From: Patescibacteria group bacterium
GTDB lineage: Bacteria > Patescibacteriota > Patescibacteriia > Patescibacteriales > JAQVLT01
Direction of reading: 5' to 3'
Assembly: GCA_028704015.1 (NCBI GenBank)
Contig: JAQVLT010000004.1
Span: 6,052 to 70,051 of the forward strand
DNA: 64,000 nucleotides
Shown: in pieces, positions 1 to 64,000 of the stretch
Layout: every line of letters begins with the position of its first letter
How positions within the stretch are numbered: position 1 is the first letter of the stretch
Program-made: the position numbers and the translations under genes
The notes under the pieces: generated by a model
Databases searched by the model: none
What the model was told of the DNA's origin: nothing
What the model saw: only the letters and a program-made list of their open reading frames with translations

Positions 1-1959
1 ATCAAAACCGACGCTCTGAATTATTATGATGTTTCGCGCCAAATAAATCTGGATAACTATTTAAGCGAAATAAATAAAAATGGCTTTACTATCGCCAATA
101 ATCCCGCACCGAAAGAAGCGGATAATTTTTTAAGCGCTTATGATTATTTGAATAATAAAAACCTGCCGATTTTGATTACCGATGATTTTTTGTTTTACTA
201 TTATCAAAACACCTTAAAGCAAATCTATAAAGACATAGAAAATAATATTTTTTATGATAATCTTTGGAAAATAAATACCAATTTATTTAACACCGCCGAC
301 ACTCGCTATCGCGCGCTTAAAGCTAGTTCAAAGTTACCCAATGATCCGATTCTAGAAGGGGCGCGCGTTGAAGCCATTTACTATGGCGTAACTCTAGAAT
401 TGCTAAAACCGAAAATTAAACAAATTAAAGAAGAAGCAACCGACAATTCGGATTTTAAAACCGGCGATGATGCGTTTTATAATTTTGATGCTCCGTCATA
501 TCTCAAGGAAGACATAAACAAAGAAACTGCTTTAATTTATGGTCAAAATACATCGGCTAAATCGCCAACATTTTTGTACACAGTAAATTATGCTAATTTT
601 ACCATTCCAGAGGATTACAAAAATAATTCCCGCTTAAGTAATTTTTATTTAGCGACCAAGTGGCTCAATTCGGTGTTTCCGGTTTATTTTAAGGATGCTA
701 ACTGCAAAACTTGCTTATTGGACAAAGACGATTGGCGCGTTAACATGATTGCCGCCAGCTTTATCGCCAAAGATTTAGCCACGAGCCAAAATTTAAAAAA
801 CGATTGGGCAATAATTTATAAAATAATGTCATTTTTTACGGGTCTTCGGGCGGATTTAACTTACTTAAATTATGACAATGCTTTAAAAGAAATATTTGGC
901 CAAGATTACAAAATTGAAGAATTATTTTCTTTGTCCAACAGTAAACAAGATGAAAATTTAACCAAACTTAAGAATAAAATCGCAGGAATCAAATTTAACG
1001 AAATTGAAGGCTCTTACGATAGAAATAATTCCTCTTTAAAATCATATTTAGGTTTGCGAGTGCTAGCGGAGAATTACTCGCCGGACAATTATTTATTTAG
1101 TCAGCTGATTTCGCCAAAAGTCGCTGATTATCTTGGGACAAAAAATACGGCGAACTCAAGCGTGACTTATTGCAGTAATTCCGAATCGCGTTGCCGCGGA
1201 ATGGGTTTGGATATAATCAATTTGGCCTATCCATTGCAGCCGGAAATTAAATATTTCAGCAGTAACATAAATTATAAAAATTATTCTAATCAAGCCGCTT
1301 CGCTAAAAAAACAGCTTGCTGATTTTAATCTCAACACCTGGCATAATAGTGGCTATTGGTCCAATCTTAATATTATTAAAACTTATTTAGAAAACAATAC
1401 TTCGCCAAAACTAAGCTTTACGCAAAATAGTTTATGGAGAAATAAAAACGTTAACACCGCGTTAGGCGCTTGGTTAAATCCAAAACTTCCAATGGACGAA
1501 TTCACTTTAAACGTTGAAAAAACAGGTGGATTAGGCAACTTTTCTGAATGCAATTACCTTAACTATATTGAACCAAATTTACCGCTCGTACGTGAACTTG
1601 AAGCGAATACAAACATGATTTTAGAAATGCTCAAAGCTCTAAGCGCTACCTCAAAAGCGAATAATGCGGAAATACTATTGAACGATTTATCTTTAAAATT
1701 GGCTGATCTAAGTAAAATTATTCAGAAAGAGTTGAATAACCAAAATATAAATGCCGACGATTGTAAATTTATTGATAGATTAACCAAACAGTATAAAGTA
1801 GCCAGAAAGGGTAAAAAAGAACTTCCAATTTATTTTGACAGCAAAAATAATATTAATGAAAGCATAAACGGAATAAAATTTGCGCTCTTGGTTTATAATA
1901 TTAATAATAAAAATTATCTCGCAATCGGGCCGGTATTCAATTATTCAGAGAGCAAATAA
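1..1959 (+). CDS. Hypothetical protein, 5'-partial (reading frame open from window edge); possibly DUF3160-like
   Basis: Frame 1 has no stop from nt 1 to the annotated ATG at 148, so the CDS continues upstream of the window. 603+ aa, Asn/Lys-rich, no motif recognised by eye. Confidence 0.5.
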   Translation: MKTDALNYYDVSRQINLDNYLSEINKNGFTIANNPAPKEADNFLSAYDYLNNKNLPILITDDFLFYYYQNTLKQIYKDIENNIFYDNLWKINTNLFNTADTRYRALKASSKLPNDPILEGARVEAIYYGVTLELLKPKIKQIKEEATDNSDFKTGDDAFYNFDAPSYLKEDINKETALIYGQNTSAKSPTFLYTVNYANFTIPEDYKNNSRLSNFYLATKWLNSVFPVYFKDANCKTCLLDKDDWRVNMIAASFIAKDLATSQNLKNDWAIIYKIMSFFTGLRADLTYLNYDNALKEIFGQDYKIEELFSLSNSKQDENLTKLKNKIAGIKFNEIEGSYDRNNSSLKSYLGLRVLAENYSPDNYLFSQLISPKVADYLGTKNTANSSVTYCSNSESRCRGMGLDIINLAYPLQPEIKYFSSNINYKNYSNQAASLKKQLADFNLNTWHNSGYWSNLNIIKTYLENNTSPKLSFTQNSLWRNKNVNTALGAWLNPKLPMDEFTLNVEKTGGLGNFSECNYLNYIEPNLPLVRELEANTNMILEMLKALSATSKANNAEILLNDLSLKLADLSKIIQKELNNQNINADDCKFIDRLTKQYKVARKGKKELPIYFDSKNNINESINGIKFALLVYNINNKNYLAIGPVFNYSESK

Positions 1960-1964
1960 GGCTA

Positions 1965-1993
1965 TTGACAGAAAAATTTTCTATGTTATTATA
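1965..1993 (+). promoter_or_regulatory. Putative sigma70-type promoter of the Rrf2 regulator / Fe-S operon (TTGACA-17 nt-ATTATA)
   Basis: TTGACA at 1965-1970 and an ATTATA-like -10 at 1988-1993, about 35 nt upstream of the ATG at 2028. Confidence 0.4.
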
Positions 1994-1995
1994 TA

Positions 1996-2020
1996 AATAC
2001 CCACTAATTTAGTAGGTATT
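1996..2020 (+). promoter_or_regulatory. Imperfect 12-1-12 palindrome AATACCCACTAA-T-TTAGTAGGTATT; candidate Rrf2/IscR-type operator
   Basis: 11 of 12 positions are complementary between the half-sites. It lies between the -10 and the start codon of the Rrf2 gene, a typical place for an autoregulatory site. Confidence 0.35.
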
Positions 2021-2027
2021 TATTTTT

Positions 2028-2429
2028 ATGAAATTTTCCACGCGGACAACCTATGGCCTTCGGGCGATGATTAATCTCGGCAAGCATTACCAAGAGGGAA
2101 GTATTTCTTTAAATATTATCGCTAAGGAAGAAAAAATATCACTCAAATATTTAGAACGTTTGTTTGCGATTTTAAAAAATGCCGGTTTGGTTAATTCGCA
2201 GAAAGGCGTGTCCGGAGGTTACCAGTTAAAAAATTCGCCTAAAAAAATAAATATTTATGAAATTATCAAAATTCTTGAAGGCGAGATTAATCCGTTTTAT
2301 TGCGTGGATAGCCGCGGAAAAATTTATTGCAACAAAGCTTGCGGCTGCGGCGCTAATTTAGTCTTAAAAAAAGTTCAGGAGGCGATAGTGAACACTTTAA
2401 AAAGCATCAAGCTATCGGACTTATTATGA
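2028..2429 (+). CDS. Rrf2 family transcriptional regulator (IscR-like, Cys-containing)
   Basis: N-terminal wHTH (TRTTYGLRAMINLG...ISLKYLERLF) and a C-terminal Cys cluster (C..C.C.C). Directly upstream of the IscU/Nfu/cysteine desulfurase genes. Confidence 0.8.
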   Translation: MKFSTRTTYGLRAMINLGKHYQEGSISLNIIAKEEKISLKYLERLFAILKNAGLVNSQKGVSGGYQLKNSPKKINIYEIIKILEGEINPFYCVDSRGKIYCNKACGCGANLVLKKVQEAIVNTLKSIKLSDLL

Positions 2430-3166
2430 AATATTTATTCATATTAATATTTTTATTCGCGCCAATTTTTGTCGTCAAGGCGGCGGACACCATGATTGAT
2501 AGCGATAATGACGGTCTAAGCGACCAAGAAGAAACAAATGTTTATCATTCTGACGCGAATAATTCGGATACGGATAATGATGGCTTTGATGATGGAGTAG
2601 AAATAAAAAACAGTTATTCGCCGCTTGATCCCAAGCCAACAAAACTTAAAGACAGCGACTATGACCACGATAGCTTGTCCGACGATCTGGAAATTAAATT
2701 TCACGCAGATTTAACCAATTCAGATACTGATGGTGACGGGTTTACTGACGGCGATGAAATAAAAAATGGTTACGATCCGCTTTCCGTGGAAAAGAAAAAA
2801 TTAGCCAAAAAAATTGAAATTAACATAAAAAATCAGAAATTAAGTTATTTTTTGAGTGACGTTGAATTGGGCGAATTTCCGGTTTCATCCGGCAAAAATA
2901 ATTCCACGCCCAAAGGAACTTATAAAGTTTTGAACAAAAGCTTGAAAGCTTGGTCAAAATTCGGACTTTGGATGCCATATTGGCTGGGGCTGGGTTCGCA
3001 CGGCGAATTCGGCATTCACGAATTGCCGTATTGGCCGAATGGCTACCGCGAAGGCAGTAATCATTTAGGTACGCCGGTTTCCCACGGTTGCGTTCGCCTC
3101 GGAATCGGACCGGCTAAATTAATTTATGATTGGGTCGAAGTCGGAACACCAGTAGTAATAAAATAA
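2426..3166 (+). CDS. Secreted L,D-transpeptidase (YkuD domain) with N-terminal thrombospondin-type-3-like Ca-binding Asp repeats
   Basis: Signal peptide, then repeated DxDxDGxxDxxE motifs, then a C-terminal SHGCVRL catalytic motif. The start overlaps the Rrf2 stop (ATGA). Confidence 0.75.
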   Translation: MKYLFILIFLFAPIFVVKAADTMIDSDNDGLSDQEETNVYHSDANNSDTDNDGFDDGVEIKNSYSPLDPKPTKLKDSDYDHDSLSDDLEIKFHADLTNSDTDGDGFTDGDEIKNGYDPLSVEKKKLAKKIEINIKNQKLSYFLSDVELGEFPVSSGKNNSTPKGTYKVLNKSLKAWSKFGLWMPYWLGLGSHGEFGIHELPYWPNGYREGSNHLGTPVSHGCVRLGIGPAKLIYDWVEVGTPVVIK

Positions 3167-3179
3167 ATAAAAATTTAAA

Positions 3180-3203
3180 CCTGCCTGCCTGCCGGCAGGC
3201 AGG
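3180..3203. repeat. GC-rich palindrome CCTGCCTGCCGGCAGGCAGG (copy 1 of 2; the second copy is at 26429-26446)
   Basis: A perfect 10+10 palindrome immediately after the L,D-transpeptidase stop. An identical core recurs at 26429-26446. Confidence 0.6.
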
Positions 3204-3275
3204 AATTAAATAATCTAAAAATTTAAAATAAAAAAATAAATTTTTAAGTTTTTAAATTCTTGGATTTTTAAAAAT

Positions 3276-3668
3276 ATGTATACAAAAAAAGTTATCAGTC
3301 ATTTCAAAAATCCGCATAATCAGGGCAAGATTAAAGACGCCGATGCGATTGGCGAGGCCGGCAATCCGGTTTGCGGCGATGTGATGAAGATCTATTTGAA
3401 AATGGCTAAAAACAAAAAAGGTGAAGAAATAATTAAAGATGTGAAGTTTGAAACGCTGGGCTGCGCGGCGGCAATCGCGGTTTCTTCGGCCCTGACAGAC
3501 TTGGTAAAAGGCAAAACAATCAAAGAAGCGTTAAAAATTACCAAAGATCAGATAGTTAAAGATCTGGGCGGTTTGCCTGCGCCAAAAATCCACTGTTCAA
3601 TGTTAGGCGTTGAGGCGTTGCATGAAGCGATAAAGAATTATAAAAAAGAACATTCAAATAAAACATAG
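3276..3668 (+). CDS. iscU: Fe-S cluster assembly scaffold IscU/NifU N-terminal-domain protein
   Basis: Three conserved Cys in the GNPVCGD, LGCAAAIA and PKIHCSMLGVEAL motifs; 130 aa. Confidence 0.85.
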   Translation: MYTKKVISHFKNPHNQGKIKDADAIGEAGNPVCGDVMKIYLKMAKNKKGEEIIKDVKFETLGCAAAIAVSSALTDLVKGKTIKEALKITKDQIVKDLGGLPAPKIHCSMLGVEALHEAIKNYKKEHSNKT

Positions 3669-3695
3669 CCTTTTTGAAGCGAGGAGGAACGTAAG

Positions 3696-3842
3696 ATGAA
3701 ATGCGTGGCTGTGGTCACGGAAGGGGGTAAGCAAATTGTTCGTTGCTTCATATGGTCTGCTATCGGAATTCCGATGGCCTTTCTGGTTTGTCTTTCTTTA
3801 TGGGACGAAGAACGCACAAAAAAGAAGGGAGGATGGCGGTGA
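3696..3842 (+). CDS. Tiny GC-rich ORF (48 aa, MKCVAVVTEGG...), hypothetical
   Basis: GAGGAGG SD 6-8 nt upstream of the ATG, inside the GC-rich 3669-4028 islet. Not in the supplied ORF track (too short). Could be non-coding. Confidence 0.2.
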   Translation: MKCVAVVTEGGKQIVRCFIWSAIGIPMAFLVCLSLWDEERTKKKGGWR

Positions 3843-4028
3843 AAAATTTAATCTCCGAATTATGGGGTGACATCAAATTTTTTTGGGCGCTGTGCGGTTT
3901 CTGGGGCAACCCCTACAAAGGAGGGGTGTCAAGGGGCAGAAAAAAATAACCCGCACATTACGGCTCGGGGGCGCGCGCTGTTTGACACGCCCCACCATTT
4001 TTACAACAATTTTATTAATTATAAATTT

Positions 4029-4283
4029 ATGAAAAAGAAAGTTACAACAAAAAAATCAACCGAATCTAAAATTAAAAAAGCTTTGGATAAAATCAGACCG
4101 GCTTTGCAGATGGATGGCGGCGATGTTGAATTGATTTCTTGGGACGAAAAAAATAAAGTCGTCAAAGTTCATTTAGTCGGCCGTTGCGCCGGCTGTCCGA
4201 TGTCGCAAATAACTTTAAAGCAAGGCGTAGCCAAGGAAATTATCAAAGCAGCTCCAGAGGTTAAAGATGTTGTGTCAGTCTAA
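4029..4283 (+). CDS. NifU C-terminal domain / Nfu-type Fe-S cluster carrier protein
   Basis: GRCAGCP CxxC motif and Nfu-like length (84 aa). The ATG at 4029 is preferred over the track's 3867 start because the upstream part is a different, GC-rich region with no similarity. Confidence 0.75.
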   Translation: MKKKVTTKKSTESKIKKALDKIRPALQMDGGDVELISWDEKNKVVKVHLVGRCAGCPMSQITLKQGVAKEIIKAAPEVKDVVSV

Positions 4284-4297
4284 CCATTATTATAAAA

Positions 4298-4329
4298 GGA
4301 ATCGCAAACCCTTAAGGGTTTGCGATTCC
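4298..4329. promoter_or_regulatory. Perfect 14-bp-stem palindrome GGAATCGCAAACCC-TTAA-GGGTTTGCGATTCC between nfu and the cysteine desulfurase gene
   Basis: 32-nt perfect inverted repeat with no clean T-tract downstream. Candidate attenuator, processing site or protein-binding site. Confidence 0.4.
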
Positions 4330-4341
4330 ATAATAATATTT

Positions 4342-5586
4342 ATGAAAAAAATTTATCTTGATCATAGTGCGACCACGCCGGTTGATCCAAAAGTTCTCAA
4401 AGAAATGTTGCCATATTTTACTCAAAAATTTGGCAATGCTTCTTCAATTCACGGTTTCGGCCAAGAGGCTTTAGCCGGCGCCGACAGAGCCCGCGAACAA
4501 GTGGCTAATTTTTTGAATTGTGAAACCGGCGAGATAGTTTTCACTTCTGGCGCGACCGAATCAAATAATCTTGCCGTCAGAGGTTTTATTAAAGCGCTTC
4601 AAAAAAATAAAGCCAATCAAAACAAAAAATTTCATATTATCACTTCATTGGTTGAACATGACGCTATTCTTGAGCCATGTATGGAATTGGAAAAAAATGG
4701 AATTGAGGTGACGTATTTACCGGTCAAATCCAATGGTGTAGTTGATATTAATAAATTTGAAAAATCAATAAAAGACAATACGGTTTTAATAAGCGTAATG
4801 TATGTGAATAGCGAGGTTGGCAGTATTCAGCCGATCAGAGAAATGGGAAAAATAATTAAAAAAATTAATGAAAAACGCTTAAAAGACTGGCAAAGATTAA
4901 GCGCCAAAGATAGAGGCGAGAAGCCGCAAAAAATTTATTTTCATACCGACGCCACGCAGGCGGTAAATTTTCTAAATTGCGATACAAAATATCTGCACGT
5001 TGATATGTTGAGCTTATCCGGCCACAAAATTTACGGTCCTAAAGGCATCGGCGCCCTGTTTGTTAAAAATGAAACGCCGCTTGCCGCAATGCAACTGGGC
5101 GGGCATCAGGAAAAAAACATGCGCAGCGGCACTTTGAATGTGGTGGGAATTGTCGGTCTGGGAAAAGCGATTAGCATGCTTGATAAAAAAAACGTTGAAA
5201 AAAATAATAAAAAAATCGCGGCGTTACGCGATATGTTGGTTCTAGGAATAAAGAAAAATATTCCCGATGTGGTTTTGAATACCGATAGAGCCAACGCCAC
5301 GCCTTCGCACGCGCATTTTTCATTTCTAGACGTAGAAGGGGAGTCATCACTGATTTCATTGGATCTGGAGGGAATTGCCGTTTCCACCGGTTCAGCGTGC
5401 GCCTCGGGCAGTTTAAAGGCCTCTCACGTGCTTCTGGCGATGGGTATCAAGGTGGAAGTCGCTCATAACTCGGTGCGTTTTACGCTAGGCAAAAATAACA
5501 CCGCCGAGGAAATTAGAAAAACTATTAAAGTTTTACCGCCGATTATTAAGAGATTAAGGGAAATGAATCCGTTGTATAAAAATTAA
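4342..5586 (+). CDS. Cysteine desulfurase (class V aminotransferase, IscS/NifS type)
   Basis: SLSGHKIYGPKGIGAL PLP-lysine motif and a C-terminal SGSACASG catalytic Cys loop. Start placed at MKKIYLDHSATTP (internal Met of the track ORF). Confidence 0.85.
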   Translation: MKKIYLDHSATTPVDPKVLKEMLPYFTQKFGNASSIHGFGQEALAGADRAREQVANFLNCETGEIVFTSGATESNNLAVRGFIKALQKNKANQNKKFHIITSLVEHDAILEPCMELEKNGIEVTYLPVKSNGVVDINKFEKSIKDNTVLISVMYVNSEVGSIQPIREMGKIIKKINEKRLKDWQRLSAKDRGEKPQKIYFHTDATQAVNFLNCDTKYLHVDMLSLSGHKIYGPKGIGALFVKNETPLAAMQLGGHQEKNMRSGTLNVVGIVGLGKAISMLDKKNVEKNNKKIAALRDMLVLGIKKNIPDVVLNTDRANATPSHAHFSFLDVEGESSLISLDLEGIAVSTGSACASGSLKASHVLLAMGIKVEVAHNSVRFTLGKNNTAEEIRKTIKVLPPIIKRLREMNPLYKN

Positions 5587-5614
5587 ATAATTTAAAAAAA
5601 TCAATAAAATAAAT

Positions 5615-5642
5615 GAAGGTGGACAAACGTTTGTCCACCTTC
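5615..5642. terminator. Bidirectional rho-independent terminator (GAAGGTGGACAAACG/TTTGTCCACCTTC)
   Basis: Perfect 13-bp stem flanked by A/T runs, between convergent genes (cysteine desulfurase on + and a membrane protein on -). Confidence 0.6.
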
Positions 5643-5644
5643 AT

Positions 5645-7612
<1,968 letters not shown>

Positions 7613-7634
7613 AAATTAATTATATCAGTTTTGT

Positions 7635-8222
7635 ATGATAGACACCAACTATCAAGCGGCGGAAAAATTTTTCCCGCAAGATAAAATTTTAGCAAAAACA
7701 GCGCTAAAACTTTTTCCTAAATCAATCACCCCTAACCATATCACCGTTTTTCGCTTTTTGGCTAGTCCTATCGTTGGGATATTGATGCTTTGCGACAGTT
7801 TTGTGGTGGGGCTAGTCGCCTTTCTTCTTGTAGCATTTAGCGACGCCCTAGACGGATCAATGGCACGCACGCGAAACCAAATAACCAACTGGGGTAAAAT
7901 CTACGATCCTTTAGCCGACAAAATTCTCATTGCTTGCGCTATTTTTACCATAGTTTTACGATATGTTGATCTTTGGACTTCTTTAATTATAATAATACTG
8001 GAAACTATAATAGTATTAGTTGCGTGGAGAAGAAAAGAGAGGGGAGGGAAGGTGGAAGCGAATATTTGGGGAAAAATTAAAATGTGTTTGCAAGTACTAG
8101 GTGTAACAATCCTTTTGATCTCCATAGTCTTTGATTGGGCAGGCCTTCTTCCTTTCGCTTCCGGGACTCTTTATCTCGCAATCGCTTTTGCTATTGTTAG
8201 CCTGCTAAGCTATGGCATTTAA
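7635..8222 (+). CDS. CDP-alcohol phosphatidyltransferase family protein
   Basis: DALDGSMARTRNQITNWGKIYDPLADKI matches the D-G-x2-A-R...G-x3-D-x3-D signature; multi-TM. Confidence 0.75.
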   Translation: MIDTNYQAAEKFFPQDKILAKTALKLFPKSITPNHITVFRFLASPIVGILMLCDSFVVGLVAFLLVAFSDALDGSMARTRNQITNWGKIYDPLADKILIACAIFTIVLRYVDLWTSLIIIILETIIVLVAWRRKERGGKVEANIWGKIKMCLQVLGVTILLISIVFDWAGLLPFASGTLYLAIAFAIVSLLSYGI

Positions 8223-9978
8223 CTATCTAAAAAAATATTGGCATTGGCCGGTTATCATCCTATTAGCGGCCTGTTTTTTTGTTGGTACTTCCAGCTATAT
8301 TTATTTTACGCAAAAAAATAATTTTGTAAAATTTTCTTCGCCAGATGAAACGGCTAATTATAATTTTGCCAAGCTATACGCAGAAACCGGCAATCTGCAG
8401 ATTCTGGAAAAATATAATTTAGTTGCCGGCGACATAATTCATCCGCGAAGCATGCGCAGTGATTTGGGATATGTAAAACCGGTGAGCTTTTTGGGAATTA
8501 TAATTATTTATGGAAAAATCGCTTCAATATTTGGAATAAAAATAATTCCTTATCTGACGCCACTTTTTGGAGCTATTGGCATAATATTTTTTTATTTGCT
8601 AATAAAAAAATTATTTGGCGCAAAAAATGCTTTGATTTCTTCTTTTATTTTTGCAGTCTTTCCGCCCTTTATGTACTATTCCGCTCGGAGTATGTTTCAC
8701 AATATATTATTCATGGTTTTATTGATTATCGGATTATATTTTTCAATATTGCTTGTTCAAAAAAGAGAAAATAAAAGAGAATACATTAATTATCTCTTCG
8801 CCGCCATCGCTGGATTATTTATCGGGCTAACGATTATTACCCGAACCTCGGAATTAATTTGGTTATTGCCAGCCCTTCTTATTTTATGGATTTTTAATAT
8901 AAAAAGAATTGGCTTCGTCAAACTAATAATATTTCTGACATTTGTATTTTTTGCGATTCTGCCGGTTATTTACTGGAACGACGTTTTGTATTCTTCACCT
9001 CTAAAAGGCGGCTACACGGAAATGAATCAGGCGGTAACAAATATTTCTCAAGCGAGTTTAAGCATTCCCAAAGAATTTATAAAAGGAAAATTTAATTATT
9101 TAGTTGATTTAATAAAAGTTTTAAAACGTAATATTTTTTATTTCGGCCTTAAACCAATGCAAGCTTGGAAAATGGCGCAAAATTATATAATTTTGATGTT
9201 TCCCTGGCTGTTTATTTTGGGGGTTTCCGGATTTATAGCATCGTTGTTTAGAATAAACAAATGGAAAAAAAAGGATTGGCAATATTTTTTAATATTAATT
9301 ACCATTTCAATTATTCTGATAATATATTATGGGAGTTGGAATTTTCATGACAATCCCGATCCTACCAAAACTACTATCGGCAATTCTTACACGCGCTATT
9401 GGCTACCAGTCTATTTTGGCCTTATCCCATTGGCAAGTTATTTTCTCATTGAATTAGGCAAAACAATTTTTTTTCTCAAAGATAACGACGTCATCAAACT
9501 TAAAAACAAATTTTTAAATTTTATTTTAAAAATTTTACGCTTACCCAATCGCGATTTTTTAATAAATAGTTTATTGATAGTTAGCACACTCTTTATTTAC
9601 TATTATTCAATTTCTTTTATTTTGCACGGCTCAGAGGAGGGGCTGATTTATTCTTATGAAACGCAAAGATTGGCAAAAATTGAACAGAATAAACTGCTAA
9701 ATAGCACGGAAAATAACTCCGCCATTATAACTTTTTATGCCGATAAAATAATTTTTCCGGAAAGAAAAATTATTATTGGCAATCTCAATGATCCGGAAAT
9801 GAACAAAATCTATGCTAAACTATCAGACTATCTGCCTGTTTATTATTATCATTTTAGTTTAACAGGCGAAGATATCGAATATCTGAATAATACTAAATTC
9901 AGAGATTTAAATATCCAAATCAAAAAAATTGCAAGAATTACAAAAGATTTTACTTTGTATAAAATAATTAAAAAATAA
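8212..9978 (+). CDS. Polytopic membrane glycosyltransferase, ArnT/PMT-like (GT-C fold)
   Basis: N-terminal loop SSPDETANYNFAKLY resembles the DE motif of GT39/GT83 enzymes; 10 or more TM segments. Confidence 0.5.
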   Translation: MAFNYLKKYWHWPVIILLAACFFVGTSSYIYFTQKNNFVKFSSPDETANYNFAKLYAETGNLQILEKYNLVAGDIIHPRSMRSDLGYVKPVSFLGIIIIYGKIASIFGIKIIPYLTPLFGAIGIIFFYLLIKKLFGAKNALISSFIFAVFPPFMYYSARSMFHNILFMVLLIIGLYFSILLVQKRENKREYINYLFAAIAGLFIGLTIITRTSELIWLLPALLILWIFNIKRIGFVKLIIFLTFVFFAILPVIYWNDVLYSSPLKGGYTEMNQAVTNISQASLSIPKEFIKGKFNYLVDLIKVLKRNIFYFGLKPMQAWKMAQNYIILMFPWLFILGVSGFIASLFRINKWKKKDWQYFLILITISIILIIYYGSWNFHDNPDPTKTTIGNSYTRYWLPVYFGLIPLASYFLIELGKTIFFLKDNDVIKLKNKFLNFILKILRLPNRDFLINSLLIVSTLFIYYYSISFILHGSEEGLIYSYETQRLAKIEQNKLLNSTENNSAIITFYADKIIFPERKIIIGNLNDPEMNKIYAKLSDYLPVYYYHFSLTGEDIEYLNNTKFRDLNIQIKKIARITKDFTLYKIIKK

Positions 9979-9979
9979 T

Positions 9980-10270
9980 ATGACTGCGAAAAATTTTAAG
10001 TTCCCTTCCGATGAAAATCCGCAAGAAGCTCGCTTGGATATTAAGAGATTAACTGATTTATTAGTTTTTGCGAGCAAATTTCACCAAGAGGCTAGCCCCA
10101 AAGACAGTGAAGCTGTCGTGCAAAAACAGCATCAGATATTCATGAGCGATCAGGAGCTAATAATTTTTTTGAATAATAGTAATAAACCCGAATGGGAAGT
10201 AAACTCCGTATTTTATTGCGCTCTTTGCGAAGAATTAAAAAAACGCGGTTTGATTCCAGATTTTTATTAA
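9980..10270 (+). CDS. Hypothetical protein (96 aa)
   Basis: ORF immediately after the preceding gene; no recognisable motif. Confidence 0.4.
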   Translation: MTAKNFKFPSDENPQEARLDIKRLTDLLVFASKFHQEASPKDSEAVVQKQHQIFMSDQELIIFLNNSNKPEWEVNSVFYCALCEELKKRGLIPDFY

Positions 10271-10285
10271 TACAATGAGGATAAT

Positions 10286-10316
10286 AAAAAACGACCGTAA
10301 TATTAACGGCCGTTTT
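10286..10316. terminator. Bidirectional terminator hairpin AAAAACGACCGT...ACGGCCGTTTTT
   Basis: Bulged stem flanked by A5/T5, between convergent genes. Confidence 0.5.
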
Positions 10317-10333
10317 TGTATTTACTGAAAATG

Positions 10334-11122
10334 TTAAAATTTAAAATTTGCGGTTAAATAGCCTACGCCGAACGGTCCTTCATATGATATAATCTCCGTT
10401 TCATACTCCATGCCATCAAGAATTCCGAGAAGAATCAAAATGGAACGCAAACCGCATTCGCCAGCGTCTTCAATGAAATTTTCGTTTAAATTTAATATTT
10501 CATCAATCTTTTTATTTTTAACAAACTCAATCAATTTTTGATCAAATTTCGCGGCCTTGGGTGAATAACCGGCGGGCGCAGACTTGGTTAGACGATGCGA
10601 CATATCGCCGGAAGCAATAATTGCAAATTTTTCTTTGCTTTGCACTAATTCTTGTTTTAATAATTGACCAAACTCGAAGTGATCCCTGAGACTCAAACCG
10701 GAAAAATATAAAGGAATTATTTCTATATTTTTTAAACTTTTAGTCAGGCAATAAAGTGGAACGCCGCAACCATGATCCAATCGCGGTTCACTTACTAATT
10801 GGAGAGCCGCTTTGGTTTCCAGGGCTTCTTTGATTTTATTAATAGATTTAATGTCGCCTTTAAATTTTAATTTAGTAGAAAAATCGCCAAAATCTTCAAA
10901 ATCCAAATGATATTCCGGACATAAATTCATGGTAAAACAATCTGGTTGAATAAAGCCATGCGGCGAAATTATTAAAATTGTTTCTGCTTTACTATCGGCT
11001 AAATTTTCTTGCAATTTTTTTAATCCATTTACAGTTTTTTCCAACAATTCTAAATTTTCTCGGCCAATGGTCGGTATAAGTATTGGCGGATGCGGAGTAA
11101 TTGCTCCAAAAACAATGGACAT
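10334..11122 (-). CDS. LigB-superfamily protein (class III extradiol dioxygenase / MEMO1-like)
   Basis: 262 aa with ITPHPP, ISPHG and SGDMSH His-containing motifs typical of the LigB/MEMO fold. Assignment by eye only. Confidence 0.5.
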   Translation of the reverse strand: MSIVFGAITPHPPILIPTIGRENLELLEKTVNGLKKLQENLADSKAETILIISPHGFIQPDCFTMNLCPEYHLDFEDFGDFSTKLKFKGDIKSINKIKEALETKAALQLVSEPRLDHGCGVPLYCLTKSLKNIEIIPLYFSGLSLRDHFEFGQLLKQELVQSKEKFAIIASGDMSHRLTKSAPAGYSPKAAKFDQKLIEFVKNKKIDEILNLNENFIEDAGECGLRSILILLGILDGMEYETEIISYEGPFGVGYLTANFKF

Positions 11123-11155
11123 AATTTGAAAATTAAATATTAGTTTGATTATTTT

Positions 11156-11368
11156 TTATTCTGCATATTTTTTCAAATCGTAAATTGCAGAACAGGTAAA
11201 AACAATCTGTAATATTATAAATATGTAATCACCCAAAAATATGCTGTATATTTCTAGGCATACCCCCCCCAGAATATACAGCACATCTTGAGCCAATCTA
11301 TCTTTTTTTATAATTCCCAGAGAAATTACGAGCAGACCGAAGGCTCCAATTAATTTAAAAATAAACAT
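11156..11368 (-). CDS. Small membrane protein (70 aa), hypothetical
   Basis: Two hydrophobic helices. Confidence 0.35.
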   Translation of the reverse strand: MFIFKLIGAFGLLVISLGIIKKDRLAQDVLYILGGVCLEIYSIFLGDYIFIILQIVFTCSAIYDLKKYAE

Positions 11369-11373
11369 AAATA

Positions 11374-12813
11374 TTATTGATTAATCCCTATAACTGGTTG
11401 TCCTAAGGGGTAAAGATATAAAATTTTTGCCGACACAGTCACAATATTTTCCCATTTATAGCCAAGCTTTTCAAATAATTCTCCGGAAGTAAAAGCTCTC
11501 TTTTCACCGTTAGCGATCAAATAAACTCCGGGATCTATTGATGTTTTTAACAATTCGCCATTTTCAAAAAGTACCGGACTTGTCGTCTCATAACCGTCTA
11601 ATAATTTTGGATCAGTTGCTTTTATTTTTTTATTTTTAAACTTTGTAGTTAAAAATATTCGATCAATAATTGGCGCTTTTTTGTTTTCATAAACCCAATA
11701 CACCCCGCCGGTTTTTTTGTTCTGCATCAATTCTCCGGTAACGGCGGTTGAAGTAGCGGTAATAATCTGGCCGTCGGCGTATGATTTTAAATCATCAACA
11801 CCGCCTTCAATAACTTCTTCGGGATTAAAGCCGATTTTCTTAAAAGTTTTGGTGTCGGCGATTAATCTTTTTTTATCGTCCACAAGTAAATAAATTTTTT
11901 TATCCGGCGTTTTTACGAGAGAATATTGAGGAAACTTTATTGAATCGCCGGTTCCATAGTTGTCTAATATATCTTTGCTTACAACAATAACTTTTTTAAT
12001 ATCAAATCTTGAAGTAAGCGCGCCTTTTGAAGTGAACGGCCTCTTCATGCCGTTTTGAATCAGCCAGATTCCCGGCTCACCGGACGCTTGCAATAATGAT
12101 CCGTCAGGATAATCCACAAAACTGCCGAAATATTTTTTCCAAAGTTTATAAAAATTGTAATTTCCGTTAAATACGTGCGGAGTGTAATTGTACAGAGCCG
12201 CGGTTGCGCGGTTTACTGGCGTCACTAAAGCCCCGTTAGTTTTATTGACATCATTTAAACTATAAAAAGTATAGGTTTGCCCGGCTTTATAAGTATAAAG
12301 CTGAGGATTGTCGATGTAATCGCGAAATTGCAGAGAAGCGCTATTTACTTGTTTCCAAAATCCCTGCCAGCGCGCATTACAACCGCCACTGTCAGGGCAG
12401 CCATAACCGGTAGCCCAGTCCAACTTGCTTTGTTTAGGATTTTTATCTTCAATTAATCCTTGTTCTTTTTGCAGTAATACTATTAAAAATTTCGGGCTGA
12501 TTTGGTTTGTTGTAGCGCGATCATAAATGATTTCCGCCGCTGTCATTAACTTGCCGTCCGGGTTAGCACAGGAATAATTTGCCAAATATCCGCCTTTGTT
12601 ATTCAGAAAAATTTTGATCTGTTCCAAGCTCATGGACTGATAATTTAACACCTGATCATCGCTAATAATATAGCTGGGGTTAAAATCAGCATCTTCAACT
12701 TCGGTAGCTTCAGCGGGAAAAGCGCAAAAAAATAAACAAACAATCAGGGGCGGCAAAATAAATTTTTTTAAAAATAAATTCATCATAAAACAAAAAACGC
12801 AATAAATATTCAA
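11374..12813 (-). CDS. Secreted hypothetical protein (signal peptide, Cys-rich central region)
   Basis: N-terminal hydrophobic signal; 479 aa; no catalytic motif recognised. Confidence 0.55.
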   Translation of the reverse strand: MNIYCVFCFMMNLFLKKFILPPLIVCLFFCAFPAEATEVEDADFNPSYIISDDQVLNYQSMSLEQIKIFLNNKGGYLANYSCANPDGKLMTAAEIIYDRATTNQISPKFLIVLLQKEQGLIEDKNPKQSKLDWATGYGCPDSGGCNARWQGFWKQVNSASLQFRDYIDNPQLYTYKAGQTYTFYSLNDVNKTNGALVTPVNRATAALYNYTPHVFNGNYNFYKLWKKYFGSFVDYPDGSLLQASGEPGIWLIQNGMKRPFTSKGALTSRFDIKKVIVVSKDILDNYGTGDSIKFPQYSLVKTPDKKIYLLVDDKKRLIADTKTFKKIGFNPEEVIEGGVDDLKSYADGQIITATSTAVTGELMQNKKTGGVYWVYENKKAPIIDRIFLTTKFKNKKIKATDPKLLDGYETTSPVLFENGELLKTSIDPGVYLIANGEKRAFTSGELFEKLGYKWENIVTVSAKILYLYPLGQPVIGINQ

Positions 12814-12926
12814 ATTATTGTTATATTTTTATTATAGTAAAATTTTAAATTTAAAGCAATGATTTTATTTGCAAATTTATTTAAAATTACATAGAATAGT
12901 ATTATCCTTATCATTTATCAAAATAT

Positions 12927-13271
12927 ATGAATTTATTAATAAAATTTTTAATCATGATTGCAGCAATATTAATTACCGCCTATCTATTGCCTGGCGTAGT
13001 TATTGGTGGAATTTGGTCGGCAATCTGGGTGGCAATAATTATTGGAATAATAAATGTAACCTTAAAACCATTACTTATTTTATTAACTTTGCCAGTGAAT
13101 ATTCTAACGCTCGGCTTATTTACATTTGTCATCAATGCCTTAATGATTTTGCTGGCATCAAGTATAATTAAGGGTTTTGAAGTTAGCGGTTTTTGGATCG
13201 CGATGTTATTTAGCATTGTTTTGTCATTAATCAGTTATTTGTTAAATAGTTTATTCAAAGCGTTTGAATAA
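12927..13271 (+). CDS. Phage holin family 4_2 (DUF360, YvlD-like) membrane protein
   Basis: LPGVVIGG...IINVTLKPLLILLTLPVNILTLGLFTFVINALMILLAS closely follows the YvlD/DUF360 pattern; 114 aa, 4 TM. Confidence 0.75.
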   Translation: MNLLIKFLIMIAAILITAYLLPGVVIGGIWSAIWVAIIIGIINVTLKPLLILLTLPVNILTLGLFTFVINALMILLASSIIKGFEVSGFWIAMLFSIVLSLISYLLNSLFKAFE

Positions 13272-13280
13272 TAACAATCG

Positions 13281-13340
13281 CGAAGTGTGATATAGCGGTA
13301 TTACGTCCCGCCGCGGCGGGATAATCCGGGTTCAGATTTG
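13281..13340 (+). pseudogene. tRNA-like fragment (5' half duplicated from the downstream tRNA; anticodon arm replaced by a GC palindrome)
   Basis: CGAAGTGTGATATAGCGGTATTACG and ...TAATCCGGGTTCA align with tRNA 13386-13456. There is no 3' acceptor complement, and the anticodon region is TCCCGCCGCGGCGGGA (5-bp stem, 6-nt loop). Confidence 0.5.
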
Positions 13341-13385
13341 GGTTAAAAAAAATCAAATTACTTTTAATAACTAAAGTTGTTATAT

Positions 13386-13456
13386 CGGAGTGTGGTATAA
13401 CGGTATTACGCACGCTTCGGGTGCGTGTAATCCGGGTTCAATTCCCGGCACTCCGA
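13386..13456 (+). tRNA. tRNA-Pro (anticodon CGG)
   Basis: Cloverleaf folded by hand: acceptor CGGAGTG/CACTCCG, U8, A14, GG in the D loop, anticodon stem CACGC/GCGTG with loop TTCGGGT (U33, CGG, G37), T arm CCGGG-TTCAATT-CCCGG, discriminator A. 71 nt, CCA not encoded. Confidence 0.65.
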
Positions 13457-13479
13457 CAAAATCAAAAAACTCTTACTCT

Positions 13480-14220
13480 ATGAAAAAATTATACCTGTTA
13501 ATTATTTTTATTATTATTTTAGGCGCCTATTTGTATTGCTCCTATGTTTTTATTTACAAAAAAATTGATTGGGCTGGCTTAAGATCGCCTGACAGCCAAA
13601 AAATTTATTTAATCAATAACAATATGCAATCCGGTAAAAATTTGATCTACGTTGCCCTGGGCGATAGTTTAACTGCCGGCGTAGGCGCGGATAAATACGA
13701 ACAATCTTTTACTTATTTATTAGCGCAAAAAATAGCCGGCGATAATCAGATAACTTTAAAAGATTACGGATTGCCAGGCGCTAAGACCGATGATTTGATA
13801 GAAAAACTTTTAAATTCAGCGATTACCGATCAGCCGGATATTCTGACACTATTGATTGGCGTTAATGATGTGCATTATCGGGTTGGCAAAGACGAATTCC
13901 AAAAAAATTACGATGAAATTTTGCGACAACTTACCGCGAAAACAAAAGCCAAAATTTATTTGATTAATATTCCTTACATCGGCGCCAATGATTTGATATT
14001 GCCGCCTTATGATTCTTATTTTGAGTCGCGCGCTCAAGAATTTAACGTCGTAATTAAGGAATTGGCGGAAAAATATCAACTTAAATATATTGATTTATAC
14101 ACCCCGACCGTAGACCAGTTCAAAAAAAACGGCCCGCATTATTCGGCCGATTCTTTTCACCCTTCCGCCGAAGGTTACGCTGTTTGGGCGCAAATAATTT
14201 ATGATCAAATCAATCAGTAA
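13480..14220 (+). CDS. SGNH/GDSL-family hydrolase
   Basis: GDSLTAG (block I), GVNDV and DSFHPSAEGY (catalytic His block). Start set at MKKLYLL because the track's upstream Met would run through the tRNA. Confidence 0.75.
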   Translation: MKKLYLLIIFIIILGAYLYCSYVFIYKKIDWAGLRSPDSQKIYLINNNMQSGKNLIYVALGDSLTAGVGADKYEQSFTYLLAQKIAGDNQITLKDYGLPGAKTDDLIEKLLNSAITDQPDILTLLIGVNDVHYRVGKDEFQKNYDEILRQLTAKTKAKIYLINIPYIGANDLILPPYDSYFESRAQEFNVVIKELAEKYQLKYIDLYTPTVDQFKKNGPHYSADSFHPSAEGYAVWAQIIYDQINQ

Positions 14221-15346
14221 TCCCATTGAAGCCACTTGGATTTTTTCCATTATTTTAATTATCGCGTTGCTGGCCACCGCGCGCCGCAAGAAAGACAACG
14301 ATTTTTTTTCTCTCGCACTCACGCAAGAGTTGAAGGGGTTGGCGATTTTAGCCGTGGTCTTTTCGCATTTCGGTTATTTTTTGACAAGCGATAATCATTT
14401 TTTATTTCCGCTATCCACCTTGGCGGGCGTGGGCGTTAATCTGTTTTTGCTTCTTTCCGGGCTCGGGTTGGTTACCAGCGCCCTGAAAAAACCGTTGCCC
14501 ATTTTCCAATTTTATAAAAAACGTTTGTTGAAATTGTTCGCGCCGCTTTGGATCACGCTAATTGTTTTCTTAACTTTGGATTATTTTGTTTTGCATTTGA
14601 CTTATTCTTGGCCGGTAGTTCTTCAGGCATTTTTGGGCATCTTTCGCCACGCGAACCTCTATACCGATATCAATTCGCCGCTTTGGTATTTCACTTTGAT
14701 TTTATTTTATTATTTGATTTTTCCTTTGGTTTTTTCAAAAAAATACCCTTGGCTCTCGGCTTTGATTATTTATTTTGTTCCGTATTTTATCTTACGGGAA
14801 AATCCGGGCTGGCTGATTAATGTTTTGGGAATGTATCAGGTGCATCTCATGGCTTTTCCGTTGGGAATGATTTTTGGCTGGTTATTTTATAATCCCGGCT
14901 GCTTGGCGCGATTGCCATGGTTTAAAGTAATCGCCGAAAAACTCAAATGCCAAAATAAATTTGCCAAGCTGGTAAAAAATATTAAACCCGCCAGTTATTA
15001 TTTTCTAATGATTTCTTTGATCGTTTTTATTATGCACTTTGTTTGTTATTCCGGAGTGGGTGAGGGGCTCGACAAGGAACAATGGATTAGTATAATTACA
15101 GTCCTGGCGATTATGTTTTTGTTCATCATAAAAAAAATTGAATTTAAATTGTTTTATTGGTTTGGCGTGTACTCTTATGAAATTTATTTAATTCATTGGC
15201 CGCTGGCTTATCGTTATGATGTATTTTATAAATACTTGCCGGCTTGGCTCGCGACTGTTTTTTGTCTGGCGTTTGTTTGGTTTTTAAGCAAAGGGCTGAA
15301 TAAATTGTCAAAAATAATTTTAAGTAAAACTGTTAAACTAAATTAA
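14201..15346 (+). CDS. Acyltransferase-3 family membrane O-acyltransferase
   Basis: ELKGLAILAVVFSHFG hallmark and about 10 TM segments. Overlaps the SGNH gene by 20 nt. Confidence 0.75.
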   Translation: MIKSISNPIEATWIFSIILIIALLATARRKKDNDFFSLALTQELKGLAILAVVFSHFGYFLTSDNHFLFPLSTLAGVGVNLFLLLSGLGLVTSALKKPLPIFQFYKKRLLKLFAPLWITLIVFLTLDYFVLHLTYSWPVVLQAFLGIFRHANLYTDINSPLWYFTLILFYYLIFPLVFSKKYPWLSALIIYFVPYFILRENPGWLINVLGMYQVHLMAFPLGMIFGWLFYNPGCLARLPWFKVIAEKLKCQNKFAKLVKNIKPASYYFLMISLIVFIMHFVCYSGVGEGLDKEQWISIITVLAIMFLFIIKKIEFKLFYWFGVYSYEIYLIHWPLAYRYDVFYKYLPAWLATVFCLAFVWFLSKGLNKLSKIILSKTVKLN

Positions 15347-15351
15347 AATTT

Positions 15352-16362
15352 ATGAATCTTGGCAATCTAAATGTAATCTTAAAATCGTTTCCGTCTTTTC
15401 GCTTTAAACAAGCTGAAGAGGCGATTTACAAAAATCTAATCTCTAATTGGAATGAATCAAATTTACCGAAAGAACTGAAAGAATTATTAAGCAAAGAATG
15501 TCCGCTGGAAATTAAAGCTGAATTGCTAAAATCTAAAGACGGAAAAACTTACAAAGCTTTAATTAATTTGGAAGATGAAAACGCTATTGAGACAGTCCTG
15601 ATGCGCCATAAAGATGACCGAAATACCGTCTGTGTTTCCTCGCAAGTCGGCTGCGCGCTGGGCTGTGATTTCTGCGCCACTGGAAAATCAGGTTTTAAAA
15701 GAAATTTGACCAGCGGAGAAATTATTGAGCAGGTTTTATTTTTTGCTCGTTTCTTAAAAAAAGAAGGCCAAGCAATTACTAATGTAGTATTTATGGGAAT
15801 GGGGGAGCCATTATTAAATTACGACGAGGTGATAAGAGCGATTAAAATTATCAATGACAAAAATAAATTTAATATCGGCGCGAGAAAAATTTCCGTTTCC
15901 ACTGTCGGAATTATTGAAGGCATAAAAAAATTAACCAAAGAACCTCTGCAAATAAATTTAGCGCTTTCTCTACACGCGCCCGACGATAAACTAAGGAATG
16001 AACTCATGCCGATAAACAATAAATATCCGCTAAAAAAAATACTGAGTACGATAAAAGAATATATCGCGAGAACTAACCGCAAAGTAATGATAGAATATTT
16101 GATGCTTGAAAATATCAATGACTATCCCGAGCAAGCCGTTCAATTAGCGGAGTTATTGAACAATAATTTAGAAAGTTTGTACTTCGTAAATTTAATTTCC
16201 TATAACCCAACGGGAATATATAAACCGTCACGCTCCGAAAGAATTGAAAAATTTAAAGAAAATCTGGAAAAATGCGGAGTAGACGCCATTCAAAGATATC
16301 GTTACGGCGTTGATATTAAAGGCGCTTGCGGACAGTTGGCGGGAAAAAGACGCACGAAATAA
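15352..16362 (+). CDS. rlmN: 23S rRNA/tRNA adenine-C2 methyltransferase RlmN (radical SAM)
   Basis: CALGCDFCATG CxxxCxxC cluster and a GMGEPLLN motif. Confidence 0.8.
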   Translation: MNLGNLNVILKSFPSFRFKQAEEAIYKNLISNWNESNLPKELKELLSKECPLEIKAELLKSKDGKTYKALINLEDENAIETVLMRHKDDRNTVCVSSQVGCALGCDFCATGKSGFKRNLTSGEIIEQVLFFARFLKKEGQAITNVVFMGMGEPLLNYDEVIRAIKIINDKNKFNIGARKISVSTVGIIEGIKKLTKEPLQINLALSLHAPDDKLRNELMPINNKYPLKKILSTIKEYIARTNRKVMIEYLMLENINDYPEQAVQLAELLNNNLESLYFVNLISYNPTGIYKPSRSERIEKFKENLEKCGVDAIQRYRYGVDIKGACGQLAGKRRTK

Positions 16363-16364
16363 TT

Positions 16365-17069
16365 ATGATTATAAAAAATAAAAAAATAATTCACGGAATT
16401 TCTCTCAGAAAAAACGGCTCAATGAAATTTCTCGGCAACATTCAAGATGAATTAATTAAAAATAACAGAAAAAAATTCTTTGCCAAAATTAATATCAAAG
16501 AAAATAATATTATTTCCGCCGGCCTGTCGCACCAAGATAATATAAAAATAATTTCGCAAAAAGACAAAGGAAAAATAATCAAGAATTGCGACGGACTCGT
16601 CACTATTGAAAAAAATTTAATTTTAACCGTAACAGTTGCCGATTGCCTGCCAATTTTTATTTATGATCGCGAGAAAAAGATTGCGGGAATTATTCATGCC
16701 AGCTGGCGCAATTTGCGTTTGAATATTTTATCCCAGGCCGTTGAGCTATTAAAAAATAAATACAAAATCAATCCAAAAAATTTGTTAGTTCATATTGGTC
16801 CGTATATTAGTAAATGCCATTTTGAGGTAAAAAACGACGTCGCAAATAAATTTAAAAAATATAAAAATGCGATAATTATAAAAGATAAAAAAATATTTAT
16901 TGATTTGGCGGAAATTGCCAGAGGGCAATTAATAAGAGGGGATATAATAAAGAAAAATATAAAAATCAGCAAAGAATGTACGTATCACCAAAAAAATAAA
17001 TATTTTTCGCATCGTCGTGAAAAAACCAAAGATATTAAAGCAATGATCGCGTATATCGGCTTAAAATAA
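16365..17069 (+). CDS. pgeF: Peptidoglycan editing factor PgeF / YfiH (DUF152 laccase-domain protein)
   Basis: TVADCLPIFIYD and HASWRN motifs. Start at MIIKNKK just after the rlmN stop. Confidence 0.7.
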   Translation: MIIKNKKIIHGISLRKNGSMKFLGNIQDELIKNNRKKFFAKINIKENNIISAGLSHQDNIKIISQKDKGKIIKNCDGLVTIEKNLILTVTVADCLPIFIYDREKKIAGIIHASWRNLRLNILSQAVELLKNKYKINPKNLLVHIGPYISKCHFEVKNDVANKFKKYKNAIIIKDKKIFIDLAEIARGQLIRGDIIKKNIKISKECTYHQKNKYFSHRREKTKDIKAMIAYIGLK

Positions 17070-17092
17070 TTGTAATATAATAAATTTAAATT

Positions 17093-17677
17093 ATGAATTT
17101 TGCCCATTGGTTAGTTATATTAAGCGTATTTGTAAGCGCTAGCGGTTCCTACGCGTATATTCGTGATACGTTAAGCGGAAAAACAAAACCAAATCGCGTG
17201 TCTTGGTTAATGTGGTCATTGGCGCCGCTTATTGGAACTTTAGCTGCTTTATCAATAAAAGCTGATTTTTGGGCAACTTCTCGTATTTTTTTGGCAGGAT
17301 TTTTCCCCCTGCTAGTTTTTATATTTTCTTTTGTAAACCCAAAAAGTTATTGGAAATTAACCATATTTGATGTTATCTGCGGTATTTGTTCTGTAGTCGC
17401 TTTAATTGCTTGGTGGTTAATAAATTCACCACAAATAGCAATACTTATGTCTGCGATTGGAGATGGTTTTGCTGCTCTGCCCACTATTAGAAAAGCTTGG
17501 AAATTTCCCGAGAGTGAAACTGGAATAACTTATGCCGCCGCATTAATAAGTGTCATACTAGTCCTGCCTTCCATCCCTGTTTGGGATATTAAAAATTCTG
17601 CTTTCCAAATTTATCTTTTACTAGCCAATTCAATTTTATTGTTTGCCGTGTATCGAAAAAAAATATTTTCATTATAA
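17093..17677 (+). CDS. Hypothetical integral membrane protein
   Basis: Five or six hydrophobic segments. Confidence 0.5.
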   Translation: MNFAHWLVILSVFVSASGSYAYIRDTLSGKTKPNRVSWLMWSLAPLIGTLAALSIKADFWATSRIFLAGFFPLLVFIFSFVNPKSYWKLTIFDVICGICSVVALIAWWLINSPQIAILMSAIGDGFAALPTIRKAWKFPESETGITYAAALISVILVLPSIPVWDIKNSAFQIYLLLANSILLFAVYRKKIFSL

Positions 17678-17681
17678 AAAC

Positions 17682-17948
17682 ATGTTAAAAAAAATTATCA
17701 AAACATTTCAAGATAAAAAAGAAGTTTATTTGCGCGTAAAAATTCATCCCAACTCTTCCCAAAATAAAATTACGGAAATAATGTCTGATGAAACCGTTAA
17801 AATCAATATCGCCGCGCAGCCGGTCAAAGGAAAGGCAAATCAGGAATTGATAAAATTTCTGGCGCAAGAATTTGGCGTGACAAAAAATAATATCAAAATT
17901 ATCAGCGGAGCGGGGGAGAGAGTAAAATTGGTAAAAATTATTGGATAA
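17682..17948 (+). CDS. DUF167 (YggU) family protein
   Basis: AQPVKGKANQELIKFLAQEFGV...ISGAGERVKLVKI fits the DUF167 pattern. Start at MLKKIIK. Confidence 0.6.
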   Translation: MLKKIIKTFQDKKEVYLRVKIHPNSSQNKITEIMSDETVKINIAAQPVKGKANQELIKFLAQEFGVTKNNIKIISGAGERVKLVKIIG

Positions 17949-17953
17949 TTTTA

Positions 17954-18003
17954 TTTTGTCATCTCAACGATCCCGCCCGCGGCGGGACTCGGAATGACAA
18001 AAA
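17954..18003. repeat. Short palindromic element with TTTTGTCAT / ATGACAAAA termini and internal TCCCGCCCGCGGCGGGA hairpin
   Basis: The terminal inverted repeats match the larger element at 41900-42060. The core hairpin is near-identical to the anticodon-arm replacement in the pseudo-tRNA at 13306-13321. Confidence 0.5.
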
Positions 18004-18009
18004 TGATGT

Positions 18010-18669
18010 ATGGAAACCAATTCTAAAAAAATTCCCAATCATATCGGCATAATCATCGGCGGCCAAGAAGAATGGGCGCGTGAACGCAATCTGCCGAAAG
18101 AAGACGGCTATGCCAAGTCTTTTGAAAAAATTTGGCGCGCGCCAAGTTGGTTTTTTAATAATGGCGTAAAAATTATTTCGGTTTTGATTTTATCCGCCAG
18201 CGATTGGGAAAAAGATCAGGAAAAATTAAATAATTTGCTCAAACAACTAAAAATTTCTCTGGAAAACCAGTTGAAAGAAGATTTTCATTTCAAAATAAAT
18301 ATTTATGGCGCGACCAATGAGCTTCCCGGTGATCTACCAGATCTTTGCGCGGAAATTATTGATAAAACAAAAAACAATTCCGAGGGGGCACTAAACCTTT
18401 TTATAAATTACAGCGGCCGAGGAGAAATAATAGGCGCGGTGCAAAAAATGATAAACAATAATATACAAGTTGAACAAACTCACGAGGGAATTTTAAGAAA
18501 ATATTTATTAAGCAGCGAGGCGCCTGACCTTGATTTGATTTTATTAACCGGCGGCATTAAAAATTTACCAGACTTTTTGCCTTGGCAATCTATCAATAGC
18601 CGGATAATTTTGTCCAACAAATATTGGCCGGACATTGAAGAGAAAGATGCGGAAAATATTTTAAAATAA
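18010..18669 (+). CDS. Undecaprenyl-diphosphate synthase (cis-prenyltransferase) family protein, divergent
   Basis: HIGIIIGGQEEWA aligns to the UPPS HVAIIMDGNGRWA box, and LLTGG...PDFLPWQS...WPD to the C-terminal RTSGE...FLLWQ...WPDF box. In this by-eye alignment the catalytic Asp position is Gly. Confidence 0.55.
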   Translation: METNSKKIPNHIGIIIGGQEEWARERNLPKEDGYAKSFEKIWRAPSWFFNNGVKIISVLILSASDWEKDQEKLNNLLKQLKISLENQLKEDFHFKINIYGATNELPGDLPDLCAEIIDKTKNNSEGALNLFINYSGRGEIIGAVQKMINNNIQVEQTHEGILRKYLLSSEAPDLDLILLTGGIKNLPDFLPWQSINSRIILSNKYWPDIEEKDAENILK

Positions 18670-18695
18670 CTAAAATTATTTTACTTTTTGAAATA

Positions 18696-18724
18696 TTGAC
18701 ATTGTGTTAACATGGTGGTATTAT
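18696..18724 (+). promoter_or_regulatory. Consensus sigma70-type promoter TTGACA-17 nt-TATTAT
   Basis: TTGACA at 18696-18701, exact 17-nt spacer, TATTAT at 18719-18724, about 75 nt upstream of the GC-rich ORF. Confidence 0.55.
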
Positions 18725-18797
18725 ATTTCATAAACTTTTACGTTCATTTAATATCACCAACACTAATCACGTCACAAACAAGGAAAAGGAGGGGGCT

Positions 18798-19466
18798 ATG
18801 CCAAGTTGGATTCTCGGACTAAACCAGACAAACTTTATCGACCCGGATCTTCTTGGCGAAGAAGAGGTTGATAAGGGGTATGCTCCACTGTCAGGGAAAT
18901 GGATCGCCGGCGAAGAAGAACGATGCTACTTGCCCGAGCCTGACGGAGACGAAGAACCCGATGACGTTGTCGTCAAAGCAAATCCCGTACCGCCTTTAGC
19001 TACGGGCTGGGAAGAGCTGGTGACCGCCGGTGGTCTCATGCTTACGGATTATTTGGCGCTGGCAGGCGACAAAGATCCGATATTCGGCGTTGTGCTGCTC
19101 ACGGCAAGTACGATCATCAGAGACAGGGGCTGTTCTGCGGGAGGCACTCTTGGCAAAAGCAAGGTTACCACCCGTCGAATAAAGATGCAGGCGCATCGTT
19201 GCAACGGCAGAAAGCCTTGGTTTGAAACAAGGAAAAGAAAAAAACTGCCGATTTCGTTCACCACCGGTCATCTCCTGCCAAACTTCGCTGCCTATGATGT
19301 TTTGGCGGTAACCATCGCCCAGCTGATGGTAATCACTGGGCGCGCCAAGCCGACAAATGACCCCCCCGAGGAGGAAAAACCCGAGTTCGCCATCGCGCCC
19401 GAAGACATCTATGAGATGATGAGCGGACAGAAGCAGCTCTGGCCACAAATTTCACGGGCAATGTGA
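18798..19466 (+). CDS. Hypothetical protein (222 aa), GC-rich foreign-looking gene; acidic N- and C-terminal segments, basic RK-rich centre
   Basis: Strong SD AAGGAGGGGG 4 nt before the ATG. GC and codon usage (GCC/CTG/CCG) are very different from the neighbours. Own promoter and two terminators. No family recognised. Confidence 0.6.
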   Translation: MPSWILGLNQTNFIDPDLLGEEEVDKGYAPLSGKWIAGEEERCYLPEPDGDEEPDDVVVKANPVPPLATGWEELVTAGGLMLTDYLALAGDKDPIFGVVLLTASTIIRDRGCSAGGTLGKSKVTTRRIKMQAHRCNGRKPWFETRKRKKLPISFTTGHLLPNFAAYDVLAVTIAQLMVITGRAKPTNDPPEEEKPEFAIAPEDIYEMMSGQKQLWPQISRAM

Positions 19467-19480
19467 GTTATTTTTCTTCC

Positions 19481-19515
19481 GAGGAGGACGAGGTAATCGT
19501 CCTCCTCATTTTTTA
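19481..19515 (+). terminator. Rho-independent terminator 1 (GAGGAGGACGA...TCGTCCTCCTC + T-run)
   Basis: 11-bp stem, then ATTTTTTAT, 15 nt after the stop. Confidence 0.6.
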
Positions 19516-19553
19516 TCATTTTAAAAGAGTGATTTTTTTTTATTTTTAAATTT

Positions 19554-19595
19554 AAGACGCCCGATGTCTTGCGGGAGACATCGGGCGTCTTTTTA
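19554..19595 (+). terminator. Rho-independent terminator 2 (AAGACGCCCGATGTCTT...AGACATCGGGCGTCTT + TTTTA)
   Basis: 16-bp stem followed by a T-run. A tandem second terminator. Confidence 0.6.
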
Positions 19596-19622
19596 TAGTG
19601 TTAATTTTTGGAAGCAATAACA

Positions 19623-22268
19623 TTATTTCGTCCTCATTACCACTTCATTCTTTATCCCCAGATCAATCACGATTTTATCGCCAGCCTTGACTTTTCCTTC
19701 AATAATTTCCAGGGCCAACTCGTCCAAAATCATATTTTGGATTATCCGTTTGAGCGGCCGGGCGCCAAAGGTGACGTCATAGCCTTTTTCTGCCAACATT
19801 TTTTTCACCTTTGCGCTGATATTTATATTTATTTCTTTATTTTTAAGCCGCTTCCGCACTTTATCCAATTCCAAGTCAACAATTTTAGTTAATGCTTCCT
19901 CGTTTAAATTTCTGAAAATTACAATCTCGTCAATTCTATTTAAAAATTCCAACTTGAAATGTTCTTTAAGAATTTTATCAATCTTTTCTTTCATTTCTTC
20001 TTTACGCATTTCCGCGGCATGTTTGGCATCGCTCCCGTCAGAGAAACCGATTGAATATTGTTTGATGACTTCATTACCAAGATTTGAAGTCATGATAATT
20101 ATTGTATTCTTGAAATTCGCCACTCGGCCCTTGGAATCAGTTAATCGGCCATCATCAAGAATTTGAAGCAGCATATTAAATACTTCCGGATGCGCTTTTT
20201 CTATTTCATCAAAAAGCACAACGCTATACGGACGGCGGCGAATCTTTTCCGTTAATTGCCCGCCTTCCTCATGGCCGATATAGCCGGGAGGGGAGCCGAT
20301 CATCCGCGCCACGCTGTGCTTCTCCATAAATTCGCTCATATCCAGCCGTATAAGCGCGTTTTCGTCATTAAACATAAATTCGGCCAAGGCCTTGGCTAAC
20401 TCTGTCTTACCGACGCCTGTGGGTCCAACGAAGAGAAACGAGCCAATTGGCCGCTTTTCCTCGCTAATTCCAGCTCTGGAACGCCTGATTGCGTTTGACA
20501 CTGCTTTAATCGCTTCTTTTTGGCCAACCACGCGTTTATTCAGTTCTTCCTCGGCTTTGCTTAATTTTTTTATTTCGCCTTCCAACATTTTGGAAACCGG
20601 CACACCTGTCCAGCGGGAAACAACTTTGGCAATATCTTCTTCGTCAACTTCTTCTTTCAAAATGCGCTGGCCTTTTTGCTGAATTTTTATCAATTCCGCT
20701 TCCAGTTTTTTAATTTCTTTTTCCAAACTCGGAATTTGTGAATATCTGATTTCCGCAACGCGCGTTAAATCATCACCCTTACGTTCGGTAATTTCCGCTT
20801 CAATCTTCAGTTCATCAATTTTCTTTTTGCTTTCACGGATTTTGGAAATAATATTTTTTTCATTGCTCCAATGAAGTTCCAGTTGATCAGCTTTTTCTTT
20901 AAGCTGTTCTAGCTCTTTGTTTATTTCTTTTAATTTTATTTCGTCTTTTTTCTCTTTTGACTTGGGCGAAACAATACCGGCCTTAGCGATTTCCAGGCGT
21001 TTAATTTCTCGCTTTAAATTATCTAATTCTTCAGGCATAGAATCAATATCCATGCGCAAAGCAGAAGTCGCTTCGTCAATTAGGTCAACGGCTTTATCCG
21101 GTAAAAATCTGTCGGTAATATAACGGCTGGATAATTTTACCGCGGAAATTATCGCATCATCGGTAATCCGAACGCCATGATGCACTTCATATTTTTCTTT
21201 GATGCCGCGAAGAATGGCAATCGCGTCTTCCTGGCTTGGCTCTGACACATAAATCGGCTGGAAGCGTCTTTCCAGTGCCTGATCGCGTTCAATATATTTT
21301 TGATATTCTTTTGTCGTGGTCGCGCCAATCGTGCGTAAATCGCCGCGCGCCAGAGCTGGTTTTAACATATTAGAAGCGTCCATCGCGCCTTCGGCTGCGC
21401 CAGCGCCGACAAGCGTATGAAGTTCATCAATAAATAAAATAACTTTGCCTTGTTGTGATTTAATTTCTTTGAGTACTGCTTTCAAGCGATCTTCAAATTC
21501 GCCTCTGAATTTCGCGCCAGCAATCATAGTGCCAAGATCAAGGCTTACAATCTCTTTGTTTTTTAAATTTTCCGGCACATCACCGGCAATAATTCTTTGC
21601 GCCAAACCTTCAACAATTGCAGTTTTTCCAGTGCCGGCTTCGCCTATTAAAACCGGATTATTCTTCGTGCGGCGAAGTAGCACCTGCATAATTCTTCTAA
21701 TTTCTTCATCACGGCCAATCACCGGATCTAATTTTTTCTGCCGCGCCATTTCCGTTAAATTAACTGTATATTTTTCTAGAATTTTATATTTTGTTTCCGG
21801 CTCCGGATCGGTAATAGTTTGCGAACCGCGCAATTCTGATAAAATTTTTAAAACTTTTTCGTATTCCACGCCAAGACTTAATAAAATTTCCTGGGCTTTT
21901 GATTTGATTCCGATTAAAGACAAAAAAATATGCTCAGTAGAAATGAATTCATCGCCCATTTTGTCCGCTTCTTTCTTGGAACGCTCCAAAATCATGGCAA
22001 CTTCAGCTGTGCCCTGAACCGCACCAATATTTGCTCCTTGAGCTATGCTTTCCTTGGGTAAATTTTCAATATCGGATAAAATTTTACTCTCTACAAAATC
22101 CGTATCAATGGATAGTTTTTCCAAAATTGGCAAAACTAAACTTTCTTTTTGTTGGAGTAGGGAAGCAAGCACGTGCAATGCCTCAATGTGCTGCTGGCCG
22201 TTGTCCTGCGCGATGATTTGCGCGTTAATAATCGCTTCTTGAGATTTATTGGTAAATTTATTGAACAT
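19623..22268 (-). CDS. clpB: ATP-dependent chaperone ClpB
   Basis: Two AAA+ modules ([15 protein letters not shown] and [16 protein letters not shown] Walker A), a long coiled-coil middle domain and an N-terminal Clp_N domain; 881 aa. Confidence 0.9.
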
Positions 22269-22311
22269 AAAATTAGTAAATAGTAATTAGTAAAAAGTTA
22301 ATTTTAATTTA

Positions 22312-22338
22312 TTAGCACTCATAAGATGCGAGTGCTAA
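22312..22338. promoter_or_regulatory. CIRCE operator (HrcA binding site) TTAGCACTC-N9-GAGTGCTAA upstream of clpB
   Basis: Exact match to the CIRCE consensus inverted repeat with a 9-nt spacer, about 45 nt upstream of the clpB start on the minus strand. Confidence 0.75.
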
Positions 22339-22465
22339 TTTAAATATAAAATATACTAAAATTAATGTCAAGCGACAAATATTGACTAACAATTAATAAT
22401 ATAATATTGTTTTATTATTAACTAATTCTGCTCATTTTTCACATCAAGGGGGAGGGAAATTAAAA

Positions 22466-22912
22466 ATGAAAGCGAAAATAATTCAAGATTGGGCCTTGTT
22501 TGTTTCAGCTATTAGCCTTGCGCTTTTTCTTGACCATCGCTGCTATACGATGTTAAGCGGAGACAGCTATCCATGGTCGTCGTGGTGGCAAGTTTTTCCA
22601 CGCGAGCTTGCAAAATCCGCGACCATATCCGTGGTCTGTGCTTGCTTCCTGACCGTCCTAATCACCAAATTATTACTCAAGCTAGATTTTTTCTCTCAAA
22701 TTGAGAACAGAATAAAGCTTGAGCAAGAGAGACAAACTGTTTTTCTGGTTATGGCAGTAGGAGTGGCGACATTCTACTGCATATACGCAATAATTATGAA
22801 TAGTCTTGGCTCAACAGCCAATGCTATTCATAATATGGTATTGCAATCTTTTGTTTATATTGCTTGTCTTGTTTTATGTCTTTTTTTTACATTTATGATA
22901 AATAGAACGTAA
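22466..22912 (+). CDS. Hypothetical membrane protein (148 aa)
   Basis: SD GGGGGAGGG 8 nt upstream; 3-4 hydrophobic segments; somewhat elevated GC. Confidence 0.5.
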   Translation: MKAKIIQDWALFVSAISLALFLDHRCYTMLSGDSYPWSSWWQVFPRELAKSATISVVCACFLTVLITKLLLKLDFFSQIENRIKLEQERQTVFLVMAVGVATFYCIYAIIMNSLGSTANAIHNMVLQSFVYIACLVLCLFFTFMINRT

Positions 22913-22973
22913 ACTTCTCTTAGAAGTCATCTATGAATCCCTGTACTTCGTGTGCGGGGATATTTTTTATTAT

Positions 22974-23981
22974 TTACAAATTTTTATCGCATTTCGCGCA
23001 ATGCCCATGATTGTCAAATCTCTCAATATTATAATCGAAACGCCGGATCGCTAGCTCACCGCAGGCAGGGCAATAGGTATTTTCTTTTTCATCGCCCGGC
23101 ATATTGCCGGCATAAATATATTTAAGTCCAACATTTTTGCCGATTTCATAAGCGCGATAAATTGCTTCATTCGGTGTTGGCGATAAATCTTTCAATTTCC
23201 AGGAAATTTCCGGAGAAAATTTGCTAATATGCCAAGGCGTTTCTGCACCTAATTCTTTTACGATAAACTCAGCTAAACCTTTTAACATTTTCGTATCATC
23301 GGATAGAGTCGGAATAATTAAAGAGGTAATTTCCGTGTGAATTTGTTCGGCTTTTAATTTTTTTAAATTTTTTAAAACCGGCTTAACTTTTGCTCCGCAA
23401 TATTTCTGGTAGAATTTATCATCAATTGATTTTAAATCAATATTCACGGCATCAAGATAGGGGATTATTGCTTCCAAGCATTCGTCCGACATAAAACCAT
23501 TTGATACCCAAATATTTTTTAATTTATTTTTCTTAGCCAATTTCATAATATCCAGCGCATACTCGGCAAAAATTGTCGGCTCATTATAGGTATACGAAAT
23601 TGACTGGCAATTATTTTCTAAAGCTGTCTCAACAATTTCTTTTGGCGTAAAATACTTTTGACCCGCCTCTTCGGCGGGCAAGCTTTTTAACTTTTTTTGG
23701 CTAATATCCCAATTCAAACAATTGGCGCAGCGAAAATTACAACCAAAAGTTCCTAGGGAATATGTATAACTTCCTGGTAAAAAATGAAAAAGCGGTTTTT
23801 TCTCAATCGGGTCAATATTTATAGCCACCGGATAGCCATAAACTAAAGACTCTAAAATTCCGTTCTCATTTTTTCTAACTCCGCAAATTCCTACATTTCC
23901 ATCTTGAATTTTACAGAAATGATGGCAGAGGTTACATTGAACAGTTTTATTATTTAATTTTGTATAAAATTTTGCTTCCAT
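22974..23981 (-). CDS. AmmeMemoRadiSam-system radical SAM enzyme (PFL-activating-enzyme-like)
   Basis: N-terminal CxxCxxxC-like Zn/Cys cluster (CNLCHHFC), radical SAM GCNFRCANC cluster and overall length and pattern typical of AmrS. Confidence 0.7.
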   Translation of the reverse strand: MEAKFYTKLNNKTVQCNLCHHFCKIQDGNVGICGVRKNENGILESLVYGYPVAINIDPIEKKPLFHFLPGSYTYSLGTFGCNFRCANCLNWDISQKKLKSLPAEEAGQKYFTPKEIVETALENNCQSISYTYNEPTIFAEYALDIMKLAKKNKLKNIWVSNGFMSDECLEAIIPYLDAVNIDLKSIDDKFYQKYCGAKVKPVLKNLKKLKAEQIHTEITSLIIPTLSDDTKMLKGLAEFIVKELGAETPWHISKFSPEISWKLKDLSPTPNEAIYRAYEIGKNVGLKYIYAGNMPGDEKENTYCPACGELAIRRFDYNIERFDNHGHCAKCDKNL

Positions 23982-24015
23982 ATTTATATTTTACCAAATT
24001 TAGACAAAAATAAAA

Positions 24016-24037
24016 GCTCCGCCTTTGATAACGGAGC
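24016..24037 (-). terminator. Terminator hairpin GCTCCG-N10-CGGAGC followed (minus strand) by TTTTATTTTT
   Basis: Immediately downstream of the small minus-strand gene 24063-24257. Confidence 0.5.
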
Positions 24038-24062
24038 TAAAATGTTCGGAAGACCGAGCGCC

Positions 24063-24257
24063 TTATTTTTCGGCAAATACCTCTTCAAGAGCGTGTAATC
24101 TAGCTCTCACTTCGGTCTTCACCTTGTCATCCTCGATAAAACCGAGGAAAAAGCAGAAAGGTTTTTTGTTTTTGACCGACTCGAACAAAATAAGGCAAGT
24201 AAGTTCGAGCAAATCCCAACCTACACTGTTCTTTTCCTCGTCTTCTATTTTTTTCAT
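24063..24257 (-). CDS. Small hypothetical protein (64 aa), GC-richer than surroundings
   Basis: AAGGGGGGGG SD directly upstream of the ATG and its own terminator; acidic protein with two Cys. No family recognised. Confidence 0.4.
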   Translation of the reverse strand: MKKIEDEEKNSVGWDLLELTCLILFESVKNKKPFCFFLGFIEDDKVKTEVRARLHALEEVFAEK

Positions 24258-24375
24258 GCCCCCCCCTTGAATTTGAAATAATCGTTGTATTCATAACCCG
24301 CCCCACGCGAACATGAATTAGATTAATCTATCATAAAATATTGCTAAAATCAAGTAGTTTGGGTATTATTTAATT

Positions 24376-24930
24376 ATGGAGACTAAACGTCTATTTTTAG
24401 CATTAAATTTATCAAGCAAGGAAAAAGATATAATTTTCAGCACAATCGAAGTTTTGGCGGCGCAAAGCAACGGCATAAAATGGGTGGGGCCGGAAAATCT
24501 GCATATCACTTTGCGATTTTTGGGCGATATTGATACCGAATTAGAAGAAGAAATAAAATTGGAATTAGAAAAATTGGAAAATAACTTTGGCGAATTGAAA
24601 TTTCAGGCGAGAGATTTGAGTGCTTTTCCGAATTCAGACGAACCGCGCGTTATTTATCTTGACAGTTTTCAGACTAATGGCCAAACGGCTAGCAATTTGT
24701 ATTATAAAGTAAAAGAAATGGCGGAAAACTTCGGTATCAGAACCGACAATCGCCCGTGGACGCCGCACATTACTTTGGGACGAGTAAAAAACGATCGCGC
24801 CTATGCAAACTTAAAACAAAATTTCAGCGCTCTACCTTTTGATTTTTCCGTAACCAGTTTTGAATTAATGGAATCAGAACTAACTTTTAATGGCAGCGTT
24901 TATAGAATAGTGAGGAGTTATAAATTATAA
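24376..24930 (+). CDS. thpR: RNA 2',3'-cyclic phosphodiesterase ThpR / LigT (2H phosphoesterase)
   Basis: Two H-x-T-x motifs (HITLRF and HITLGR) at the expected spacing; 184 aa. A TTGCTA-17-TATTAT promoter precedes it. Confidence 0.75.
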   Translation: METKRLFLALNLSSKEKDIIFSTIEVLAAQSNGIKWVGPENLHITLRFLGDIDTELEEEIKLELEKLENNFGELKFQARDLSAFPNSDEPRVIYLDSFQTNGQTASNLYYKVKEMAENFGIRTDNRPWTPHITLGRVKNDRAYANLKQNFSALPFDFSVTSFELMESELTFNGSVYRIVRSYKL

Positions 24931-25038
24931 TGACCCACAAACCAACAAATCTTTTCACAAATTTACAAATATTAAATAAAACATTCTACCTAAAATTTGT
25001 AGATTTGTTTACGAATTTGTTGATTTGCGGGTAATGGT

Positions 25039-26283
25039 ATGAATATTTTCGGCATTAAAATTTCCAATATTAAAAAAGACGAGGTCTTAAAAAAGATTGG
25101 CGATTTTTTAGTTGACGGAAAACAGCATTATTTAGTTACGCCCAATCCGGAAATACTCCTTCAGGCCGGCGAGGACGAAGAACTTTTTTATATTTTGAAT
25201 CACGCCGATCTCGCGATTCCCGATGGCATCGGGCTGAAATTCGCCGGTTGGTTTCTGGGAGAAAATCTCAAACGGATTACCGGCGCTGATTTGGTTTTAA
25301 AAATTTTGAAAAGTGCCGGAGAAAAAAATCTGAAAGTCGGGATTGTGAATTGGAACAAGGGATTGTCAAATAAAAAAGATATTTCAAATTCATTGAAACA
25401 AAAATATCCGAAATTAAATTTTGCGGTTGAAGATGTTAATCGCGAAGAAGCTAAGCTTCCTATAGGAAGCTTAGCTTCTGATTTTTTGAATTTCAATCCC
25501 GACATTCTCTTCGCCGCGCTTGGCGCGCCATATCAGGAAAAATTTATTTTTCATAATTTAAAAAAATTGCCTTCGGTTAAACTGGCGATTGGCGTGGGCG
25601 GCAGTTTTGATTACATTACTGAAAAAGCGCGTCGAGCGCCGAAAATCATGCGAAATTTAGGCCTAGAATGGCTCTGGCGACTTTGCGGCATCTTTTCCGG
25701 ACAAAAGGATTATAATCGCAAAAAAAGGATACTTAAAGCGATTTTTGCCTTTCCTTGGAAATTTATAAAATGGCGAATTATTTTGCCTTTTTTATATCGT
25801 AATAATGTCGCTTGCCTGATGTACAAAAGGGAAGGGAATAAGTATAAAATTTTTTTGGTAAAAAGACAGAACGCGAAAGATGAACATTGGCAGCTACCAC
25901 AGGGAGGAATTGATAAAAGCGAAAATTTATTTACCGCCGGCAAGAGAGAATTACGCGAAGAAGCCGGCACGGATAAATTCAAAGCGGTGATGGCCGAAAA
26001 AAATCTTCATAAATATACATTTGATAAAAAAATAAGCAAAGAGGAAAAACAAATGCACACGGGCTACAAAGGCCAAAAGCAAAGTTTGTTTATCGCCGAA
26101 TTTTTGGGAAAAGATGAGGATATTAAAATTAATTTTTGGGATCATCTTGGTTGGAAGTGGGTTGACGCGGAGAAATTGGTTCGCGAAGTGTATTTTTTAC
26201 GCCAACCCGCCGCGAAGATTTATTTGGAGAAGTTTAATACTGTCATTGCGAGCCCCGAAACTTCGGGGCGAAGCAATCTATAA
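25039..26283 (+). CDS. WecG/TagA/CpsF-family glycosyltransferase (GT26) fused to a C-terminal NUDIX hydrolase domain
   Basis: N-terminal VTPNPE and PDGIGL motifs and an LEWLWRL C-terminal helix of the TagA family. Then a perfect NUDIX box GGIDKSENLFTAGKRELREEAG. One continuous reading frame. Confidence 0.7.
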   Translation: MNIFGIKISNIKKDEVLKKIGDFLVDGKQHYLVTPNPEILLQAGEDEELFYILNHADLAIPDGIGLKFAGWFLGENLKRITGADLVLKILKSAGEKNLKVGIVNWNKGLSNKKDISNSLKQKYPKLNFAVEDVNREEAKLPIGSLASDFLNFNPDILFAALGAPYQEKFIFHNLKKLPSVKLAIGVGGSFDYITEKARRAPKIMRNLGLEWLWRLCGIFSGQKDYNRKKRILKAIFAFPWKFIKWRIILPFLYRNNVACLMYKREGNKYKIFLVKRQNAKDEHWQLPQGGIDKSENLFTAGKRELREEAGTDKFKAVMAEKNLHKYTFDKKISKEEKQMHTGYKGQKQSLFIAEFLGKDEDIKINFWDHLGWKWVDAEKLVREVYFLRQPAAKIYLEKFNTVIASPETSGRSNL

Positions 26284-26480
26284 TATTTGGCGATTTGAAC
26301 GAACAGCAAGCCATTAAAGATCGCCACGGCCTACGCCTGCCGGCAGACAGGCGCAGCCGAAGAATCTCGGAAAGCAAAATAAGCAGGTTTTATTTTATAG
26401 AAGGCGCTCAACGGTTTCACTGAGATCCCTGCCTGCCGGCAGGCAGACTTCGTTCCGAAGCTTCGGAACTCAGGATGACA
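26253..26480. repeat. Composite GC-rich palindromic repeat region (MITE-like; ends TGTCATTGCGAG ... GGATGACAAAAA)
   Basis: Contains the palindromes CATTGCGAGCCCCGAAACTTCGGGGCGAAGCAATC, CGCCTGCCGGCAGACAGGCG, CTGCCTGCCGGCAGGCAG and GTTCCGAAGCTTCGGAAC. The 5' part overlaps the last about 10 codons of the GT26-NUDIX ORF. Confidence 0.4.
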
Positions 26481-26490
26481 AAAATAAATT

Positions 26491-27498
26491 ATGTCCAACA
26501 AAATTACTAAAAAATATTTTAAATATTCAAGCGATAATAAAAATCTTGAAAAAAATATTAATCAAGTACTCTTAGAAACTAATTTTAAAATTGAAAAAGA
26601 AATTTTCCGCGGCGTTATTTACGATCAAAACAAAGTTGGCAGTATTATTTATAAGGGTAAATGGAAAAATAAAACCGCGATTCTGAAAATTCAATTTTTA
26701 AAAATTGAAATAGACGAAGTAGAAATTATTAAAAAATTTAATGGACTGAAAAAATTCAGAAATATCAGAGCGCCGCGATTATTTGATTATAAAAAATGGA
26801 ACGCAAAAAGCGGATATGGTTATTTGATTACGGAATATATTGACGCCCCGCAAATTTACAATGCGCCATTGGCGACTGATAAACAAATCAAAACTTTTGT
26901 AAATTTTTATAAAAATTATAAAGAAAAAATTTCCGATAAGCCATTTTTACGTATCGCGCCGGATAAAAATATCTATAATCTCACCGAGCGGCGCGTTAAC
27001 CATTGGCTAAAAATCGCCCAAGCCAAAAAGACGCTTGATAATCAAGACAAAATTTATTCGGATAAATTCTTAGCGCTCGCCAAAAAATATTCACCCAAGA
27101 TTAAAATGCAATTTATGCATGGTCATCTGATGAGCCGCGATATTTACCAAATTAACAATGAAAAATTTGTCTTAATGTCCAATTTATTTTGGTCATATCG
27201 ACCGGAGTATTACGACGCGGCATTTAATCTTTGGGCAGGAATCAAAAGCATTAGAGATTTAAAAATTAAATCGCAACAAGTGATTGAATACACGCAAAAA
27301 TGGTGTAATGAGTACAAAAAACTTGATTTCATCAAAAAGGACTATGATTTTGAGAAAAAATTCAATATAATGATATTGGAGAGATGTATTGGCGCTTTGC
27401 TTGTTGATATTGACAATCAGGATTACGAAAATAAGCCAGCATTACACAAAAAACATTTAAAAACAATTTTTAGAAAATTATTTGATTATTATTTTTAG
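26491..27498 (+). CDS. Hypothetical protein, possibly kinase-like
   Basis: 335 aa; FMHGHLMSRDIY is weakly reminiscent of the phosphotransferase HGD box. Low-confidence function. Confidence 0.5.
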   Translation: MSNKITKKYFKYSSDNKNLEKNINQVLLETNFKIEKEIFRGVIYDQNKVGSIIYKGKWKNKTAILKIQFLKIEIDEVEIIKKFNGLKKFRNIRAPRLFDYKKWNAKSGYGYLITEYIDAPQIYNAPLATDKQIKTFVNFYKNYKEKISDKPFLRIAPDKNIYNLTERRVNHWLKIAQAKKTLDNQDKIYSDKFLALAKKYSPKIKMQFMHGHLMSRDIYQINNEKFVLMSNLFWSYRPEYYDAAFNLWAGIKSIRDLKIKSQQVIEYTQKWCNEYKKLDFIKKDYDFEKKFNIMILERCIGALLVDIDNQDYENKPALHKKHLKTIFRKLFDYYF

Positions 27499-27547
27499 GG
27501 AAACTTAGTTTCGGGTACCCGAAACTAAGTTTCAACAAATACAGAAT

Positions 27548-29017
27548 ATGAAAAATATTCGTTTACGTTTTGCTCCCAGCCCTACCGGCTTTTTGCATAT
27601 CGGCAGTTTGCGGACTGTCTTGTTTACTTACGCGATTGTAAAAAAAATGGAGGGAAAATTTATTCTGCGCATTGAAGACACGGATCAAAAAAGAGAAGTT
27701 GAAGGCGCGACTGAGGAATTAATTAAATCTTTGGAAAAATTTAATATTAATTTTGATGAAGGTCCGCACGTTGGCGGTGATTTTGGTCCCTACATCCAAA
27801 CACAGAGATTGGAAATTTATAATAAACATTTAAAAGATTTATTGGCCAAGGGCGAAGCGTATCATTGTTTCTGCACGCCGGAAAGATTGGGAAAAATGCG
27901 CGCCGACCAAGCCGCCAACAAACAAGCGCCCAGATATGATCGCGCCTGCCGCGATCTGAGTCCGGAAATTGTGGAAGCAAAAATCAAAACCGGAGAAAAA
28001 TTTGTTATTAGGCAAAAAATGCCATTGGATGGCGTTGTTAAAGTGTTTGATGAAATCCGCGGTGAAATAATTTACAAAGCCCAAGATTTAGACGACCATG
28101 TTTTAATTAAATCAGACGGCGTCCCTACTTATCAATTCGCGTCCGTCGTTGATGATCATGAGATGGAAATATCACACGTCACTCGGGCCGAAGAATGGAT
28201 TCCGTCATTACCAAAAAATATTTTACTCTACCAATCTTTTGGTTGGGAGCCGCCAAAATTTATTCACTATCCCGCGGTCTTGAGCAAGAACGGCGGAAAA
28301 TTAAGCAAGCGCGACGGCGACGTGGCGGTTGAAGATTATTTGAACAAAGGATATTTAGTGGAAGCGATAATAAATTTCTGCATTCTTCTCGGCTGGCATC
28401 CGAAAGATGACAACGAAATTTTATCCATGAGCGAAATAATTGAAAAATTTGACTACAAAGACATTCGTCCGAGCGGTTCAATTTTTGATGTTGAAAAACT
28501 TGATTATTTTAATGGCTATTACATTAGACAAAAGTCGTTGGATGAGCTCGCAGAATTGTGCAAGCCATATTTGGAGGAAAATTTAGCGAAGACATCAGAC
28601 AAAAAACAACAGACAAAAGAATATTTAAAAAATGTCGTGCGGTTGGAGCAGGAAAGATTAAAAAAATTATCCGAAATAGGGGAGCGAACGGAATATTTTT
28701 TCACAGACAAACTGGAATACGACGCCAAGCTTTTGGTTTGGAAAAAATCAACTCCTGAACAGACAAAAGAAAATTTTGATCAAGTTTATAAAGTACTGGA
28801 AAAAATTCCAGATGATAGCTGGACAAACAACAGCATCGGCGATGCTCTGATGAGCCACATTCAAGCAGTCGGCGGCAAAAACGGCGATTATCTCTGGCCG
28901 ATGCGCGCGGCGCTGACTGGACGTGAAGCCAGTCCCGGACCTTTTGATGTTGCTGAAGTATTAGGCAAAGAAAAAAGTTTGGAAAGAATCAAAGAGGGGT
29001 TGGAGAGGTTAAGTTAG
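27548..29017 (+). CDS. gltX: Glutamyl-tRNA synthetase
   Basis: PSPTGFLHIGS (HIGH) and KLSKRDG (KMSKS) motifs; 489 aa. Confidence 0.9.
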   Translation: MKNIRLRFAPSPTGFLHIGSLRTVLFTYAIVKKMEGKFILRIEDTDQKREVEGATEELIKSLEKFNINFDEGPHVGGDFGPYIQTQRLEIYNKHLKDLLAKGEAYHCFCTPERLGKMRADQAANKQAPRYDRACRDLSPEIVEAKIKTGEKFVIRQKMPLDGVVKVFDEIRGEIIYKAQDLDDHVLIKSDGVPTYQFASVVDDHEMEISHVTRAEEWIPSLPKNILLYQSFGWEPPKFIHYPAVLSKNGGKLSKRDGDVAVEDYLNKGYLVEAIINFCILLGWHPKDDNEILSMSEIIEKFDYKDIRPSGSIFDVEKLDYFNGYYIRQKSLDELAELCKPYLEENLAKTSDKKQQTKEYLKNVVRLEQERLKKLSEIGERTEYFFTDKLEYDAKLLVWKKSTPEQTKENFDQVYKVLEKIPDDSWTNNSIGDALMSHIQAVGGKNGDYLWPMRAALTGREASPGPFDVAEVLGKEKSLERIKEGLERLS

Positions 29018-29067
29018 TTTTGAATTTTGAAATAGATATTTTGGATCGGCAAAAAATTTAAAAACAT

Positions 29068-29502
29068 ATGGAAAAAAAATCTAAATTGGTTGTTTTAGGG
29101 CTTGTTGAAAATCAAAACCACGAATATTTGTTAAGCCAACGTTATGATCCTGACGTCCCTGAAGCACATTTAAAGTGGGATTTACCTGGTGGAACAAATG
29201 AATTTGGAGAAAGTTTGGAGGAAACGTTAGAACGAGAGATGTTAGAAGAAACGGGTCTAAAAATTGCAATAATTAAAATGTTTCCAAAAAGTATTTCTCA
29301 CCTCTGGAATCATAAAGATTTTAAGCAACATGCTATTGTTGTTTGTTATTATTGTAAGATGCTAGATGTGACTCTCCACTTAAACGATCACAAGATTCAA
29401 GATCTGAAATGGGTTCAATTTTCAGAACTTGATATGTATGATTTTCTTCCGACAACCAAATGTTTTATTGAAATACTGGTTAAAAATAATTTTTTACCTT
29501 AG
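29068..29502 (+). CDS. NUDIX hydrolase
   Basis: NUDIX box GTNEFGESLEETLEREMLEETG. Confidence 0.7.
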   Translation: MEKKSKLVVLGLVENQNHEYLLSQRYDPDVPEAHLKWDLPGGTNEFGESLEETLEREMLEETGLKIAIIKMFPKSISHLWNHKDFKQHAIVVCYYCKMLDVTLHLNDHKIQDLKWVQFSELDMYDFLPTTKCFIEILVKNNFLP

Positions 29503-29569
29503 CAACCTCAATATGAAAAAAAAATATTTTTTCCGGATTACTGCTTGTTCTTGGTTTAATTAATTAAAT

Positions 29570-30610
29570 ATGGAAAAATCTAAAAATATTGAAACACCTC
29601 AATCGCCATCAGAAATAACAGTTGAATGGCTAAAAACAATACTTCCTCAAAAAATAAGCAACGAAATTATTTCCATAGAGGCGGATGAAAAATTTAGACC
29701 AAACGGACACTTGGGAAAAATTGAAAAAATTAATATTAATTATGCCGTCCAAAACCAAAATCCCGGATCGGTAATTATTAAATTTCAAAAATGTTCCAAC
29801 CCGAAAAAAGAAGCGGAAATTTATCAGCTTTTGGAAAATGCTGGCGTTTCTTATATCCCGCATTTGTACGGAAAATTCGGCGAGGGAAATTTGGTTCTGG
29901 AAGATTTATCTTCAACTCATTCGGTGCAAGAAACTTTTACCATTGACCAGATCAGACAAGTACTTTCACTGCTTGCCGATCTTGATAGCAGATTTTGGGG
30001 CGATTCCAAAATTCCCAAGGATAATTTGAGCCATTTCGTCAATTCAATCAACATAAATTTTGAGAAGGGCTGGAATAAATTTAAGAATAGATGCGAAAAA
30101 GAATTGGGAGGGGAGATTGCCGACTTTGAATGGATGTGGAAAAATCGTGAAATTATCTCAAGCTATTACAATTCAAGTCCGACAACTATGTGCCACGGCG
30201 ATGTAAACAGGTCTAATTTGCTTTTTCCCAACGACAAAAAAAATAAACCGATACTTATCGACTGGCAACTTTCCGGGCAAAAAGTGCTTCCGTTTGATCT
30301 TTCTTATTTTTTGGTAAAAGCGCTAACCGTGGAGCAGAGAAGGGAGTATGAAGAAAATTTACTTGAGGAATATTATAATTTGCTGCCTGAAAAAATAAAA
30401 TCCAATTATTCTTACAGTGACTTCATTTTAGATTACAGAGCTTGCGCAACCAGATCCATGCTTAGCGCGGTCACGAAATTCGGACCAATCTTTGAAAATG
30501 ATTTTAGTAATGAAGCGGCGGACAATTTATCAAAACGAGTTATTGAAGCCGTGAGAGATATTAAACCAATAGAAGCTATTCAAGAGTTAAGAAAATATAA
30601 AAAATTTTAA
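29570..30610 (+). CDS. Phosphotransferase-family kinase (APH/choline-kinase-like)
   Basis: CHGDVNRSNLLF (HxDxxxxN catalytic loop) and ILIDWQ (DFG-equivalent). Confidence 0.6.
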   Translation: MEKSKNIETPQSPSEITVEWLKTILPQKISNEIISIEADEKFRPNGHLGKIEKININYAVQNQNPGSVIIKFQKCSNPKKEAEIYQLLENAGVSYIPHLYGKFGEGNLVLEDLSSTHSVQETFTIDQIRQVLSLLADLDSRFWGDSKIPKDNLSHFVNSININFEKGWNKFKNRCEKELGGEIADFEWMWKNREIISSYYNSSPTTMCHGDVNRSNLLFPNDKKNKPILIDWQLSGQKVLPFDLSYFLVKALTVEQRREYEENLLEEYYNLLPEKIKSNYSYSDFILDYRACATRSMLSAVTKFGPIFENDFSNEAADNLSKRVIEAVRDIKPIEAIQELRKYKKF

Positions 30611-30618
30611 AAAATATT

Positions 30619-30972
30619 ATGAAAATATACCCAAAACAATCAAAATCAGACAGGCAGACAGACGATTTTTATTTTGGCGATTATGGCGAAATACCGATTG
30701 GAGTTTCGTTTGTGACAATTGATAAGAATAATCAAGATGAAATGCAAGATAAACTGCATTATCATCTTAAATCAAAAGAATTTTACATTATTCTTGAAGG
30801 GGAGGGGATTCTGGAAGTGGAAAATAAAGAAATTATTTTAAATAGCAATTCAATGATCATGGTTGAGCCGAACGAGAAACATCGGATTGTCAAAGCGATA
30901 AAATTGCCGTTTAGTTTTATTGCCATTTCAACGGAAAAAAATAAAAATGATAAAATAATAATTGAAAAATAA
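30619..30972 (+). CDS. Cupin-domain protein
   Basis: HYHLKSKEFYIILEGEG...EPNEKH two-motif cupin pattern; 117 aa. Confidence 0.6.
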   Translation: MKIYPKQSKSDRQTDDFYFGDYGEIPIGVSFVTIDKNNQDEMQDKLHYHLKSKEFYIILEGEGILEVENKEIILNSNSMIMVEPNEKHRIVKAIKLPFSFIAISTEKNKNDKIIIEK

Positions 30973-31186
30973 AAATACATAGTTCATTTCAAGCGCAAGG
31001 AGTAAAAGGGGATAAAAAAAACGCTTTTTTTGAATTTTTTAGAAACGAGTGGTTTGTATTTATTCTTTTTTTTACGTTTCCAATAAGGGTGTTTTTCCCA
31101 GATGCCTGGGATGCAATGAAACAAAGGAGGCGGAAAAAAAGAATAAAAAAAAGAATAAAAAAATCCGGCCAACCATAGCAAAACAC

Positions 31187-31213
31187 GCGCATGCCACAAC
31201 ATGCGCTTTTTTT
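31187..31213 (+). terminator. Terminator hairpin GCGCATG-CCACAA-CATGCGC + T7
   Basis: 7-bp GC stem followed by TTTTTTTATTTTT. It lies about 215 nt after the cupin stop and just before the M23 gene promoter (TATACT). Confidence 0.45.
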
Positions 31214-31241
31214 ATTTTTAAAATTATGTTATACTAAAATC

Positions 31242-32462
31242 ATGAATAAACTAATTAAATTAATTAGCGCAATTTTTATTTTAAGCGTAATTTTAAACGT
31301 TAATAATTTTGCGTTGGGCCAAGATGAAGCGATAAATAACGAGGTTAAAGATCTGAATAGCGAAATTTCCGATAAAAGAAGCAGGCTTGAAGAACTGCAA
31401 AAAAAACAAAAAGACTATTCTTCGGCTATACAAAAAAAACAAAAAGAACAAGCCAATTTAAATAATCAGCTTTCCATCATTGAAGACCGTATTGCCAAAT
31501 CCGAGATAGAGTTAGAAAGCGCGGAATTGGAAATTGACAAAACTAATTTGGAGATAAAAAAAACAAACTTAGAAATTGACACAAAAAATAGGGAAATTGA
31601 GCGAGAAAAAGAACATATTTCCAATGTTTTGCGCATTATTTACAAACAAGATCAGGTATCATCTCTGGAAATTTTATTAATGAACGATTCTTTGTCTGAT
31701 TTTCTCAACGAAATGAAGTATTTGGAGGACGTCAATAGTGAAATATTAAATAGTGTTGAAAATTTAAAAGATTACAAAAAACAGCTTGAAGACCAAAAAA
31801 TAAATCTAGATGAAAAAGGCAAAGAATTAGAAAAATTAAAAGCTGACTTAGAAAGCAAAAAAGACATGTTAGCCAGCGAAAGCGATAATAAAAATTACCT
31901 TTTGGAACAGTCGGAAAATTCCGAGAGTGAATACCAGCGCTTGCTGGCGCAAGCGAAAAAAGAGCAGCTTCAAGCGTCTAATGATATCGCTAATTTGGAA
32001 AAAACAGTCCGCGCCAAAATTGCCGACATCAATGATCAAAGGCTTGAATTTAACGACAATGGCTTGATTTGGCCTGTGCGAAAAAATACTATTACTTCGA
32101 TTTTTCATGACCCTGACTATCCTTTTAAATATATTTTTGAACATCCGGCGGTTGATATTAAAGCCGGGCAGGGGACTGCCATAAAAGCAGCTGCTTCCGG
32201 CTATGTAGCACGCGCTAAAGATGCTGGCAAAGGTTATAGTTATATCATGCTTGTTCATGGCAATGGCATATCTACGGTTTATGGTCATGTTTCACAAATT
32301 TACGTAGCTGAAGATGAATATGTTGTTCAGGGCCAAACAATCGGTTTGAGCGGCGGCATGCCCGGAACCAGGGGAGCGGGACCTCTAACTACCGGGCCAC
32401 ATCTTCATTTTGAAGTTCGTGTTAACGGTATTCCTGCCAACCCTCTTGAATATTTGCCTTAA
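31242..32462 (+). CDS. Secreted coiled-coil M23 peptidase (EnvC/LytM-like murein hydrolase factor)
   Basis: Signal peptide, a long coiled-coil, and a C-terminal M23 domain (HPAVDI...GHV...HLHFEV). Start at MNKLIKL. Confidence 0.75.
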   Translation: MNKLIKLISAIFILSVILNVNNFALGQDEAINNEVKDLNSEISDKRSRLEELQKKQKDYSSAIQKKQKEQANLNNQLSIIEDRIAKSEIELESAELEIDKTNLEIKKTNLEIDTKNREIEREKEHISNVLRIIYKQDQVSSLEILLMNDSLSDFLNEMKYLEDVNSEILNSVENLKDYKKQLEDQKINLDEKGKELEKLKADLESKKDMLASESDNKNYLLEQSENSESEYQRLLAQAKKEQLQASNDIANLEKTVRAKIADINDQRLEFNDNGLIWPVRKNTITSIFHDPDYPFKYIFEHPAVDIKAGQGTAIKAAASGYVARAKDAGKGYSYIMLVHGNGISTVYGHVSQIYVAEDEYVVQGQTIGLSGGMPGTRGAGPLTTGPHLHFEVRVNGIPANPLEYLP

Positions 32463-32507
32463 TTATTACTCTTTATCCCTCTCCCTTCGGAGGGGGATTT
32501 ATTTTTT

Positions 32508-32885
32508 ATGGAACACGAAATCCTAGCGCAAAATATTTGCAATGAAGCATTAAAAATATTAAAAATGCCTCACTTGAAATTTCGCCCAATGGCGAGAAGA
32601 GGATTAGTCAACACGAAAAAAAGTTACATAATAGGACGAACAAATCTGAAAACCGGCTTGATTACTATTGATATTTGGACGCCTAAGAAACAAGAAGCAA
32701 AAAAAATTTCCAGCATCCTATCCATACTCTGCCATGAAATAGCTCATCACCAAAAGCCTCCGTACCGGCAAAAATACAAAGGCCACCTTATCATCAGGCG
32801 GCATTATCCGAAGTTTTATAGACAAGTGAAGAAGAATATATTGAGACTAAAAAACAATAAGGAGATGGGGGAATACTTTGTATAG
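32508..32885 (+). CDS. Small HExxH-motif protein (SprT/DUF45-like putative zinc metallohydrolase)
   Basis: LCHEIAHH near the C-terminus; 125 aa. Family by eye only. Confidence 0.4.
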   Translation: MEHEILAQNICNEALKILKMPHLKFRPMARRGLVNTKKSYIIGRTNLKTGLITIDIWTPKKQEAKKISSILSILCHEIAHHQKPPYRQKYKGHLIIRRHYPKFYRQVKKNILRLKNNKEMGEYFV

Positions 32886-32926
32886 TAATAGAGTTTTTTT
32901 AAAATTTACAACTTAGCTAATAAAAA

Positions 32927-32951
32927 AGGAGAAGTCTGTGAGTCTTCTCCT
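32927..32951. terminator. Bidirectional terminator AGGAGAAG-N9-CTTCTCCT
   Basis: 8-bp stem. An A-run sits on one side and T-rich sequence on the minus-strand side, downstream of 32979-33197(-). Confidence 0.55.
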
Positions 32952-32978
32952 GTGGACAAATTTTTATCTGTAATCTTG

Positions 32979-33197
32979 TTAAACCCTTTCAAGGTTTTCA
33001 AGATTCCACTCCCTCCTTTCCAAACGTCCTTTGTTTTTACCACTTACAATTCTGACACGAACATATACGGACCGTTTAGTATCATGCGAGAAATGACGCG
33101 GGTATATTTTAGCCGATATTAGCTCCCCGATGAGACCCGAGCGTGCATTCTTCACTTTCATTCCGCCACGCAGATCTGCCTCTTTGAGTTTGGCCAT
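32979..33197 (-). CDS. Small GC-richer hypothetical protein (72 aa, basic)
   Basis: GGAGGG SD 4 nt upstream and its own terminator, immediately downstream of the tyrosine recombinase gene. No family recognised. Confidence 0.45.
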   Translation of the reverse strand: MAKLKEADLRGGMKVKNARSGLIGELISAKIYPRHFSHDTKRSVYVRVRIVSGKNKGRLERREWNLENLERV

Positions 33198-33218
33198 CTT
33201 TCCCTCCGTTTTTTGGGG

Positions 33219-34181
33219 TTAGTTTTTTAACTTCTTACCGCTATGTAGATTCTTATGAATGTCGCGGAGTTGCTTATTAGTAACGTGAGTATAAATTTGC
33301 GTAGTTGCAATATTCCTGTGACCAAGAAATTCTTGCACCAAGCGCAAATCTACGCCGTTAGACAGTAGATCTGTGGCAAATGAGTGGCGAAGGGTATGCG
33401 GAGTAGCCATTACCGGCAAACCGCCAATTTTGACGTATTTTTTGACAATATCTTCAACGCTTTTAGGTGTTAGACGTCTAGAAGCGGCGGTTTTACCGGT
33501 ACCTGGCTTATAATTTATAAACAACGCTTCATCTAGATCGCCACGGCCGTCTAAATATTTTCTCAACCATTCAATCGCGCGCTCGGAAAAATAAACCGTG
33601 CGAACCTTTTGCCCTTTGCCAATCACGGAAATCTCCAAATCTTTAATGCCGGTTTTTATTTTTAACTGCTCGCGATTCAAAGCAACCAGTTCAGCCACGC
33701 GCAATCCGGTAGAAAATAAAGTTTCTAGAAGCGCTCGATCCCTTAAACCAATCTTGGTTTTTATATCCGGGGTCAGAAGCAGGCGTTCAACCTGGTCTAA
33801 ATTTAAAAATTTAACTTCTTTATCGGCCTTGTCCTTGGCTAATTTGATTTTAGAAGGCGACAAAGTGGCAATATCTTTTTCTACAAAAAATTCCAGCAAG
33901 CTGCGTAGAGCAATCAAGTAATAATTCTGTGTAGATTTTTTTAATGATTTTTTTGTTCGCGGATCAACATGGCGAGATAAAAAAACACGATACTTCCAAA
34001 CGTGATCGCTGGTCAAGTCTTTAGGCTTCAGTTTATCCAACTTGTTGTCCCTCAACCAGCTAAAGAATCTCTGCAAAAAACGAGTATAATTTTCCTGAGT
34101 TTTAGAGCTCAAGCCTTTTTCAATTTCGGAATAATCCAAAAAGTCGGTTAAGTATTGAATTATTGTTTTATTTTTTGTCAT
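33219..34181 (-). CDS. Site-specific tyrosine recombinase, XerC/XerD family
   Basis: N-terminal SAM-like core-binding domain, then a C-terminal catalytic domain with R (GLRVAEL), HTLRHSFAT, LGH and TQIYTHV (Tyr nucleophile). Confidence 0.8.
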   Translation of the reverse strand: MTKNKTIIQYLTDFLDYSEIEKGLSSKTQENYTRFLQRFFSWLRDNKLDKLKPKDLTSDHVWKYRVFLSRHVDPRTKKSLKKSTQNYYLIALRSLLEFFVEKDIATLSPSKIKLAKDKADKEVKFLNLDQVERLLLTPDIKTKIGLRDRALLETLFSTGLRVAELVALNREQLKIKTGIKDLEISVIGKGQKVRTVYFSERAIEWLRKYLDGRGDLDEALFINYKPGTGKTAASRRLTPKSVEDIVKKYVKIGGLPVMATPHTLRHSFATDLLSNGVDLRLVQEFLGHRNIATTQIYTHVTNKQLRDIHKNLHSGKKLKN

Positions 34182-34777
34182 AATATTATTATATCACAAA
34201 TTTATCAAAATATGGCCTCTTATAGAGAAGGATAAAAAGGGGAGGGAAAAAGAGAGGTATAAATAGATAATGGTCTGACAAAGCAATAAACTGATATTTG
34301 AATTAATAAAATTTATTTTAATACTTTTAATTCTATTTAATTTAACAAAATTAAATATTAAAGTTTTAAAGACTGTCGGCAATCCATAGGGGAGAAACAA
34401 AAAAACAGCCGAAATGGCTGAATTTTTGTTATACTATACTTCGCATAATGTAGATTAATTAACGTATAATATGCATTCAATTAACGCTTAAAGCTAATTT
34501 GTATTTACTGAATAACTAGACCCATAACATGTAACTCGGGAAAAAATAATAACAATATTTTTAACAGAACTAAAAATATTCCAACAATCAAAACGCAAAA
34601 TAAAATAATCGCAAGAACAAAAATAACTTTAAACATTTTTTCTGCTGATGGTCCGCTGCTCATATTTATTTATGTCTTTCACGAAATAAGCGCAAATTAA
34701 ACGCTTTATCTCGTAAAATGGCTTTAATTTACTTAAAATATATAATATTTTGCTAATTTTAGCTAAAATTGAATAAT

Positions 34778-35671
34778 TTAACGATAATATACCCTTTCTT
34801 TAAACCTTAGATCAATATACTTCAGATTTTTAAAATTATTTTCTAATTTTTCTTTTCTGAGAATCACTAATCTGTCTAACTGTGATTTTATATCTTCCTG
34901 CGAATTAAAATATATTTCCGGTCCATTATTTATTTTAATTTTAACAGTATTTACGTTTTGGTCAATTATAAATTTTTCAATCGTTTCATTTATCGGGTTA
35001 ATTTTCTGAAACTCATTGAATAAATAAGTTATAGCGACAATATCAGTATTATTCAAATCAATTTTATTATTATTTATTTTTGAACCACCCTGGTTATAAA
35101 CTATCGGGTATTCCCCTACTTTTATTTCCAAAGAATTTATCTCATTAATTATATTCCCTTCGCTATCAATATTGTAATATTTATCCCCCTCATTCCAAAT
35201 TAAAATTATTATTTTTTCTTCCACCTTTATAACAATTGACCTTTTAATCAAATTTTTATGCGCGGAAACATTTTTAAAATTATATTGCGCGGCTAAATCG
35301 TTTGCCAATTTATTGGTGTTAAAAACAAAAATATTATCCTGAGGCATTATAGCGTATCGTCTTTCACCAACCTGGCTCCATGCAATATTTAAAATCTCAT
35401 CGGAGTTAACTCTTAATAAGCTATTATTTATTGATATACTTTTTATTGAAAGAAAATTAGAAAAAAATAAAAAATAAAAAATAAAAATCGCCAATAGCAA
35501 AATTAAAAAAAATATTAATTTTATTTTTACAGAAAATTTTGGCAAAGAACTGGCGAATTTGGTTTTTTTGTTATGAAAAAAAGGATTTTCAAACCTCTTC
35601 CCTCTCTTATTTACTCTTCCGGACTGAGTAAAAAACTTTTTTTCTTTAAAATTATTCCCTCTTTGAAACAT
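34778..35671 (-). CDS. FtsQ/DivIB-like cell-division protein (single TM + POTRA-like region)
   Basis: Basic N-terminus, one TM, a periplasmic beta-rich domain, and position immediately downstream of ddl as in dcw clusters. Sequence-level assignment is weak. Confidence 0.5.
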   Translation of the reverse strand: MFQRGNNFKEKKFFTQSGRVNKRGKRFENPFFHNKKTKFASSLPKFSVKIKLIFFLILLLAIFIFYFLFFSNFLSIKSISINNSLLRVNSDEILNIAWSQVGERRYAIMPQDNIFVFNTNKLANDLAAQYNFKNVSAHKNLIKRSIVIKVEEKIIILIWNEGDKYYNIDSEGNIINEINSLEIKVGEYPIVYNQGGSKINNNKIDLNNTDIVAITYLFNEFQKINPINETIEKFIIDQNVNTVKIKINNGPEIYFNSQEDIKSQLDRLVILRKEKLENNFKNLKYIDLRFKERVYYR

Positions 35672-35702
35672 ATTTTATTTAATATTAGATAAAATATCAA
35701 TA

Positions 35703-36638
35703 TTACTTTATATTTCCTTCAATTAATTTATCCAAAAATTCACCAAATTCCATGCCAGCGGCCTTGGCGGCCTGAGGCGCGAGCGATGTGGCGGTCATGC
35801 CGGGAATGGTGTTTATTTCCAAAAAATAAAGCTGATTATCATCTTCCGACCAAATAAAATCAGCGCGCGCCAAGTCCTTGCAGTCAATAGCTTCATAGGC
35901 GTTGATCGCGTCTTTTTGAATCTTATTTTTTATCTCATCGGGAATATTCGCCGGGCAAACCTCTTCGCTCCCTCCTATTTCGTATTTTGCTTTATAATCA
36001 AACCAACCGGAAACCTTGGGAATAATTTCAACAACCGGCAAGGCCTGCGGCGGGTTGTTTCCCATCACAGCTACGGTTAGTTCCCTGCCTTTGACAAATT
36101 TTTCTAGAATCAAAGACTGGTCGTGCTGAAATCCCAACTCAATCCCATCTTCCAATTCTTCTTTGGTTTTGGCGATTGACATTCCCACCGAAGAGCCAAG
36201 CTCAATCGGCTTGATGACGATCGGTAAAGATAATTTTTTTATAATTTCATCGGAATCAAATTTTTTATTTTTATTGACGACAAAATCCGGCGCGGTTGCC
36301 ACTCCTTTATTTTTGACAATTATTTTTGTCTTATATTTATTCATCGCCAAGGCGCCCGCCAAACAGCCGGAAAAAACATAAGGAACATTAAGCCAATCAA
36401 GCATGCCTTGCAATTTTCCATCTTCGCCGAACGGGCCATGAAGCGCCGGAAAAATAACATCAAACTTTTTTTCCAAACAATCCAAAAAAAATTGCTTTAA
36501 ATCAGTTTTTGGATCATAGCGAAAAATTTCGTATTTATTTTTATCCAAAGCGTCATAAATTTTATCTCCGGTTTTTAATGACACCTCCCTTTCGCCGGAA
36601 ATGCCGCCGGATAACAAAGCTATTTTAATTTTTGACAT
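35703..36638 (-). CDS. ddl: D-alanine--D-alanine ligase
   Basis: FPALHGPFGEDG, ATP-grasp motifs and typical 311-aa length. Confidence 0.85.
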   Translation of the reverse strand: MSKIKIALLSGGISGEREVSLKTGDKIYDALDKNKYEIFRYDPKTDLKQFFLDCLEKKFDVIFPALHGPFGEDGKLQGMLDWLNVPYVFSGCLAGALAMNKYKTKIIVKNKGVATAPDFVVNKNKKFDSDEIIKKLSLPIVIKPIELGSSVGMSIAKTKEELEDGIELGFQHDQSLILEKFVKGRELTVAVMGNNPPQALPVVEIIPKVSGWFDYKAKYEIGGSEEVCPANIPDEIKNKIQKDAINAYEAIDCKDLARADFIWSEDDNQLYFLEINTIPGMTATSLAPQAAKAAGMEFGEFLDKLIEGNIK

Positions 36639-36643
36639 ATTTT

Positions 36644-36853
36644 TTAAGCTAACGATAAAGCATCGTGTTTGCAGGCGTTAACACACGCGCCACAATTCAC
36701 GCATTTGCTATTATCAATTTCTACCAACTCTTTTCTAGTGATTGCGCCAACCGGGCAAGCTTCGGCGCAGCCAACACAAGCTCCGCCGCAAGAACAACTA
36801 GTGCATTTACCATCTTTCCAACAACATTTTTCGTAATTTATTGTTATTGACAT
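36644..36853 (-). CDS. 4Fe-4S ferredoxin-like small protein
   Basis: Two Cys clusters (CTSCSCGGACVGCAEACP and CVNCGACVNAC). Start at MSITINYEKC. Confidence 0.6.
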   Translation of the reverse strand: MSITINYEKCCWKDGKCTSCSCGGACVGCAEACPVGAITRKELVEIDNSKCVNCGACVNACKHDALSLA

Positions 36854-36938
36854 AATTTTGACATTATTTATTAAAAGGAATAAATTTATTGATATACACA
36901 CGTCTATTTTCTTGAACCTTCACGACAAGGAGAAACTA

Positions 36939-37211
36939 ATGCCTAGACTGCCGAATGATTTAAGGCTGTGTGGGTTTGGGCAATATAAACCGTGTCCGTT
37001 TGCTCATGGCCCAATGCCCAAAGAGACGGCAGAACAAGGATGTTTGGCGGGAACTAGGACTGGAGCTGAAATTTTACAACAGTTCCCTGAATTGGCAAAA
37101 ATATGGGCGAAAAAATGCCCGGAAAGCAGAATCACAATCCCGCTATCGCGGTGGGAAAAAACTCTTTCGGCGATTTACCGTCGTTTGCCCATATTATGGG
37201 GCGTCGGTTAA
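36939..37211 (+). CDS. Small GC-rich hypothetical protein (90 aa)
   Basis: AAGGAG SD 6 nt upstream of the ATG, a possible TTGACA-17-TAAATT promoter at 36869, and a terminator right after the stop. The region is clearly GC-richer than its flanks. Could instead be a structured RNA. Confidence 0.35.
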   Translation: MPRLPNDLRLCGFGQYKPCPFAHGPMPKETAEQGCLAGTRTGAEILQQFPELAKIWAKKCPESRITIPLSRWEKTLSAIYRRLPILWGVG

Positions 37212-37234
37212 AAAGCCGTCAAAGCACTTTTGAG

Positions 37235-37256
37235 CGACCCTGAATTTCCAAGGTCG
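37235..37256. terminator. Bidirectional terminator CGACC-N12-GGTCG + long T-run
   Basis: Followed by T8ATTTTTTTATTTTT. Lies between the small ORF (+) and the serS 3' end (-). Confidence 0.55.
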
Positions 37257-37262
37257 TTTTTT

Positions 37263-38582
37263 TTATTTTTTTATTTTTATTTGACTATTATTTCCCGGCA
37301 TCCATTTACGTAAAACTTCCGGAATCACTACGCTGCCATCGGCCTGCTGGAAATTTTCCAGAATTGCAATTAAAAATCTCGGACTGGGAATTGCAGTATT
37401 ATTTAACATGTAGACAAATTCATTTTTACCTTCTTTTGTTTTATATTTAACGTTCAGTCTTCTGGCTTGCCAATCCAAGAAATTTGACGCCGATCCGGTT
37501 TCTCCGTAGCCATCGCGACTCGGAATCCACGCTTCCATGTCAAACATTTTATATTTTCCAGCGCTCATATCGCCAGTACAAATTTGCAATACGCGGTAAG
37601 GCAATTTTAATTCCTCATGCATTTCTTTTGAGATATTCAACATTTCCAATTGCATTTTGTCAGATGCTTCAATATTGGCCGGCATCAATATCACCTGTTC
37701 AACTTTCATAAATTCATGCACGCGATAAAGGCCTTTTGTGTCCTTGCCATAGCTGCCGATTTCACTGCGATAACATGGCGAAAATCCGCACATTTTCAAA
37801 GGTAAATTTTCCTCTTTCAAAATCTCACCGGAATAATAAGCGAGTAGCGAAGGTTCAGCCGTGCCGATCAAAAATTTATTTTCTTTTTTTACGGCGCCGT
37901 CAGCTTCAACTTCGGCATTTTCAATTTTATAAATTTCATCAATTTCTGAATTGTAATGTTTACCGGAAAAATACCCCGAACCAAACAGAGCAAACTCTTT
38001 TACTAACGTTGGCGGGATCATCGGCGTGAATCCTTTGGAAATTAATTTTTCCAACGCGAACATCATTAAAGCCAATTGCAGTGATGCCGCTTCATTTTTT
38101 AAGTAATATCCGCGATAGCCACTCACCTTCACTCCCCTCTCAAAATCTATCAAGTCCAAATCGCGCGCCAATTCAACGTGTGATTTTGGCGTAAACTCAA
38201 ACTTTGTCGGCTCTCCCCATTTATAAATTTCCACATTTTCACTTTCATCTTTGCCAATTGGTACATCGGTCGCCGGAATGGTTGGCACTTTTACCATTAA
38301 ATCAAAATATTCTCCGTCAATTTTTTCCAATGCCGGTTCCAATTTGCTTATTTCTTCTTTTATTTTTTTACCCTCTTCAATTTGCTCATCAGACGGCTTT
38401 TTTCCCTTGGCTGATTCAGCCAGCTCGTTACGGCGCGCACGTAAATTCTCAATCTCCGCCTGTGCTTCCCTCTTTTCCTCATCCAATGCCATCAGTCTAT
38501 CAATATCTATTTTAATATTTTTATTTTTTGCCGCCTCCTTTATTTTTTTCGCATTATCACGGATAAATTTTATGTCTAACAT
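37263..38582 (-). CDS. serS: Seryl-tRNA synthetase
   Basis: N-terminal coiled-coil arm, class II core, 439 aa, and the typical MLDIKFIRDN start. Confidence 0.9.
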   Translation of the reverse strand: MLDIKFIRDNAKKIKEAAKNKNIKIDIDRLMALDEEKREAQAEIENLRARRNELAESAKGKKPSDEQIEEGKKIKEEISKLEPALEKIDGEYFDLMVKVPTIPATDVPIGKDESENVEIYKWGEPTKFEFTPKSHVELARDLDLIDFERGVKVSGYRGYYLKNEAASLQLALMMFALEKLISKGFTPMIPPTLVKEFALFGSGYFSGKHYNSEIDEIYKIENAEVEADGAVKKENKFLIGTAEPSLLAYYSGEILKEENLPLKMCGFSPCYRSEIGSYGKDTKGLYRVHEFMKVEQVILMPANIEASDKMQLEMLNISKEMHEELKLPYRVLQICTGDMSAGKYKMFDMEAWIPSRDGYGETGSASNFLDWQARRLNVKYKTKEGKNEFVYMLNNTAIPSPRFLIAILENFQQADGSVVIPEVLRKWMPGNNSQIKIKK

Positions 38583-38671
38583 ATTGTAAAAATTAAATAA
38601 TTTAAAAAATTAAAAATAAATCAAATCCCCCTTGGGGGATGAGGATAATTTTATAAAATTATAATACTTTA

Positions 38672-39229
38672 TTATTTCCATAATTTATAAATTTTACAAT
38701 TTTTTCTGTCTAACAAACTTTTTAAAGTAAAATTATTAACTATCATCAAAGTTAAACTATTAATTTCCGCCTCGCAATATAAATTTTTTCCTATCTCTTT
38801 TTTAGCTTCTTTTATTTTTTCATCGGTTAAATGGCGACCAATGGTAACGTGCGGTTTAAATTTCTTTTCATAATCCTTATATTCTGGCAAAACATAATCG
38901 CCATATTTTGCTAAATTTTTGCTGATCACTTTTTGCAACTTTAATAATTCTGGATTTTTGTCAGCTTTAACCATTATACACCAACCACGCGAAGATTTAT
39001 TGCTCGTCCATAGCTTTGAAAAACCTAATTTTATAGACCTAAAATTTTTAGCAATAATTTTAATATCCTCTTTTAAATTGTTAATATCTTTTTCTTTTAC
39101 TTTTGTTCCGTTTTTTAACGATATATGAAATTTGAACGGTTTATCATATTTTTTTCTAAAACCGTCAAACCAATCAGGTTTTTTTGTTAATTTGAATTCC
39201 ACAATAACATTAAAATATTTCATAATCAC
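38672..39229 (-). CDS. 2H phosphoesterase superfamily protein (LigT-like)
   Basis: Two H-x-[ST]-x motifs (FHISL and HVTIG) about 95 aa apart. Confidence 0.5.
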   Translation of the reverse strand: MIMKYFNVIVEFKLTKKPDWFDGFRKKYDKPFKFHISLKNGTKVKEKDINNLKEDIKIIAKNFRSIKLGFSKLWTSNKSSRGWCIMVKADKNPELLKLQKVISKNLAKYGDYVLPEYKDYEKKFKPHVTIGRHLTDEKIKEAKKEIGKNLYCEAEINSLTLMIVNNFTLKSLLDRKNCKIYKLWK

Positions 39230-39323
39230 TAAAAATATTTTCTGATTTTTTCCAAATCTCCGTTAAGAATAATTGGTTGCATAGCTTTTATTTCATCAGA
39301 ATAATTTAATATAGGAATTTGAT

Positions 39324-39668
39324 TTAATAAAAAAAATTTTTATTCAAAATATGGGCGAAACCAATTTCCAAAAAAGTATTTCCGCCAATATAATTGCTTA
39401 TTCCGTTTTTATCATAATTAACAACCAATATGCCATCACACTCTTTTATTACATTAAAATACCTTCTAATTACGTCGTCTTGAATTTTTCTTAAATGAGC
39501 ATCATTATCAAACTTCTCTTTGTTGTAATCTTCCATGCTTAATTCTCCATTTAAAATTTTTTGAGCCGTTAAGGGCATTTCAACTTCATAACCGATTTTT
39601 ACCAATTCATCCGATATTTTTTTGATTTCTTGAACAAAATTAATACTGCCGCAGATAACAATTTTCAT
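39324..39668 (-). CDS. Nucleoside 2-deoxyribosyltransferase-like protein
   Basis: MKIVICGSI N-terminus and GGNTFLEIGFA resembling the NDT nucleophile-Glu motif (D/GxGTxFExGxA); 114 aa. Confidence 0.4.
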   Translation of the reverse strand: MKIVICGSINFVQEIKKISDELVKIGYEVEMPLTAQKILNGELSMEDYNKEKFDNDAHLRKIQDDVIRRYFNVIKECDGILVVNYDKNGISNYIGGNTFLEIGFAHILNKNFFY

Positions 39669-39672
39669 AAAT

Positions 39673-40281
39673 TTATAAACCCAGTTGGTCGCTGATGCCG
39701 CGCAAAGATTCTAAGCCAATATGCAAAAATTCCTCCAAACTCAAACCGACTTGCTCGCACTCCTTGATGATTTCCCGATTGCAGTTGGCGGCAAATTTTT
39801 TATTTTTAAATTTCTTTTTTAATGATTCTAATTTTAGCAAAGCTAATTTTTTCTCCGGTTGCACCAACGTGCTGGCAACAATCAGGCCCGTGGCGGTTTC
39901 GGCGGCGGCTAGACAATGTTCCAATAATCCTTCGCGTTTTTTATCTTTTAATTCTTCCGGGCCATAAAATTTCCCCTCTCCCCATCCTTGCCCATAGCAA
40001 TGCGATTGGATTGTTTTGATTAAGAAATCACTGCCGCCGGCATTTTTTAAGATTTCCACGGCTTTAAGACAATGATTTTTGGTGTCATCTTTGGTTAGTT
40101 CCCAATCAATATAATGAAGCAAGCCGATAATTGCCCACTCTTCTTCATTTTCATTAAAATGGCGCGCCAAAGCTCGCATGATCGCTTCAGTTTCAAGATA
40201 ATGAAGATTATTTATTCTGTCTTTAGTATATTCAGCCACTAACTCCTTAGCTTTGTTGTAGTTTATACCTAAATTTTCCAT
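39673..40281 (-). CDS. Putative HD-superfamily phosphohydrolase
   Basis: Predicted all-helical 202-aa protein with His/Asp-containing motifs (ARHF, LLHYID, EHCL). Assignment tentative. Confidence 0.4.
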   Translation of the reverse strand: MENLGINYNKAKELVAEYTKDRINNLHYLETEAIMRALARHFNENEEEWAIIGLLHYIDWELTKDDTKNHCLKAVEILKNAGGSDFLIKTIQSHCYGQGWGEGKFYGPEELKDKKREGLLEHCLAAAETATGLIVASTLVQPEKKLALLKLESLKKKFKNKKFAANCNREIIKECEQVGLSLEEFLHIGLESLRGISDQLGL

Positions 40282-40302
40282 AAACTTGCTACACGTTATA
40301 TG

Positions 40303-41772
40303 TTATGCGTTACGCGATTTTGGCTTCATCAAGGGAAAGATCTGGCACTCGCGCATGGATTTGTCGGATAAAAAGGCAAAAACACGTTCACTGAGGCCAA
40401 AACCGCAGGTTGGCGGCATTCCATATTCCAGCGCTTCTACGAATTCGTGATCAAACATCTGCGCTTCTTCATCTCCAGCTTCGCGTAATTTTTGTTGTTC
40501 GGCAAATCTCGCGGCCTGGTCAAGCGGATCATTAAGTTCGCTATAACCGTTGCCAAGTTCGGATCCGGCAATAATCGGATGAAATTTCTGTGTTAATCTA
40601 GGGTTGCCTTCAATGCGCTTAGCAAGCGGCGCCACTTCCACTGGAATACCAACCAAGAAACCCGGACCGGCGATTTGCTTGCGGCAAAATTTCCAGAGAT
40701 TATCAATCGCTCTCGTAATATTAAATCCCTTTTTGTCATATTCCACCTTCAATTCTTTTAATTTCTTTTCAATTTCCTCAATATCGGCGGTTAAAATATC
40801 CACTCCAGTCATTTTCTTTATCGTTTCGGCATAATCATAGCGCTCCCATTTTTTCCCCAAGTCAATTTCCCAGTCACGAATTTTAAATTTTAGCGTGCCA
40901 AAAGTTTTTTCCGCGACATATTTAAATAATTCTTCGGTTAATTTCATACCTTTTTCAAAATCAGCATAAGCCCAATAGAACTCCATCTGCGTGTAATCCT
41001 GCAAATGCTCGGCATCCATGCCTTCGTTCCTAAATTGGCGGCCAATCTCAAAAGTTTTGTCATAACCCGCCACCATTAATTTCTTTTGCCACAATTCACC
41101 CATGGAAATGCGCAAATAAACGTCCAAGTCCAGCGCGTTGTGATGCGTGATAAACGGTCGGGCATCAGCGCCGCCGGTTGTTACTTCAAGAACCGGCGTT
41201 TCTACTTCCAAAAATCCTTTGGCAACCAAAAATTCGCGGACTGCTTGCCAAAACTTCGCTTTCTTCACAAACATCTCGCGCGTCTCGTCATTGAATAAAA
41301 TATCTAGATATCTTTTGCGCAGTTTATCTTCTTCATCCTGAATGCCGTGCCACTTGTCCGGCAATGACCGAATGGCTTTGGTTAATAATTTCCATGTTTT
41401 GGCATTAATGCTTTTTTCGCCTTTGTGCGTGACAAAGCACTCCCCCTTTATCTCCACAAAATCTCCGATATCAACTAGTTTGGAAATTATTTTAAAATCT
41501 TCTTGTCCAATATCTTTTTTGGAAATCGCAATTTGAATTTTCCCCGTCCCATCTTCCAGATGCGCGAATATTAAATTGCCCATGACGCGAATGGTGCGTA
41601 AACGCCCAGCCACGCAAATTAAGGCCTTCTCCCCTTCCAGCTTCTCAAATTCAGCCAAAACTTCGGCAACTGTGCGGTCGCGGTCGGTTTTTGCCGGAAA
41701 TGGATCAATATTTAATTTTTTGAGTTCGTCTATTTTTTTAATTCGCTCATCTCGTTCGCTTATTTTCTCCAT
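40303..41772 (-). CDS. lysS: Lysyl-tRNA synthetase (class II)
   Basis: N-terminal OB anticodon-binding domain, FRNEGMD and EFYWAYADF motifs; 489 aa. Confidence 0.9.
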   Translation of the reverse strand: MEKISERDERIKKIDELKKLNIDPFPAKTDRDRTVAEVLAEFEKLEGEKALICVAGRLRTIRVMGNLIFAHLEDGTGKIQIAISKKDIGQEDFKIISKLVDIGDFVEIKGECFVTHKGEKSINAKTWKLLTKAIRSLPDKWHGIQDEEDKLRKRYLDILFNDETREMFVKKAKFWQAVREFLVAKGFLEVETPVLEVTTGGADARPFITHHNALDLDVYLRISMGELWQKKLMVAGYDKTFEIGRQFRNEGMDAEHLQDYTQMEFYWAYADFEKGMKLTEELFKYVAEKTFGTLKFKIRDWEIDLGKKWERYDYAETIKKMTGVDILTADIEEIEKKLKELKVEYDKKGFNITRAIDNLWKFCRKQIAGPGFLVGIPVEVAPLAKRIEGNPRLTQKFHPIIAGSELGNGYSELNDPLDQAARFAEQQKLREAGDEEAQMFDHEFVEALEYGMPPTCGFGLSERVFAFLSDKSMRECQIFPLMKPKSRNA

Positions 41773-41844
41773 ATTTTTAGCTAATTTATTATTAACAATG
41801 TGATTATATTTTAAGATATTTTAAAGATAAAGTCAAAGAAAACT

Positions 41845-41883
41845 AAAGAAACTCAGTTTCCAATTGGAAACTGAGTTTCTTTT
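41845..41883. promoter_or_regulatory. Perfect 17-bp-stem palindrome AAAGAAACTCAGTTTCC-AATT-GGAAACTGAGTTTCTTT upstream of lysS
   Basis: A 38-nt perfect inverted repeat about 70 nt upstream of the lysS start, adjacent to the MITE-like element. Confidence 0.45.
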
Positions 41884-41899
41884 TATATTTGCACAATTC

Positions 41900-42060
41900 T
41901 TTTGTCATTCCGGACGCAAAGCGATCCGGAATCCAGGAGAGAGCCGTACCTGCGAAAAAATTCTTACGAAGATTATTTGATGATTTTGCCGTTGGCTCAT
42001 TGATTCCCGCCTTCGCTCGCCTCGCTGGAGCTATGGCGAAGCGGGCGGGAATGACAAAAA
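41900..42060. mobile_element. MITE-like element with terminal inverted repeats TTTTGTCATTCC / GGAATGACAAAA
   Basis: About 160 bp and non-coding, bounded by 12-bp TIRs. Contains an internal GC hairpin (TTCCCGCCTTCGC...GCGAAGCGGGCGGGAA). The same termini occur at 17954-18003 and partly at 26465-26480. Confidence 0.45.
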
Positions 42061-42072
42061 TTTTTGAGATCA

Positions 42073-42097
42073 AAAAAACCGCGTTTAAGCGGTTTTT
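42073..42097. terminator. Bidirectional terminator AAAAACCGC-GTTTAA-GCGGTTTTT (greA terminator)
   Basis: Immediately downstream of the greA stop on the minus strand. Confidence 0.6.
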
Positions 42098-42120
42098 AAT
42101 ATTTGATAATAAAAAAATTT

Positions 42121-42579
42121 TTACTCAATCTTCACAATTTTATATTCCACTTCTCCTCTTGGCGTATTAACCTTAACTTTATCGCCTTTCTTCTTGCCAA
42201 GGAAAGCTAAACCCAAAGGAGATTCATTGGAAATTTTTCCTTGCGCGGGATCAACCTCGTTGAAGCTGACAATGGTAAATTCTTTTTTGCCATTGCCATT
42301 TTCCACGGTAATTTTTGAGCCCATTGATACCTCATTTTTACTGTGCTCACTTTCAACAATCGTTACATTCTTAAGTATGGCTGTTAGTTCCCCAATTCTG
42401 CCATCATTAAAAGCCTGGGCGTCTTTGGCGTCATGATATTCGGCATTTTCGCTCAAATCGCCTAATTCCTTGGCGGTTTCAATTCTTTCGGCAATTTCCT
42501 TTCTTTTTACATTAAGTAAATATTCAAGCTCATTTTTTAATTTTTCGTATCCCTCTTTTGTAATTATTTGGTCTGGCAT
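42121..42579 (-). CDS. greA: Transcription elongation factor GreA
   Basis: N-terminal coiled-coil with acidic tip (ELGDLSENAEYH), a C-terminal FKBP-like domain; 152 aa. Confidence 0.85.
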   Translation of the reverse strand: MPDQIITKEGYEKLKNELEYLLNVKRKEIAERIETAKELGDLSENAEYHDAKDAQAFNDGRIGELTAILKNVTIVESEHSKNEVSMGSKITVENGNGKKEFTIVSFNEVDPAQGKISNESPLGLAFLGKKKGDKVKVNTPRGEVEYKIVKIE

Positions 42580-42686
42580 ATTTTTAAAAAAATTTTTTTA
42601 ACATAATAACTAATATACAATAAAATAAAAAATCATGCAAGGGGCATGATTAATTTTTTTTAAATTGTTTTATTTTTGGCTAAAAT

Positions 42687-44204
42687 TTAATAATTTATCT
42701 CTTTATAATTATTTATCGCCATGCTTGTCAATATCAAAAATCCGATGCCTAACGGATGATTTAAATAAGGCGTAAAAAAGTGGATAACTGCCAAAGATAA
42801 AATTCCCACGCCCAAACCGATTGATATTTTGCTATTTATTTTCATGGATTTCCAAAATATTTTTGCAATCAGAAATAAATAACAAGCCATGCCGAGAAAA
42901 CCAATTTTTATCCAAATATCCAGCCAGCCCCATTCAAAAGCATAAGTGGTGTACAAACCATTGGCATTATTCGCCAAAGCGCGCGGATCAAAAGTTTTGT
43001 AAGTAGCGGTCGCGCCAAATCCTTCGCCTAGAAGCGGCGCTTTTTTAATTTCCCCCCAAAGCACGGGCAAAAGATTCCAGCGCGATGACACGGCGGCCTC
43101 GCCCTCAAACTGGCTGGCTCGTCCCGCCAGCAAATCAAGCGCCGAAGCCCCGGACAGAGGCGCCGGAATGGGAAATTTTAAAATACCAACAATCAAAATC
43201 AAACTCAAAATCAAAGATGAAATTATTATCATGAAATATCTTAATAATTTTCGCCACTGTCTTTTCCAAATTAAATAAATTCCGAAAACCGATAAACCCG
43301 TGGCCAAGCCAAGCCAAAAACTGCGCGAAAGACAAATGATGACTGCAGTCAAGTTGAAAGTTAAAAGTAGAAAGTATAAAGCTTGTCCGCCGATGAGGCG
43401 GGTGGTTTCTTTTTTATTTTCTGCCAAAAGCCAAGGCAAAAACAAAAATATCGCTAACAAATTATAAATTTGCGATTGAATAAATATGCGGAAAAAACCG
43501 TATTGCACAAAAGTGATTTCACCAACCAAAGTGTTGCGAATCCAACTATAAAGTAAATTCGCGGTCTGCGGCAAATCGTGGGAAAAAATAAAAAATAAAA
43601 ATAAAGTCTCAAACCCAAGCCACAAAGTTGCAGCAACAAAAATTTCCAAAATCCTTTTCCAATCATCTTTTGATTTAATTGCGGTAAATATTGGTAAAAC
43701 CGCTAAAATATACAACCAATTATTAAAATCTGAATAAATATTAGAGAGAGCGTTATGACGCGCAAAAGCATTGATCACTCCCAAAAATAATAAAAATATA
43801 AAAATATAAAAATATAAAAATTTGCGGTTGCAAAAATTGGGAATTTGTATTTTAAAATTTGGAATTTGTTTAAAAAACCATACCAACATTAATATGGACC
43901 AAATCGCGATGCGAATGGATAAAACAAAATGTCCAAACGAAAAATAAAATAAATATCCCTTGGAACCGATAAAAAGTTCCGCCAATAGAATAAAAACTCC
44001 CCAACGCAAATCTTTGATGGTTAAAAGCAAAGTGGCCAAACAGATTATAACAAAAACGATTTGTCTAACTTCGGGAAATTTAAAACCCAAGAAAGAAATA
44101 ATCTCTAAAAAAAATATTACTGAAAAAATTGTTAAAATGTTTTTATAAGATTTATTCATATCACCTACGCCCAACCATAAATGGATTGGACTATATTTCT
44201 GCAA
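42687..44204 (-). CDS. O-antigen ligase/polymerase-like (Wzy_C family) membrane protein
   Basis: About 12 TM segments and a large periplasmic loop. Last gene of the glycan operon. Confidence 0.5.
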   Translation of the reverse strand: MQKYSPIHLWLGVGDMNKSYKNILTIFSVIFFLEIISFLGFKFPEVRQIVFVIICLATLLLTIKDLRWGVFILLAELFIGSKGYLFYFSFGHFVLSIRIAIWSILMLVWFFKQIPNFKIQIPNFCNRKFLYFYIFIFLLFLGVINAFARHNALSNIYSDFNNWLYILAVLPIFTAIKSKDDWKRILEIFVAATLWLGFETLFLFFIFSHDLPQTANLLYSWIRNTLVGEITFVQYGFFRIFIQSQIYNLLAIFLFLPWLLAENKKETTRLIGGQALYFLLLTFNLTAVIICLSRSFWLGLATGLSVFGIYLIWKRQWRKLLRYFMIIISSLILSLILIVGILKFPIPAPLSGASALDLLAGRASQFEGEAAVSSRWNLLPVLWGEIKKAPLLGEGFGATATYKTFDPRALANNANGLYTTYAFEWGWLDIWIKIGFLGMACYLFLIAKIFWKSMKINSKISIGLGVGILSLAVIHFFTPYLNHPLGIGFLILTSMAINNYKEINY

Positions 44205-44268
44205 GCCCCATTAATGGGGCTTTTTTAGCGAGTAGCCCAATCCATTTATGGTTGGGTGAATCAAATCA

Positions 44269-44706
44269 TTAAAATTTTATACTATCCCCTACTTTAATAT
44301 TATTTTTGTCCGCAAAACCACCGTTAACTTCCAGAACATAATTTACCGTATTGCCGCTTGAATAAATATTCTTTGGCATGATACCTTCGGGTGGCAAATT
44401 TTTATCTATCTTTATTATTTTATCATCGCTAATCCAAATTATATCCAGAGGAAATTTCATCCGGCGCATCGCAAAACTTTGTGTGGCTTTCCAGGGAAAA
44501 ACAAAAAACATACCGCAATCTGCGCAGAGGTCCTCCCGATCGCTTAAACCGCGATAACGCGAATACGGATTATCGACAATTTCCACTTTAATCTTCGCAT
44601 CGTTAATTTCCACTTCGTTAATTTTTGAAGCGGTTTTACGCGGGAAAAACAAAATTATGGCAACAACAATCACAATCACTAATAAAATTATAAAATATTT
44701 TGTCAT
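44269..44706 (-). CDS. DUF192 family protein
   Basis: YRGLSDREDL...GMFFVF...FAMRRMKFPLDIIWI fits the DUF192/COG1430 pattern; N-terminal TM. Confidence 0.65.
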   Translation of the reverse strand: MTKYFIILLVIVIVVAIILFFPRKTASKINEVEINDAKIKVEIVDNPYSRYRGLSDREDLCADCGMFFVFPWKATQSFAMRRMKFPLDIIWISDDKIIKIDKNLPPEGIMPKNIYSSGNTVNYVLEVNGGFADKNNIKVGDSIKF

Positions 44707-45401
44707 AAATTATGTTTCTTTTTCACAATCTCAACCGCCTGATTATATTTTTTTACGGCCTTAAGCCAGGGAAAAAATTTGTAGGCAAAACTTGGCAGCC
44801 AGGAGCTGATTGTGCCGCCAGGCTTAAGAGTAAACAGAATTTCATTAACCCAAACGCCAACATGGTTTTCCTCGAGCATTGTTAAATACAAATCCCAATC
44901 CTGAAATTTTCTGATTGATTCGTCCCAGCCGGTTTTTGGAAAATGCTCTCGCCTGATTAAAGACATGGTGTGAATACACGGGCCGGCTTTTAATCTTTCT
45001 ACGCTAAATTCATCAACCGCAAATAGCTTTCTGCCCCAAACAAAGCTTGGATAAGCATAGCTTGCTTCCGGATGATTTTTTAATGCTTCACGTAATTTTT
45101 CCAAAGCACTTGGCTCCAATACCGAATCGGCATCGCAAAAAAACAAATATTCGCCGCGCGATTCTCTAAACCCCTTATTTCTGGCGCTTGGTGGTCCCTG
45201 ATTTTCTTGATTAAAAACATTTACGGATTGAGTATATTCAAATTTTTCCAAAATACTGCCGATTCTTTTATCAAAATCGTCGGTTGAGCCGTCGTTAACA
45301 ATAATAATTTCAAAATCCTTGAAAGTTTGCTTAAAAATTGAATCTAAACAATTTCCTATTTTATCTGCCATGTTATAAATTGGAATTATTATTGAAATCA
45401 T
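44703..45401 (-). CDS. Glycosyltransferase family 2
   Basis: ISIIIPIYN...IIVNDGSTDD plus a DAD-type motif. Confidence 0.75.
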   Translation of the reverse strand: MISIIIPIYNMADKIGNCLDSIFKQTFKDFEIIIVNDGSTDDFDKRIGSILEKFEYTQSVNVFNQENQGPPSARNKGFRESRGEYLFFCDADSVLEPSALEKLREALKNHPEASYAYPSFVWGRKLFAVDEFSVERLKAGPCIHTMSLIRREHFPKTGWDESIRKFQDWDLYLTMLEENHVGVWVNEILFTLKPGGTISSWLPSFAYKFFPWLKAVKKYNQAVEIVKKKHNL

Positions 45402-45424
45402 AAAATAAATTAAAAATTAAGACT

Positions 45425-46501
45425 TTATTTTTGAATAAAATTATAAATATTTCTAACGTGGTCTTTCCAATTAAAATCTTTTATCGCCCGTTCTTTCCCT
45501 TGTTCTCCTATTTTCTTTCGCAAGTCTTGATCCAGCGCCAATTTACTTATCGCCTCTTTTATTTCCAAAATATTTTCCGGATTAACCAGTATTCCGCTAA
45601 CGCCATCAAATATCGCCTCGGCTACGCCGCCGCTACGACCGGCGATCACCGGTTTGCCGGCCAGATTCGCTTCCAGATAAACTATACCAAAGCCGTCAAA
45701 ATTTCCCGCCTCTTCCCGCGTCGGCTGAACAAAAACATCACAAAGATCCAGCCAAGCCCATTTTTCTTCATCGGAAATCGCACCCAGAAAATAAACATTT
45801 TTTTGCGAGCCCGCTAATTTTCTTAGAAATTCTTCATCCGGCCCGCTGCCCGCGATACAATAAACTAAATTGGAAATTTTTTTTGAAATTTCCGGCATCG
45901 CCTCCAATACCTTATCAATTCCCTTTCGTTTTATCAAACGCCCAATACTGAACAAAACAATTTTATTTTCCAAATTATATTTATTTTTTATTTGTATTAC
46001 GCGTTCCGCGTCACGCCCTAAACTCCTTTCCACTCCCGGGCAAACCACAATGTTTTTTCCTTTTAACTTCGCGCCCAATTCCATGAAGATGCTTTGCGTA
46101 AATTCGCTATTGCAAATTATATGTTCGGCATTTTCTAAAATTTTTTTGGCTAACCATTTTTTTCTCCAGTTTTTTCGCGTGTAAGCGATATCGGTCCCAT
46201 GCAAAATGATGCCGTATTTAATTTTTGAAAACTTTGCGAGCAAAAATGCCGCGGTTCCGAGCGGTAAAATATTCCCCACTATTACATATTCTATTTTATT
46301 TTTTTTGACTTCATCTCGCAACCGCCAAATCGCCGGTAACCATTTTAGAAGCGGTAATTTATTATTGATTAATTTACCATCATTATTATCCAAAACAAAA
46401 ATATTCTCGCTTTCCGGCCAGTTAATAATTAAATTTTTATAATATTCCGCTACCCCGCCCTTGAACGGCGGATACTCCAATGTAAAAAGCAATGTTTTCA
46501 T
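45425..46501 (-). CDS. Glycosyltransferase family 4 (GT-B, retaining)
   Basis: C-terminal EAGNFDGFGIVYLEANLAGKPVIA (EX7E-like) motif. Confidence 0.75.
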   Translation of the reverse strand: MKTLLFTLEYPPFKGGVAEYYKNLIINWPESENIFVLDNNDGKLINNKLPLLKWLPAIWRLRDEVKKNKIEYVIVGNILPLGTAAFLLAKFSKIKYGIILHGTDIAYTRKNWRKKWLAKKILENAEHIICNSEFTQSIFMELGAKLKGKNIVVCPGVERSLGRDAERVIQIKNKYNLENKIVLFSIGRLIKRKGIDKVLEAMPEISKKISNLVYCIAGSGPDEEFLRKLAGSQKNVYFLGAISDEEKWAWLDLCDVFVQPTREEAGNFDGFGIVYLEANLAGKPVIAGRSGGVAEAIFDGVSGILVNPENILEIKEAISKLALDQDLRKKIGEQGKERAIKDFNWKDHVRNIYNFIQK

Positions 46502-46506
46502 TTATT

Positions 46507-47967
46507 TTATACTGTTTGTTTTTTAAACGACTTATAAACACTTAAAATATCTTCTTTTTTAAAACCTCCTAAAATATATACTAACAAAAAATATATTATT
46601 CCACCCAAAATAACCAGAAAGACGATATTGATAAACGGCTTTAAATAAAATACCGCAAAAGCCATTACCACGGCCGCAAATAATGATTTTAAAAATACTA
46701 AAAATATTTTTTTTGACCTCAGGCTAATAATCTTTGGCACCCAATATATCCCCAGTGCAAACATTAAAAAATTAGTAACTAACACGGTGATGCTCGCGCC
46801 GACTGATTGCATTTTGGGAATTAACAACAAATTTAAAAACACACTAATCATAGCTACAATCACCATGTTGATTGTATTAACTTTTTGTTTGTCGCAAGCG
46901 TTAAGCAGAGCGCCGATCGCAAAATTAACAAACATAAATACCAAGGCCGAAATGGTAATAATCATTGGCGTTATTGCTTCGCTATAACCGGATTTAAAAA
47001 GTAAAATTATTTTGTCAGCCAAAACAATCGTCCCGGCAGTAATCGGAATGGAAATAATCATTAAATAATTCATCGCGCGTTCAAATGAAACAGCTAATTG
47101 CGCTTTGTTATTCATCCAATATGAACTCATAGCCGGATATAACGAAGCGGTAAATGCCATGGGCAAAAACTGCAAAGCAAAAATAATTTTAAATGGCACC
47201 TGATAAATTCCCACTTCTCTGTCGCCGGCCAAAATTGACAAAAGCACGGAATCAAAATAAGTATACCCGCGCTGGAAGATAGCATAAAGAGCAAAAGGAG
47301 CGGTTAATAGTAAAATATAGCGCATTATTTTTCTATTAAATAACAGTTTAATTTTTATTTGCCATTTTTTTCTGATTAAAATATAGGAATATAAAAAATT
47401 AAAAAAACTGGCAAAAACCAGGGATAACATTAGCCAGTGCAAACCCAAATTTAATTTTAAAATCACTAACCCTGATGTTAATACTATTATCTGAAAAATA
47501 ACTGAAGAGATGCTTTCCCAAAAAAGATTATGATAACCGCGCGCCACGGCGAAAAAACTAGCGGTAAAAGTGTCCAAAACCATACAAAACATTGATAAAT
47601 ATACCAGATGCCGAGTAATTTCCGGATAATCCATTAAATTAATCAGTGAAATTACCGCCAAGGACACCAAAACTGCTAACAAAAACTTTATACCGACAAC
47701 ACCACTAACTAAATTATTAATTTTATTTTTATCTTCTTGAGCGCCATTTTCCCGCGCAATTTCGCGAGTTAAGACATTGGTCTGACCAATATCAATAAGG
47801 ATTGAAAAAATCGTCGTGAAAGAAATGGCAAAATAATATTTACCCAAATCTTCCGGTCCCAAAACACGCGCAATAATTATAAAATAACTAAAAGAAATGA
47901 TTTTTTGCAAAATCAAGGCAAAAGTAAAATAGCTTGTGTTTTTGGCTACATTTGCAATTTTATTCAT
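46507..47967 (-). CDS. Polysaccharide biosynthesis flippase (Wzx/MOP superfamily)
   Basis: 486 aa with about 14 TM segments; first gene of the minus-strand glycan operon. Confidence 0.7.
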   Translation of the reverse strand: MNKIANVAKNTSYFTFALILQKIISFSYFIIIARVLGPEDLGKYYFAISFTTIFSILIDIGQTNVLTREIARENGAQEDKNKINNLVSGVVGIKFLLAVLVSLAVISLINLMDYPEITRHLVYLSMFCMVLDTFTASFFAVARGYHNLFWESISSVIFQIIVLTSGLVILKLNLGLHWLMLSLVFASFFNFLYSYILIRKKWQIKIKLLFNRKIMRYILLLTAPFALYAIFQRGYTYFDSVLLSILAGDREVGIYQVPFKIIFALQFLPMAFTASLYPAMSSYWMNNKAQLAVSFERAMNYLMIISIPITAGTIVLADKIILLFKSGYSEAITPMIITISALVFMFVNFAIGALLNACDKQKVNTINMVIVAMISVFLNLLLIPKMQSVGASITVLVTNFLMFALGIYWVPKIISLRSKKIFLVFLKSLFAAVVMAFAVFYLKPFINIVFLVILGGIIYFLLVYILGGFKKEDILSVYKSFKKQTV

Positions 47968-48003
47968 GCTATAATTATAGCATAAAATATATTAAAGCAA
48001 ACT

Positions 48004-48546
48004 ATGGACACTTTTATTTTAGTGCTAATAATTATAGCAATCGTGACGGGAATTTTTATGGTTGTATATTTATTTTTTTGGTCATGGACAGTGATTACGC
48101 TGTTTAAAACCAAAGTTCCTTTTGCAAGAACCCCAGAAGACAACATTAAGCGTATTTTCAATGAGATTAACCTGCCGAAAAATTCCCTAATTTATGATTT
48201 GGGGTGCGGCGACGGTCGGGTTTTATTTTTAGCAGAAAAATATGGATACAAATCTATAGGATACGAATTGTCTTTATATCCTTATTTAAAAGCAAAAATA
48301 AAAAAATTCTTAATTCATAGCCAAGTTGAAATTTATCAAAAAAACTTTTTAAAAGCAGATTTGAACAAGGCGGATGCGATCTTTATTTTTCTGACAAAAA
48401 AAGGCATTGCTGATTTAAGCCAAAAATTAAAAAACGAGCTAAAATCTGGAACAATAATTATTTCCTATGGTTTTACATTGCCTAGCTGGAAAATAGACAA
48501 AATTATAGACACGAAACCTAGCAAATTTTATCTATACAAAAAATAA
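48004..48546 (+). CDS. Class I SAM-dependent methyltransferase
   Basis: IYDLGCGDGRV motif I; N-terminal TM helix. Confidence 0.65.
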   Translation: MDTFILVLIIIAIVTGIFMVVYLFFWSWTVITLFKTKVPFARTPEDNIKRIFNEINLPKNSLIYDLGCGDGRVLFLAEKYGYKSIGYELSLYPYLKAKIKKFLIHSQVEIYQKNFLKADLNKADAIFIFLTKKGIADLSQKLKNELKSGTIIISYGFTLPSWKIDKIIDTKPSKFYLYKK

Positions 48547-48648
48547 AAACGAAAAATTGACCAATTTAATAGTTTGTGTTAGTATCTTATTATACCCACA
48601 AAACTTAACAATTACGTGGTTTTTTTATAACAAAATAACTAACTTTTT

Positions 48649-48936
48649 ATGAAAAAAGATATTCATCCAAAATATTACAATGACGCAAAAGTATCATGCG
48701 CTTGCGGAAATACTTTTACAACCGGCTCAACAATGCCTGAAATCAAAACAGAGCTTTGTTCAGCTTGCCATCCTTTCTATACAGGTAAGCAGAAATTAGT
48801 AGATACTGCCAGACGTGTGGAAAAATTCCAAGCGAAAATGGAAGCGCAAAAATCAACTGCCAAAACAAGAACCGGCAAGAAGATTAAACGCGCTGCTCGA
48901 GCTACGAAAAAAGCTGCAAAAAAAGACGAAAAATAG
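48649..48936 (+). CDS. rpmE: 50S ribosomal protein L31 (Zn-ribbon type, with Lys-rich C-terminal tail)
   Basis: [10 protein letters not shown] start and CxCG...CSACH Cys pairs. Confidence 0.85.
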
Positions 48937-49014
48937 CTTTAAAAAAACAATTGCCTTTGTTTGTGTTATAATTGATTTAGGGCAATTGTTTTTTTATTTA
49001 CTAAACTAAAAAAT

Positions 49015-50061
49015 ATGTACGATGATATTAAAGAAAAATTTAAAAATTTGGAAGACAAGCTAAGCAATCCGGAAATTGTTAATAACCCCGAAAAATTAAA
49101 ATCCGTTTCCCGAGAACATGCCAACCTCAAAGAATTAATTGAGATGATTTTGAATTTGGAAAAAACAGAAAAAAATATCAAAGAAAACGAGGAAGTAATC
49201 GCCAAGGAAAACGACAGTGAGATAAAAACGATGGCGAGCGAAGAAATAATCCAGCTAAAAAATCAGGCGGAAAATTTAAAAAACAAAATTGAAGAAGAAC
49301 TGCATCCTGCCGATCCAAATGACAAAAAAAATGTAATTGTAGAAATTCGCGCCGGCACCGGCGGCGACGAATCCGCGCTTTTTACCGCCGAACTCTTTCG
49401 TCTTTATTCCCGCTTTGCCGAAAGAATGGGCTGGAAAATTAATATCTATAATTCCAGCCGGATTGGCATAGGAGGTTTCAAAGAAGTAATATTTTCCGTA
49501 GAAGGAAAAAACGTATATGGGAGTTTAAAATTTGAAGCTGGAACACATCGCGTTCAACGTGTGCCGGAAACTGAAAAAGCCGGACGTATTCATACTTCCG
49601 CAGTAACCGTAGCTGTATTACCCGAAGCCGAAGAAGTTGAGCTGGAAATCAAGCCGCAAGATATTAGAATTGATACCTACGCCGCCTCCGGACCGGGCGG
49701 ACAATGCGTAAACACCACTAATTCCGCGGTGCGCATTACGCATTTGCCCACAGGCGTCGTGGTTCAATGCCAAGACCAAAAAGATCAACATCAAAACAAA
49801 GCCAAAGCAATGTTAATTCTTCGCTCTAGAATTCTCCAAAAATTAGAAGAGGAAAAAAACGCCAAAGAATCTGCGGAAAGAAAATCGCAAATCGGCTCCG
49901 GCGACCGCAGTGAAAAAATTAGAACCTACAACTTCCCGCAAGATAGAATTACCGATCATCGCATAAAAATGAATTGGCATTCTATTGAAAGAGTAATGGA
50001 CGGCGATATTGGAGAAATTATTGAAGAACTAAAAAAAGCAGAAAAAGCTTTAAGAAAATAA
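49015..50061 (+). CDS. prfA: Peptide chain release factor 1
   Basis: GGQ motif ([11 protein letters not shown]), a PET tripeptide at the RF1 PxT position ([16 protein letters not shown]), and synteny with prmC. Confidence 0.85.
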
Positions 50062-50070
50062 GCTTATTTT

Positions 50071-50967
50071 ATGACTGCAAAAGAAACATTAATTAATGCT
50101 GTTCTAAAATTAAATAATACCAAAATAAAAAATCCGCACTATGAAGCGGAAATTTTATTATCGCACATTTTAAATAAACCAAGAGAATATATTTTGACTC
50201 ATTCGGAAAAAAAATTATCGCTAAAACAAATTTCCAAATTTAACCGATTAGTCAAAAAACGAAGTAAGGGCGAGCCAACCGCCTATTTAATCGGTTATAA
50301 ATATTTTTACGGTAACAAATATTTAGTAAACAAAAATGTTTTGATACCGCGTCCGGAAACTGAATTATTAATTGACGAAACTGCACATCTCGCTTCTCAT
50401 ATCTCGCGTCGCTTAAATCTTATTGATATTGGCACGGGCTCAGGTAATATTATTATTTCATTAGCGAAAAAATTTAGTTCCGGGCACCCGAAAATAAGTT
50501 TCAATTTCTTTGGTCTAGATATCTCTCTGAATGCTTTAAGGATCGCAAAACAAAACGCTAAATTAAACAAAGTCCAAAATAAAATAAAATTTATCCAAGG
50601 CAATTTATTAAAACCAATTCTTGATAATCCTAAATATCTTAACAATTCTAAAAATCCTAACGATCTTATAATTATCGCTAACCTTCCCTATTTGACACCT
50701 GAACAAATTAAAAAATCTGCTTCAATAAAATACGAACCAAAATTAGCTTTACAGGCCGGAAGTGATGGTCTTAAATATTATTACAAACTATTCCAACAAA
50801 TTAAAAAATTACAATCTTTATATGCTGTGCGTTATATTTTATGTGAAATAGATCCTGGGCAAAATACTAAAATAAAAAAACTGATTAAAAAAGAATTACC
50901 GCACGCAAAATTAAAAATAAAAAAAGACCTCGCGGGTCTAAACCGATTAGTTATATTAGAATTTTAA
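50071..50967 (+). CDS. prmC: Release factor glutamine N5-methyltransferase PrmC/HemK
   Basis: IDIGTGSGNI motif I and an NLPY variant of the NPPY substrate motif. Confidence 0.8.
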   Translation: MTAKETLINAVLKLNNTKIKNPHYEAEILLSHILNKPREYILTHSEKKLSLKQISKFNRLVKKRSKGEPTAYLIGYKYFYGNKYLVNKNVLIPRPETELLIDETAHLASHISRRLNLIDIGTGSGNIIISLAKKFSSGHPKISFNFFGLDISLNALRIAKQNAKLNKVQNKIKFIQGNLLKPILDNPKYLNNSKNPNDLIIIANLPYLTPEQIKKSASIKYEPKLALQAGSDGLKYYYKLFQQIKKLQSLYAVRYILCEIDPGQNTKIKKLIKKELPHAKLKIKKDLAGLNRLVILEF

Positions 50968-52019
50968 AATTCAACCGCAGCCAAAGTATCTGCTACTTCA
51001 ATCCATGTTGCTCCGGCATTAAACTCAAATTCTTCGCCGGTATTTTTGTAATATCGGGTGCGGCTGGAAACCGAAGTTTTTTCCCAAGTGCCATTTTGAC
51101 AAACTCCATCAAGACAAACCATCACTTCGCCCTTTCCTATTGTCTCTAAATGCAATCTCAATTTTTCGTCAACTACCTCCGATTTAACTGCCTGAATAAT
51201 TAAATTTTTTGCTTCTACTGGCTTCTCAGTTAAATCGCTCCGCTCATAAACATTATTATCACTATTATACTCCCAATTGGCAGCATAGCCAGAATTATAT
51301 TTTACCGTTATTTTATTATTCAAATTTTGAGAATCTACTGGCGCTTCGTCTTTATATTTCCAGGAAAAAAATTCCTTGGCCATTGTTTTATTTTCCTCAA
51401 TTTTCTTTTTTATTAAAGCGGATGAGGTCAAGAGGTTGTGCGGCGCTTTTAGGCTTTTCTCTCGCCAAAAATAAGCCGTGTTATAATACTCGTCTAAATC
51501 GTTGACTTGATATTTTGTTATGAGAGCCAAAGCTTCTGGACTTCCACCGCAATGCAAAAATATCGCTCCGTATTCGTTAATCCAATCAAGAAAATAAGGA
51601 CGGGCGCTTCTAATCGGACCAATTTTTTCTACATCTTTGTCTTCGCTAAAAATTGCTAAAAATCTGGTAGTCACTCCCTCCACCTCAGCTTCATATACGA
51701 GACTGGCTTTATCCAGGCCGTAAAGAGGCCTAGCGGTAGGAAAATTATCAATGACAGCTGCATAAAGTACGGGGTTTGTTTCCTCGCTTATTATGCCGTC
51801 AATCATTCTGCGAACGCAATTTTCACAGATATCTTTTTTCTCTTGAATTTCTGTTGCATTGCTTATATTATCATTTTGAAAAAAATTATAAAATTTTGAT
51901 AAATAAACACCGCCGCCAGCAATTACAATGATAAACAAAAAAATGGAAATATAACAAAATAATTTCCATTTTCTCGTGGAATAATTAATAATTTTATTTT
52001 TGAGCACGTCTTTATTCAT
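50964..52019 (-). CDS. DUF3048 (YerB-like) family protein, membrane-anchored
   Basis: EAEVEGVTTRFLAIF and IRSARPYF resemble DUF3048 motifs. Start set at MNKDVLKN (GGAGGG SD), so the gene does not overlap rplY. The longer start at 52154 is possible. Confidence 0.5.
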   Translation of the reverse strand: MNKDVLKNKIINYSTRKWKLFCYISIFLFIIVIAGGGVYLSKFYNFFQNDNISNATEIQEKKDICENCVRRMIDGIISEETNPVLYAAVIDNFPTARPLYGLDKASLVYEAEVEGVTTRFLAIFSEDKDVEKIGPIRSARPYFLDWINEYGAIFLHCGGSPEALALITKYQVNDLDEYYNTAYFWREKSLKAPHNLLTSSALIKKKIEENKTMAKEFFSWKYKDEAPVDSQNLNNKITVKYNSGYAANWEYNSDNNVYERSDLTEKPVEAKNLIIQAVKSEVVDEKLRLHLETIGKGEVMVCLDGVCQNGTWEKTSVSSRTRYYKNTGEEFEFNAGATWIEVADTLAAVEF

Positions 52020-52038
52020 TCCCTCCAATTTATCTAAA

Positions 52039-52716
52039 CTATTTTTTCGCGGCTGGAGTTTTTTCTTCGGATTTTCCACCGGCTTTTTCTTCCACGTTTT
52101 CGCTACCCCCTGCCGTTGCTTCAGCAGCTGGAGCTTCAACTTTTGTTTCCTCAATCTCTTGCTCTACGATATTAGCCACGATGTCATCAATATTATGGTG
52201 CAAAACCTTCAAGCCAGTCGGTATGTTTAAATTACTAATTTTAATGATATCCTCCTGAGTATTCAAAGAAGAAATATCAACATTAATATGGTCTATCAAA
52301 TCGCCCGGCAAACATTCAACCTCCAAATTATCGATGTTTTTTACTAAAATTAATCCTAAATCTTTAACAGCCTTTGATTCGCCTGTAAAATGTAACGGTA
52401 TTTCAGTCGTAATCGTCTTGGTCATATCAATCTGATAAAAATCTGCATGAGTAAGATTATTTTTAATAACATCTCTTTGAACATCTTTAATAATAATTTT
52501 TACCGGAGCGTCTTGATCTATCTTTAACTCTACTAAATTAGACACGCCCGCTTCCTTGTATATTTTTTCAAAATCAAGTTTTTTTATTTTTAAATGTCGA
52601 TTTTTCGCTCCCGGACCATACAAAACTGCGGGTAGATAATCTTTTTTATCAACCTTTTGCAATTTCCCTTCTTTTTCTTGTCTCGCCTCTGCGCTCAATG
52701 AAATATTCTTTGCCAT
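52039..52716 (-). CDS. rplY: 50S ribosomal protein L25 / general stress protein Ctc
   Basis: An N-terminal L25 beta-barrel (LPAVLYG...) plus a Ctc-type C-terminal extension. Confidence 0.8.
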   Translation of the reverse strand: MAKNISLSAEARQEKEGKLQKVDKKDYLPAVLYGPGAKNRHLKIKKLDFEKIYKEAGVSNLVELKIDQDAPVKIIIKDVQRDVIKNNLTHADFYQIDMTKTITTEIPLHFTGESKAVKDLGLILVKNIDNLEVECLPGDLIDHINVDISSLNTQEDIIKISNLNIPTGLKVLHHNIDDIVANIVEQEIEETKVEAPAAEATAGGSENVEEKAGGKSEEKTPAAKK

Positions 52717-52781
52717 ATTTTATTAATTAATAACTATTGGCCGAAAAACCAATAGTTATTTATTCTATATTAATTAATTAA

Positions 52782-53888
52782 TTAATAATTTACTCTTGAT
52801 CTAATTATTACGCTTTCAACTATCCCCAAAAGGATAAAATTTGAAATAATTGAACTGCCACCATAGCTTAGAAATGGCAATGAAATGCCTACGACAGGCA
52901 AGATCCCCAGGTTCATACCAATATTAATAAACATTTCCAGAAAAATCAAGCCCAAAAAGCTAATTATAAAAAAAATGCCAAAATCATTATTGATTCTCTT
53001 GATATTAATTATTATTCTATAAAAAATAAGTGAAAAAAAGAAAAAGACAAGTAACACGCCAAAAAGCCCTAATTCCTCAGCAACTACAGCAAAAATAAAG
53101 TCATTTTGGGCTTCGGGAAGAAATTTTAACTGCGACTGCGATCCAAATCCCAATCCCCTGCCCGTTAAACCGCCGGAGCCAACCGCAATCATGGCTTGTG
53201 CTACGTTGTAATCCTGTTTTAAATTATTAAACACCGGGCTCACGAAACTTAATATTCTCTCTTTTTGATAATCTTTAAAACCGAATGACCATGCGGGTAT
53301 TAAAATCAAAACAAATAATAAAATAATTGCTAAAAAATATTTCTTTTTAAAACCGACTATCAAAAGCATCCCCAGCCAAATAGAAACTAATATTAAAGCC
53401 GAGCCAAAATCCGGCTGAAGCAAAACTAAAAAAACAAAAATTAAACTTAATAATCCGGAAAAAATTAATTGCTTAAGCGGCCTTATTTTAGCAGAACTGC
53501 TAGAAAAATATTTTGCTAAAAAAATAATTAAAATTATTTTTATAAATTCAACCGGCTGAAGATTAAATCCGCCCAAAGAAAACCAGCCTCGCGTTCCACG
53601 CACAGTATTACCGAAGATAAGTACACCTAAAAGCGCAAAAAATCCGATAAAAAATAAATATTTATTATTATTAGCCAGCCAGTGATAATCCAGGAATGCA
53701 AATGTAAAAAATAATAAAATCCCTAATAAAATAAAAAAAGCTTGCTTTTTAAAATTTATTAGGGTGATATTTTCCTGCCCCAACGCAATGCTATAAATCT
53801 CAACTAAACCTAATGCGGCTAACAAAATTGCGGAAAAAAACAATATCCAATCAAAATTTTTTATTTGTTTTATATTTCTATCAATCAT
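52782..53888 (-). CDS. SEDS-family peptidoglycan polymerase (FtsW/RodA)
   Basis: Ten TM segments and a conserved periplasmic loop GSGGLTGRGLGFG...FIFAVVAEELG. Confidence 0.8.
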   Translation of the reverse strand: MIDRNIKQIKNFDWILFFSAILLAALGLVEIYSIALGQENITLINFKKQAFFILLGILLFFTFAFLDYHWLANNNKYLFFIGFFALLGVLIFGNTVRGTRGWFSLGGFNLQPVEFIKIILIIFLAKYFSSSSAKIRPLKQLIFSGLLSLIFVFLVLLQPDFGSALILVSIWLGMLLIVGFKKKYFLAIILLFVLILIPAWSFGFKDYQKERILSFVSPVFNNLKQDYNVAQAMIAVGSGGLTGRGLGFGSQSQLKFLPEAQNDFIFAVVAEELGLFGVLLVFFFFSLIFYRIIINIKRINNDFGIFFIISFLGLIFLEMFINIGMNLGILPVVGISLPFLSYGGSSIISNFILLGIVESVIIRSRVNY

Positions 53889-53898
53889 TAATTATTCC

Positions 53899-54852
53899 TT
53901 ATTTCTCTTCGCCTACTCCGCCTTCAAATTTCATATAAATATCATCACGCGAAATATTGAGATCGGGATTAATTTGAATATTGCCGGCGTAACTGAAATT
54001 GCTCGGCCAATTAACGGTAATCTTCCTCGTTTCTCCAGATTTCAATTCGCTAACTATCAAACGGTCAACCCCGACTACAATATTACCGCTGGAAAGTATA
54101 ATGTTCAAAGGTAAAGCAACGTAATTATAGGCAGTTTTATTGTTAATTGTAAATTCTAAAATATTTATTCCCACGCCTTCCGATACCGTGCCTAACTTTG
54201 CCGAACCAAAGCTAATATTTTCAAATGATACATTTAAATGTTCGGAATAAAAATTATTCCAATCCGGTATTTGATGTTTATTTACTCTTTCCCATGAGAG
54301 TGATTTAAGAGTGAAAATAACACTATTTGCCGAATTCGGCTTGGCTAAAGCCATAATATATTTAGTTTCTTGAGGCAGGGCAAAATTATTTGCGCATTCA
54401 ATTTCTTCTTGGGGAGAAACAAAACAATATGAAAAATTAGCAATAAAATCTGGATTTGGATTTTCTAGTTTGACAAAATAATCATATTTACCGCTTCCAT
54501 TTCTTAAAACATTCACCGAAGATACAGCCAAATTTTGAGCAGCTAAGGATAAAAGATATTCATGACTAACTAATTTTGGCTCAGTAATATCTCTCAAAAG
54601 CCTTTCGTCTTCAATTACGCCTTTATACCAATAATAACCCAAGCCGTAGATACTATACCCCCAAGTTAACACTGAAAAAATAAGCAAAAAAATAATTATA
54701 CCCTTTTTTATTTTTTCCCGGTGTTCAATATACCAAAGGCCAGCTTCCAATTCTTTTGTTGATACGCCGCTAATATCTTTGTATCCCTCTACTTTTTTTT
54801 CTATATCATTTAATTCATTTTCCGCCCCCTTATTGTTCTCCTTGTTTTCCAT
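53899..54852 (-). CDS. Hypothetical membrane-anchored protein (one TM, large extracytoplasmic domain)
   Basis: Co-oriented with, and immediately upstream of, the SEDS gene. Confidence 0.5.
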   Translation of the reverse strand: MENKENNKGAENELNDIEKKVEGYKDISGVSTKELEAGLWYIEHREKIKKGIIIFLLIFSVLTWGYSIYGLGYYWYKGVIEDERLLRDITEPKLVSHEYLLSLAAQNLAVSSVNVLRNGSGKYDYFVKLENPNPDFIANFSYCFVSPQEEIECANNFALPQETKYIMALAKPNSANSVIFTLKSLSWERVNKHQIPDWNNFYSEHLNVSFENISFGSAKLGTVSEGVGINILEFTINNKTAYNYVALPLNIILSSGNIVVGVDRLIVSELKSGETRKITVNWPSNFSYAGNIQINPDLNISRDDIYMKFEGGVGEEK

Positions 54853-55027
54853 ATTTATATATTCAAAAATTATAATTATATTTTAACATATTTTTTACTT
54901 TAAAAAAAGGTATGAATTTATGTACATTTTTCCCTTGTCAATTACTTAACAATTTGCTAAAATATGATTACTTATAGCCTTGGGTATCGGGCTAAATTTT
55001 AATTTATAAACATAATATAAATATTGT

Positions 55028-57076
55028 ATGGTTGCTAAAAAAATAACTAATAATAAAGAAAAAAAATCAGATTACTACGGCGCTGAATCAATCACCGTTC
55101 TTGAAGGTCTGGATCCGGTACGCAAAAGACCGGGCATGTACATCGGCTCAACTTCCAGCACCGGACTTCACCATTTAATTTGGGAAGTTGTTGATAACAG
55201 TATTGACGAAGCAATGGCCGGTCATGCGAACGAAGTCAGTGTTGCTTTGCTTCCTGATGGCATGGTTGAAGTGATTGATAATGGCCGCGGTATTCCTGTC
55301 GAAAGGCATAAAGTAACAGGTTTGTCTGCCCTGGAAACCGTTTTGACCAAATTGCACGCGGGTGGAAAATTTGGTGGCGAAGGAAGCGGCTATAAAGTAT
55401 CCGGAGGTCTGCATGGCGTCGGCGTTTCAGTTGTTAATGCTCTGAGCGAATATCTGCGCGCCGAAGTGCATCGTGATGGCAAAATCTGGATGCAAGAATA
55501 TAAATATGGCAAACCGATAAAAAAAATTAAACCAATCGGCAGTTCAAAAAGAACCGGCACGACAATAATTTTTAAGCCTGATTCCACAATTTTTACTGAA
55601 CTAGAATTTAGCTGGGGAAAAATATTAGATCGTATCCGCCAACAAGCTTATCTCACCAAAGGCATAACGATGATAGTAAAAGACAATCGCAACGATCACC
55701 GGGAAAAAAATTATAAATTTCATTTTGAAGGCGGAATAAAATCATACATCAAAGCGATTAACCAAAATAAAACCGTAAAAAATGAAACTATTTTTTATGT
55801 TGAAAAGGAAATTGCCGATTCAAAAGTTGAAATCGCCCTGCAATACAATGACGAATTTAACGAAATAGTTCTACCTTTTGCTAATAACATCCATAATCCC
55901 GAAGGCGGTACGCATATAGTCGGTTTTAGAACATCTCTGACTAGAACTCTGAATTCGTACGCCAGAAACCACAATTTGCTAAAAGAAAAAGATGAAAATT
56001 TAACCGGTGATGATGTTAGAGAAGGTCTCAATGCTATCGTTAGTGTTAAACTAACCGATCCGCAATTTGAGGGCCAAACTAAAGGAAAATTGGGAAACGC
56101 GGAAATGAAAACTTACGTTGAACAAATTTTTGGCGATGCTTTTCAAATATTTTTAGAAGAACACCCAAGAGAAGCTGAGGCAATAATTGGCAAGTGCGTG
56201 TTATCAGCACAAGCAAGAATCGCGGCGAGAACTGCCCGAGCTACGATTCTACGCAAAGGCGCATTGGAAGGAATGACTCTACCGGGAAAACTTGCTGATT
56301 GCTCCAGCCGTAAGGCCGAGGAATGCGAACTATTTATCGTTGAGGGTGATTCGGCCGGCGGCTCAGCCAAACAAGGAAGGGACAGAAAATTCCAAGCAAT
56401 ATTACCGTTACGCGGTAAAATTCTAAACGTAGAAAGAGCCAGACTTGATAAAATGCTAGCAAATAATGAAGTAAAAAATTTAGTAATCGCTTTGGGTACA
56501 AATATTGATGAGCAATTTGATCTGGAAAAACTTCGCTATCACCGAATTATTATTATGACCGATGCTGATGTTGACGGCGCGCATATTCGCACTCTTCTTT
56601 TAACTTTATTTTTTAGACATTTTAACCCGCTAGTACTAAACGGAAATCTTTACATCGCACAACCGCCTCTTTACCAAATCAAAAAAGGAACTACCGCGCG
56701 ATGGGCATTTTCTGACGAAGAAAAATTAAAAATAGTTAAAGAATTTGGCGGCGATTCGGCAGAGATTGAAGAAGTAAAAGAAAATGACGAAGAAGAAAAT
56801 AAAACCGAAGTTGAAGAAGCAATTGCGGAAATAGCGGAAGCTAAAAAAACATCTACAAAAATTAATATTCAACGCTACAAAGGTCTCGGCGAAATGAACC
56901 CAGAACAACTTTGGGAAACAACTATGAACCCGGAAACACGTATTATGCAACAAGTTACGGTTGAAGACGCAGCTTTGGCTGACAAAGTATTTGATATGCT
57001 GATGGGCGGAGATGTCGCGCCCCGCAAGCACTTTATCCAGACGCATGCCAAAAAAGTTGAAAATCTAGATATATAA
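55028..57076 (+). CDS. gyrB: DNA gyrase subunit B (type IIA topoisomerase B subunit)
   Basis: GHKL ATPase motifs (EVVDNSIDE and GLHGVGVSVVNALS), TOPRIM EGDSAGGSAKQGRDR and PLRGKILNVE. It could be ParE, and 682 aa is short. Confidence 0.8.
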   Translation: MVAKKITNNKEKKSDYYGAESITVLEGLDPVRKRPGMYIGSTSSTGLHHLIWEVVDNSIDEAMAGHANEVSVALLPDGMVEVIDNGRGIPVERHKVTGLSALETVLTKLHAGGKFGGEGSGYKVSGGLHGVGVSVVNALSEYLRAEVHRDGKIWMQEYKYGKPIKKIKPIGSSKRTGTTIIFKPDSTIFTELEFSWGKILDRIRQQAYLTKGITMIVKDNRNDHREKNYKFHFEGGIKSYIKAINQNKTVKNETIFYVEKEIADSKVEIALQYNDEFNEIVLPFANNIHNPEGGTHIVGFRTSLTRTLNSYARNHNLLKEKDENLTGDDVREGLNAIVSVKLTDPQFEGQTKGKLGNAEMKTYVEQIFGDAFQIFLEEHPREAEAIIGKCVLSAQARIAARTARATILRKGALEGMTLPGKLADCSSRKAEECELFIVEGDSAGGSAKQGRDRKFQAILPLRGKILNVERARLDKMLANNEVKNLVIALGTNIDEQFDLEKLRYHRIIIMTDADVDGAHIRTLLLTLFFRHFNPLVLNGNLYIAQPPLYQIKKGTTARWAFSDEEKLKIVKEFGGDSAEIEEVKENDEEENKTEVEEAIAEIAEAKKTSTKINIQRYKGLGEMNPEQLWETTMNPETRIMQQVTVEDAALADKVFDMLMGGDVAPRKHFIQTHAKKVENLDI

Positions 57077-57131
57077 AAAAATTAATTAAATAAAAATATC
57101 CCAAAAAGTCGGGATATTTTTATTTTTATAA

Positions 57132-58721
57132 TTATATTAAACTTTCTCCTGTCATTTCCTTCGGTTGCTCCAAATTTAAAATTTTTAAAATTGTAGGGGA
57201 AATATCCGCCAATGCTCCTTCTGGCTCCAAAAGACTTAAATCATGCCCCGGAGCTTCTTCAAAACCGATATTTTTCCCTTCAAATTCTTTACTGACAATA
57301 ATAAACGGCACCGGACTATTGCTGTGGCCTTTCTCATAAACCTCTGTCTGCATATTTAACATTGATTCCGCATTTCCATGGTCAGATGTAATAATTATTG
57401 TTCCATTTTTAATTAAAACTAAATTTACTAATTTCTCCAAACATTTATCCAGACATTCAATGGCTTTAATTACCGCCTTTACGTCTCCGGCATGCGCCAC
57501 CATATCGGGATTTGCATAATTAACCGCGATAAAATCGTAATAATTCTTTTCTATCTGTTTAAGTAACTCCTCGGTAATTTTTAATGCGGACATCTCTGGC
57601 TTTAAATCGTAGCTAGATACAATCGGTGAAGGAACTAATATGTCGTCCTCGCCAGCAAACTTTTTGTCCTCCCCGCCATTAAAAAAATAAGTGACATGGG
57701 CATATTTTTCCGTCTCGGCAATATGCAATTGTTTCAAACCCGCGTTAGCAATAACCTCGCTGATTGAATTTTTAAAATACTCGGGAGGAAAAGCAACACT
57801 GACCGCCAAATCTTTTTCATACTCCGTAAAACTGATAAAAAATAAATTTTTAAAAATTTTTGAACTTTTTACTTTGTCGGGAAACAAAAATGCTTTAGTT
57901 AATTGCCTGGCGCGATCGGGACGAAAATTGAAAAAAATTACCGAATCATTATCACCTACCTTGGTTATACTTTCTCCATACTTTGCAGCTACCAATGAAG
58001 AAATTTCTTCGTCATAAATTTTGTTTTGATAGCACTGGCTGATAGCGTCATTAATATTTTCAACTTTTTTACCTTCACCATTAACAATAGCTTCATAAAC
58101 CATAGCCGTTCGCTCCCAGTGATTATCGCGATCCATGGCATAAAATCTTCCGGAAACCGTTGCAATTATACCGATTCCAATTTTTTCCAACTCATCTTTT
58201 ATCTTATTAATTAATTCCAATCCTCTTTGATTATTAATATCCAAACCGTCAAGAAACAAATGGAGATAAACTTCTTTGATTTTGTTTGTTTTCGCCAGTT
58301 TCAACAAAGCAAACAAATGCTCGGTAGAAGCATGCTTATTAGCATCGGAAATTAACCCCAGAAGATGCAAATTTGAGTTATTCTCTTTAACATTTTTTAT
58401 CGCGCTTTTTAAAACCGGATTCCTAAAAAAACTTTTATCTTTGATAGATTTATTTATTCGTAATAAATCTTCAGTAACTATCCTGCCCAAGCCGATATTC
58501 ATATGACCTACCTCGCTATTACCTGGCTGACTATCCGGCAATCCCACGGCACTACCGGCTGCTTTTAGCGTAGCGGCAGGATAATTAGCAATTAACTTAT
58601 TAAAAAACGGCGTTTCCGCCTGAGTAATTGCATTACCGCTATAATTTTGCTTCACTCCCCATCCGTCTAAAATAATCAGAAGCAAAGGTTTGGGGGGCAA
58701 AATATTTAAATCTTTATCCAT
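57132..58721 (-). CDS. gpmI: 2,3-bisphosphoglycerate-independent phosphoglycerate mutase (copy 1)
   Basis: ILDGWG, GHMNIGLGR (Ser nucleophile region) and SDHGN metal-binding motifs; 529 aa. Confidence 0.85.
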   Translation of the reverse strand: MDKDLNILPPKPLLLIILDGWGVKQNYSGNAITQAETPFFNKLIANYPAATLKAAGSAVGLPDSQPGNSEVGHMNIGLGRIVTEDLLRINKSIKDKSFFRNPVLKSAIKNVKENNSNLHLLGLISDANKHASTEHLFALLKLAKTNKIKEVYLHLFLDGLDINNQRGLELINKIKDELEKIGIGIIATVSGRFYAMDRDNHWERTAMVYEAIVNGEGKKVENINDAISQCYQNKIYDEEISSLVAAKYGESITKVGDNDSVIFFNFRPDRARQLTKAFLFPDKVKSSKIFKNLFFISFTEYEKDLAVSVAFPPEYFKNSISEVIANAGLKQLHIAETEKYAHVTYFFNGGEDKKFAGEDDILVPSPIVSSYDLKPEMSALKITEELLKQIEKNYYDFIAVNYANPDMVAHAGDVKAVIKAIECLDKCLEKLVNLVLIKNGTIIITSDHGNAESMLNMQTEVYEKGHSNSPVPFIIVSKEFEGKNIGFEEAPGHDLSLLEPEGALADISPTILKILNLEQPKEMTGESLI

Positions 58722-58735
58722 AAAAAAATAATAAA

Positions 58736-60322
58736 TTATCTTATTAAACTCCTACCCGTTATTTCTTTCGTTTTTTTTCTATTTAGCAAATCCAATATAG
58801 TTGGCATAATATCGCCTAAATTTCCACCTTTACGTAATTTAATATTCGGCTCTAAATTTTTTCCGACGATAATAAATGGAACGGAGTTAACCGAATGTTT
58901 TGTATCAACTTCTCCGGTTTCCAGATTTATCATTTCTTCAATATTGCCGTGATCGGCTGTTACCAAAACCGTACCGCCAATTCTCAAATAAGCCCTAACA
59001 ATATCTCCCAAATAATGATCCACGGCTTCACAACATTTAATTCCCGCCTCCAAATTGCCGGTGTGTGCCACCATGTCTGGAGCGGCGAAATTTAAAACCG
59101 TAAAATCGTATTTCCATTTTTTTTCTATTTTATTCAAATTTTTAATCACCTTAATAGATAATTCCTTGGTTCTCATTGCTGGTGTTTCATCATACGATTT
59201 TACATCCGGCGAAGGAATCATTTGCTGTTCCTCGCCATTAACCCTGCCGGAATAGCCGCCGTTGAAAAAATAAGTAACATGGGCGTATTTTTCTGTCTCG
59301 GCAATATAAAGCTGAGTTAAATCTGATAATACCATAGGCAGGGTATTTTTCAAGTCTAAACTCGGAAATGCGGAAAGAATAGAATCTAGGTCAGGACCAA
59401 AATCAGTCATAGCAACAAAAAATAAATTTTTTAATACCTTTTTTCTTTTAAATGCTGCGGGGTTATCTTTATTAAAATCTTTTTGCACAAAAACTTTGGA
59501 AAGCTGGCGAGCCCGATCAGACCGCAAATTAAAAAAAATGACGCTGTCATTATCATTAATCCTCGGGCATTGTTTTAATTTGCTATTTAAAATAATATGC
59601 GGCTCAAGAAATTCATCGCTCTCCCCCTGATTATAACTTTTGGTAATAGCTTCTTCGGCGCTCTTGGCGGTTTTACCTTCGCCCATAACTAAGGCATTGT
59701 AAGCTTTCTCAGTTCTAATCCACTTTTTCTTTCTATCCATAGCATAAAAACGCCCCATAACCGTAGCAATGCATTCGCCATTTTTAAATGATTTACGCAA
59801 ATCCTGCACTAATTTTAAAGAAGCATATTTTCCCGAATCACGGCCATCGGTAAAAAGATGCAAATACACATTTTTTATATCATTCCTTTTGGCAAATTCT
59901 AACAAGGCAAGCAAATGATCGGGATCGCTATGCGGACTCTGGCCGTTAGAAAGCATCCCCATAATATGAAGATTTGATTTATTTTTTTCAACATGTTTAA
60001 CCGCTTCAAGAAAAGCGGTATTTTTAAAAAATATCCCGTCAGTGATGCTTTTGCTAATACGCACTTCATCTTGTTCCACTACTCTTCCCGCGCCAATGTT
60101 CATATGTCCGGCTTCACTATTTCCGACTTGATTATCCGGCAGACCGACACACTCGCCATGAGCACAAAGCAATGTATTTGGATATTTTTTTAAAAGCCCG
60201 TTCATAGTCGGTGTTTTTGCTAAAGTTACCGCATTTCCTTTGTTGGGCGGCGCAATCCCCCAGCCGTCAAGAATGACGAGAACTAAGGGTAGTATATTTT
60301 TTCCTTTCGGTTTATTTTTCAT
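58736..60322 (-). CDS. gpmI: 2,3-bisphosphoglycerate-independent phosphoglycerate mutase (copy 2, tandem paralog)
   Basis: ILDGWG, GHMNIGAGR and ADHGN motifs; 528 aa. Clearly diverged from copy 1 but co-linear. Confidence 0.85.
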   Translation of the reverse strand: MKNKPKGKNILPLVLVILDGWGIAPPNKGNAVTLAKTPTMNGLLKKYPNTLLCAHGECVGLPDNQVGNSEAGHMNIGAGRVVEQDEVRISKSITDGIFFKNTAFLEAVKHVEKNKSNLHIMGMLSNGQSPHSDPDHLLALLEFAKRNDIKNVYLHLFTDGRDSGKYASLKLVQDLRKSFKNGECIATVMGRFYAMDRKKKWIRTEKAYNALVMGEGKTAKSAEEAITKSYNQGESDEFLEPHIILNSKLKQCPRINDNDSVIFFNLRSDRARQLSKVFVQKDFNKDNPAAFKRKKVLKNLFFVAMTDFGPDLDSILSAFPSLDLKNTLPMVLSDLTQLYIAETEKYAHVTYFFNGGYSGRVNGEEQQMIPSPDVKSYDETPAMRTKELSIKVIKNLNKIEKKWKYDFTVLNFAAPDMVAHTGNLEAGIKCCEAVDHYLGDIVRAYLRIGGTVLVTADHGNIEEMINLETGEVDTKHSVNSVPFIIVGKNLEPNIKLRKGGNLGDIMPTILDLLNRKKTKEITGRSLIR

Positions 60323-61586
60323 AAATATTTTTTAAATTTTCTTCAATTTCCATCAAGCGATTATATTTTGCCAATCTCTCGCCACGCGATAATGATCCGG
60401 CTTTTATATAATCCGCGCCCACCGCCACCGCCAGATCAGCGATAAAATCATCGCAAGTTTCGCCGCTCCGATGTGAAATCATAATTTTATAATTATGCTT
60501 CTGCGCCAATTTTATGCATTCAATTGTTTCGGTTAAAGTTCCAATTTGATTAGGTTTGATTAAAATTGAATTGGCGACTTTTTCTTTTAACCCTTGGCGA
60601 AAACGTTCGGTGTTGGTGGTAAACAAATCGTCGCCGATGAGCATAATTTCTTTGCCCAATTCGCGAGTTAATTCTTTCCAGCCATCCCAATCATCTTCCG
60701 CCACACCATCCTCAATAGAGATTATCGGAAATTTTCTCAACCATTCATTATACAAACCAACCAAAGTATTGGCGGTAAAATTTGCTTGATCCAATTTAAA
60801 AATATATTTTTTGGTTTCCGGATTATAAAGAGTTGAAGAGCCAACATCAATGCCAATGCCCAAATCTTTTCCCGGATTGTAGCCGGCGTTTAAAATCGCC
60901 GCCATGATAAATTCCAGCGCTTGAATACTTGAAGACAAATCAGGCGCGTAGCCGCCTTCGTTGCCGACATCCGTGTCAAATCCGCCGCGCTTCAAAACCT
61001 TTCCTAATTCATGAAAAATTTCCGAACCCATTCTCACCTTCTCGGAAAAACTGATATTTTTTGTGGGAATAATTAGAAATTCCTGAAAATCAAGATTGGT
61101 ATCAGCGTGTTTCCCGCCGTTAAAAATGTTAAAAGCAGGAATCGGTAATTTAAAACTTTCAGTTGAAAAATGAAAGTTTTTAGCGATATATTTATATAAT
61201 TCAAGATTGATAGCTATAGCGCCGGCTCGAGCACAAGCTAATGAAACCGAAAGAATCGCGTTGGCGCCTAAATTTCTTTTATTTTTAGAGCCGTCATAAT
61301 CAATCATTGCTCGATCAATTTTTTCTTGTTCATTAATATCAAAATTTATCAATTTTTTAGCGATAATTTCATTGACATTTTTTATCGCTTTAAACACGCC
61401 CATTCCGCCATAACGACCCAAGTCACCATCCCGAAGCTCCAAAGCTTCATACGAGCCCGTAGAGGCCCCGGAGGGCACACTGGCTTTAGCAACCATACCA
61501 TTATCCAGCTCTATTTTTGTTTCAATTGTCGGATTACCGCGCGAATCAAGAATTTCCCGCGCCGTTATATTTTTAATTTTTGGCAT
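60312..61586 (-). CDS. eno: Enolase
   Basis: SHRSGETCD motif and the IKAGSLSRGERLAKYNRLMEIE C-terminal region; 424 aa. Confidence 0.9.
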   Translation of the reverse strand: MPKIKNITAREILDSRGNPTIETKIELDNGMVAKASVPSGASTGSYEALELRDGDLGRYGGMGVFKAIKNVNEIIAKKLINFDINEQEKIDRAMIDYDGSKNKRNLGANAILSVSLACARAGAIAINLELYKYIAKNFHFSTESFKLPIPAFNIFNGGKHADTNLDFQEFLIIPTKNISFSEKVRMGSEIFHELGKVLKRGGFDTDVGNEGGYAPDLSSSIQALEFIMAAILNAGYNPGKDLGIGIDVGSSTLYNPETKKYIFKLDQANFTANTLVGLYNEWLRKFPIISIEDGVAEDDWDGWKELTRELGKEIMLIGDDLFTTNTERFRQGLKEKVANSILIKPNQIGTLTETIECIKLAQKHNYKIMISHRSGETCDDFIADLAVAVGADYIKAGSLSRGERLAKYNRLMEIEENLKNIYEK

Positions 61587-61665
61587 ACTTTATTATTGTT
61601 ATATAAAAATTTAAACGGACAAAATTCTGACAAACTTTCAACTTTATGAACTTTATAACTTTTAA

Positions 61666-62427
61666 CTACAATATTTCATATTCTACAATCGCATTGATTA
61701 TTATCTCGGTGCTTCCGGCTTCAACTTGCGGCGCTGGCACTGCAACAGAACTCATTGCTTTTTCCGCCCCCATTCCATAATCGCGATAAATTGACGATGG
61801 TTCATTTATTGACTCGCTAAAACTGATAATTTTCCCCAATTTTACTCCGGCAATCTTTGCCAGTGCTTCCGCTTTTTCTTTAGCCGCTTTAATTGCCAAT
61901 TCCCGCGCTTGTTGTTTTAAATTTTCCGGATTATCAATTTCAAAAGCCAAACTGCCAACTTGATTTAAATCCAGTTGTCCGGCCGAATCTAAAATACTGC
62001 TAACCTTATCTATCTCGCGAACTTTTATACTGACGTTCTGGCTTACTTGATAACCGCGTAAAGTTTGCCTATTATTGCTCCAGTCATATTGCGGATATAT
62101 ATTATAATTAGTGGTTTGAATATCTTTTGCATCAATTTTAAAATCTTTTTTTAGTTTATCAATCAACGCGTTCATTTTGTCGGTATTATCTTTCTGCGCT
62201 TCGGCAACAGTTTTCTTTTCTATATTATATCCTAATTGAATTTTCGCTATATCAGGCACGCCCACTACCTTGCCTTCACCGGTAATTGTAATTGAATGTC
62301 TCTGCTCGGCTGAAATGCCAATATAGTCATAAGTTTTCATAGCGTTTCTGCTCAAGACGCCCAAATAAATCACGCCGGCAACCGCTAAAATGCCGAGTAA
62401 AATTGAGATGATTTTGTGTTGTTGCAT
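61666..62427 (-). CDS. SIMPL-domain (DUF541) periplasmic protein
   Basis: N-terminal TM or signal and the DUF541 pattern (GYQVSQNVSIKVREIDKVSSILD). Confidence 0.6.
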   Translation of the reverse strand: MQQHKIISILLGILAVAGVIYLGVLSRNAMKTYDYIGISAEQRHSITITGEGKVVGVPDIAKIQLGYNIEKKTVAEAQKDNTDKMNALIDKLKKDFKIDAKDIQTTNYNIYPQYDWSNNRQTLRGYQVSQNVSIKVREIDKVSSILDSAGQLDLNQVGSLAFEIDNPENLKQQARELAIKAAKEKAEALAKIAGVKLGKIISFSESINEPSSIYRDYGMGAEKAMSSVAVPAPQVEAGSTEIIINAIVEYEIL

Positions 62428-62479
62428 AGTTTTAAAAAATTAAATAAATTATAAATTTAAAATATATTTCTAAGACAAA

Positions 62480-63682
62480 TTATTTTACTATGTCTTCCAA
62501 CCCCGGCATTTTTTCGCCGCCCAAATATGCAAGCATTGCTCCGCCGGCAGTTGAAACCCAGTCAATTTCATCTTCCGCTTTGGCTAATTTCAAAGATTCA
62601 ATTGTTTCTCCTCCGCCAACTACGCCATAAGCTTTTCCGCGAGAACGACTGGAAACATAATTCGCAATCGCGATCGTTCCATGTTTAAAATGTATATTTT
62701 CAAACATTCCCATTGGCCCATTCCAGATTATTGTTTGCGCCTTTTTTATAAAATGCGAAAATAATCTGATTGTTTCCGGTCCGATATCTAAAATTATATC
62801 ATTTTTTTCAATATCGTTTATTTTTTTAACTTTTACTATTTTACCTTGAAAATCTTGGCTAATTACCGCATCAACCGGTAAAATTATATTTTTATAGCTT
62901 AATTTTTTCGCAATATCAATACTTTCTTTGTCGGCCATGGATTTTCCAACCTGGAATCCGCGAGCGGCGAGAAAATTATTTGCCATAACCCCGCCGATCA
63001 ACAGACGAAATGATTTTTTGCCAAGATTTTTAATCAATGGCAATTTGGTGGCGATTTTCGCTCCGCCCAATATTGTAATTAACGGCTGTTTCGGATACAA
63101 AACCTTGTCTAAGCTATTTACTTCTTTTTCTAACAATAAACCAGCGTAAGCGGGCAAATATTTTTTTATTGCGCTTAAAGAAGCGTGATTTCTGTGACTG
63201 ACTGCAAAGGCATCATTAACGTAAACATCCGCGAGACGAGCTAACTCGCGAGCAAATTGCGGATTGTTTTCTTCTTCGCCGCTATGCCGACGCACATCTT
63301 CTAGCATTAATATTTCTCCGGGTTTTAATCTGCGAGCTTCTCCTTGCGCCTTCTCTCCGATACAATCGTTGATATATTTAACTTCGCGATTTAACAATTT
63401 GCTCAGTCTTTGGGCGATTATTTTAGTGGAGCTCTTTTCTCTTTTTTTCATTTTTCGCTTATCTTTTTTCGTATCAGAAAGATGGGTCAAAATTACAACT
63501 TTACATTTATAACGCAAAAGATAACGAATAGTCGGCAATGAAGAAATTATTTTATAATCATCTTGAATTTTTCCCCCGCTTACCGGAACATTAAAATCTG
63601 ACCGCAGTAATACGGTTTTTTTACTAATATTTTTAGCTTTATTCAACGCTCTAATTTTATTATTACCTTCTGCTATTAGCAT
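62480..63682 (-). CDS. pgk: Phosphoglycerate kinase
   Basis: RSDFNVP N-terminal motif, GGGETIESL and C-terminal STAGGAMLAYLGG. It contains a short Lys-rich insertion. Confidence 0.85.
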   Translation of the reverse strand: MLIAEGNNKIRALNKAKNISKKTVLLRSDFNVPVSGGKIQDDYKIISSLPTIRYLLRYKCKVVILTHLSDTKKDKRKMKKREKSSTKIIAQRLSKLLNREVKYINDCIGEKAQGEARRLKPGEILMLEDVRRHSGEEENNPQFARELARLADVYVNDAFAVSHRNHASLSAIKKYLPAYAGLLLEKEVNSLDKVLYPKQPLITILGGAKIATKLPLIKNLGKKSFRLLIGGVMANNFLAARGFQVGKSMADKESIDIAKKLSYKNIILPVDAVISQDFQGKIVKVKKINDIEKNDIILDIGPETIRLFSHFIKKAQTIIWNGPMGMFENIHFKHGTIAIANYVSSRSRGKAYGVVGGGETIESLKLAKAEDEIDWVSTAGGAMLAYLGGEKMPGLEDIVK

Positions 63683-63762
63683 GGCATTATTATAACATTT
63701 TTTTTGAATAAAAAAAAGAATAATCCGACTTCTCGGATTATTCTTTTTATTTTAACTCCATT

Positions 63763-64000
63763 TTAATTGGAAATTTTGCCTAATTCTATTGCTGCCTCCT
63801 GGCTCTTGCCTTCTCTGGAAAATATCAAATTAATCTTATCGCCGGCTAAATAATTCTGCATTAAATCAAATAGTCTGACATCTTTGTTCATTTCAACATT
63901 GTCAAAAGAAATGATTATATCACCTTCTTTTAAACCGGCCTTATCGGCGGAACTATTTTTTACTACGCTGGCGCCAGAAGAATTCTTATAAATCAAAATT
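63763..64000 (-). CDS. PDZ-domain C-terminus of a protease/periplasmic protein (3'-end only; gene continues beyond window)
   Basis: GLKEGDIIISFDNVEM PDZ carboxylate-binding region. The ORF is open to the window edge. Confidence 0.5.
   Translation of the reverse strand, partial: ILIYKNSSGASVVKNSSADKAGLKEGDIIISFDNVEMNKDVRLFDLMQNYLAGDKINLIFSREGKSQEAAIELGKISN

Follow-up and report, generated by a model that had tools for sequence, protein, structure and literature searches.

A partial tRNA-Pro(CGG) copy with a GC palindrome in place of its anticodon arm lies upstream of the intact gene in a Patescibacteria group bacterium

Egan and Landy are said to have found in 1978 that the E. coli tyrT locus contains 3.14 repeats of a 178-bp unit, and that the final 19 nt of tRNA-Tyr close every unit. 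The Rickettsia palindromic elements and the enterobacterial REP/BIME sequences are small palindromic repeats, and small GC-rich hairpin repeats have invaded RNA genes in mitochondria and Rickettsia. The anticodon and T loops of tRNA genes are reportedly classical integrase crossover sites, as Williams is said to have set out in 2002. Partial (non-canonical) tRNA genes are found beside intact ones, where they were left by element integration or recombination (van der Gulik et al. 2023, PMC9897764), and in Caldiarchaeum a 5' fragment of tRNA-Thr lies upstream of the replacement gene (Sugahara et al. 2012, PMC3293823). Small GC-rich palindromic repeats include the repetitive hairpin-forming and double-hairpin elements of mitochondria (PMC2800124) and the GC clusters of yeast mitochondria (PMC4478555). 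Archaeal tRNA genes can be disrupted by non-canonical introns at the D, anticodon, variable, and T loops, and split and permuted tRNAs are also known (PMC4390854, PMC3218864).

The locus described here lies in a 64-kb window (the whole stretch of DNA that was analyzed), in which positions 13281–13344 form a same-strand partial copy of the tRNA-Pro(CGG) gene at 13386–13457. As with the documented partial tRNA genes, this is a truncated, same-strand, non-working copy beside a functional gene, and the 5' fragment lies upstream, as it does in Caldiarchaeum. However, in those systems a kilobase-scale element encoding a recombinase lies between the two, whereas the window has a 40-nt gap with no element, and a palindrome stands in for the anticodon arm. 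The E. coli tyrT locus is similar in that short tandem units re-copy part of a tRNA beside the intact gene, as also seen for tRNA-Ala in the related locus L170 (a 98-nt unit, repeated twice and ending in the last 19 nt of the tRNA). At tyrT the 3' end is repeated downstream, whereas the copy in the window is 5', upstream, single, and equipped with a palindrome. The mitochondrial, Rickettsia, and REP repeats share with the hairpins seen here a short, GC-rich, intergenic character in an A+T-rich genome, the occurrence of some as tandem double hairpins, and the ability to sit inside RNA genes; they differ in that the window contains very few copies (two in 64 kb) and showed no transposase associated with them. 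To our knowledge, a preference for loop positions at tRNA fragments has not been described for these repeat families. The archaeal disrupted tRNAs are likewise interrupted at loops by GC-rich helices, and in the related loci L165 and L106 a long helix joins the tRNA halves; yet the archaeal genes are functional and are processed by the splicing endonuclease at a bulge-helix-bulge, while the present ones are bacterial and the interrupted copies lack essential parts. The feature in the window belongs to known kinds, namely partial tRNA genes and small hairpin repeats. Two aspects may be new, namely that the palindromes favor loop positions and that same-anticodon tRNA genes are nested in relatives; for neither in bacteria was a paper found in a literature search that was incomplete.

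The window has a G+C content of ~35% and its gene content is housekeeping. Its single tRNA gene, identified with ARAGORN, is the intact tRNA-Pro(CGG) on the + strand (13386–13457; Rfam RF00005, 60.2 bits), which is the source of the copy and has identical or near-identical counterparts in 75 metagenome loci. Upstream lies a gene for a Phage_holin_4_2-family membrane protein (12927–13271, + strand; Pfam 1.1e-32), syntenic in L092, L110, L167, and L170. Downstream is a gene for an SGNH/GDSL hydrolase (lipase) (13480–14220, + strand; Pfam 2.2e-33), with a 100% match to a Patescibacteria MAG protein. The first-pass annotation had claimed that part of the tRNA is duplicated ~105 nt upstream, and pairwise alignment of the two copies bore this out with two blocks that are collinear with the tRNA and on the same strand. 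The 5' segment of the copy (13281–13305, + strand; CGAAGTGTGATATAGCGGTATTACG) runs through the 5' acceptor strand and D arm to the base that precedes the anticodon stem, covering the first 25 nt of the tRNA, and matches 13386–13410 at 22 of 25 positions with an offset of 105. It is followed at 13306–13321 by a perfect 16-nt GC palindrome, TCCCGCCGCGGCGGGA, which folds as a 6–7 bp hairpin and occupies the place of the 17-nt anticodon arm of the tRNA (CACGCTTCGGGTGCGTG); only ~5/17 identities could be counted between them by eye. The remainder of the copy (13322–13344, + strand) opens with the variable region and 5' T-arm (13322–13334; TAATCCGGGTTCA), identical to 13428–13440 at all 13 positions with an offset of 106, and closes with a diverged T-loop and 3' T-stem (GATTTGGGTT). 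Beyond the start of the T-loop the copy reads GATTTGGGTTAAAAAAAA, and similarity to the tRNA collapses. In a search space of ~670 nt, blastn-short returned E values of 1.4e-4 for the 5' block and 5e-4 for the T-arm block. The A/T-rich spacer between the copy and the intact tRNA (13345–13385, + strand) has no significant similarity to the tRNA 3' flank or to DNA upstream of the copy. Limits of a duplicated unit sought through these two flanks yielded only nonsignificant similarity (p 0.06–0.3), and a shared AAAATCAAA after both copies was not confirmed. Logan contigs from two runs (SRR22315503 and SRR22315502) are identical from the end of the holin-like gene through the copy to the 5' half of the tRNA, so the copy is real DNA and not an assembly artifact.

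The copy lacks the parts required of a tRNA. A complement to its 5' acceptor strand, CGAAGTG, is absent downstream in the copy; the 3' acceptor strand is therefore missing, as the first-pass annotation had proposed, and no 7-bp acceptor stem can form. The 5-bp stem and 7-nt loop of an anticodon arm, with U33 and the anticodon, are replaced by the 16-nt palindrome, whose loop is at most 4 nt. Three substitutions separate the first 25 nt of the copy from the adjacent tRNA, and two of them, G3A and G10A, would disrupt helices of the tRNA (acceptor and D-stem pairs) instead of preserving them. A tRNA scan of the window had been expected to return one tRNA plus a pseudo or low-scoring hit. The single tRNA was found, but ARAGORN called nothing at the copy, and RF00005 gave no match to it even at E ≤ 10 on a 281-nt stretch in which the neighbor scored 60.2 bits. 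With the acceptor stem and anticodon arm missing, no full cloverleaf was found. Matches of the copy to known tRNA-like or cis-regulatory families of Rfam 15 were at chance level, all below gathering scores. A cryptic functional tRNA is ruled out by the ARAGORN and Rfam results, and, as judged from its sequence, the remnant has neither cloverleaf nor anticodon and is predicted to be incapable of being charged. Among all Pro genes collected, the best match to the copy is the adjacent tRNA-Pro(CGG), with 3 mismatches in 25 nt. Descent from an ancestral tRNA-Pro(GGG) was considered and is unlikely; at G9, TATTAC, and TAATC the copy best matches the CGG type and its own neighbor. Another candidate was a degraded anticodon loop, with CCGCGG read as C[U]CGCGG of Ala(CGC). 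This was rejected, since in each of the 16 distinct Ala(CGC) sequences collected the stems end in CA/TG, unlike TCCCG/CGGGA. tRNA-Ala(CGC) precedes Pro(CGG) in many relatives, and a tRNA-Ala remnant 5' of the holin-like gene was searched for and not found.

The palindrome has one near twin in the window, TCCCGCCCGCGGCGGGA at 17971–17987, where 0.07 matches are expected from dinucleotide shuffles. This agrees with the earlier statement that the anticodon stem-loop was substituted by a hairpin nearly identical to that at 17971–17987, although the description of the palindrome as dispersed was overstated, given that its core occurs only at these two sites in 64 kb. The twin forms part of a 43-nt mini-element, TGTCAT-CTCAACGA-TCCCGCCCGCGGCGGGA-CTCGGA-ATGACA (17957–17999), 4.6 kb away in the gap between a DUF167 gene and uppS. 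As DNA the mini-element folds at −16.6 kcal/mol (z −6.1), far better than shuffles. The DUF167–uppS gap measures 61 nt in the window and 10 nt in L092, whose gene order is holin–tRNA-Pro–DUF167–uppS, and the mini-element is therefore either an insertion in the lineage of the window or a loss in that of L092. Elements of the TGTCAT...ATGACA family were found in six other loci; these are longer (81–128 nt), have ends TGTCATTGCGAG...CTCGCAATGACA, and are dense in GC hairpins. Another element of this type probably spans 26245–26480 of the window. Because the twin lies in a mini-element absent from L092 and elements with the same ends occur in six loci, the palindrome can probably be grouped with small hairpin repeats of the kind represented by REP, Rickettsia palindromic elements, and mitochondrial GC clusters and hairpin elements. 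Families defined by TCCGCC..GGCGGA, CCCGCC..GGCGGG, and CCTGCC..GGCAGG stems were considered as proof of mobility, but this argument was weakened. GC-only stems of 6–7 bp have few possible sequences, so convergence is possible and likeness of sequence alone does not prove mobility; moreover, some CCGCC...GGCGG hairpins in the collected loci are ordinary terminators.

The holin-like gene provided the useful synteny anchor for the site of the copy. The distance from this gene to tRNA-Pro(CGG) is 114 nt in the window and 31, 5, 1, and 54 nt in L092, L110, L167, and L170, respectively, and the upstream copy is absent from all four of these syntenic relatives. On this comparison the copy appears to be lineage-specific and probably does not represent a conserved regulatory RNA. 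Synteny through the lipase gene was uninformative for the site, as the lipase is not preceded by tRNA-Pro(CGG) in any of 80 GTDB loci. A metagenome scan with a tRNA-derived pattern returned 77 loci, each with an intact tRNA-Pro and many with a Pro(GGG)–Ala(CGC)–Pro(CGG) cluster. This exact copy was not found elsewhere among the 77 loci, and a second match to the tRNA pattern, as expected of a tandem intact pair, was found in none of them. The latter result suggests that such fragments are born partial and are not decayed full duplicates.

Every ARAGORN tRNA in all fetched loci (~170) was compared with its own 300-nt flanks. Partial copies adjoin ~10% of the genes of certain types (8/76 Pro(CGG), 5/48 Ala(CGC), 2/33 Pro(GGG), 2/5 Val(CAC), and 1/3 Leu(CAG)); none adjoin the 15 Pro(TGG), 10 Leu(TAG), 8 Phe, and 7 Met genes. 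The 22 matches, at 17 tRNA genes, are all on the same strand as the intact neighbor, and in all 22 the copies that contain the 5' end lie upstream and those that contain the 3' end lie downstream. Upstream copies never pass tRNA position 55, and downstream copies never include positions before 19. Approximately half of the downstream copies consist of the last 15–19 nt, from the T loop, nearly all at 100% identity. Such polarity is expected whenever a duplication or insertion has one of its breakpoints within the gene, and it indicates that the fragments arise in situ; its same-strand nature across ~170 related loci supports an origin of the copy by duplication in place.

GC hairpins are enriched around tRNA genes and at tRNA fragments in these loci. 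Intergenic hairpins occur at 1.29/kb within 200 nt of a tRNA, 1.8x the density elsewhere (0.71/kb). tRNA-like fragments were detected in 18 of 165 hairpin flanks, compared with 26 of 1390 control intergenic 35-mers (~6x), although one of the 18 (L052) is a real tRNA cut by the locus end and not a fragment. The hairpins often occupy loop positions of the tRNA fragments. The 98-nt unit of the L170 tRNA-Ala consists of GGGTTC, two hairpins, and GAATCCCCTCAGGTCCAC; L115 and L162 have GGGTT, two hairpins, and then CAATTCCCGG; and L156 has TTC, TCCGCCGGCTGGCGGA, and TCCCGG. A palindrome separates GGTTC from AAAGTCC in L167, at a Pro(CGG) of a different sequence family, and in L110 AATTCCCGG is directly preceded by a hairpin. 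L095 provides two cases: GTCCGCCGCGGCGGAC, near-identical to the palindrome of the window, abuts a 3' fragment of tRNA-Leu(CAG), and a 5' fragment of Pro(GGG) type has a CCTGCC..GGCAGG palindrome after its D arm. Hairpins at loop positions in the fragments of relatives make the replaced anticodon arm in the window one instance of a recurrent composite of tRNA fragment and palindrome.

More elaborate arrangements were seen in relatives. Perfect inverted repeats of 11–13 nt flank five intact tRNAs, compared with 4–9 nt at the other ~225, and four of the five repeat-closed tRNAs (L165, L106, L103, and L095) are enclosed by a disrupted tRNA that shares their anticodon. In L165 two Pro(CGG) tRNAs that differ in their acceptor stems are involved, one lying in the anticodon loop of the other, and RNAfold nests both (−112.5 kcal/mol). 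The arrangement in L106 has three layers, that in L103 concerns Ala(CGC), and that in L095 concerns Val(CAC), with the split in the D loop. The inverted repeats start CCCGCCCA, CCCCGTCAC, or TTCCCGCCCCGC, and the letters TTCA before the left repeat and CAA after the right repeat recur at the junctions in L165, L106, and L103. An orthologous cluster is compact in L118 and expanded in L095; the outer Ala(CGC) and Arg(CCG) pieces of L095 match the resident genes of L118, while its inner intact tRNA genes differ from those residents in sequence. In L098 and L095, large serine recombinase genes (Resolvase, Recombinase, and Zn ribbon domains) flanked by inverted repeats of 147–158 nt lie directly against tRNA-Pro and tRNA-Leu at their 3' ends. 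In L117, tRNA-Pro(CGG) is adjoined by a recombinase that shares 81% identity with the L098 enzyme, and decayed recombinase remnants adjoin tRNA-Pro(CGG) in L123, L137, L140, and L108. Direct tRNA repeats were not found around the intact serine recombinase elements of relatives. In the window itself, the 59 ORFs that reach 100 aa include neither a transposase (of the RAYT or IS200-IS605 type or otherwise) nor a serine recombinase, and the L098 serine recombinase gave zero tblastn matches. The sole recombinase in the window is an Xer-like gene at 33219–34181, ~20 kb from the tRNA. No further fragments of tRNA-Pro(CGG), including a 3' piece after the intact gene, were found in the 64 kb.

The copy thus derives from the neighboring gene, is dead and lineage-specific, and holds a palindrome that is also present in a nearby mini-element. 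We consider it probable (roughly 70%) that it is what remains of a partial duplicate of tRNA-Pro(CGG) that arose locally on the same strand, no longer functions, and carries a palindrome patch. The duplicate reading is supported by the collinear same-strand similarity, the failed tRNA calls, the helix-breaking substitutions, and the absence of the copy from relatives. By a short duplication, or an insertion with duplication, the first ~59 nt of the tRNA, or more, would have been copied into the interval that separates it from the holin-like gene, with a breakpoint inside or at the edge of the tRNA gene, so that one intact gene survived. The anticodon arm of the redundant copy would then have been swapped for the GC-rich palindromic repeat, perhaps by short-patch illegitimate recombination, a template switch between hairpins, or insertion of an element, and the 3' T-stem and acceptor strand would have been lost or mutated away. 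Several observations speak against this account. Divergence of the copy is uneven (0/13 and 3/25 in the two blocks, with the anticodon arm and 3' part almost wholly different), which is not predicted by simple neutral decay; it points to patch-wise events rather than uniform decay and requires patch replacement, gene conversion with the neighbor, or constraint. The nearly base-for-base swap of the arm (16 for 17 nt) is odd for random insertion of an element, and the palindrome occurs just twice in the window, from which transposase, RAYT, and serine recombinase genes are absent. The first-pass annotation had read the copy as the scar of a palindromic-element insertion into, or recombination with, a tRNA gene. 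A lineage-specific dead duplicate, a core in common with an inserted mini-element, and hairpins that abut tRNA fragments at ~6x the control rate agree with that reading. Arrival by transposition does not follow from them, in view of the 16-for-17-nt swap, the absence of a transposase- or RAYT-like gene from the window, and the possibility of convergence.

In order of decreasing probability, a local duplication with a palindrome patch is followed by an emptied target of a tRNA-replacement cassette, a functional RNA, and an integrase scar. The nested tRNAs of L165, L106, L103, and L095, with their perfect 11–13 bp repeats and shared anticodons, suggest the first of these alternatives: an insert closed by GC inverted repeats entered the anticodon arm, its interior was lost, its ends fused as the palindrome, and the intact gene is the replacement. 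Collapse of the repeat in L130 (TTCCCGCCCCGC / GCGGGGCGGGAA) would give a palindrome almost identical to that of the window, and the near-identical GTCCGCCGCGGCGGAC lies at the tRNA-Leu(CAG) 3' fragment of L095. Yet the palindrome does not enclose the intact gene, which is found 40 nt further downstream than the remnant; no 3' fragment follows that gene; the remnant lacks the anticodon stem strands seen beside the repeats of L165, L106, and L103; and the order of events would be more complicated than in plain duplication, all of which makes this origin improbable for the window. A broader version, offered tentatively as a possible but not a probable account, is a targeted turnover of tRNA genes for G/C-ending codons (Pro-CGG, Pro-GGG, Ala-CGC, Val-CAC, Leu-CAG, and Arg-CCG). 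A functional tRNA gene closed by an 11–13 bp GC-rich inverted repeat would insert into a loop of the resident with the same anticodon, leaving the 5' piece of the resident upstream and its 3' piece downstream; the palindromes would be collapsed cassette ends and the copy in the window an emptied target. It is highly improbable that the copy is instead the attachment-site scar of an element that integrated into the tRNA gene by an integrase or serine recombinase and was later deleted. The anticodon and T loops are reportedly crossover sites of integrases, and serine recombinase elements or their decayed remnants abut tRNA genes in relatives, namely tRNA-Pro/tRNA-Leu 3' ends in L098, L117, and L095, with remnants in L123, L137, L140, and L108. 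Partial tRNA genes from element integration (PMC9897764) and an archaeal 5' fragment upstream of a replacement tRNA (PMC3293823) are also documented. However, an integrase att duplication would repeat the tRNA 3' part directly at the edges of a recombinase-encoding element, whereas here the 5' portion is repeated, at a distance of just 40 nt from the intact gene; neither the tblastn search of the window nor Pfam analysis of the neighboring genes detected a recombinase gene or remnant nearby; and the intact serine recombinase elements of relatives themselves lack flanking direct tRNA repeats.

The possibility of a functional tRNA-derived RNA, raised in the first-pass annotation, was considered together with the predicted folding of the transcript. 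Such an RNA could direct the processing or affect the stability of the holin-like mRNA or of the tRNA precursor, or it could act as a decoy or a regulator. In the predicted precursor fold the intact cloverleaf is kept and the remnant forms two independent hairpins (z −2.8), and the region of the copy folds better than shuffles (z −2.3 and −2.8). The two stable hairpins lie right after the upstream stop codon. One is the palindrome; the other derives from the T-arm segment, which as RNA forms a G-U-rich hairpin of 9–10 bp and as DNA forms none, pairing only as + strand RNA. The two copy blocks are also better conserved than the remainder. Against a function, the z-scores are modest and come from a single sequence, the copy is absent from all syntenic relatives, it matches no Rfam family, and G3A and G10A break helices; a regulatory or decoy role is therefore unsupported and, on these predictions, very unlikely. 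The palindrome is not an intrinsic terminator, since the hairpin is followed by TAATCCGGG with no U tract and a terminator scan made no call at 13306–13350. In relatives the tRNA directly follows the holin-like gene, at an interval of 1–54 nt, and the two are therefore probably co-transcribed; no terminator or good promoter lies between the two genes. As the remnant of a local duplicate with a palindrome patch, the copy would probably be just spacer transcript between the holin-like gene and the tRNA, released by the RNase P cut at the tRNA 5' end, and its two hairpins would form the 3' end of the upstream mRNA, with at most an incidental effect.

Taken alone, the feature is minor: a dead tRNA fragment that should not be called by annotation pipelines. 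The copy marks a recent rearrangement between the holin-like gene and tRNA-Pro. If the proposed targeted mechanism is true, it would provide a bacterial counterpart to the archaeal disrupted tRNA genes and would bear on the exchange and maintenance of tRNA genes in minimal genomes; if the cassette reading is true, the unit would be a self-replacing ("homing") tRNA gene cassette, and we know of no such mobile unit described in bacteria. The tRNA loci of these reduced, A+T-rich genomes are hot spots of small-scale remodeling with strict polarity.

Among all fetched loci, partial tRNA copies were found only beside C34 or G34 isoacceptors, whose codons end in G or C (Pro-CGG, Pro-GGG, Ala-CGC, Val-CAC, and Leu-CAG). 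No such copy adjoined any of the 40 genes for Pro-TGG, Leu-TAG, Phe, and Met in these loci; selection of the loci via tRNA-Pro(CGG) biases the sampling. At L170:1135-1335, a 98-nt unit occurs as two tandem repeats 3' of tRNA-Ala(CGC). The unit opens with a spacer followed by GGGTTC, continues with two distinct GC hairpins, and closes with the last 19 nt of tRNA-Ala(CGC), and the arrangement formally resembles the E. coli tyrT repeats.

In five related loci, intact tRNA genes are surrounded by perfect inverted repeats of 11-13 nt and, in four of them (L165, L106, L103, and L095), lie nested, on the same strand, within disrupted tRNA genes of identical anticodon. These are found at L165 (1200-1445), L106 (900-1300, in three layers), L103 (560-800, - strand), L095 (7640-7900, - strand), and L130 (8390-8540). 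The junction letters TTCA ... CAA are common to L165, L106, and L103. The expanded tRNA cluster of L095 was compared with its compact ortholog in L118; the outer tRNA pieces match the resident L118 genes, and the inner tRNA genes differ from them in sequence.

The 3' ends of tRNA genes in related loci are also adjoined by genes for large serine recombinases of 524 aa with Resolvase, Recombinase, and Zn_ribbon_recom domains, located at L098:370-2300, L095:125-2063, and L117:11555-13150, with remnants in L123, L137, L140, and L108. Those of L098 and L095 are bounded by inverted repeats of 147-158 nt (97-98% complementary), which contain a CCCGCCTTCGGCGGG hairpin and begin with the final 4-5 nt of the tRNA-Pro(GGG) or tRNA-Leu(TAG) gene beside them; the ORF runs into this tRNA in antisense. 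The L117 recombinase shares 81% identity with that of L098 and neighbors tRNA-Pro(CGG). The intact serine recombinase elements are not bordered by direct repeats of tRNA sequence.

Within the window, a stretch of ~235 nt (26245-26480) lies between the ORFs at 25039-26283 and 26491-27498, overlapping the end of the former. It starts with TGTCATTGCGAG, terminates with CTCAGGATGACA, and contains four GC hairpins, among them CCTGCCTGCCGGCAGGCAG and GTTCCGAAGCTTCGGAAC. The stretch resembles a MITE-like hairpin element and would belong to one family with the 43-nt element at 17957-17999; both terminate in G[A/G]ATGACAAAAAT immediately 5' of a start codon. A palindrome, (CCTG)3CC-GG(CAGG)2, lies in an A/T-rich gap upstream of the NifU gene (3180-3203); further palindromes of this CCTGCC..GGCAGG type occur at 26334 and 26428 and, adjoining tRNA fragments, in L095 and L103.

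Two LigT-like 2'-5' RNA ligase/phosphoesterase genes are present in the 64-kb window (24376-24930 and 38672-39229). Elsewhere, a pair of neighboring paralogs encoding cofactor-independent phosphoglycerate mutase (57132-58721 and 58736-60322) adjoins the genes for enolase and phosphoglycerate kinase.

The Logan contigs L001, L002, and L003 end within the anticodon loop of tRNA-Pro(CGG), likely because a tRNA body common to many co-occurring Patescibacteria branches the assembly graph; of the 77 metagenome loci, 26 share one and the same tRNA sequence. In L092, tRNA-Pro(CGG) is followed directly by DUF167 and uppS, whereas in the window five genes (13458-17642), encoding a GDSL hydrolase, an acyltransferase_3 protein, a radical SAM protein, a Cu-oxidase_4 family protein, and a 194-aa ORF, separate it from DUF167. 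The order in L004 is tRNA-Pro(GGG), hydrolase, acyltransferase, and uppS, and a minihelix-like remnant of a tRNA, 30 nt long, lies 10 nt 5' of its tRNA. Compared with L092 and L004, the window reveals that gene content beside this tRNA-Pro is fluid.

Follow-up and report, generated by a model that had tools for sequence, protein, structure and literature searches.

The closest described counterparts of the locus reported here are the phage morons and the atypical genes recognized by gene finders. Phage morons are defined by their own promoter, their own terminator and a deviant GC content (PMC3594210; Juhala/Hendrix). With GeneMarkS-2, about 8-9% of prokaryotic genes were classed as atypical, and the GC deviations reported for such genes reach up to ~16 points (PMC6028130).

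We analysed a 64-kb stretch of Patescibacteria DNA, which we refer to as the window, and focused on a GC-rich cassette with a single open reading frame of 222 codons (ORF222). Like a phage moron, the cassette is a single gene between two unrelated genes, with a candidate promoter and a predicted factor-independent terminator of its own and with deviant GC, and it is presumably expressed independently of its neighbours in the same way. Morons, however, lie in phage or prophage genomes, whereas the neighbours of the cassette are the chromosomal housekeeping genes uppS, clpB, DUF167 and radical-SAM. An earlier reading, made from the letters of the DNA and here called the sequence-only reading, had suggested a moron-like cargo. 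The anatomy agrees with this suggestion, but a prophage or other mobile-element context was not found, and the cassette is moron-like in anatomy only, an islet outside any prophage.

With atypical, horizontally transferred genes, such as the atypical class of GeneMarkS-2, and with taxonomically restricted orphan genes, the cassette shares a composition far from the typical gene model and the lack of a homologue outside one population. It differs from them in the size and direction of its deviation (+17.7 GC points, upward, which is the rarer direction), a value at or past the extreme reported for atypical genes, as well as in a distinct predicted mode of translation initiation. Moreover, no donor can be named for it.

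Anatomy of the unit between uppS and clpB

The gene content of the 64-kb window is that of Patescibacteria housekeeping. It includes RlmN-like radical SAM, YfiH-like, DUF167, uppS and clpB genes, and further those for tRNA synthetases, RF-1, GyrB, enolase, iPGM and Ddl and an FtsQ-like gene. The cassette is located in the spacer between convergent uppS (+) and clpB (-). On its left side lies the gene for a uppS-like polyprenyl diphosphate synthase (18010-18669, + strand; Prenyltransf PF01255, E = 4e-40), and on its right side clpB (19623-22268, - strand; Clp_N, AAA, AAA_2 and ClpB_D2-small), which is convergent with the cassette. These Pfam domain matches bear out the flanks named in the sequence-only reading, and the promoter, the Shine-Dalgarno (SD) site, the ORF and the hairpins were likewise all found where that reading had placed them.

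A sigma-70-type candidate promoter, recognized by its consensus match only, lies at 18696-18724 on the + strand. It consists of a -35 element TTGACA (18696-18701), a 17-nt spacer and an extended -10 element TGgTATTAT, in which the TG stands just before the TATTAT box (18719-18724). With 11/12 consensus matches it is the top promoter-like site in 17500-20500, and the 25 nt upstream of it are A/T-rich with a GC of 0.115. Promoter-like sites with 11/12 matches occur eight times in the 64-kb window, one of them immediately upstream of clpB, so that a promoter of this kind is nothing foreign here.

The predicted 5' leader is A/C-rich and about 67 nt long (18731-18797, + strand), its start being placed by the position of the -10 element. 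Leader and first codons together reach a folding energy of only -9.1 kcal/mol and are essentially unstructured. The SD sequence AAGGAGG is found at 18786-18792 and is separated by 5 nt from the ATG at 18798, with which ORF222 begins (18798-19466, + strand; 222 aa). At NCBI the product is annotated as hypothetical protein PHT51_01900.

Downstream of the ORF we found two hairpins. The first, which we take as the cassette's own terminator (terminator 1; 19481-19507, + strand), begins 14 nt past the stop codon of ORF222 and has an 11-bp GC-rich stem, GAGGAGGACGA / TCGTCCTCCTC, followed by ATTTTTTAT, with a dG of -22 kcal/mol. The second (terminator 2; 19554-19591, strand-neutral) is a perfect palindrome of 16-17 bp, followed by TTTTTAT on the + strand, and its dG amounts to -31.5 kcal/mol on the + and -30.8 kcal/mol on the - strand. 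It sits 32 nt beyond the clpB stop; on the - strand the hairpin is equal and the U tract is poor. The palindrome is present as a single copy in the window and is not a repeated element. Between the uppS stop codon and the cassette promoter no terminator was found. The two tandem terminators described before are thus both present as hairpins, but the second is better read as a resident on the clpB side. Probably it belongs to the convergent uppS and clpB genes, with the cassette using it as a back-up; its assignment to clpB is what we infer.

On this anatomy, expression would proceed as follows. The housekeeping RNA polymerase would start at ~18731 from the near-consensus extended -10 promoter, and the unstructured 67-nt leader would expose the strong SD, so that initiation would take place by SD/anti-SD pairing, unlike at nearly all neighbours. 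Transcription would stop at the 19481-19507 hairpin, and read-through would be caught at 19591. The proposal of an insulated, self-sufficient single-gene unit is supported by a candidate promoter, an SD and a predicted terminator of its own, recognized by consensus, around a single ORF. With some reserve, we favour the view that we are dealing with a real transcription unit, monocistronic and protein-coding, which carries a lineage-restricted orphan gene, and of which the block from SD to terminator is foreign in composition.

Coding signature and orphan status of ORF222

The start codon of ORF222 is the first one behind an in-frame stop, and the frame occupies the whole unit between the SD and a point 14 nt short of the terminator. 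Among 5000 dinucleotide shuffles, 16 had an open stretch as long as the one present here (227 codons without a stop). The base frequencies at the codon positions carry a coding signature (G1 0.36, T1 0.13, G2 0.19; chi-square p = 6.7e-5), and the period-3 signal-to-noise ratio is 4.4. Each of the other five frames contains 4-11 stop codons, and a 150-codon open frame exists on the - strand. A programmed frameshift at the A7 run is unsupported, since both shifted frames stop within ~20-25 codons. We are confident that the cassette is protein-coding, or was so until very recently.

The searches for relatives of this protein gave no usable match. A word-indexed search of 5.8 billion proteins returned ORF222 itself only, and an exhaustive phmmer search of 1.84 billion cluster representatives yielded two non-self matches, both to tandem-repeat proteins (Ig-like and other repeat proteins). 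We rejected these as spurious, their scores being summed over repeats at 26-33% identity in low-information segments. There was no match of ORF222 in Pfam, PHROGs, PADLOC, NCBIfam or the PDB sequences, none by tblastn against phage and plasmid records and none in scans with back-translated peptides of IMG/VR and JGI metagenome contigs. Searching the block itself by blastn against plasmids and phages was equally negative, and an exact 27-mer was absent from the metagenome and viral contigs of JGI and IMG/VR. Stop-free segments of at least 30 aa from the other five frames were also searched and gave no match, and a known gene read in a wrong frame or on the wrong strand was therefore rejected. 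AlphaFold2, run without an alignment, reached a pLDDT of 31 for the full protein and of 37 for residues 62-185, i.e. no confident fold. That no family could be recognized, as stated at the outset, therefore now holds after sensitive sequence searches and structure prediction, all of which came back empty.

Had the gene come recently from a lineage that has been sampled, a homologue would be expected, and the collections searched contained none.

An orphan with such signals may be a functional gene, or the block may be recently acquired junk, that is, a foreign fragment with a chance or donor-inherited open frame which is not under selection. We consider the latter unlikely. Junk would hardly combine a near-consensus promoter and a terminator of its own with an SD at optimal spacing and an ORF filling the unit, and with p = 6.7e-5 the coding signature is significant. 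Moreover, for a reduced genome it would be expensive to make large amounts of a protein without use. These points have to be weighed against an ORF which is an orphan in every frame and lacks a confident predicted fold, against an SD that is unusual in this genome and against two metagenome-assembled genomes (MAGs) which are identical in the cassette and too similar for dN/dS.

Composition and origin of the block

As host baseline we used the 47 other ORFs of at least 150 aa within the 64-kb window. Compared to these, ORF222 has a GC of 0.535 (host mean 0.358, sd 0.041, maximum 0.429; z = 4.3) and a GC3 of 0.574 (host 0.344 +/- 0.051, maximum 0.448; z = 4.5). The average GC of the window is about 0.358. 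When GC was computed over segments of 720 nt, the peak started at 18788, and the best value elsewhere was 0.451. A two-state scan placed the maximum-likelihood change-points at 18788 and 19507 (LLR 29.6 nats), with a GC of 0.535 inside and 0.372 outside of the 720 bp between them. This compositionally foreign block (18788-19507, strand-neutral) comprises the SD, ORF222 and the terminator-1 hairpin, and its edges coincide with the SD and with the end of this hairpin. The promoter (GC 0.31), the leader (0.31) and the spacer between the terminators (0.09) are host-like. The regulatory parts may hence belong to the host or may have arisen at the site itself.

The codon usage deviates as well. The synonymous-codon log-likelihood of ORF222 is -0.131 per codon versus 0.148 +/- 0.036 for the host (host minimum -0.003), which is ~7.7 sd under the host mean. 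The anomaly noticed by eye has thus been checked against other genes, and in GC, GC3 and codon use ORF222 falls outside the range of the 47 window ORFs. The alien codons named in the sequence-only reading (GCC, CTG, CCG and GGC) have to be revised: the gene is an overall outlier, but GCC, GGC and CCG are preferred by the host too, as is GCG, so that of this list CTG alone stands. The truly alien choices are CTG/CTC, ATC, AAC, GAC, CAG and AAG, which are reversed relative to the host. The shift is not accounted for by translational selection; we rejected this explanation because enolase and the tRNA synthetases have the codon usage of the host. The genes for GyrB and ClpB are likewise free of a shift of the ORF222 type.

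It could be argued that ORF222 is a native gene, whose GC follows from its amino-acid make-up (Gly, Ala, Pro, Glu and Asp) in combination with gene-specific selection on codons or mRNA. The composition of promoter and leader is host-like and this promoter type is found at host genes such as clpB; the host itself favours GCC/GCG, GGC and CCG, and part of GC1 and GC2 follows from a protein sequence that is acidic and rich in Pro and Gly. However, GC3 (0.574) exceeds the host maximum (0.448), the two-fold codon choices are reversed (ATC, AAC, GAC, CAG, AAG, CTG), the synonymous log-likelihood is far from the host mean by the ~7.7 sd given above, and no such shift is seen in enolase, the tRNA synthetases, GyrB or ClpB. 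Furthermore, relatives which retain the DUF167-uppS pair have no orthologue. A native gene appears to us quite improbable.

A foreign origin of the block is, in our judgement, likely. Most likely, the uppS/clpB spacer of the AT-rich chromosome took up DNA from a donor with ~50-55% GC through illegitimate recombination. The hairpin would originally have stood alone between the two genes (uppS -> hairpin <- clpB), and ~0.85 kb would have entered upstream of it. Among UppS relatives, the nearest share 47-49% identity; they have kept the DUF167-uppS pair, which is followed there by an MgsA-type ATPase or a peptidase. In those distant relatives there is neither a convergent clpB nor an ORF222 orthologue, and synteny ends at uppS. 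The claim that the gene was recently acquired fits the deviant composition, but it is drawn from composition alone, and the collections searched contain no donor and no empty-site genome. A homologue in a donor lineage was not found in the protein, phage, plasmid, viral or metagenome collections either.

As to the vehicle, no convincing terminal inverted repeats or target-site duplications were seen at the flanks of the block, the best candidates being AT-rich with 70-83% matches, and no transposase was found among the neighbours. A transposon, IS or MITE was rejected for these reasons. Integron gene cassettes consist of a promoterless ORF and, 3' of it, an attC site with the cores RYYYAAC / GTTRRRY. 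No GTTRRRY core is present in 19467-19622, the hairpins are terminator-type perfect palindromes and the ORF has a candidate promoter of its own; an integron cassette was rejected as well. For a prophage, there was no PHROG match, no phage gene or attachment site nearby and no match in the phage records. The only tyrosine recombinase in the window (33219-34181) is 14 kb off and has an Xer-like look.

In AT-rich genomes, a GC-rich island behind a strong promoter often turns out to be a structured RNA. The large structured non-coding RNAs OLE, ROOL, GOLLD, HEARO and raiA form such GC-rich intergenic islands in AT-rich bacteria. The cassette resembles them as an island of ~0.7 kb between protein-coding genes, with a strong candidate promoter and an intrinsic terminator. 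It differs in that it has no covariance-model match, no excess stability and a full-length ORF with SD and periodicity. At gathering score, Rfam found one tRNA only in the whole window and nothing in the cassette (0 of 4227 families matched), and a permissive scan (E <= 10) gave only sub-threshold matches, all on the terminator hairpins. ARAGORN had no match at the cassette. A known RNA family was therefore rejected. Without the terminators, the folding of 18731-19470 is no more stable than that of dinucleotide shuffles (z = -0.2 on the + strand, -1.4 on the - strand), and for this lack of excess stability a novel structured RNA was rejected, too.

That the cassette is a large structured non-coding RNA with an incidental 222-codon ORF is thus very unlikely. 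The GC-rich island with its own signals in an AT-rich genome, the orphan 'protein' without a predicted fold and the 150-codon open frame on the - strand would agree with it. These are opposed by the significant three-base periodicity and coding base signature, by an SD ideally spaced from the frame's first start codon and by the AT-rich, unstructured 5' 55 nt, which resemble an mRNA leader, in addition to the absent Rfam match and the unremarkable folding energy.

The sequence of the cassette is almost certainly real. A Logan contig of SRR22315502 (6177 bp) is identical to window positions 14035-20211 and spans both junctions. A second NCBI MAG, GCA_028707515.1 (JAQWAV010000001.1), matches window positions 12496-32912 (20.4 kb) with 2 SNPs at 21414 and 24705, none of them in the cassette. 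Both NCBI records have the source name 'Patescibacteria group bacterium', and the identical ORF222 protein stands under two NCBI accessions from the two MAGs. An assembly artefact, against which the sequence-only reading had advised a check, is not supported by these three assemblies, which share identical junctions. An abrupt GC change at the block edges and a gene missing from all other datasets, as seen here, would be expected of a chimera, in which reads of a GC-richer organism were mis-joined into a Patescibacteria contig, but with junctions that are identical in the MAG of the window, GCA_028707515.1 and the SRR22315502 assembly, that lie within host-like AT-rich DNA bearing matched expression signals and at which no repeats able to mislead an assembler were found, its probability is very low.

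Protein product and translation initiation

The predicted protein can be divided into five parts. An acidic, Pro- and Gly-rich N-terminal region (residues 1-64, net -12) is followed by a moderately hydrophobic stretch (residues 65-107), a basic centre (residues 108-150, net +13), a second hydrophobic stretch (residues 151-182) and an acidic, proline-rich tail (residues 183-222, net -4). The earlier statement that there is no TM segment was nearly right, but residues 163-181 are borderline, with the Kyte-Doolittle maximum of the protein (1.63). They include an Asp and would therefore make a poor membrane helix. On this pattern, the product would be a net-acidic, charge-segregated and largely disordered protein with a small hydrophobic core and, between the acidic tails, a basic loop of net +13.

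In some nucleic-acid-binding proteins a basic surface is masked by acidic tails. Our best guess, which we hold weakly and which is prompted by the charge pattern, is that ORF222 may bind nucleic acid or another polyanion. The acidic tails would then act as intramolecular competitors for the ligand of the basic centre. Nucleic-acid binding had been suggested before; the basic centre between acidic ends is indeed present, but it is this charge pattern alone from which the function was proposed. A toxin, also suggested, found no support, and the same applies to a role in defence: PADLOC was empty, and the defence and toxin families of the PADLOC, Pfam and NCBIfam models gave 0 matches at E <= 1-10.

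The start of ORF222 is set apart from the other starts in the window. Its anti-SD duplex has an energy of -12.3 kcal/mol and is the strongest among 50 ORF starts, while the other 49 have a median of +0.6 kcal/mol and only 3 of the 49 reach -6 kcal/mol or lower. A TAnnnT box precedes many host ORF starts at a distance of 6-13 nt. Such TAnnnT-type boxes are the pattern of leaderless transcription described as group C of GeneMarkS-2 (PMC6028130). By these start-site patterns, almost all of the neighbouring genes seem to be without an SD, and they often look leaderless. ORF222 thus appears foreign in ribosome recruitment as well as in composition.

Two other ORFs of the window share the strong SD. 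ORF148 (22466-22912), on the far side of clpB, has in addition a promoter-like site and a predicted leader of ~60 nt, and ORF72 is located at 32979-33197; no Pfam family was found for either of them. One could imagine that ORF222 is the founder of a new protein family, highly expressed by this episymbiotic Patescibacterium, and that together with ORF148 and ORF72 it forms a separately controlled translational class, i.e. accessory or host-interaction orphans which alone use strong SD initiation in an SD-less, largely leaderless genome. We regard this wider proposal as rather improbable.

Overall, the feature is a striking local anomaly of a single population, without a comparative handle and with no mechanism tied to the cassette, and the most fitting reading of the cassette is that of a recently acquired orphan gene, extreme but of an ordinary kind. 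It opens no long-standing question, as orphan genes of deviant composition are common and no mechanism is linked to ORF222. If a genuine transcription unit with a foreign orphan gene is the true reading, the locus would be a clean minimal example of gene gain by a reduced, AT-rich Patescibacteria chromosome: a foreign block of 0.7 kb between convergent housekeeping genes, wired to strong expression signals without any mobile-element machinery. The most useful by-product of the analysis is the predicted SD-dependent start of ORF222 as opposed to the SD-less host genes. The cassette may serve as a natural test of whether such ribosomes retain SD pairing.

A direct repeat and homopolymer runs in the ORF222 unit

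An exact direct repeat of 13 nt, AAACAAGGAAAAG, was found twice in the unit of the 222-aa orphan ORF222. One copy (18776-18788) is located at the 5' boundary of the GC-rich block, where the leader meets the Shine-Dalgarno (SD) sequence, and the other (19225-19237) lies inside ORF222, at its RKRKK codons. In 1.5 kb of uniform sequence, the chance expectation for a repeat of this kind is about 0.02. The repeat could be a trace of microhomology, or else a mere purine-rich coincidence.

ORF222 also contains an A7 run (19238-19244) and a C7 run (19359-19365), both of identical length in all three assemblies. Slippage by a single base in the A7 run would lead to a premature stop within about 20-25 codons and so to a truncated product. 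In the predicted minimum free energy fold, the C7 run pairs with the G-run of the SD, which lies about 570 nt upstream of it.

Strong-SD ORFs beside clpB and a tyrosine recombinase

On the far side of clpB from ORF222 lies ORF148 (22345-22912, + strand, including its upstream signals), which is equipped with a separate promoter-like site (TTGACT...TATAAT, about 22373-22397) as well as a leader of ~60 nt and a strong SD (GGGGGAGGG, -11.5 kcal/mol). Hence, clpB is flanked on both sides by orphan-like, SD-led single-gene units. The GC content of ORF148 (0.387) is inside the host range. No Pfam family was found for its product, which appears membrane-like by sequence; the annotation of the second MAG contains a 138-aa version.

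A further strong SD (-10.0 kcal/mol) precedes ORF72 (72 aa, 32979-33197, - strand), located directly downstream of an Xer-like tyrosine recombinase of the Phage_integrase family (33219-34181). No Pfam family was found for ORF72 either, and the Logan assembly alone has a gene call for it, which the NCBI annotation lacks.

Low-GC, holin-like and duplicated genes

Three genes on the - strand show a markedly low GC content of 0.25-0.29 (5645-7612, 34778-35671 and 38672-39223) and are the extreme opposite to ORF222. An FtsQ-like gene is among them, and the 655-aa ORF at 5645-7612 gave no Pfam family. The very AT-rich gene at 38672-39223 (GC 0.255) is one of two encoding LigT / 2'-5' RNA ligase-like phosphoesterases at separate loci in the window, the other being at 24376-24930 (+).

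Directly downstream of enolase (60312-61586, -), cofactor-independent phosphoglycerate mutase is present as two full-length tandem paralogues (57132-58721 and 58736-60322, both -, each iPGM_N + Metalloenzyme), a duplication that is unusual in a reduced genome. Just upstream of tRNA-Pro (13386-13457), the sole tRNA in the window, the second MAG is annotated with a small Phage_holin_4_2 family protein (~12927-13271, +); no other phage-like genes were seen near it.

Translation signals of the host genes

Judged by anti-SD pairing at ORF starts across the whole window, SD sequences are nearly absent upstream of host genes, with a median duplex energy of +0.6 kcal/mol (n=49 starts). Many host starts throughout the window carry a -10-like TAnnnT box 6-13 nt 5' of the ATG, which suggests that leaderless transcription is widespread in this Patescibacterium.

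What the first reader, a model, noticed from the sequence alone, without database searches (positions are those of the whole stretch)
25039..26283. Single-ORF fusion of a WecG/TagA (GT26) glycosyltransferase with a NUDIX hydrolase
GT26 enzymes transfer ManNAc/GlcNAc-type sugars from UDP-sugars to undecaprenyl-PP-linked acceptors. A C-terminal NUDIX domain (perfect GX5EX7REUXEEXGU box) in the same polypeptide is an architecture I do not recognise as described. It could hydrolyse the nucleotide-sugar donor or by-product, or regulate flux. The last about 10 codons come from a palindromic repeat element.
Basis: partly seen in the sequence, partly recalled or inferred. Interest (0 to 1): 0.55.

Follow-up and report, generated by a model that had tools for sequence, protein, structure and literature searches.

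The report
TagA glycosyltransferase fused to RppH-type Nudix
One gene of this Patescibacteria (candidate phyla radiation, CPR) genome joins a complete cell-wall sugar transferase (TagA type) to a complete RppH/NudH-type Nudix pyrophosphatase; the fusion is real and common in this group of bacteria, arose from two neighbouring genes, and has never been studied.

Summary
ORF 25039-26283 (+), 414 aa, carries Glyco_tran_WecG (GT26) and NUDIX in one frame.

It is not an assembly artefact:
- The 120 best database homologues listed (52-100% identical; 119 with both Pfam domains on record) are full length.
- 201 species-representative genomes encode a relative.
- 79 of the 80 loci examined have one uninterrupted ORF; the 80th is cut by its contig end.

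The fusion is common in Patescibacteria. Databases name it only as a WecB/TagA/CpsF glycosyltransferase, and I found no paper on it.

Both halves are complete. The TagA half keeps T37, D65, Q167, R214, R221, R224 and the membrane-binding C-terminal appendage. The Nudix half is an RppH/NudH/Ap4A-hydrolase-type module, not a nucleotide-sugar type. Every catalytic or phosphate-contacting residue of E. coli RppH that I mapped is conserved in 116 homologues; three base-cleft positions differ.

The same locus exists in three states: tagA and nudix as separate adjacent genes (Ca. Uhrbacteria), fused (here), and LigT::Nudix (Jacksonbacteria-type).

Best reading: a membrane-peripheral bifunctional enzyme made by fusing an old gene pair. 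The Nudix most likely acts on 5'-polyphosphate nucleotide or RNA substrates. Removal of the transferase's UDP by-product is the main rival.

The last 13 codons do come from an inverted-repeat element. Interest is moderate.

The parts
25039..26283 (+). Fusion gene, 414 aa: TagA-like GT26 glycosyltransferase joined to an RppH/NudH-type Nudix hydrolase
   Evidence: ORF. Pfam PF03808 + PF00293. 100% identical to an NCBI Patescibacteria MAG protein. AF2 model has pLDDT 91.5 and pTM 0.82.
25039..25770 (+). GT26 module (aa 1-244): catalytic core plus the C-terminal membrane-binding appendage (aa ~197-244)
   Evidence: Matches T. italicus TagA 7mpk at E 5e-34, and at 6.6e-52 over TagA residues 1-237 with the family profile. 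Foldseek TM 0.87 to 5wfg. T34, D62, Q166, R205, R214, R227 and R230 are conserved in 113-116 of 116 homologues.
25711..25791 (+). Junction: one long predicted helix (aa 225-251) that extends TagA's last helix straight into the first Nudix strand, with no flexible linker
   Evidence: Secondary structure H225-251 then E253-265, with pLDDT 90-96 over aa 231-260. R227, A234, F238 and R254 are invariant; P250 and Y253 are nearly so.
25792..26253 (+). Nudix module (aa 252-405), a full-length RppH/NudH/Ap4A-hydrolase-type domain beginning at the conserved 'YRxNV'
   Evidence: NCBIfam best hits are RppH models (E 6e-25, below cut-off). PDB hits: lupin Ap4A hydrolase E 4e-16, E. coli RppH E 2e-10. Foldseek TM 0.80 to 4s2y. 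Residue conservation.
25903..25971 (+). Nudix box G289...E304 L305 x E307 E308 x G310 T311
   Evidence: Read from the sequence. E304 is E in 115/116; E307 and E308 are E in 116/116 homologues.
25446..25479 (.). Perfect 34-nt nested palindrome inside the coding region (loop aa 136-147, 'EAKLPIGSLAS'), a member of a repeat family in this genome
   Evidence: Sub-unit GAARCTNAGYTTC occurs 6 times in the window against 0.02 expected. Orthologues L003 and L011 have perfect 32- and 34-nt palindromes in the same loop. Lower pLDDT there (78-84).
26233..26488 (.). Inverted-repeat (MITE-like) element of about 250 nt. Its left arm supplies the last 13 codons and the stop of the fusion gene.
   Evidence: 41-nt arms 73% complementary; inner pair 26335-26351 / 26428-26444 is 94% complementary. 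RNA fold -98 kcal/mol, z -6.7. GC rises to 0.55. The end motif GTCATYSYGAG occurs 3 times against 0.06 expected.
24376..24930 (+). Upstream neighbour: RNA 2',3'-cyclic phosphodiesterase (ThpR/LigT)
   Evidence: TIGR02258 at 135 bits against a cut-off of 65.7. PF02834. Lies upstream of the fusion in at least 16 of 80 loci. Fused to the same Nudix type in other CPR lineages.
27548..29017 (+). Conserved downstream partner gltX (glutamyl-tRNA synthetase)
   Evidence: Pfam. Downstream of the fusion in 71 of 80 loci, often 6-50 nt away. Also follows the split and LigT::Nudix forms.
26491..27498 (+). Low-GC ORF (335 aa, no family match) inserted between the fusion and gltX in this genome
   Evidence: No Pfam or NCBIfam hit. 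GC 0.21-0.30. Homologue in only 3 of 80 loci.

Best explanation
The gene encodes a bifunctional enzyme that sits on the cytoplasmic face of the membrane.

N-terminal half (aa 1-244): a complete TagA-like GT26 glycosyltransferase. By homology it adds the second sugar to an undecaprenyl-PP-linked GlcNAc-type acceptor from a UDP-sugar. It becomes active when its amphipathic C-terminal appendage docks on the membrane and delivers Arg residues to the active site.

Junction: that appendage runs, as one rigid helix, directly into the C-terminal half.

C-terminal half (aa 252-405): a complete RppH/NudH-type Nudix pyrophosphohydrolase. I infer that it keeps the activity of that subfamily, which is hydrolysis of a 5'-terminal polyphosphate on a nucleotide-type substrate. 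Candidate substrates are pp/ppp-RNA ends, Np4 caps and dinucleoside polyphosphates.

Origin: the fusion arose by joining two genes that were already neighbours in a conserved CPR operon (tagA - nudH - gltX - M23 peptidase). The effect is to tether the organism's NudH-type enzyme at the membrane next to cell-envelope synthesis.

Shown: domain identity, completeness, conservation, origin from adjacent genes.
Inferred: substrates, membrane tethering, and the benefit of the fusion.
For: The fusion is real and conserved.

TagA half:
- Sequence and fold match T. italicus TagA.
- T37, D65, Q167, R205, R214, R221 and R224 equivalents are conserved in 113-116 of 116 homologues.
- The membrane-patch positions stay hydrophobic. 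The roles of T37, D65, R214, R221, R224 and the patch come from PMC6493773.

Nudix half:
- The best NCBIfam hits are five RppH models.
- The best PDB sequence hits are lupin Ap4A hydrolase and E. coli RppH over their full lengths.
- The best Nudix fold hits are E. coli RppH structures, TM about 0.80.
- RppH residues R8, N10, R27, Q37, E53, E56, E57, Y77, Q95, E120 and K140 are all conserved or conservatively replaced: 107/116 at N10 (the rest Ser), 115-116/116 elsewhere. Roles come from PMC7144940.

Link to RNA and nucleotide metabolism:
- ThpR/LigT lies directly upstream here and in at least 16 of 80 loci.
- In Jacksonbacteria-type genomes the same Nudix, in the same place before gltX, is fused to LigT instead.

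Origin from neighbours:
- In Ca. Uhrbacteria, tagA (251 or 275 aa) and the nudix gene (145 or 152 aa) are separate, 75 or 26 nt apart, at the same ClpB-flanked locus.

Rigid junction.

Precedent for RppH physically tied to a cell-wall enzyme: the E. coli RppH-DapF complex (PMC6061855, PMC6061791).
Against: - No activity was measured for either half.
- Scores stay below the NCBIfam equivalog cut-offs for both TarA (110 against 350) and RppH (87.5 against 116), so neither exact function can be transferred.
- The base-cleft residues of RppH differ: S32, V137 and F139 become G/N/D, H/Y and V/I. The Tyr that stacks on uracil in TagA is not conserved.
- tagA-nudix adjacency persists in L093 even though gltX is gone. 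The junction is rigid and conserved. Both points fit a direct functional coupling, which this explanation does not require.
- I could not check whether these genomes carry another RppH or another TagA.
Confidence: 0.5

Rival explanations
1. Coupled catalysis. The Nudix half serves the transferase. It hydrolyses the UDP released by the GT26 reaction (UDP -> UMP + Pi), or trims the UDP-sugar pool. This relieves product inhibition at the membrane, as Golgi nucleoside diphosphatases do for eukaryotic glycosyltransferases.
For: - tagA and the nudix gene are adjacent or fused across deep CPR lineages, including a genome where gltX is no longer next to them.
- The junction is rigid and conserved, with pTM 0.82.
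- E. coli RppH chemistry is removal of orthophosphate from a 5'-diphosphate, and it slowly hydrolyses NDPs and NTPs (PMC7144940 abstract).
- The base-cleft residues differ from RppH, which leaves room for another nucleotide substrate.
- From my own knowledge, not checked here: B. subtilis TagA is reported to be inhibited by UDP.
Against: - In the LigT::Nudix lineage the same Nudix sits at the same locus without tagA within 8 kb.
- There is no similarity to known nucleotide-sugar Nudix enzymes. GDP-mannose mannosyl hydrolase reaches only TM 0.59-0.62 and no NCBIfam hit.
- In RppH, mononucleotides bind so that their phosphates do not reach the catalytic site (PMC7144940).
Confidence: 0.27
2. The Nudix half acts on a lipid-linked diphosphate at the cytoplasmic face. 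It would convert undecaprenyl-PP to undecaprenyl-P, or cleave Und-PP-sugar intermediates as a recycling or proof-reading step, being held at the membrane by the TagA appendage.
For: - The Nudix follows the membrane-inserting helices directly.
- UppS lies 6 kb upstream.
- Nudix enzymes that hydrolyse prenyl diphosphates exist in plants (title and abstract of PMC9131077; otherwise my own knowledge).
- The chemistry, diphosphate to monophosphate, is the same as RppH's.
Against: - Full conservation of the nucleotide-type binding residues of RppH, including the base-stacking Arg.
- The LigT fusion partner in other lineages points to RNA or nucleotides.
- No direct evidence for this reading.
Confidence: 0.06
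3. Artefact: two separate genes were merged by a sequencing or assembly indel or by a lost stop codon in this one assembly.
For: The gene comes from a metagenome-assembled genome. One unrelated short contig (L089) does show a frameshift within the gene.
Against: - The same continuous frame occurs in 79 of 80 independent genomes and in 53 divergent cluster representatives.
- The junction residues are conserved.
- In the truly split Uhrbacteria genes the spacer has four in-frame stops, unlike here.
Confidence: 0.01

Closest known systems
TagA/TarA of Gram-positive bacteria (T. italicus TagA, PDB 5WB4, 5WFG, 7MPK; GT26 / WecB-TagA-CpsF family)
   Same: Same fold (TM 0.87). About 33% identity over TagA residues 1-237. 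Same catalytic Thr, Asp and Gln, and the same Arg-bearing amphipathic C-terminal appendage.
   Different: TagA ends after the appendage (244 aa), whereas here the last helix continues into a Nudix domain. The score is far below the TarA equivalog cut-off, so the sugar specificity is unknown. The uracil-stacking Tyr is not conserved.
E. coli RppH (NudH) and plant-type Ap4A hydrolases (PDB 4S2Y, 1F3Y)
   Same: Alignment over the full length starting at 'YRPNV'. Signatures WQxPQGG and GQxQ. All catalytic and phosphate-binding residues are conserved. Fold TM about 0.80.
   Different: 26-33% identity. Below the RppH equivalog cut-offs. The base-cleft residues differ. The N-terminus is not free but welded to a membrane-binding helix.
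E. coli RppH-DapF complex
   Same: An RppH-type enzyme physically associated with an enzyme of cell-wall precursor synthesis (PMC6061855, PMC6061791).
   Different: That association is non-covalent and the partner is a soluble epimerase. Here the link is covalent and the partner is a membrane-peripheral glycosyltransferase. No homology between the partners.
LigT::Nudix proteins of Parcubacteria/Jacksonbacteria (P0193, P0278; loci L083-L085)
   Same: Same Nudix subtype (33-36% identity, HWQLPQGG). Same position immediately before gltX and the M23 peptidase gene.
   Different: The N-terminal partner is a 2H phosphoesterase (RNA 2',3'-cyclic phosphodiesterase) instead of TagA.
GDP-mannose mannosyl hydrolase (NudD/WcaH/Gmm), the Nudix enzyme known from a polysaccharide gene cluster
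   Same: A Nudix-fold protein genetically linked to envelope polysaccharide synthesis.
   Different: Poor structural match (TM 0.59-0.62). No NCBIfam hit for the fused domain. It has a degenerate Nudix box and cleaves the glycosidic bond (PMC5389931), whereas here the box is intact.
NadM-Nudix (bifunctional NMN adenylyltransferase / ADP-ribose pyrophosphatase, PDB 2R5W)
   Same: A precedent for a Nudix domain fused to an enzyme of a related pathway. It appears among the fold and family hits.
   Different: Unrelated partner, a different Nudix subtype, and a soluble protein.

Membership tests
GT26 (WecB/TagA/CpsF glycosyltransferases) | Match to the family models above the curated cut-offs | tested here: met
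   PF03808 at 116 bits against 27.4. TIGR00696 at 92.3 against 69.
GT26 (WecB/TagA/CpsF glycosyltransferases) | Catalytic residues of TagA (Thr37, Asp65 base, Gln167) | tested here: met
   T34, D62 and Q166 are identical in 116/116 homologues. Roles of Thr37 and Asp65 from PMC6493773.
GT26 (WecB/TagA/CpsF glycosyltransferases) | C-terminal appendage with Arg214, Arg221 and Arg224 and a non-polar membrane patch | tested here: met
   R214, R227 and R230 are conserved in 115-116/116. Positions 203, 209, 212, 216 and 240 are hydrophobic.
GT26 (WecB/TagA/CpsF glycosyltransferases) | TagA fold | tested here: met
   AF2 model against 5wfg: TM 0.87, rmsd 2.8. This is a predicted structure, not a solved one.
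TarA/TagA equivalog (UDP-ManNAc:GlcNAc-PP-Und ManNAc transferase) | Score above the NCBIfam equivalog cut-off; ManNAc specificity | tested here: not met
   NF041710 at 110 bits against a cut-off of 350. Donor sugar is not testable in silico.
Nudix hydrolase superfamily | Nudix box GX5EX7REUXEEXGU and a Pfam match | tested here: met
   PF00293 at 52 bits against 21.1. The box is intact except the last U, which is Thr. The Glu triad is conserved in 115-116/116.
RppH/NudH (RNA pyrophosphohydrolase / Ap4A hydrolase subfamily) | Score above the RppH equivalog cut-offs | tested here: not met
   Best is NF001938 at 87.5 bits against a cut-off of 116.
RppH/NudH (RNA pyrophosphohydrolase / Ap4A hydrolase subfamily) | Residues that bind Mg and the 5' phosphates (R8, N10, R27, Q37, E53, E56, E57, Y77, Q95, E120, K140) | tested here: met
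   All are conserved or conservatively replaced: 107/116 at N10 (the rest Ser), 115-116/116 elsewhere. Roles from PMC7144940.
RppH/NudH (RNA pyrophosphohydrolase / Ap4A hydrolase subfamily) | Base-binding cleft (S32, V137, F139) | tested here: not met
   Replaced by G/N/D, H/Y/F and V/I/A.
RppH/NudH (RNA pyrophosphohydrolase / Ap4A hydrolase subfamily) | Hydrolysis of ppp/pp-RNA or Np4A | not testable with these tools
   Needs an enzyme assay.
Nucleotide-sugar Nudix hydrolases (GDP-mannose mannosyl hydrolase, ADP/UDP-sugar pyrophosphatases) | Sequence or fold closer to these than to other Nudix subfamilies | tested here: not met
   No NudD hit and only a weak NudE hit (E 0.0013). 1rya and 2i8t reach TM 0.59-0.62 against 0.80 for RppH.

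The most novel reading that the evidence does not exclude
The Nudix half is mechanistically coupled to the transferase. It would be a built-in nucleoside-diphosphatase that destroys the UDP by-product (or edits the UDP-sugar or Und-PP pool) at the membrane. That would make it a bacterial counterpart of the Golgi UDPase principle, recruited from an RppH-type enzyme.
Probability: 0.27. Interest if true: 0.6.

Novelty: new variant of a known kind. Interest (0 to 1): 0.36.

Why it matters
- Patescibacteria have tiny genomes and depend on salvage, and their envelope biology is almost unstudied.
- A conserved covalent link between a wall-glycopolymer transferase and an RppH-type pyrophosphatase suggests one of two things. 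Either 5'-end or nucleotide-polyphosphate turnover is organised at the membrane, or product removal is built into a lipid-linked glycosyltransferase.
- The three natural states of the locus (split, TagA-fused, LigT-fused) provide ready-made controls for testing what the fusion adds.
- Current annotation names only the N-terminal half, so the Nudix activity of hundreds of proteins goes unseen in metabolic reconstructions.

Tried and rejected
- Exact look-up of the window's own protein in the contig index found nothing.
- The 18-nt core of the 3' hairpin has no other copy in the window at up to 3 mismatches. The element was recognised only by folding and by an inverted-repeat search of the spacer.
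- Rfam finds no RNA family at the locus; the only hit is a tRNA at 13386.
- Terminator-like hits in the region are no more frequent than in shuffles. One of them is the in-ORF palindrome.
- The first residue mapping, made with mafft --keeplength, miscounted positions after deletions. It is superseded.
- P0148, an apparently stand-alone close Nudix, turned out to be a frameshifted fusion on a 1.3-kb contig. P0179 and P0170 gave no useful context.
- Literature searches for Nudix with WecG, TagA, CpsF or Patescibacteria, and for RppH with CPR, returned nothing on this architecture.
- I could not read the model's coordinates or PAE, so the relative orientation of the two active sites and the membrane patch is untested.
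Full report
**Observation.** Window 25039-26283 (+) is one ORF of 414 aa with an ATG start and no internal stop.
- Pfam places Glyco_tran_WecG (PF03808) at aa 56-216 (E 1.9e-33) and NUDIX (PF00293) at aa 253-384 (E 8e-14). Both are well above their gathering scores.
- The Nudix box reads G289-x5-E295-x7-R303 E304 L305 R306 E307 E308 A309 G310 T311. It is canonical except that the final hydrophobic position is Thr.
- The protein is 100% identical to an NCBI entry from a Patescibacteria MAG that is named only 'WecB/TagA/CpsF family glycosyltransferase'.

**Not an artefact, and not rare.**
- The 120 best hits in the 5.8-billion-protein collection are 52-100% identical and full length. 119 of them carry PF03808+PF00293 in the precomputed annotation; the 120th (P0111) has a degenerate Nudix box.
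- A scan of one genome per GTDB species found 201 genomes encoding a relative. The best 80 loci all match across residues 1 to about 403.
- In 79 of those 80 loci a single ORF spans both domains in one frame. The exception is cut by its contig end.
- I searched the 50%-identity representative library with the Nudix half alone. Of the best 150 representatives, 53 also carry the GT26 half and the junction, with Nudix identity down to about 33%.
- Record titles are Falkowbacteria, Magasanikbacteria, Parcubacteria or 'Patescibacteria group'. Some titles ('uncultured Gammaproteobacteria', 'Methanosarcinaceae archaeon') sit on contigs with the same CPR-type locus and look like mislabels.
- Five literature searches found no paper on this architecture.

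**The N-terminal half is a complete TagA-like enzyme.**
- It matches T. italicus TagA (7mpk) at E 5e-34. With the family profile it matches at E 6.6e-52 over TagA residues 1-237 of 244.
- The AlphaFold model (116-sequence alignment, mean pLDDT 91.5, pTM 0.82) superposes on TarA/TagA crystal structures with TM 0.83-0.87.
- The residues that the TagA papers identify as important are Thr37, the catalytic base Asp65, and Arg214, Arg221 and Arg224 of the C-terminal appendage (PMC6493773). They correspond to T34, D62, R214, R227 and R230, which are conserved in 115-116 of 116 homologues. The non-polar positions of the membrane patch remain hydrophobic.
- The score is far below the TarA equivalog cut-off (110 against 350 bits), so the donor sugar cannot be named.

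**The C-terminal half is an RppH/NudH-type Nudix, not a nucleotide-sugar type.**
- The best NCBIfam hits are five RppH models (best E 6e-25, 87.5 bits, below the cut-off of 116).
- The best PDB sequence hits are lupin Ap4A hydrolase (E 4e-16) and E. coli RppH (E 2e-10). They align over essentially their whole lengths, starting at the N-terminal 'YRPNV'.
- The best Nudix fold matches are E. coli RppH structures (TM about 0.80). GDP-mannose mannosyl hydrolase reaches only 0.59-0.62.
- I mapped the residues that bind Mg2+ and the 5' phosphates in RppH (PMC7144940) onto 116 fusion proteins:

| E. coli RppH | Fusion protein | Conservation in 116 homologues |
|---|---|---|
| R8 | R254 | 116/116 |
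| N10 | N256 | N or S |
| R27 | R276 | 116/116 |
| Q37 | Q288 | 116/116 |
| E53, E56, E57 | E304, E307, E308 | 115-116/116 |
| Y77 | Y326 | 116/116 |
| Q95 | Q346 | 115/116 |
| E120 | D368 | D or E, 116/116 |
| K140 | R388 | 116/116 |

- Only the base-cleft positions differ (S32, V137, F139).
- The domain is therefore a fully equipped pyrophosphohydrolase under purifying selection. Its phosphate-handling machinery is that of RppH/Ap4A hydrolases.

**Junction.** TagA's last helix is prolonged by about ten residues. It leads with no flexible linker into the first Nudix strand (helix 225-251, strand 253-265, pLDDT about 90-96 over aa 231-260). The junction sequence (consensus KWRFILPFxYRPNV) is conserved. 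A pTM of 0.82 for a two-domain protein suggests a fixed arrangement. I could not inspect coordinates or PAE.

**Evolutionary context.**
- The locus is conserved: ClpB (opposite strand), sometimes an AmmeMemoRadiSam radical-SAM gene and ThpR/LigT, then the fusion, then gltX, then an M23 peptidase, then genes such as ddl, alr, ftsQ and serS.
- gltX follows the fusion in 71 of 80 loci, often within 6-50 nt.
- The locus occurs in three states:
  1. Split. In Ca. Uhrbacteria, tagA (251 or 275 aa) and a stand-alone nudix gene (145 or 152 aa, about 40% identical to ours) are separate. They lie 75 or 26 nt apart, and in L086 the spacer has four in-frame stops.
  2. Fused. This is the state here and in most relatives.
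  3. LigT::Nudix. In Parcubacteria UX54 and Jacksonbacteria-type genomes the same Nudix subtype, in the same place just before gltX, is fused to a LigT 2H phosphoesterase. No tagA lies within 8 kb.
- In the window, ThpR/LigT is the gene immediately upstream of the fusion. This is also so in at least 16 of 80 loci.
- The fusion thus joined pre-existing neighbours. The Nudix module can change partner while keeping its genomic position.

**Mechanism.** I commit to a bifunctional membrane-peripheral protein.
- The GT26 half works as TagA does: it is activated at the membrane and transfers a sugar from a UDP-sugar to a lipid-PP-linked acceptor.
- The Nudix half keeps an RppH/NudH-type activity on 5'-polyphosphate nucleotide or RNA substrates.
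- Support comes from complete conservation of the RppH residues and from the repeated association with the RNA-end enzyme LigT.
- The fusion would place this activity at the membrane. The E. coli RppH-DapF complex shows that RppH can be tied to a cell-wall enzyme.
- Confidence is about 0.5 for the mechanism and above 0.9 for the identity of the parts.
- The main rival (about 0.27) is catalytic coupling through hydrolysis of the UDP by-product or the UDP-sugar. Three things favour it: the tagA-nudix pairing persists even where gltX is gone, the junction is rigid, and RppH chemistry removes orthophosphate from 5'-diphosphates.
- A lipid-diphosphate substrate is a long shot (about 0.06).

**The tail and palindromes.**
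- The last 13 codons (from GTCAT at 26242) and the stop lie in the left arm of an inverted-repeat element of about 250 nt, 26233-26488. Its outer arms are 41 nt and 73% complementary, an inner pair is 94% complementary, and the RNA fold z-score is -6.7.
- A similar GTCAT...ATGACAAAAAT hairpin precedes uppS.
- Separately, a perfect 34-nt nested palindrome sits in frame in a variable loop of the GT26 half (25446-25479).
- Its sub-unit GAARCTNAGYTTC occurs six times in the window against 0.02 expected.
- Orthologues L003 and L011 carry different perfect palindromes in the same loop. L011's contains the 18-nt core seen at 26449-26466 in this window.

**Verdict.** The architecture is common in databases but undescribed and under-annotated. 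It is a new variant of known kinds, of moderate interest.

Noticed in passing
window 25446-25479, 27497-27536, 41845-41882; L003 and L011 (GT26 loop, aa ~132-141): A family of perfect nested palindromes built from the sub-unit GAARCTNAGYTTC (6 copies against 0.02 expected). One copy sits in frame inside the GT26 coding loop. Two orthologues carry different perfect 32- and 34-nt palindromes in the same loop, with changes on both arms that keep the symmetry. This resembles in-frame palindromic insertion elements such as the Rickettsia palindromic elements.
   Followed up: partly
window 26233-26488 and 17955-17998: GC-rich hairpin or inverted-repeat elements with GTCAT...ATGAC ends, followed by AAAAAT and the next gene's ATG. 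The larger one (about 250 nt, nested inverted repeats) supplies the fusion gene's last 13 codons. A related motif (GTCATCCTGAGCGAGC...CGAAGGATC) fills the tagA-nudix spacer in Uhrbacteria locus L086, 1962-2000.
   Followed up: partly
L083-L085 (gene at 8001-8984 in L083); proteins P0193, P0229, P0278: LigT (2H phosphoesterase)::Nudix fusion proteins in Parcubacteria/Jacksonbacteria-type genomes. They occupy the same position before gltX and the M23 peptidase gene as the TagA::Nudix gene. NCBI names one of them only 'RNA 2',3'-cyclic phosphodiesterase'.
   Followed up: partly
protein P0230 (560 aa), from the representative library: A radical SAM + SPASM protein with a C-terminal Nudix domain of the same subtype (39% identity to the window's Nudix half). 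Its context and origin are unknown.
   Followed up: no
window 26491-27498: A low-GC (0.21-0.30) ORF of 335 aa with no Pfam or NCBIfam match, inserted between the fusion and gltX. A 54%-identical homologue sits in the same place in L008, and weak ones in L019 and L020.
   Followed up: partly
window 29068-29502 and 29570-30610: A second, stand-alone MutT-like Nudix (144 aa) and an APH/choline-kinase-like protein lie between gltX and the M23 peptidase gene. In the five related loci examined for this (L081-L083, L086, L088), gltX is directly followed by M23, so these two look like an insertion.
   Followed up: no
window 13390-18669: A run of envelope-related genes upstream: GDSL/SGNH hydrolase, Acyl_transf_3 (O-acyltransferase type), a radical SAM gene, a Cu-oxidase_4 (PgeF/YfiH-like) gene and undecaprenyl-diphosphate synthase UppS.
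   Followed up: no
L002, L004, L007 and many other loci (record titles): Contigs titled 'Methanosarcinaceae archaeon' or 'uncultured Gammaproteobacteria' carry the same fusion-gltX locus at 50-59% protein identity to this Patescibacteria window. These are probably mis-binned contigs or placeholder taxonomy.
   Followed up: no
window 22974-23981 (-): An AmmeMemoRadiSam-system radical SAM enzyme (328 bits against a cut-off of 220) lies divergently upstream of ThpR. It is conserved upstream of the fusion in 21 of 80 loci. No AmmeMemo partner gene was seen among the neighbours scanned.
   Followed up: no
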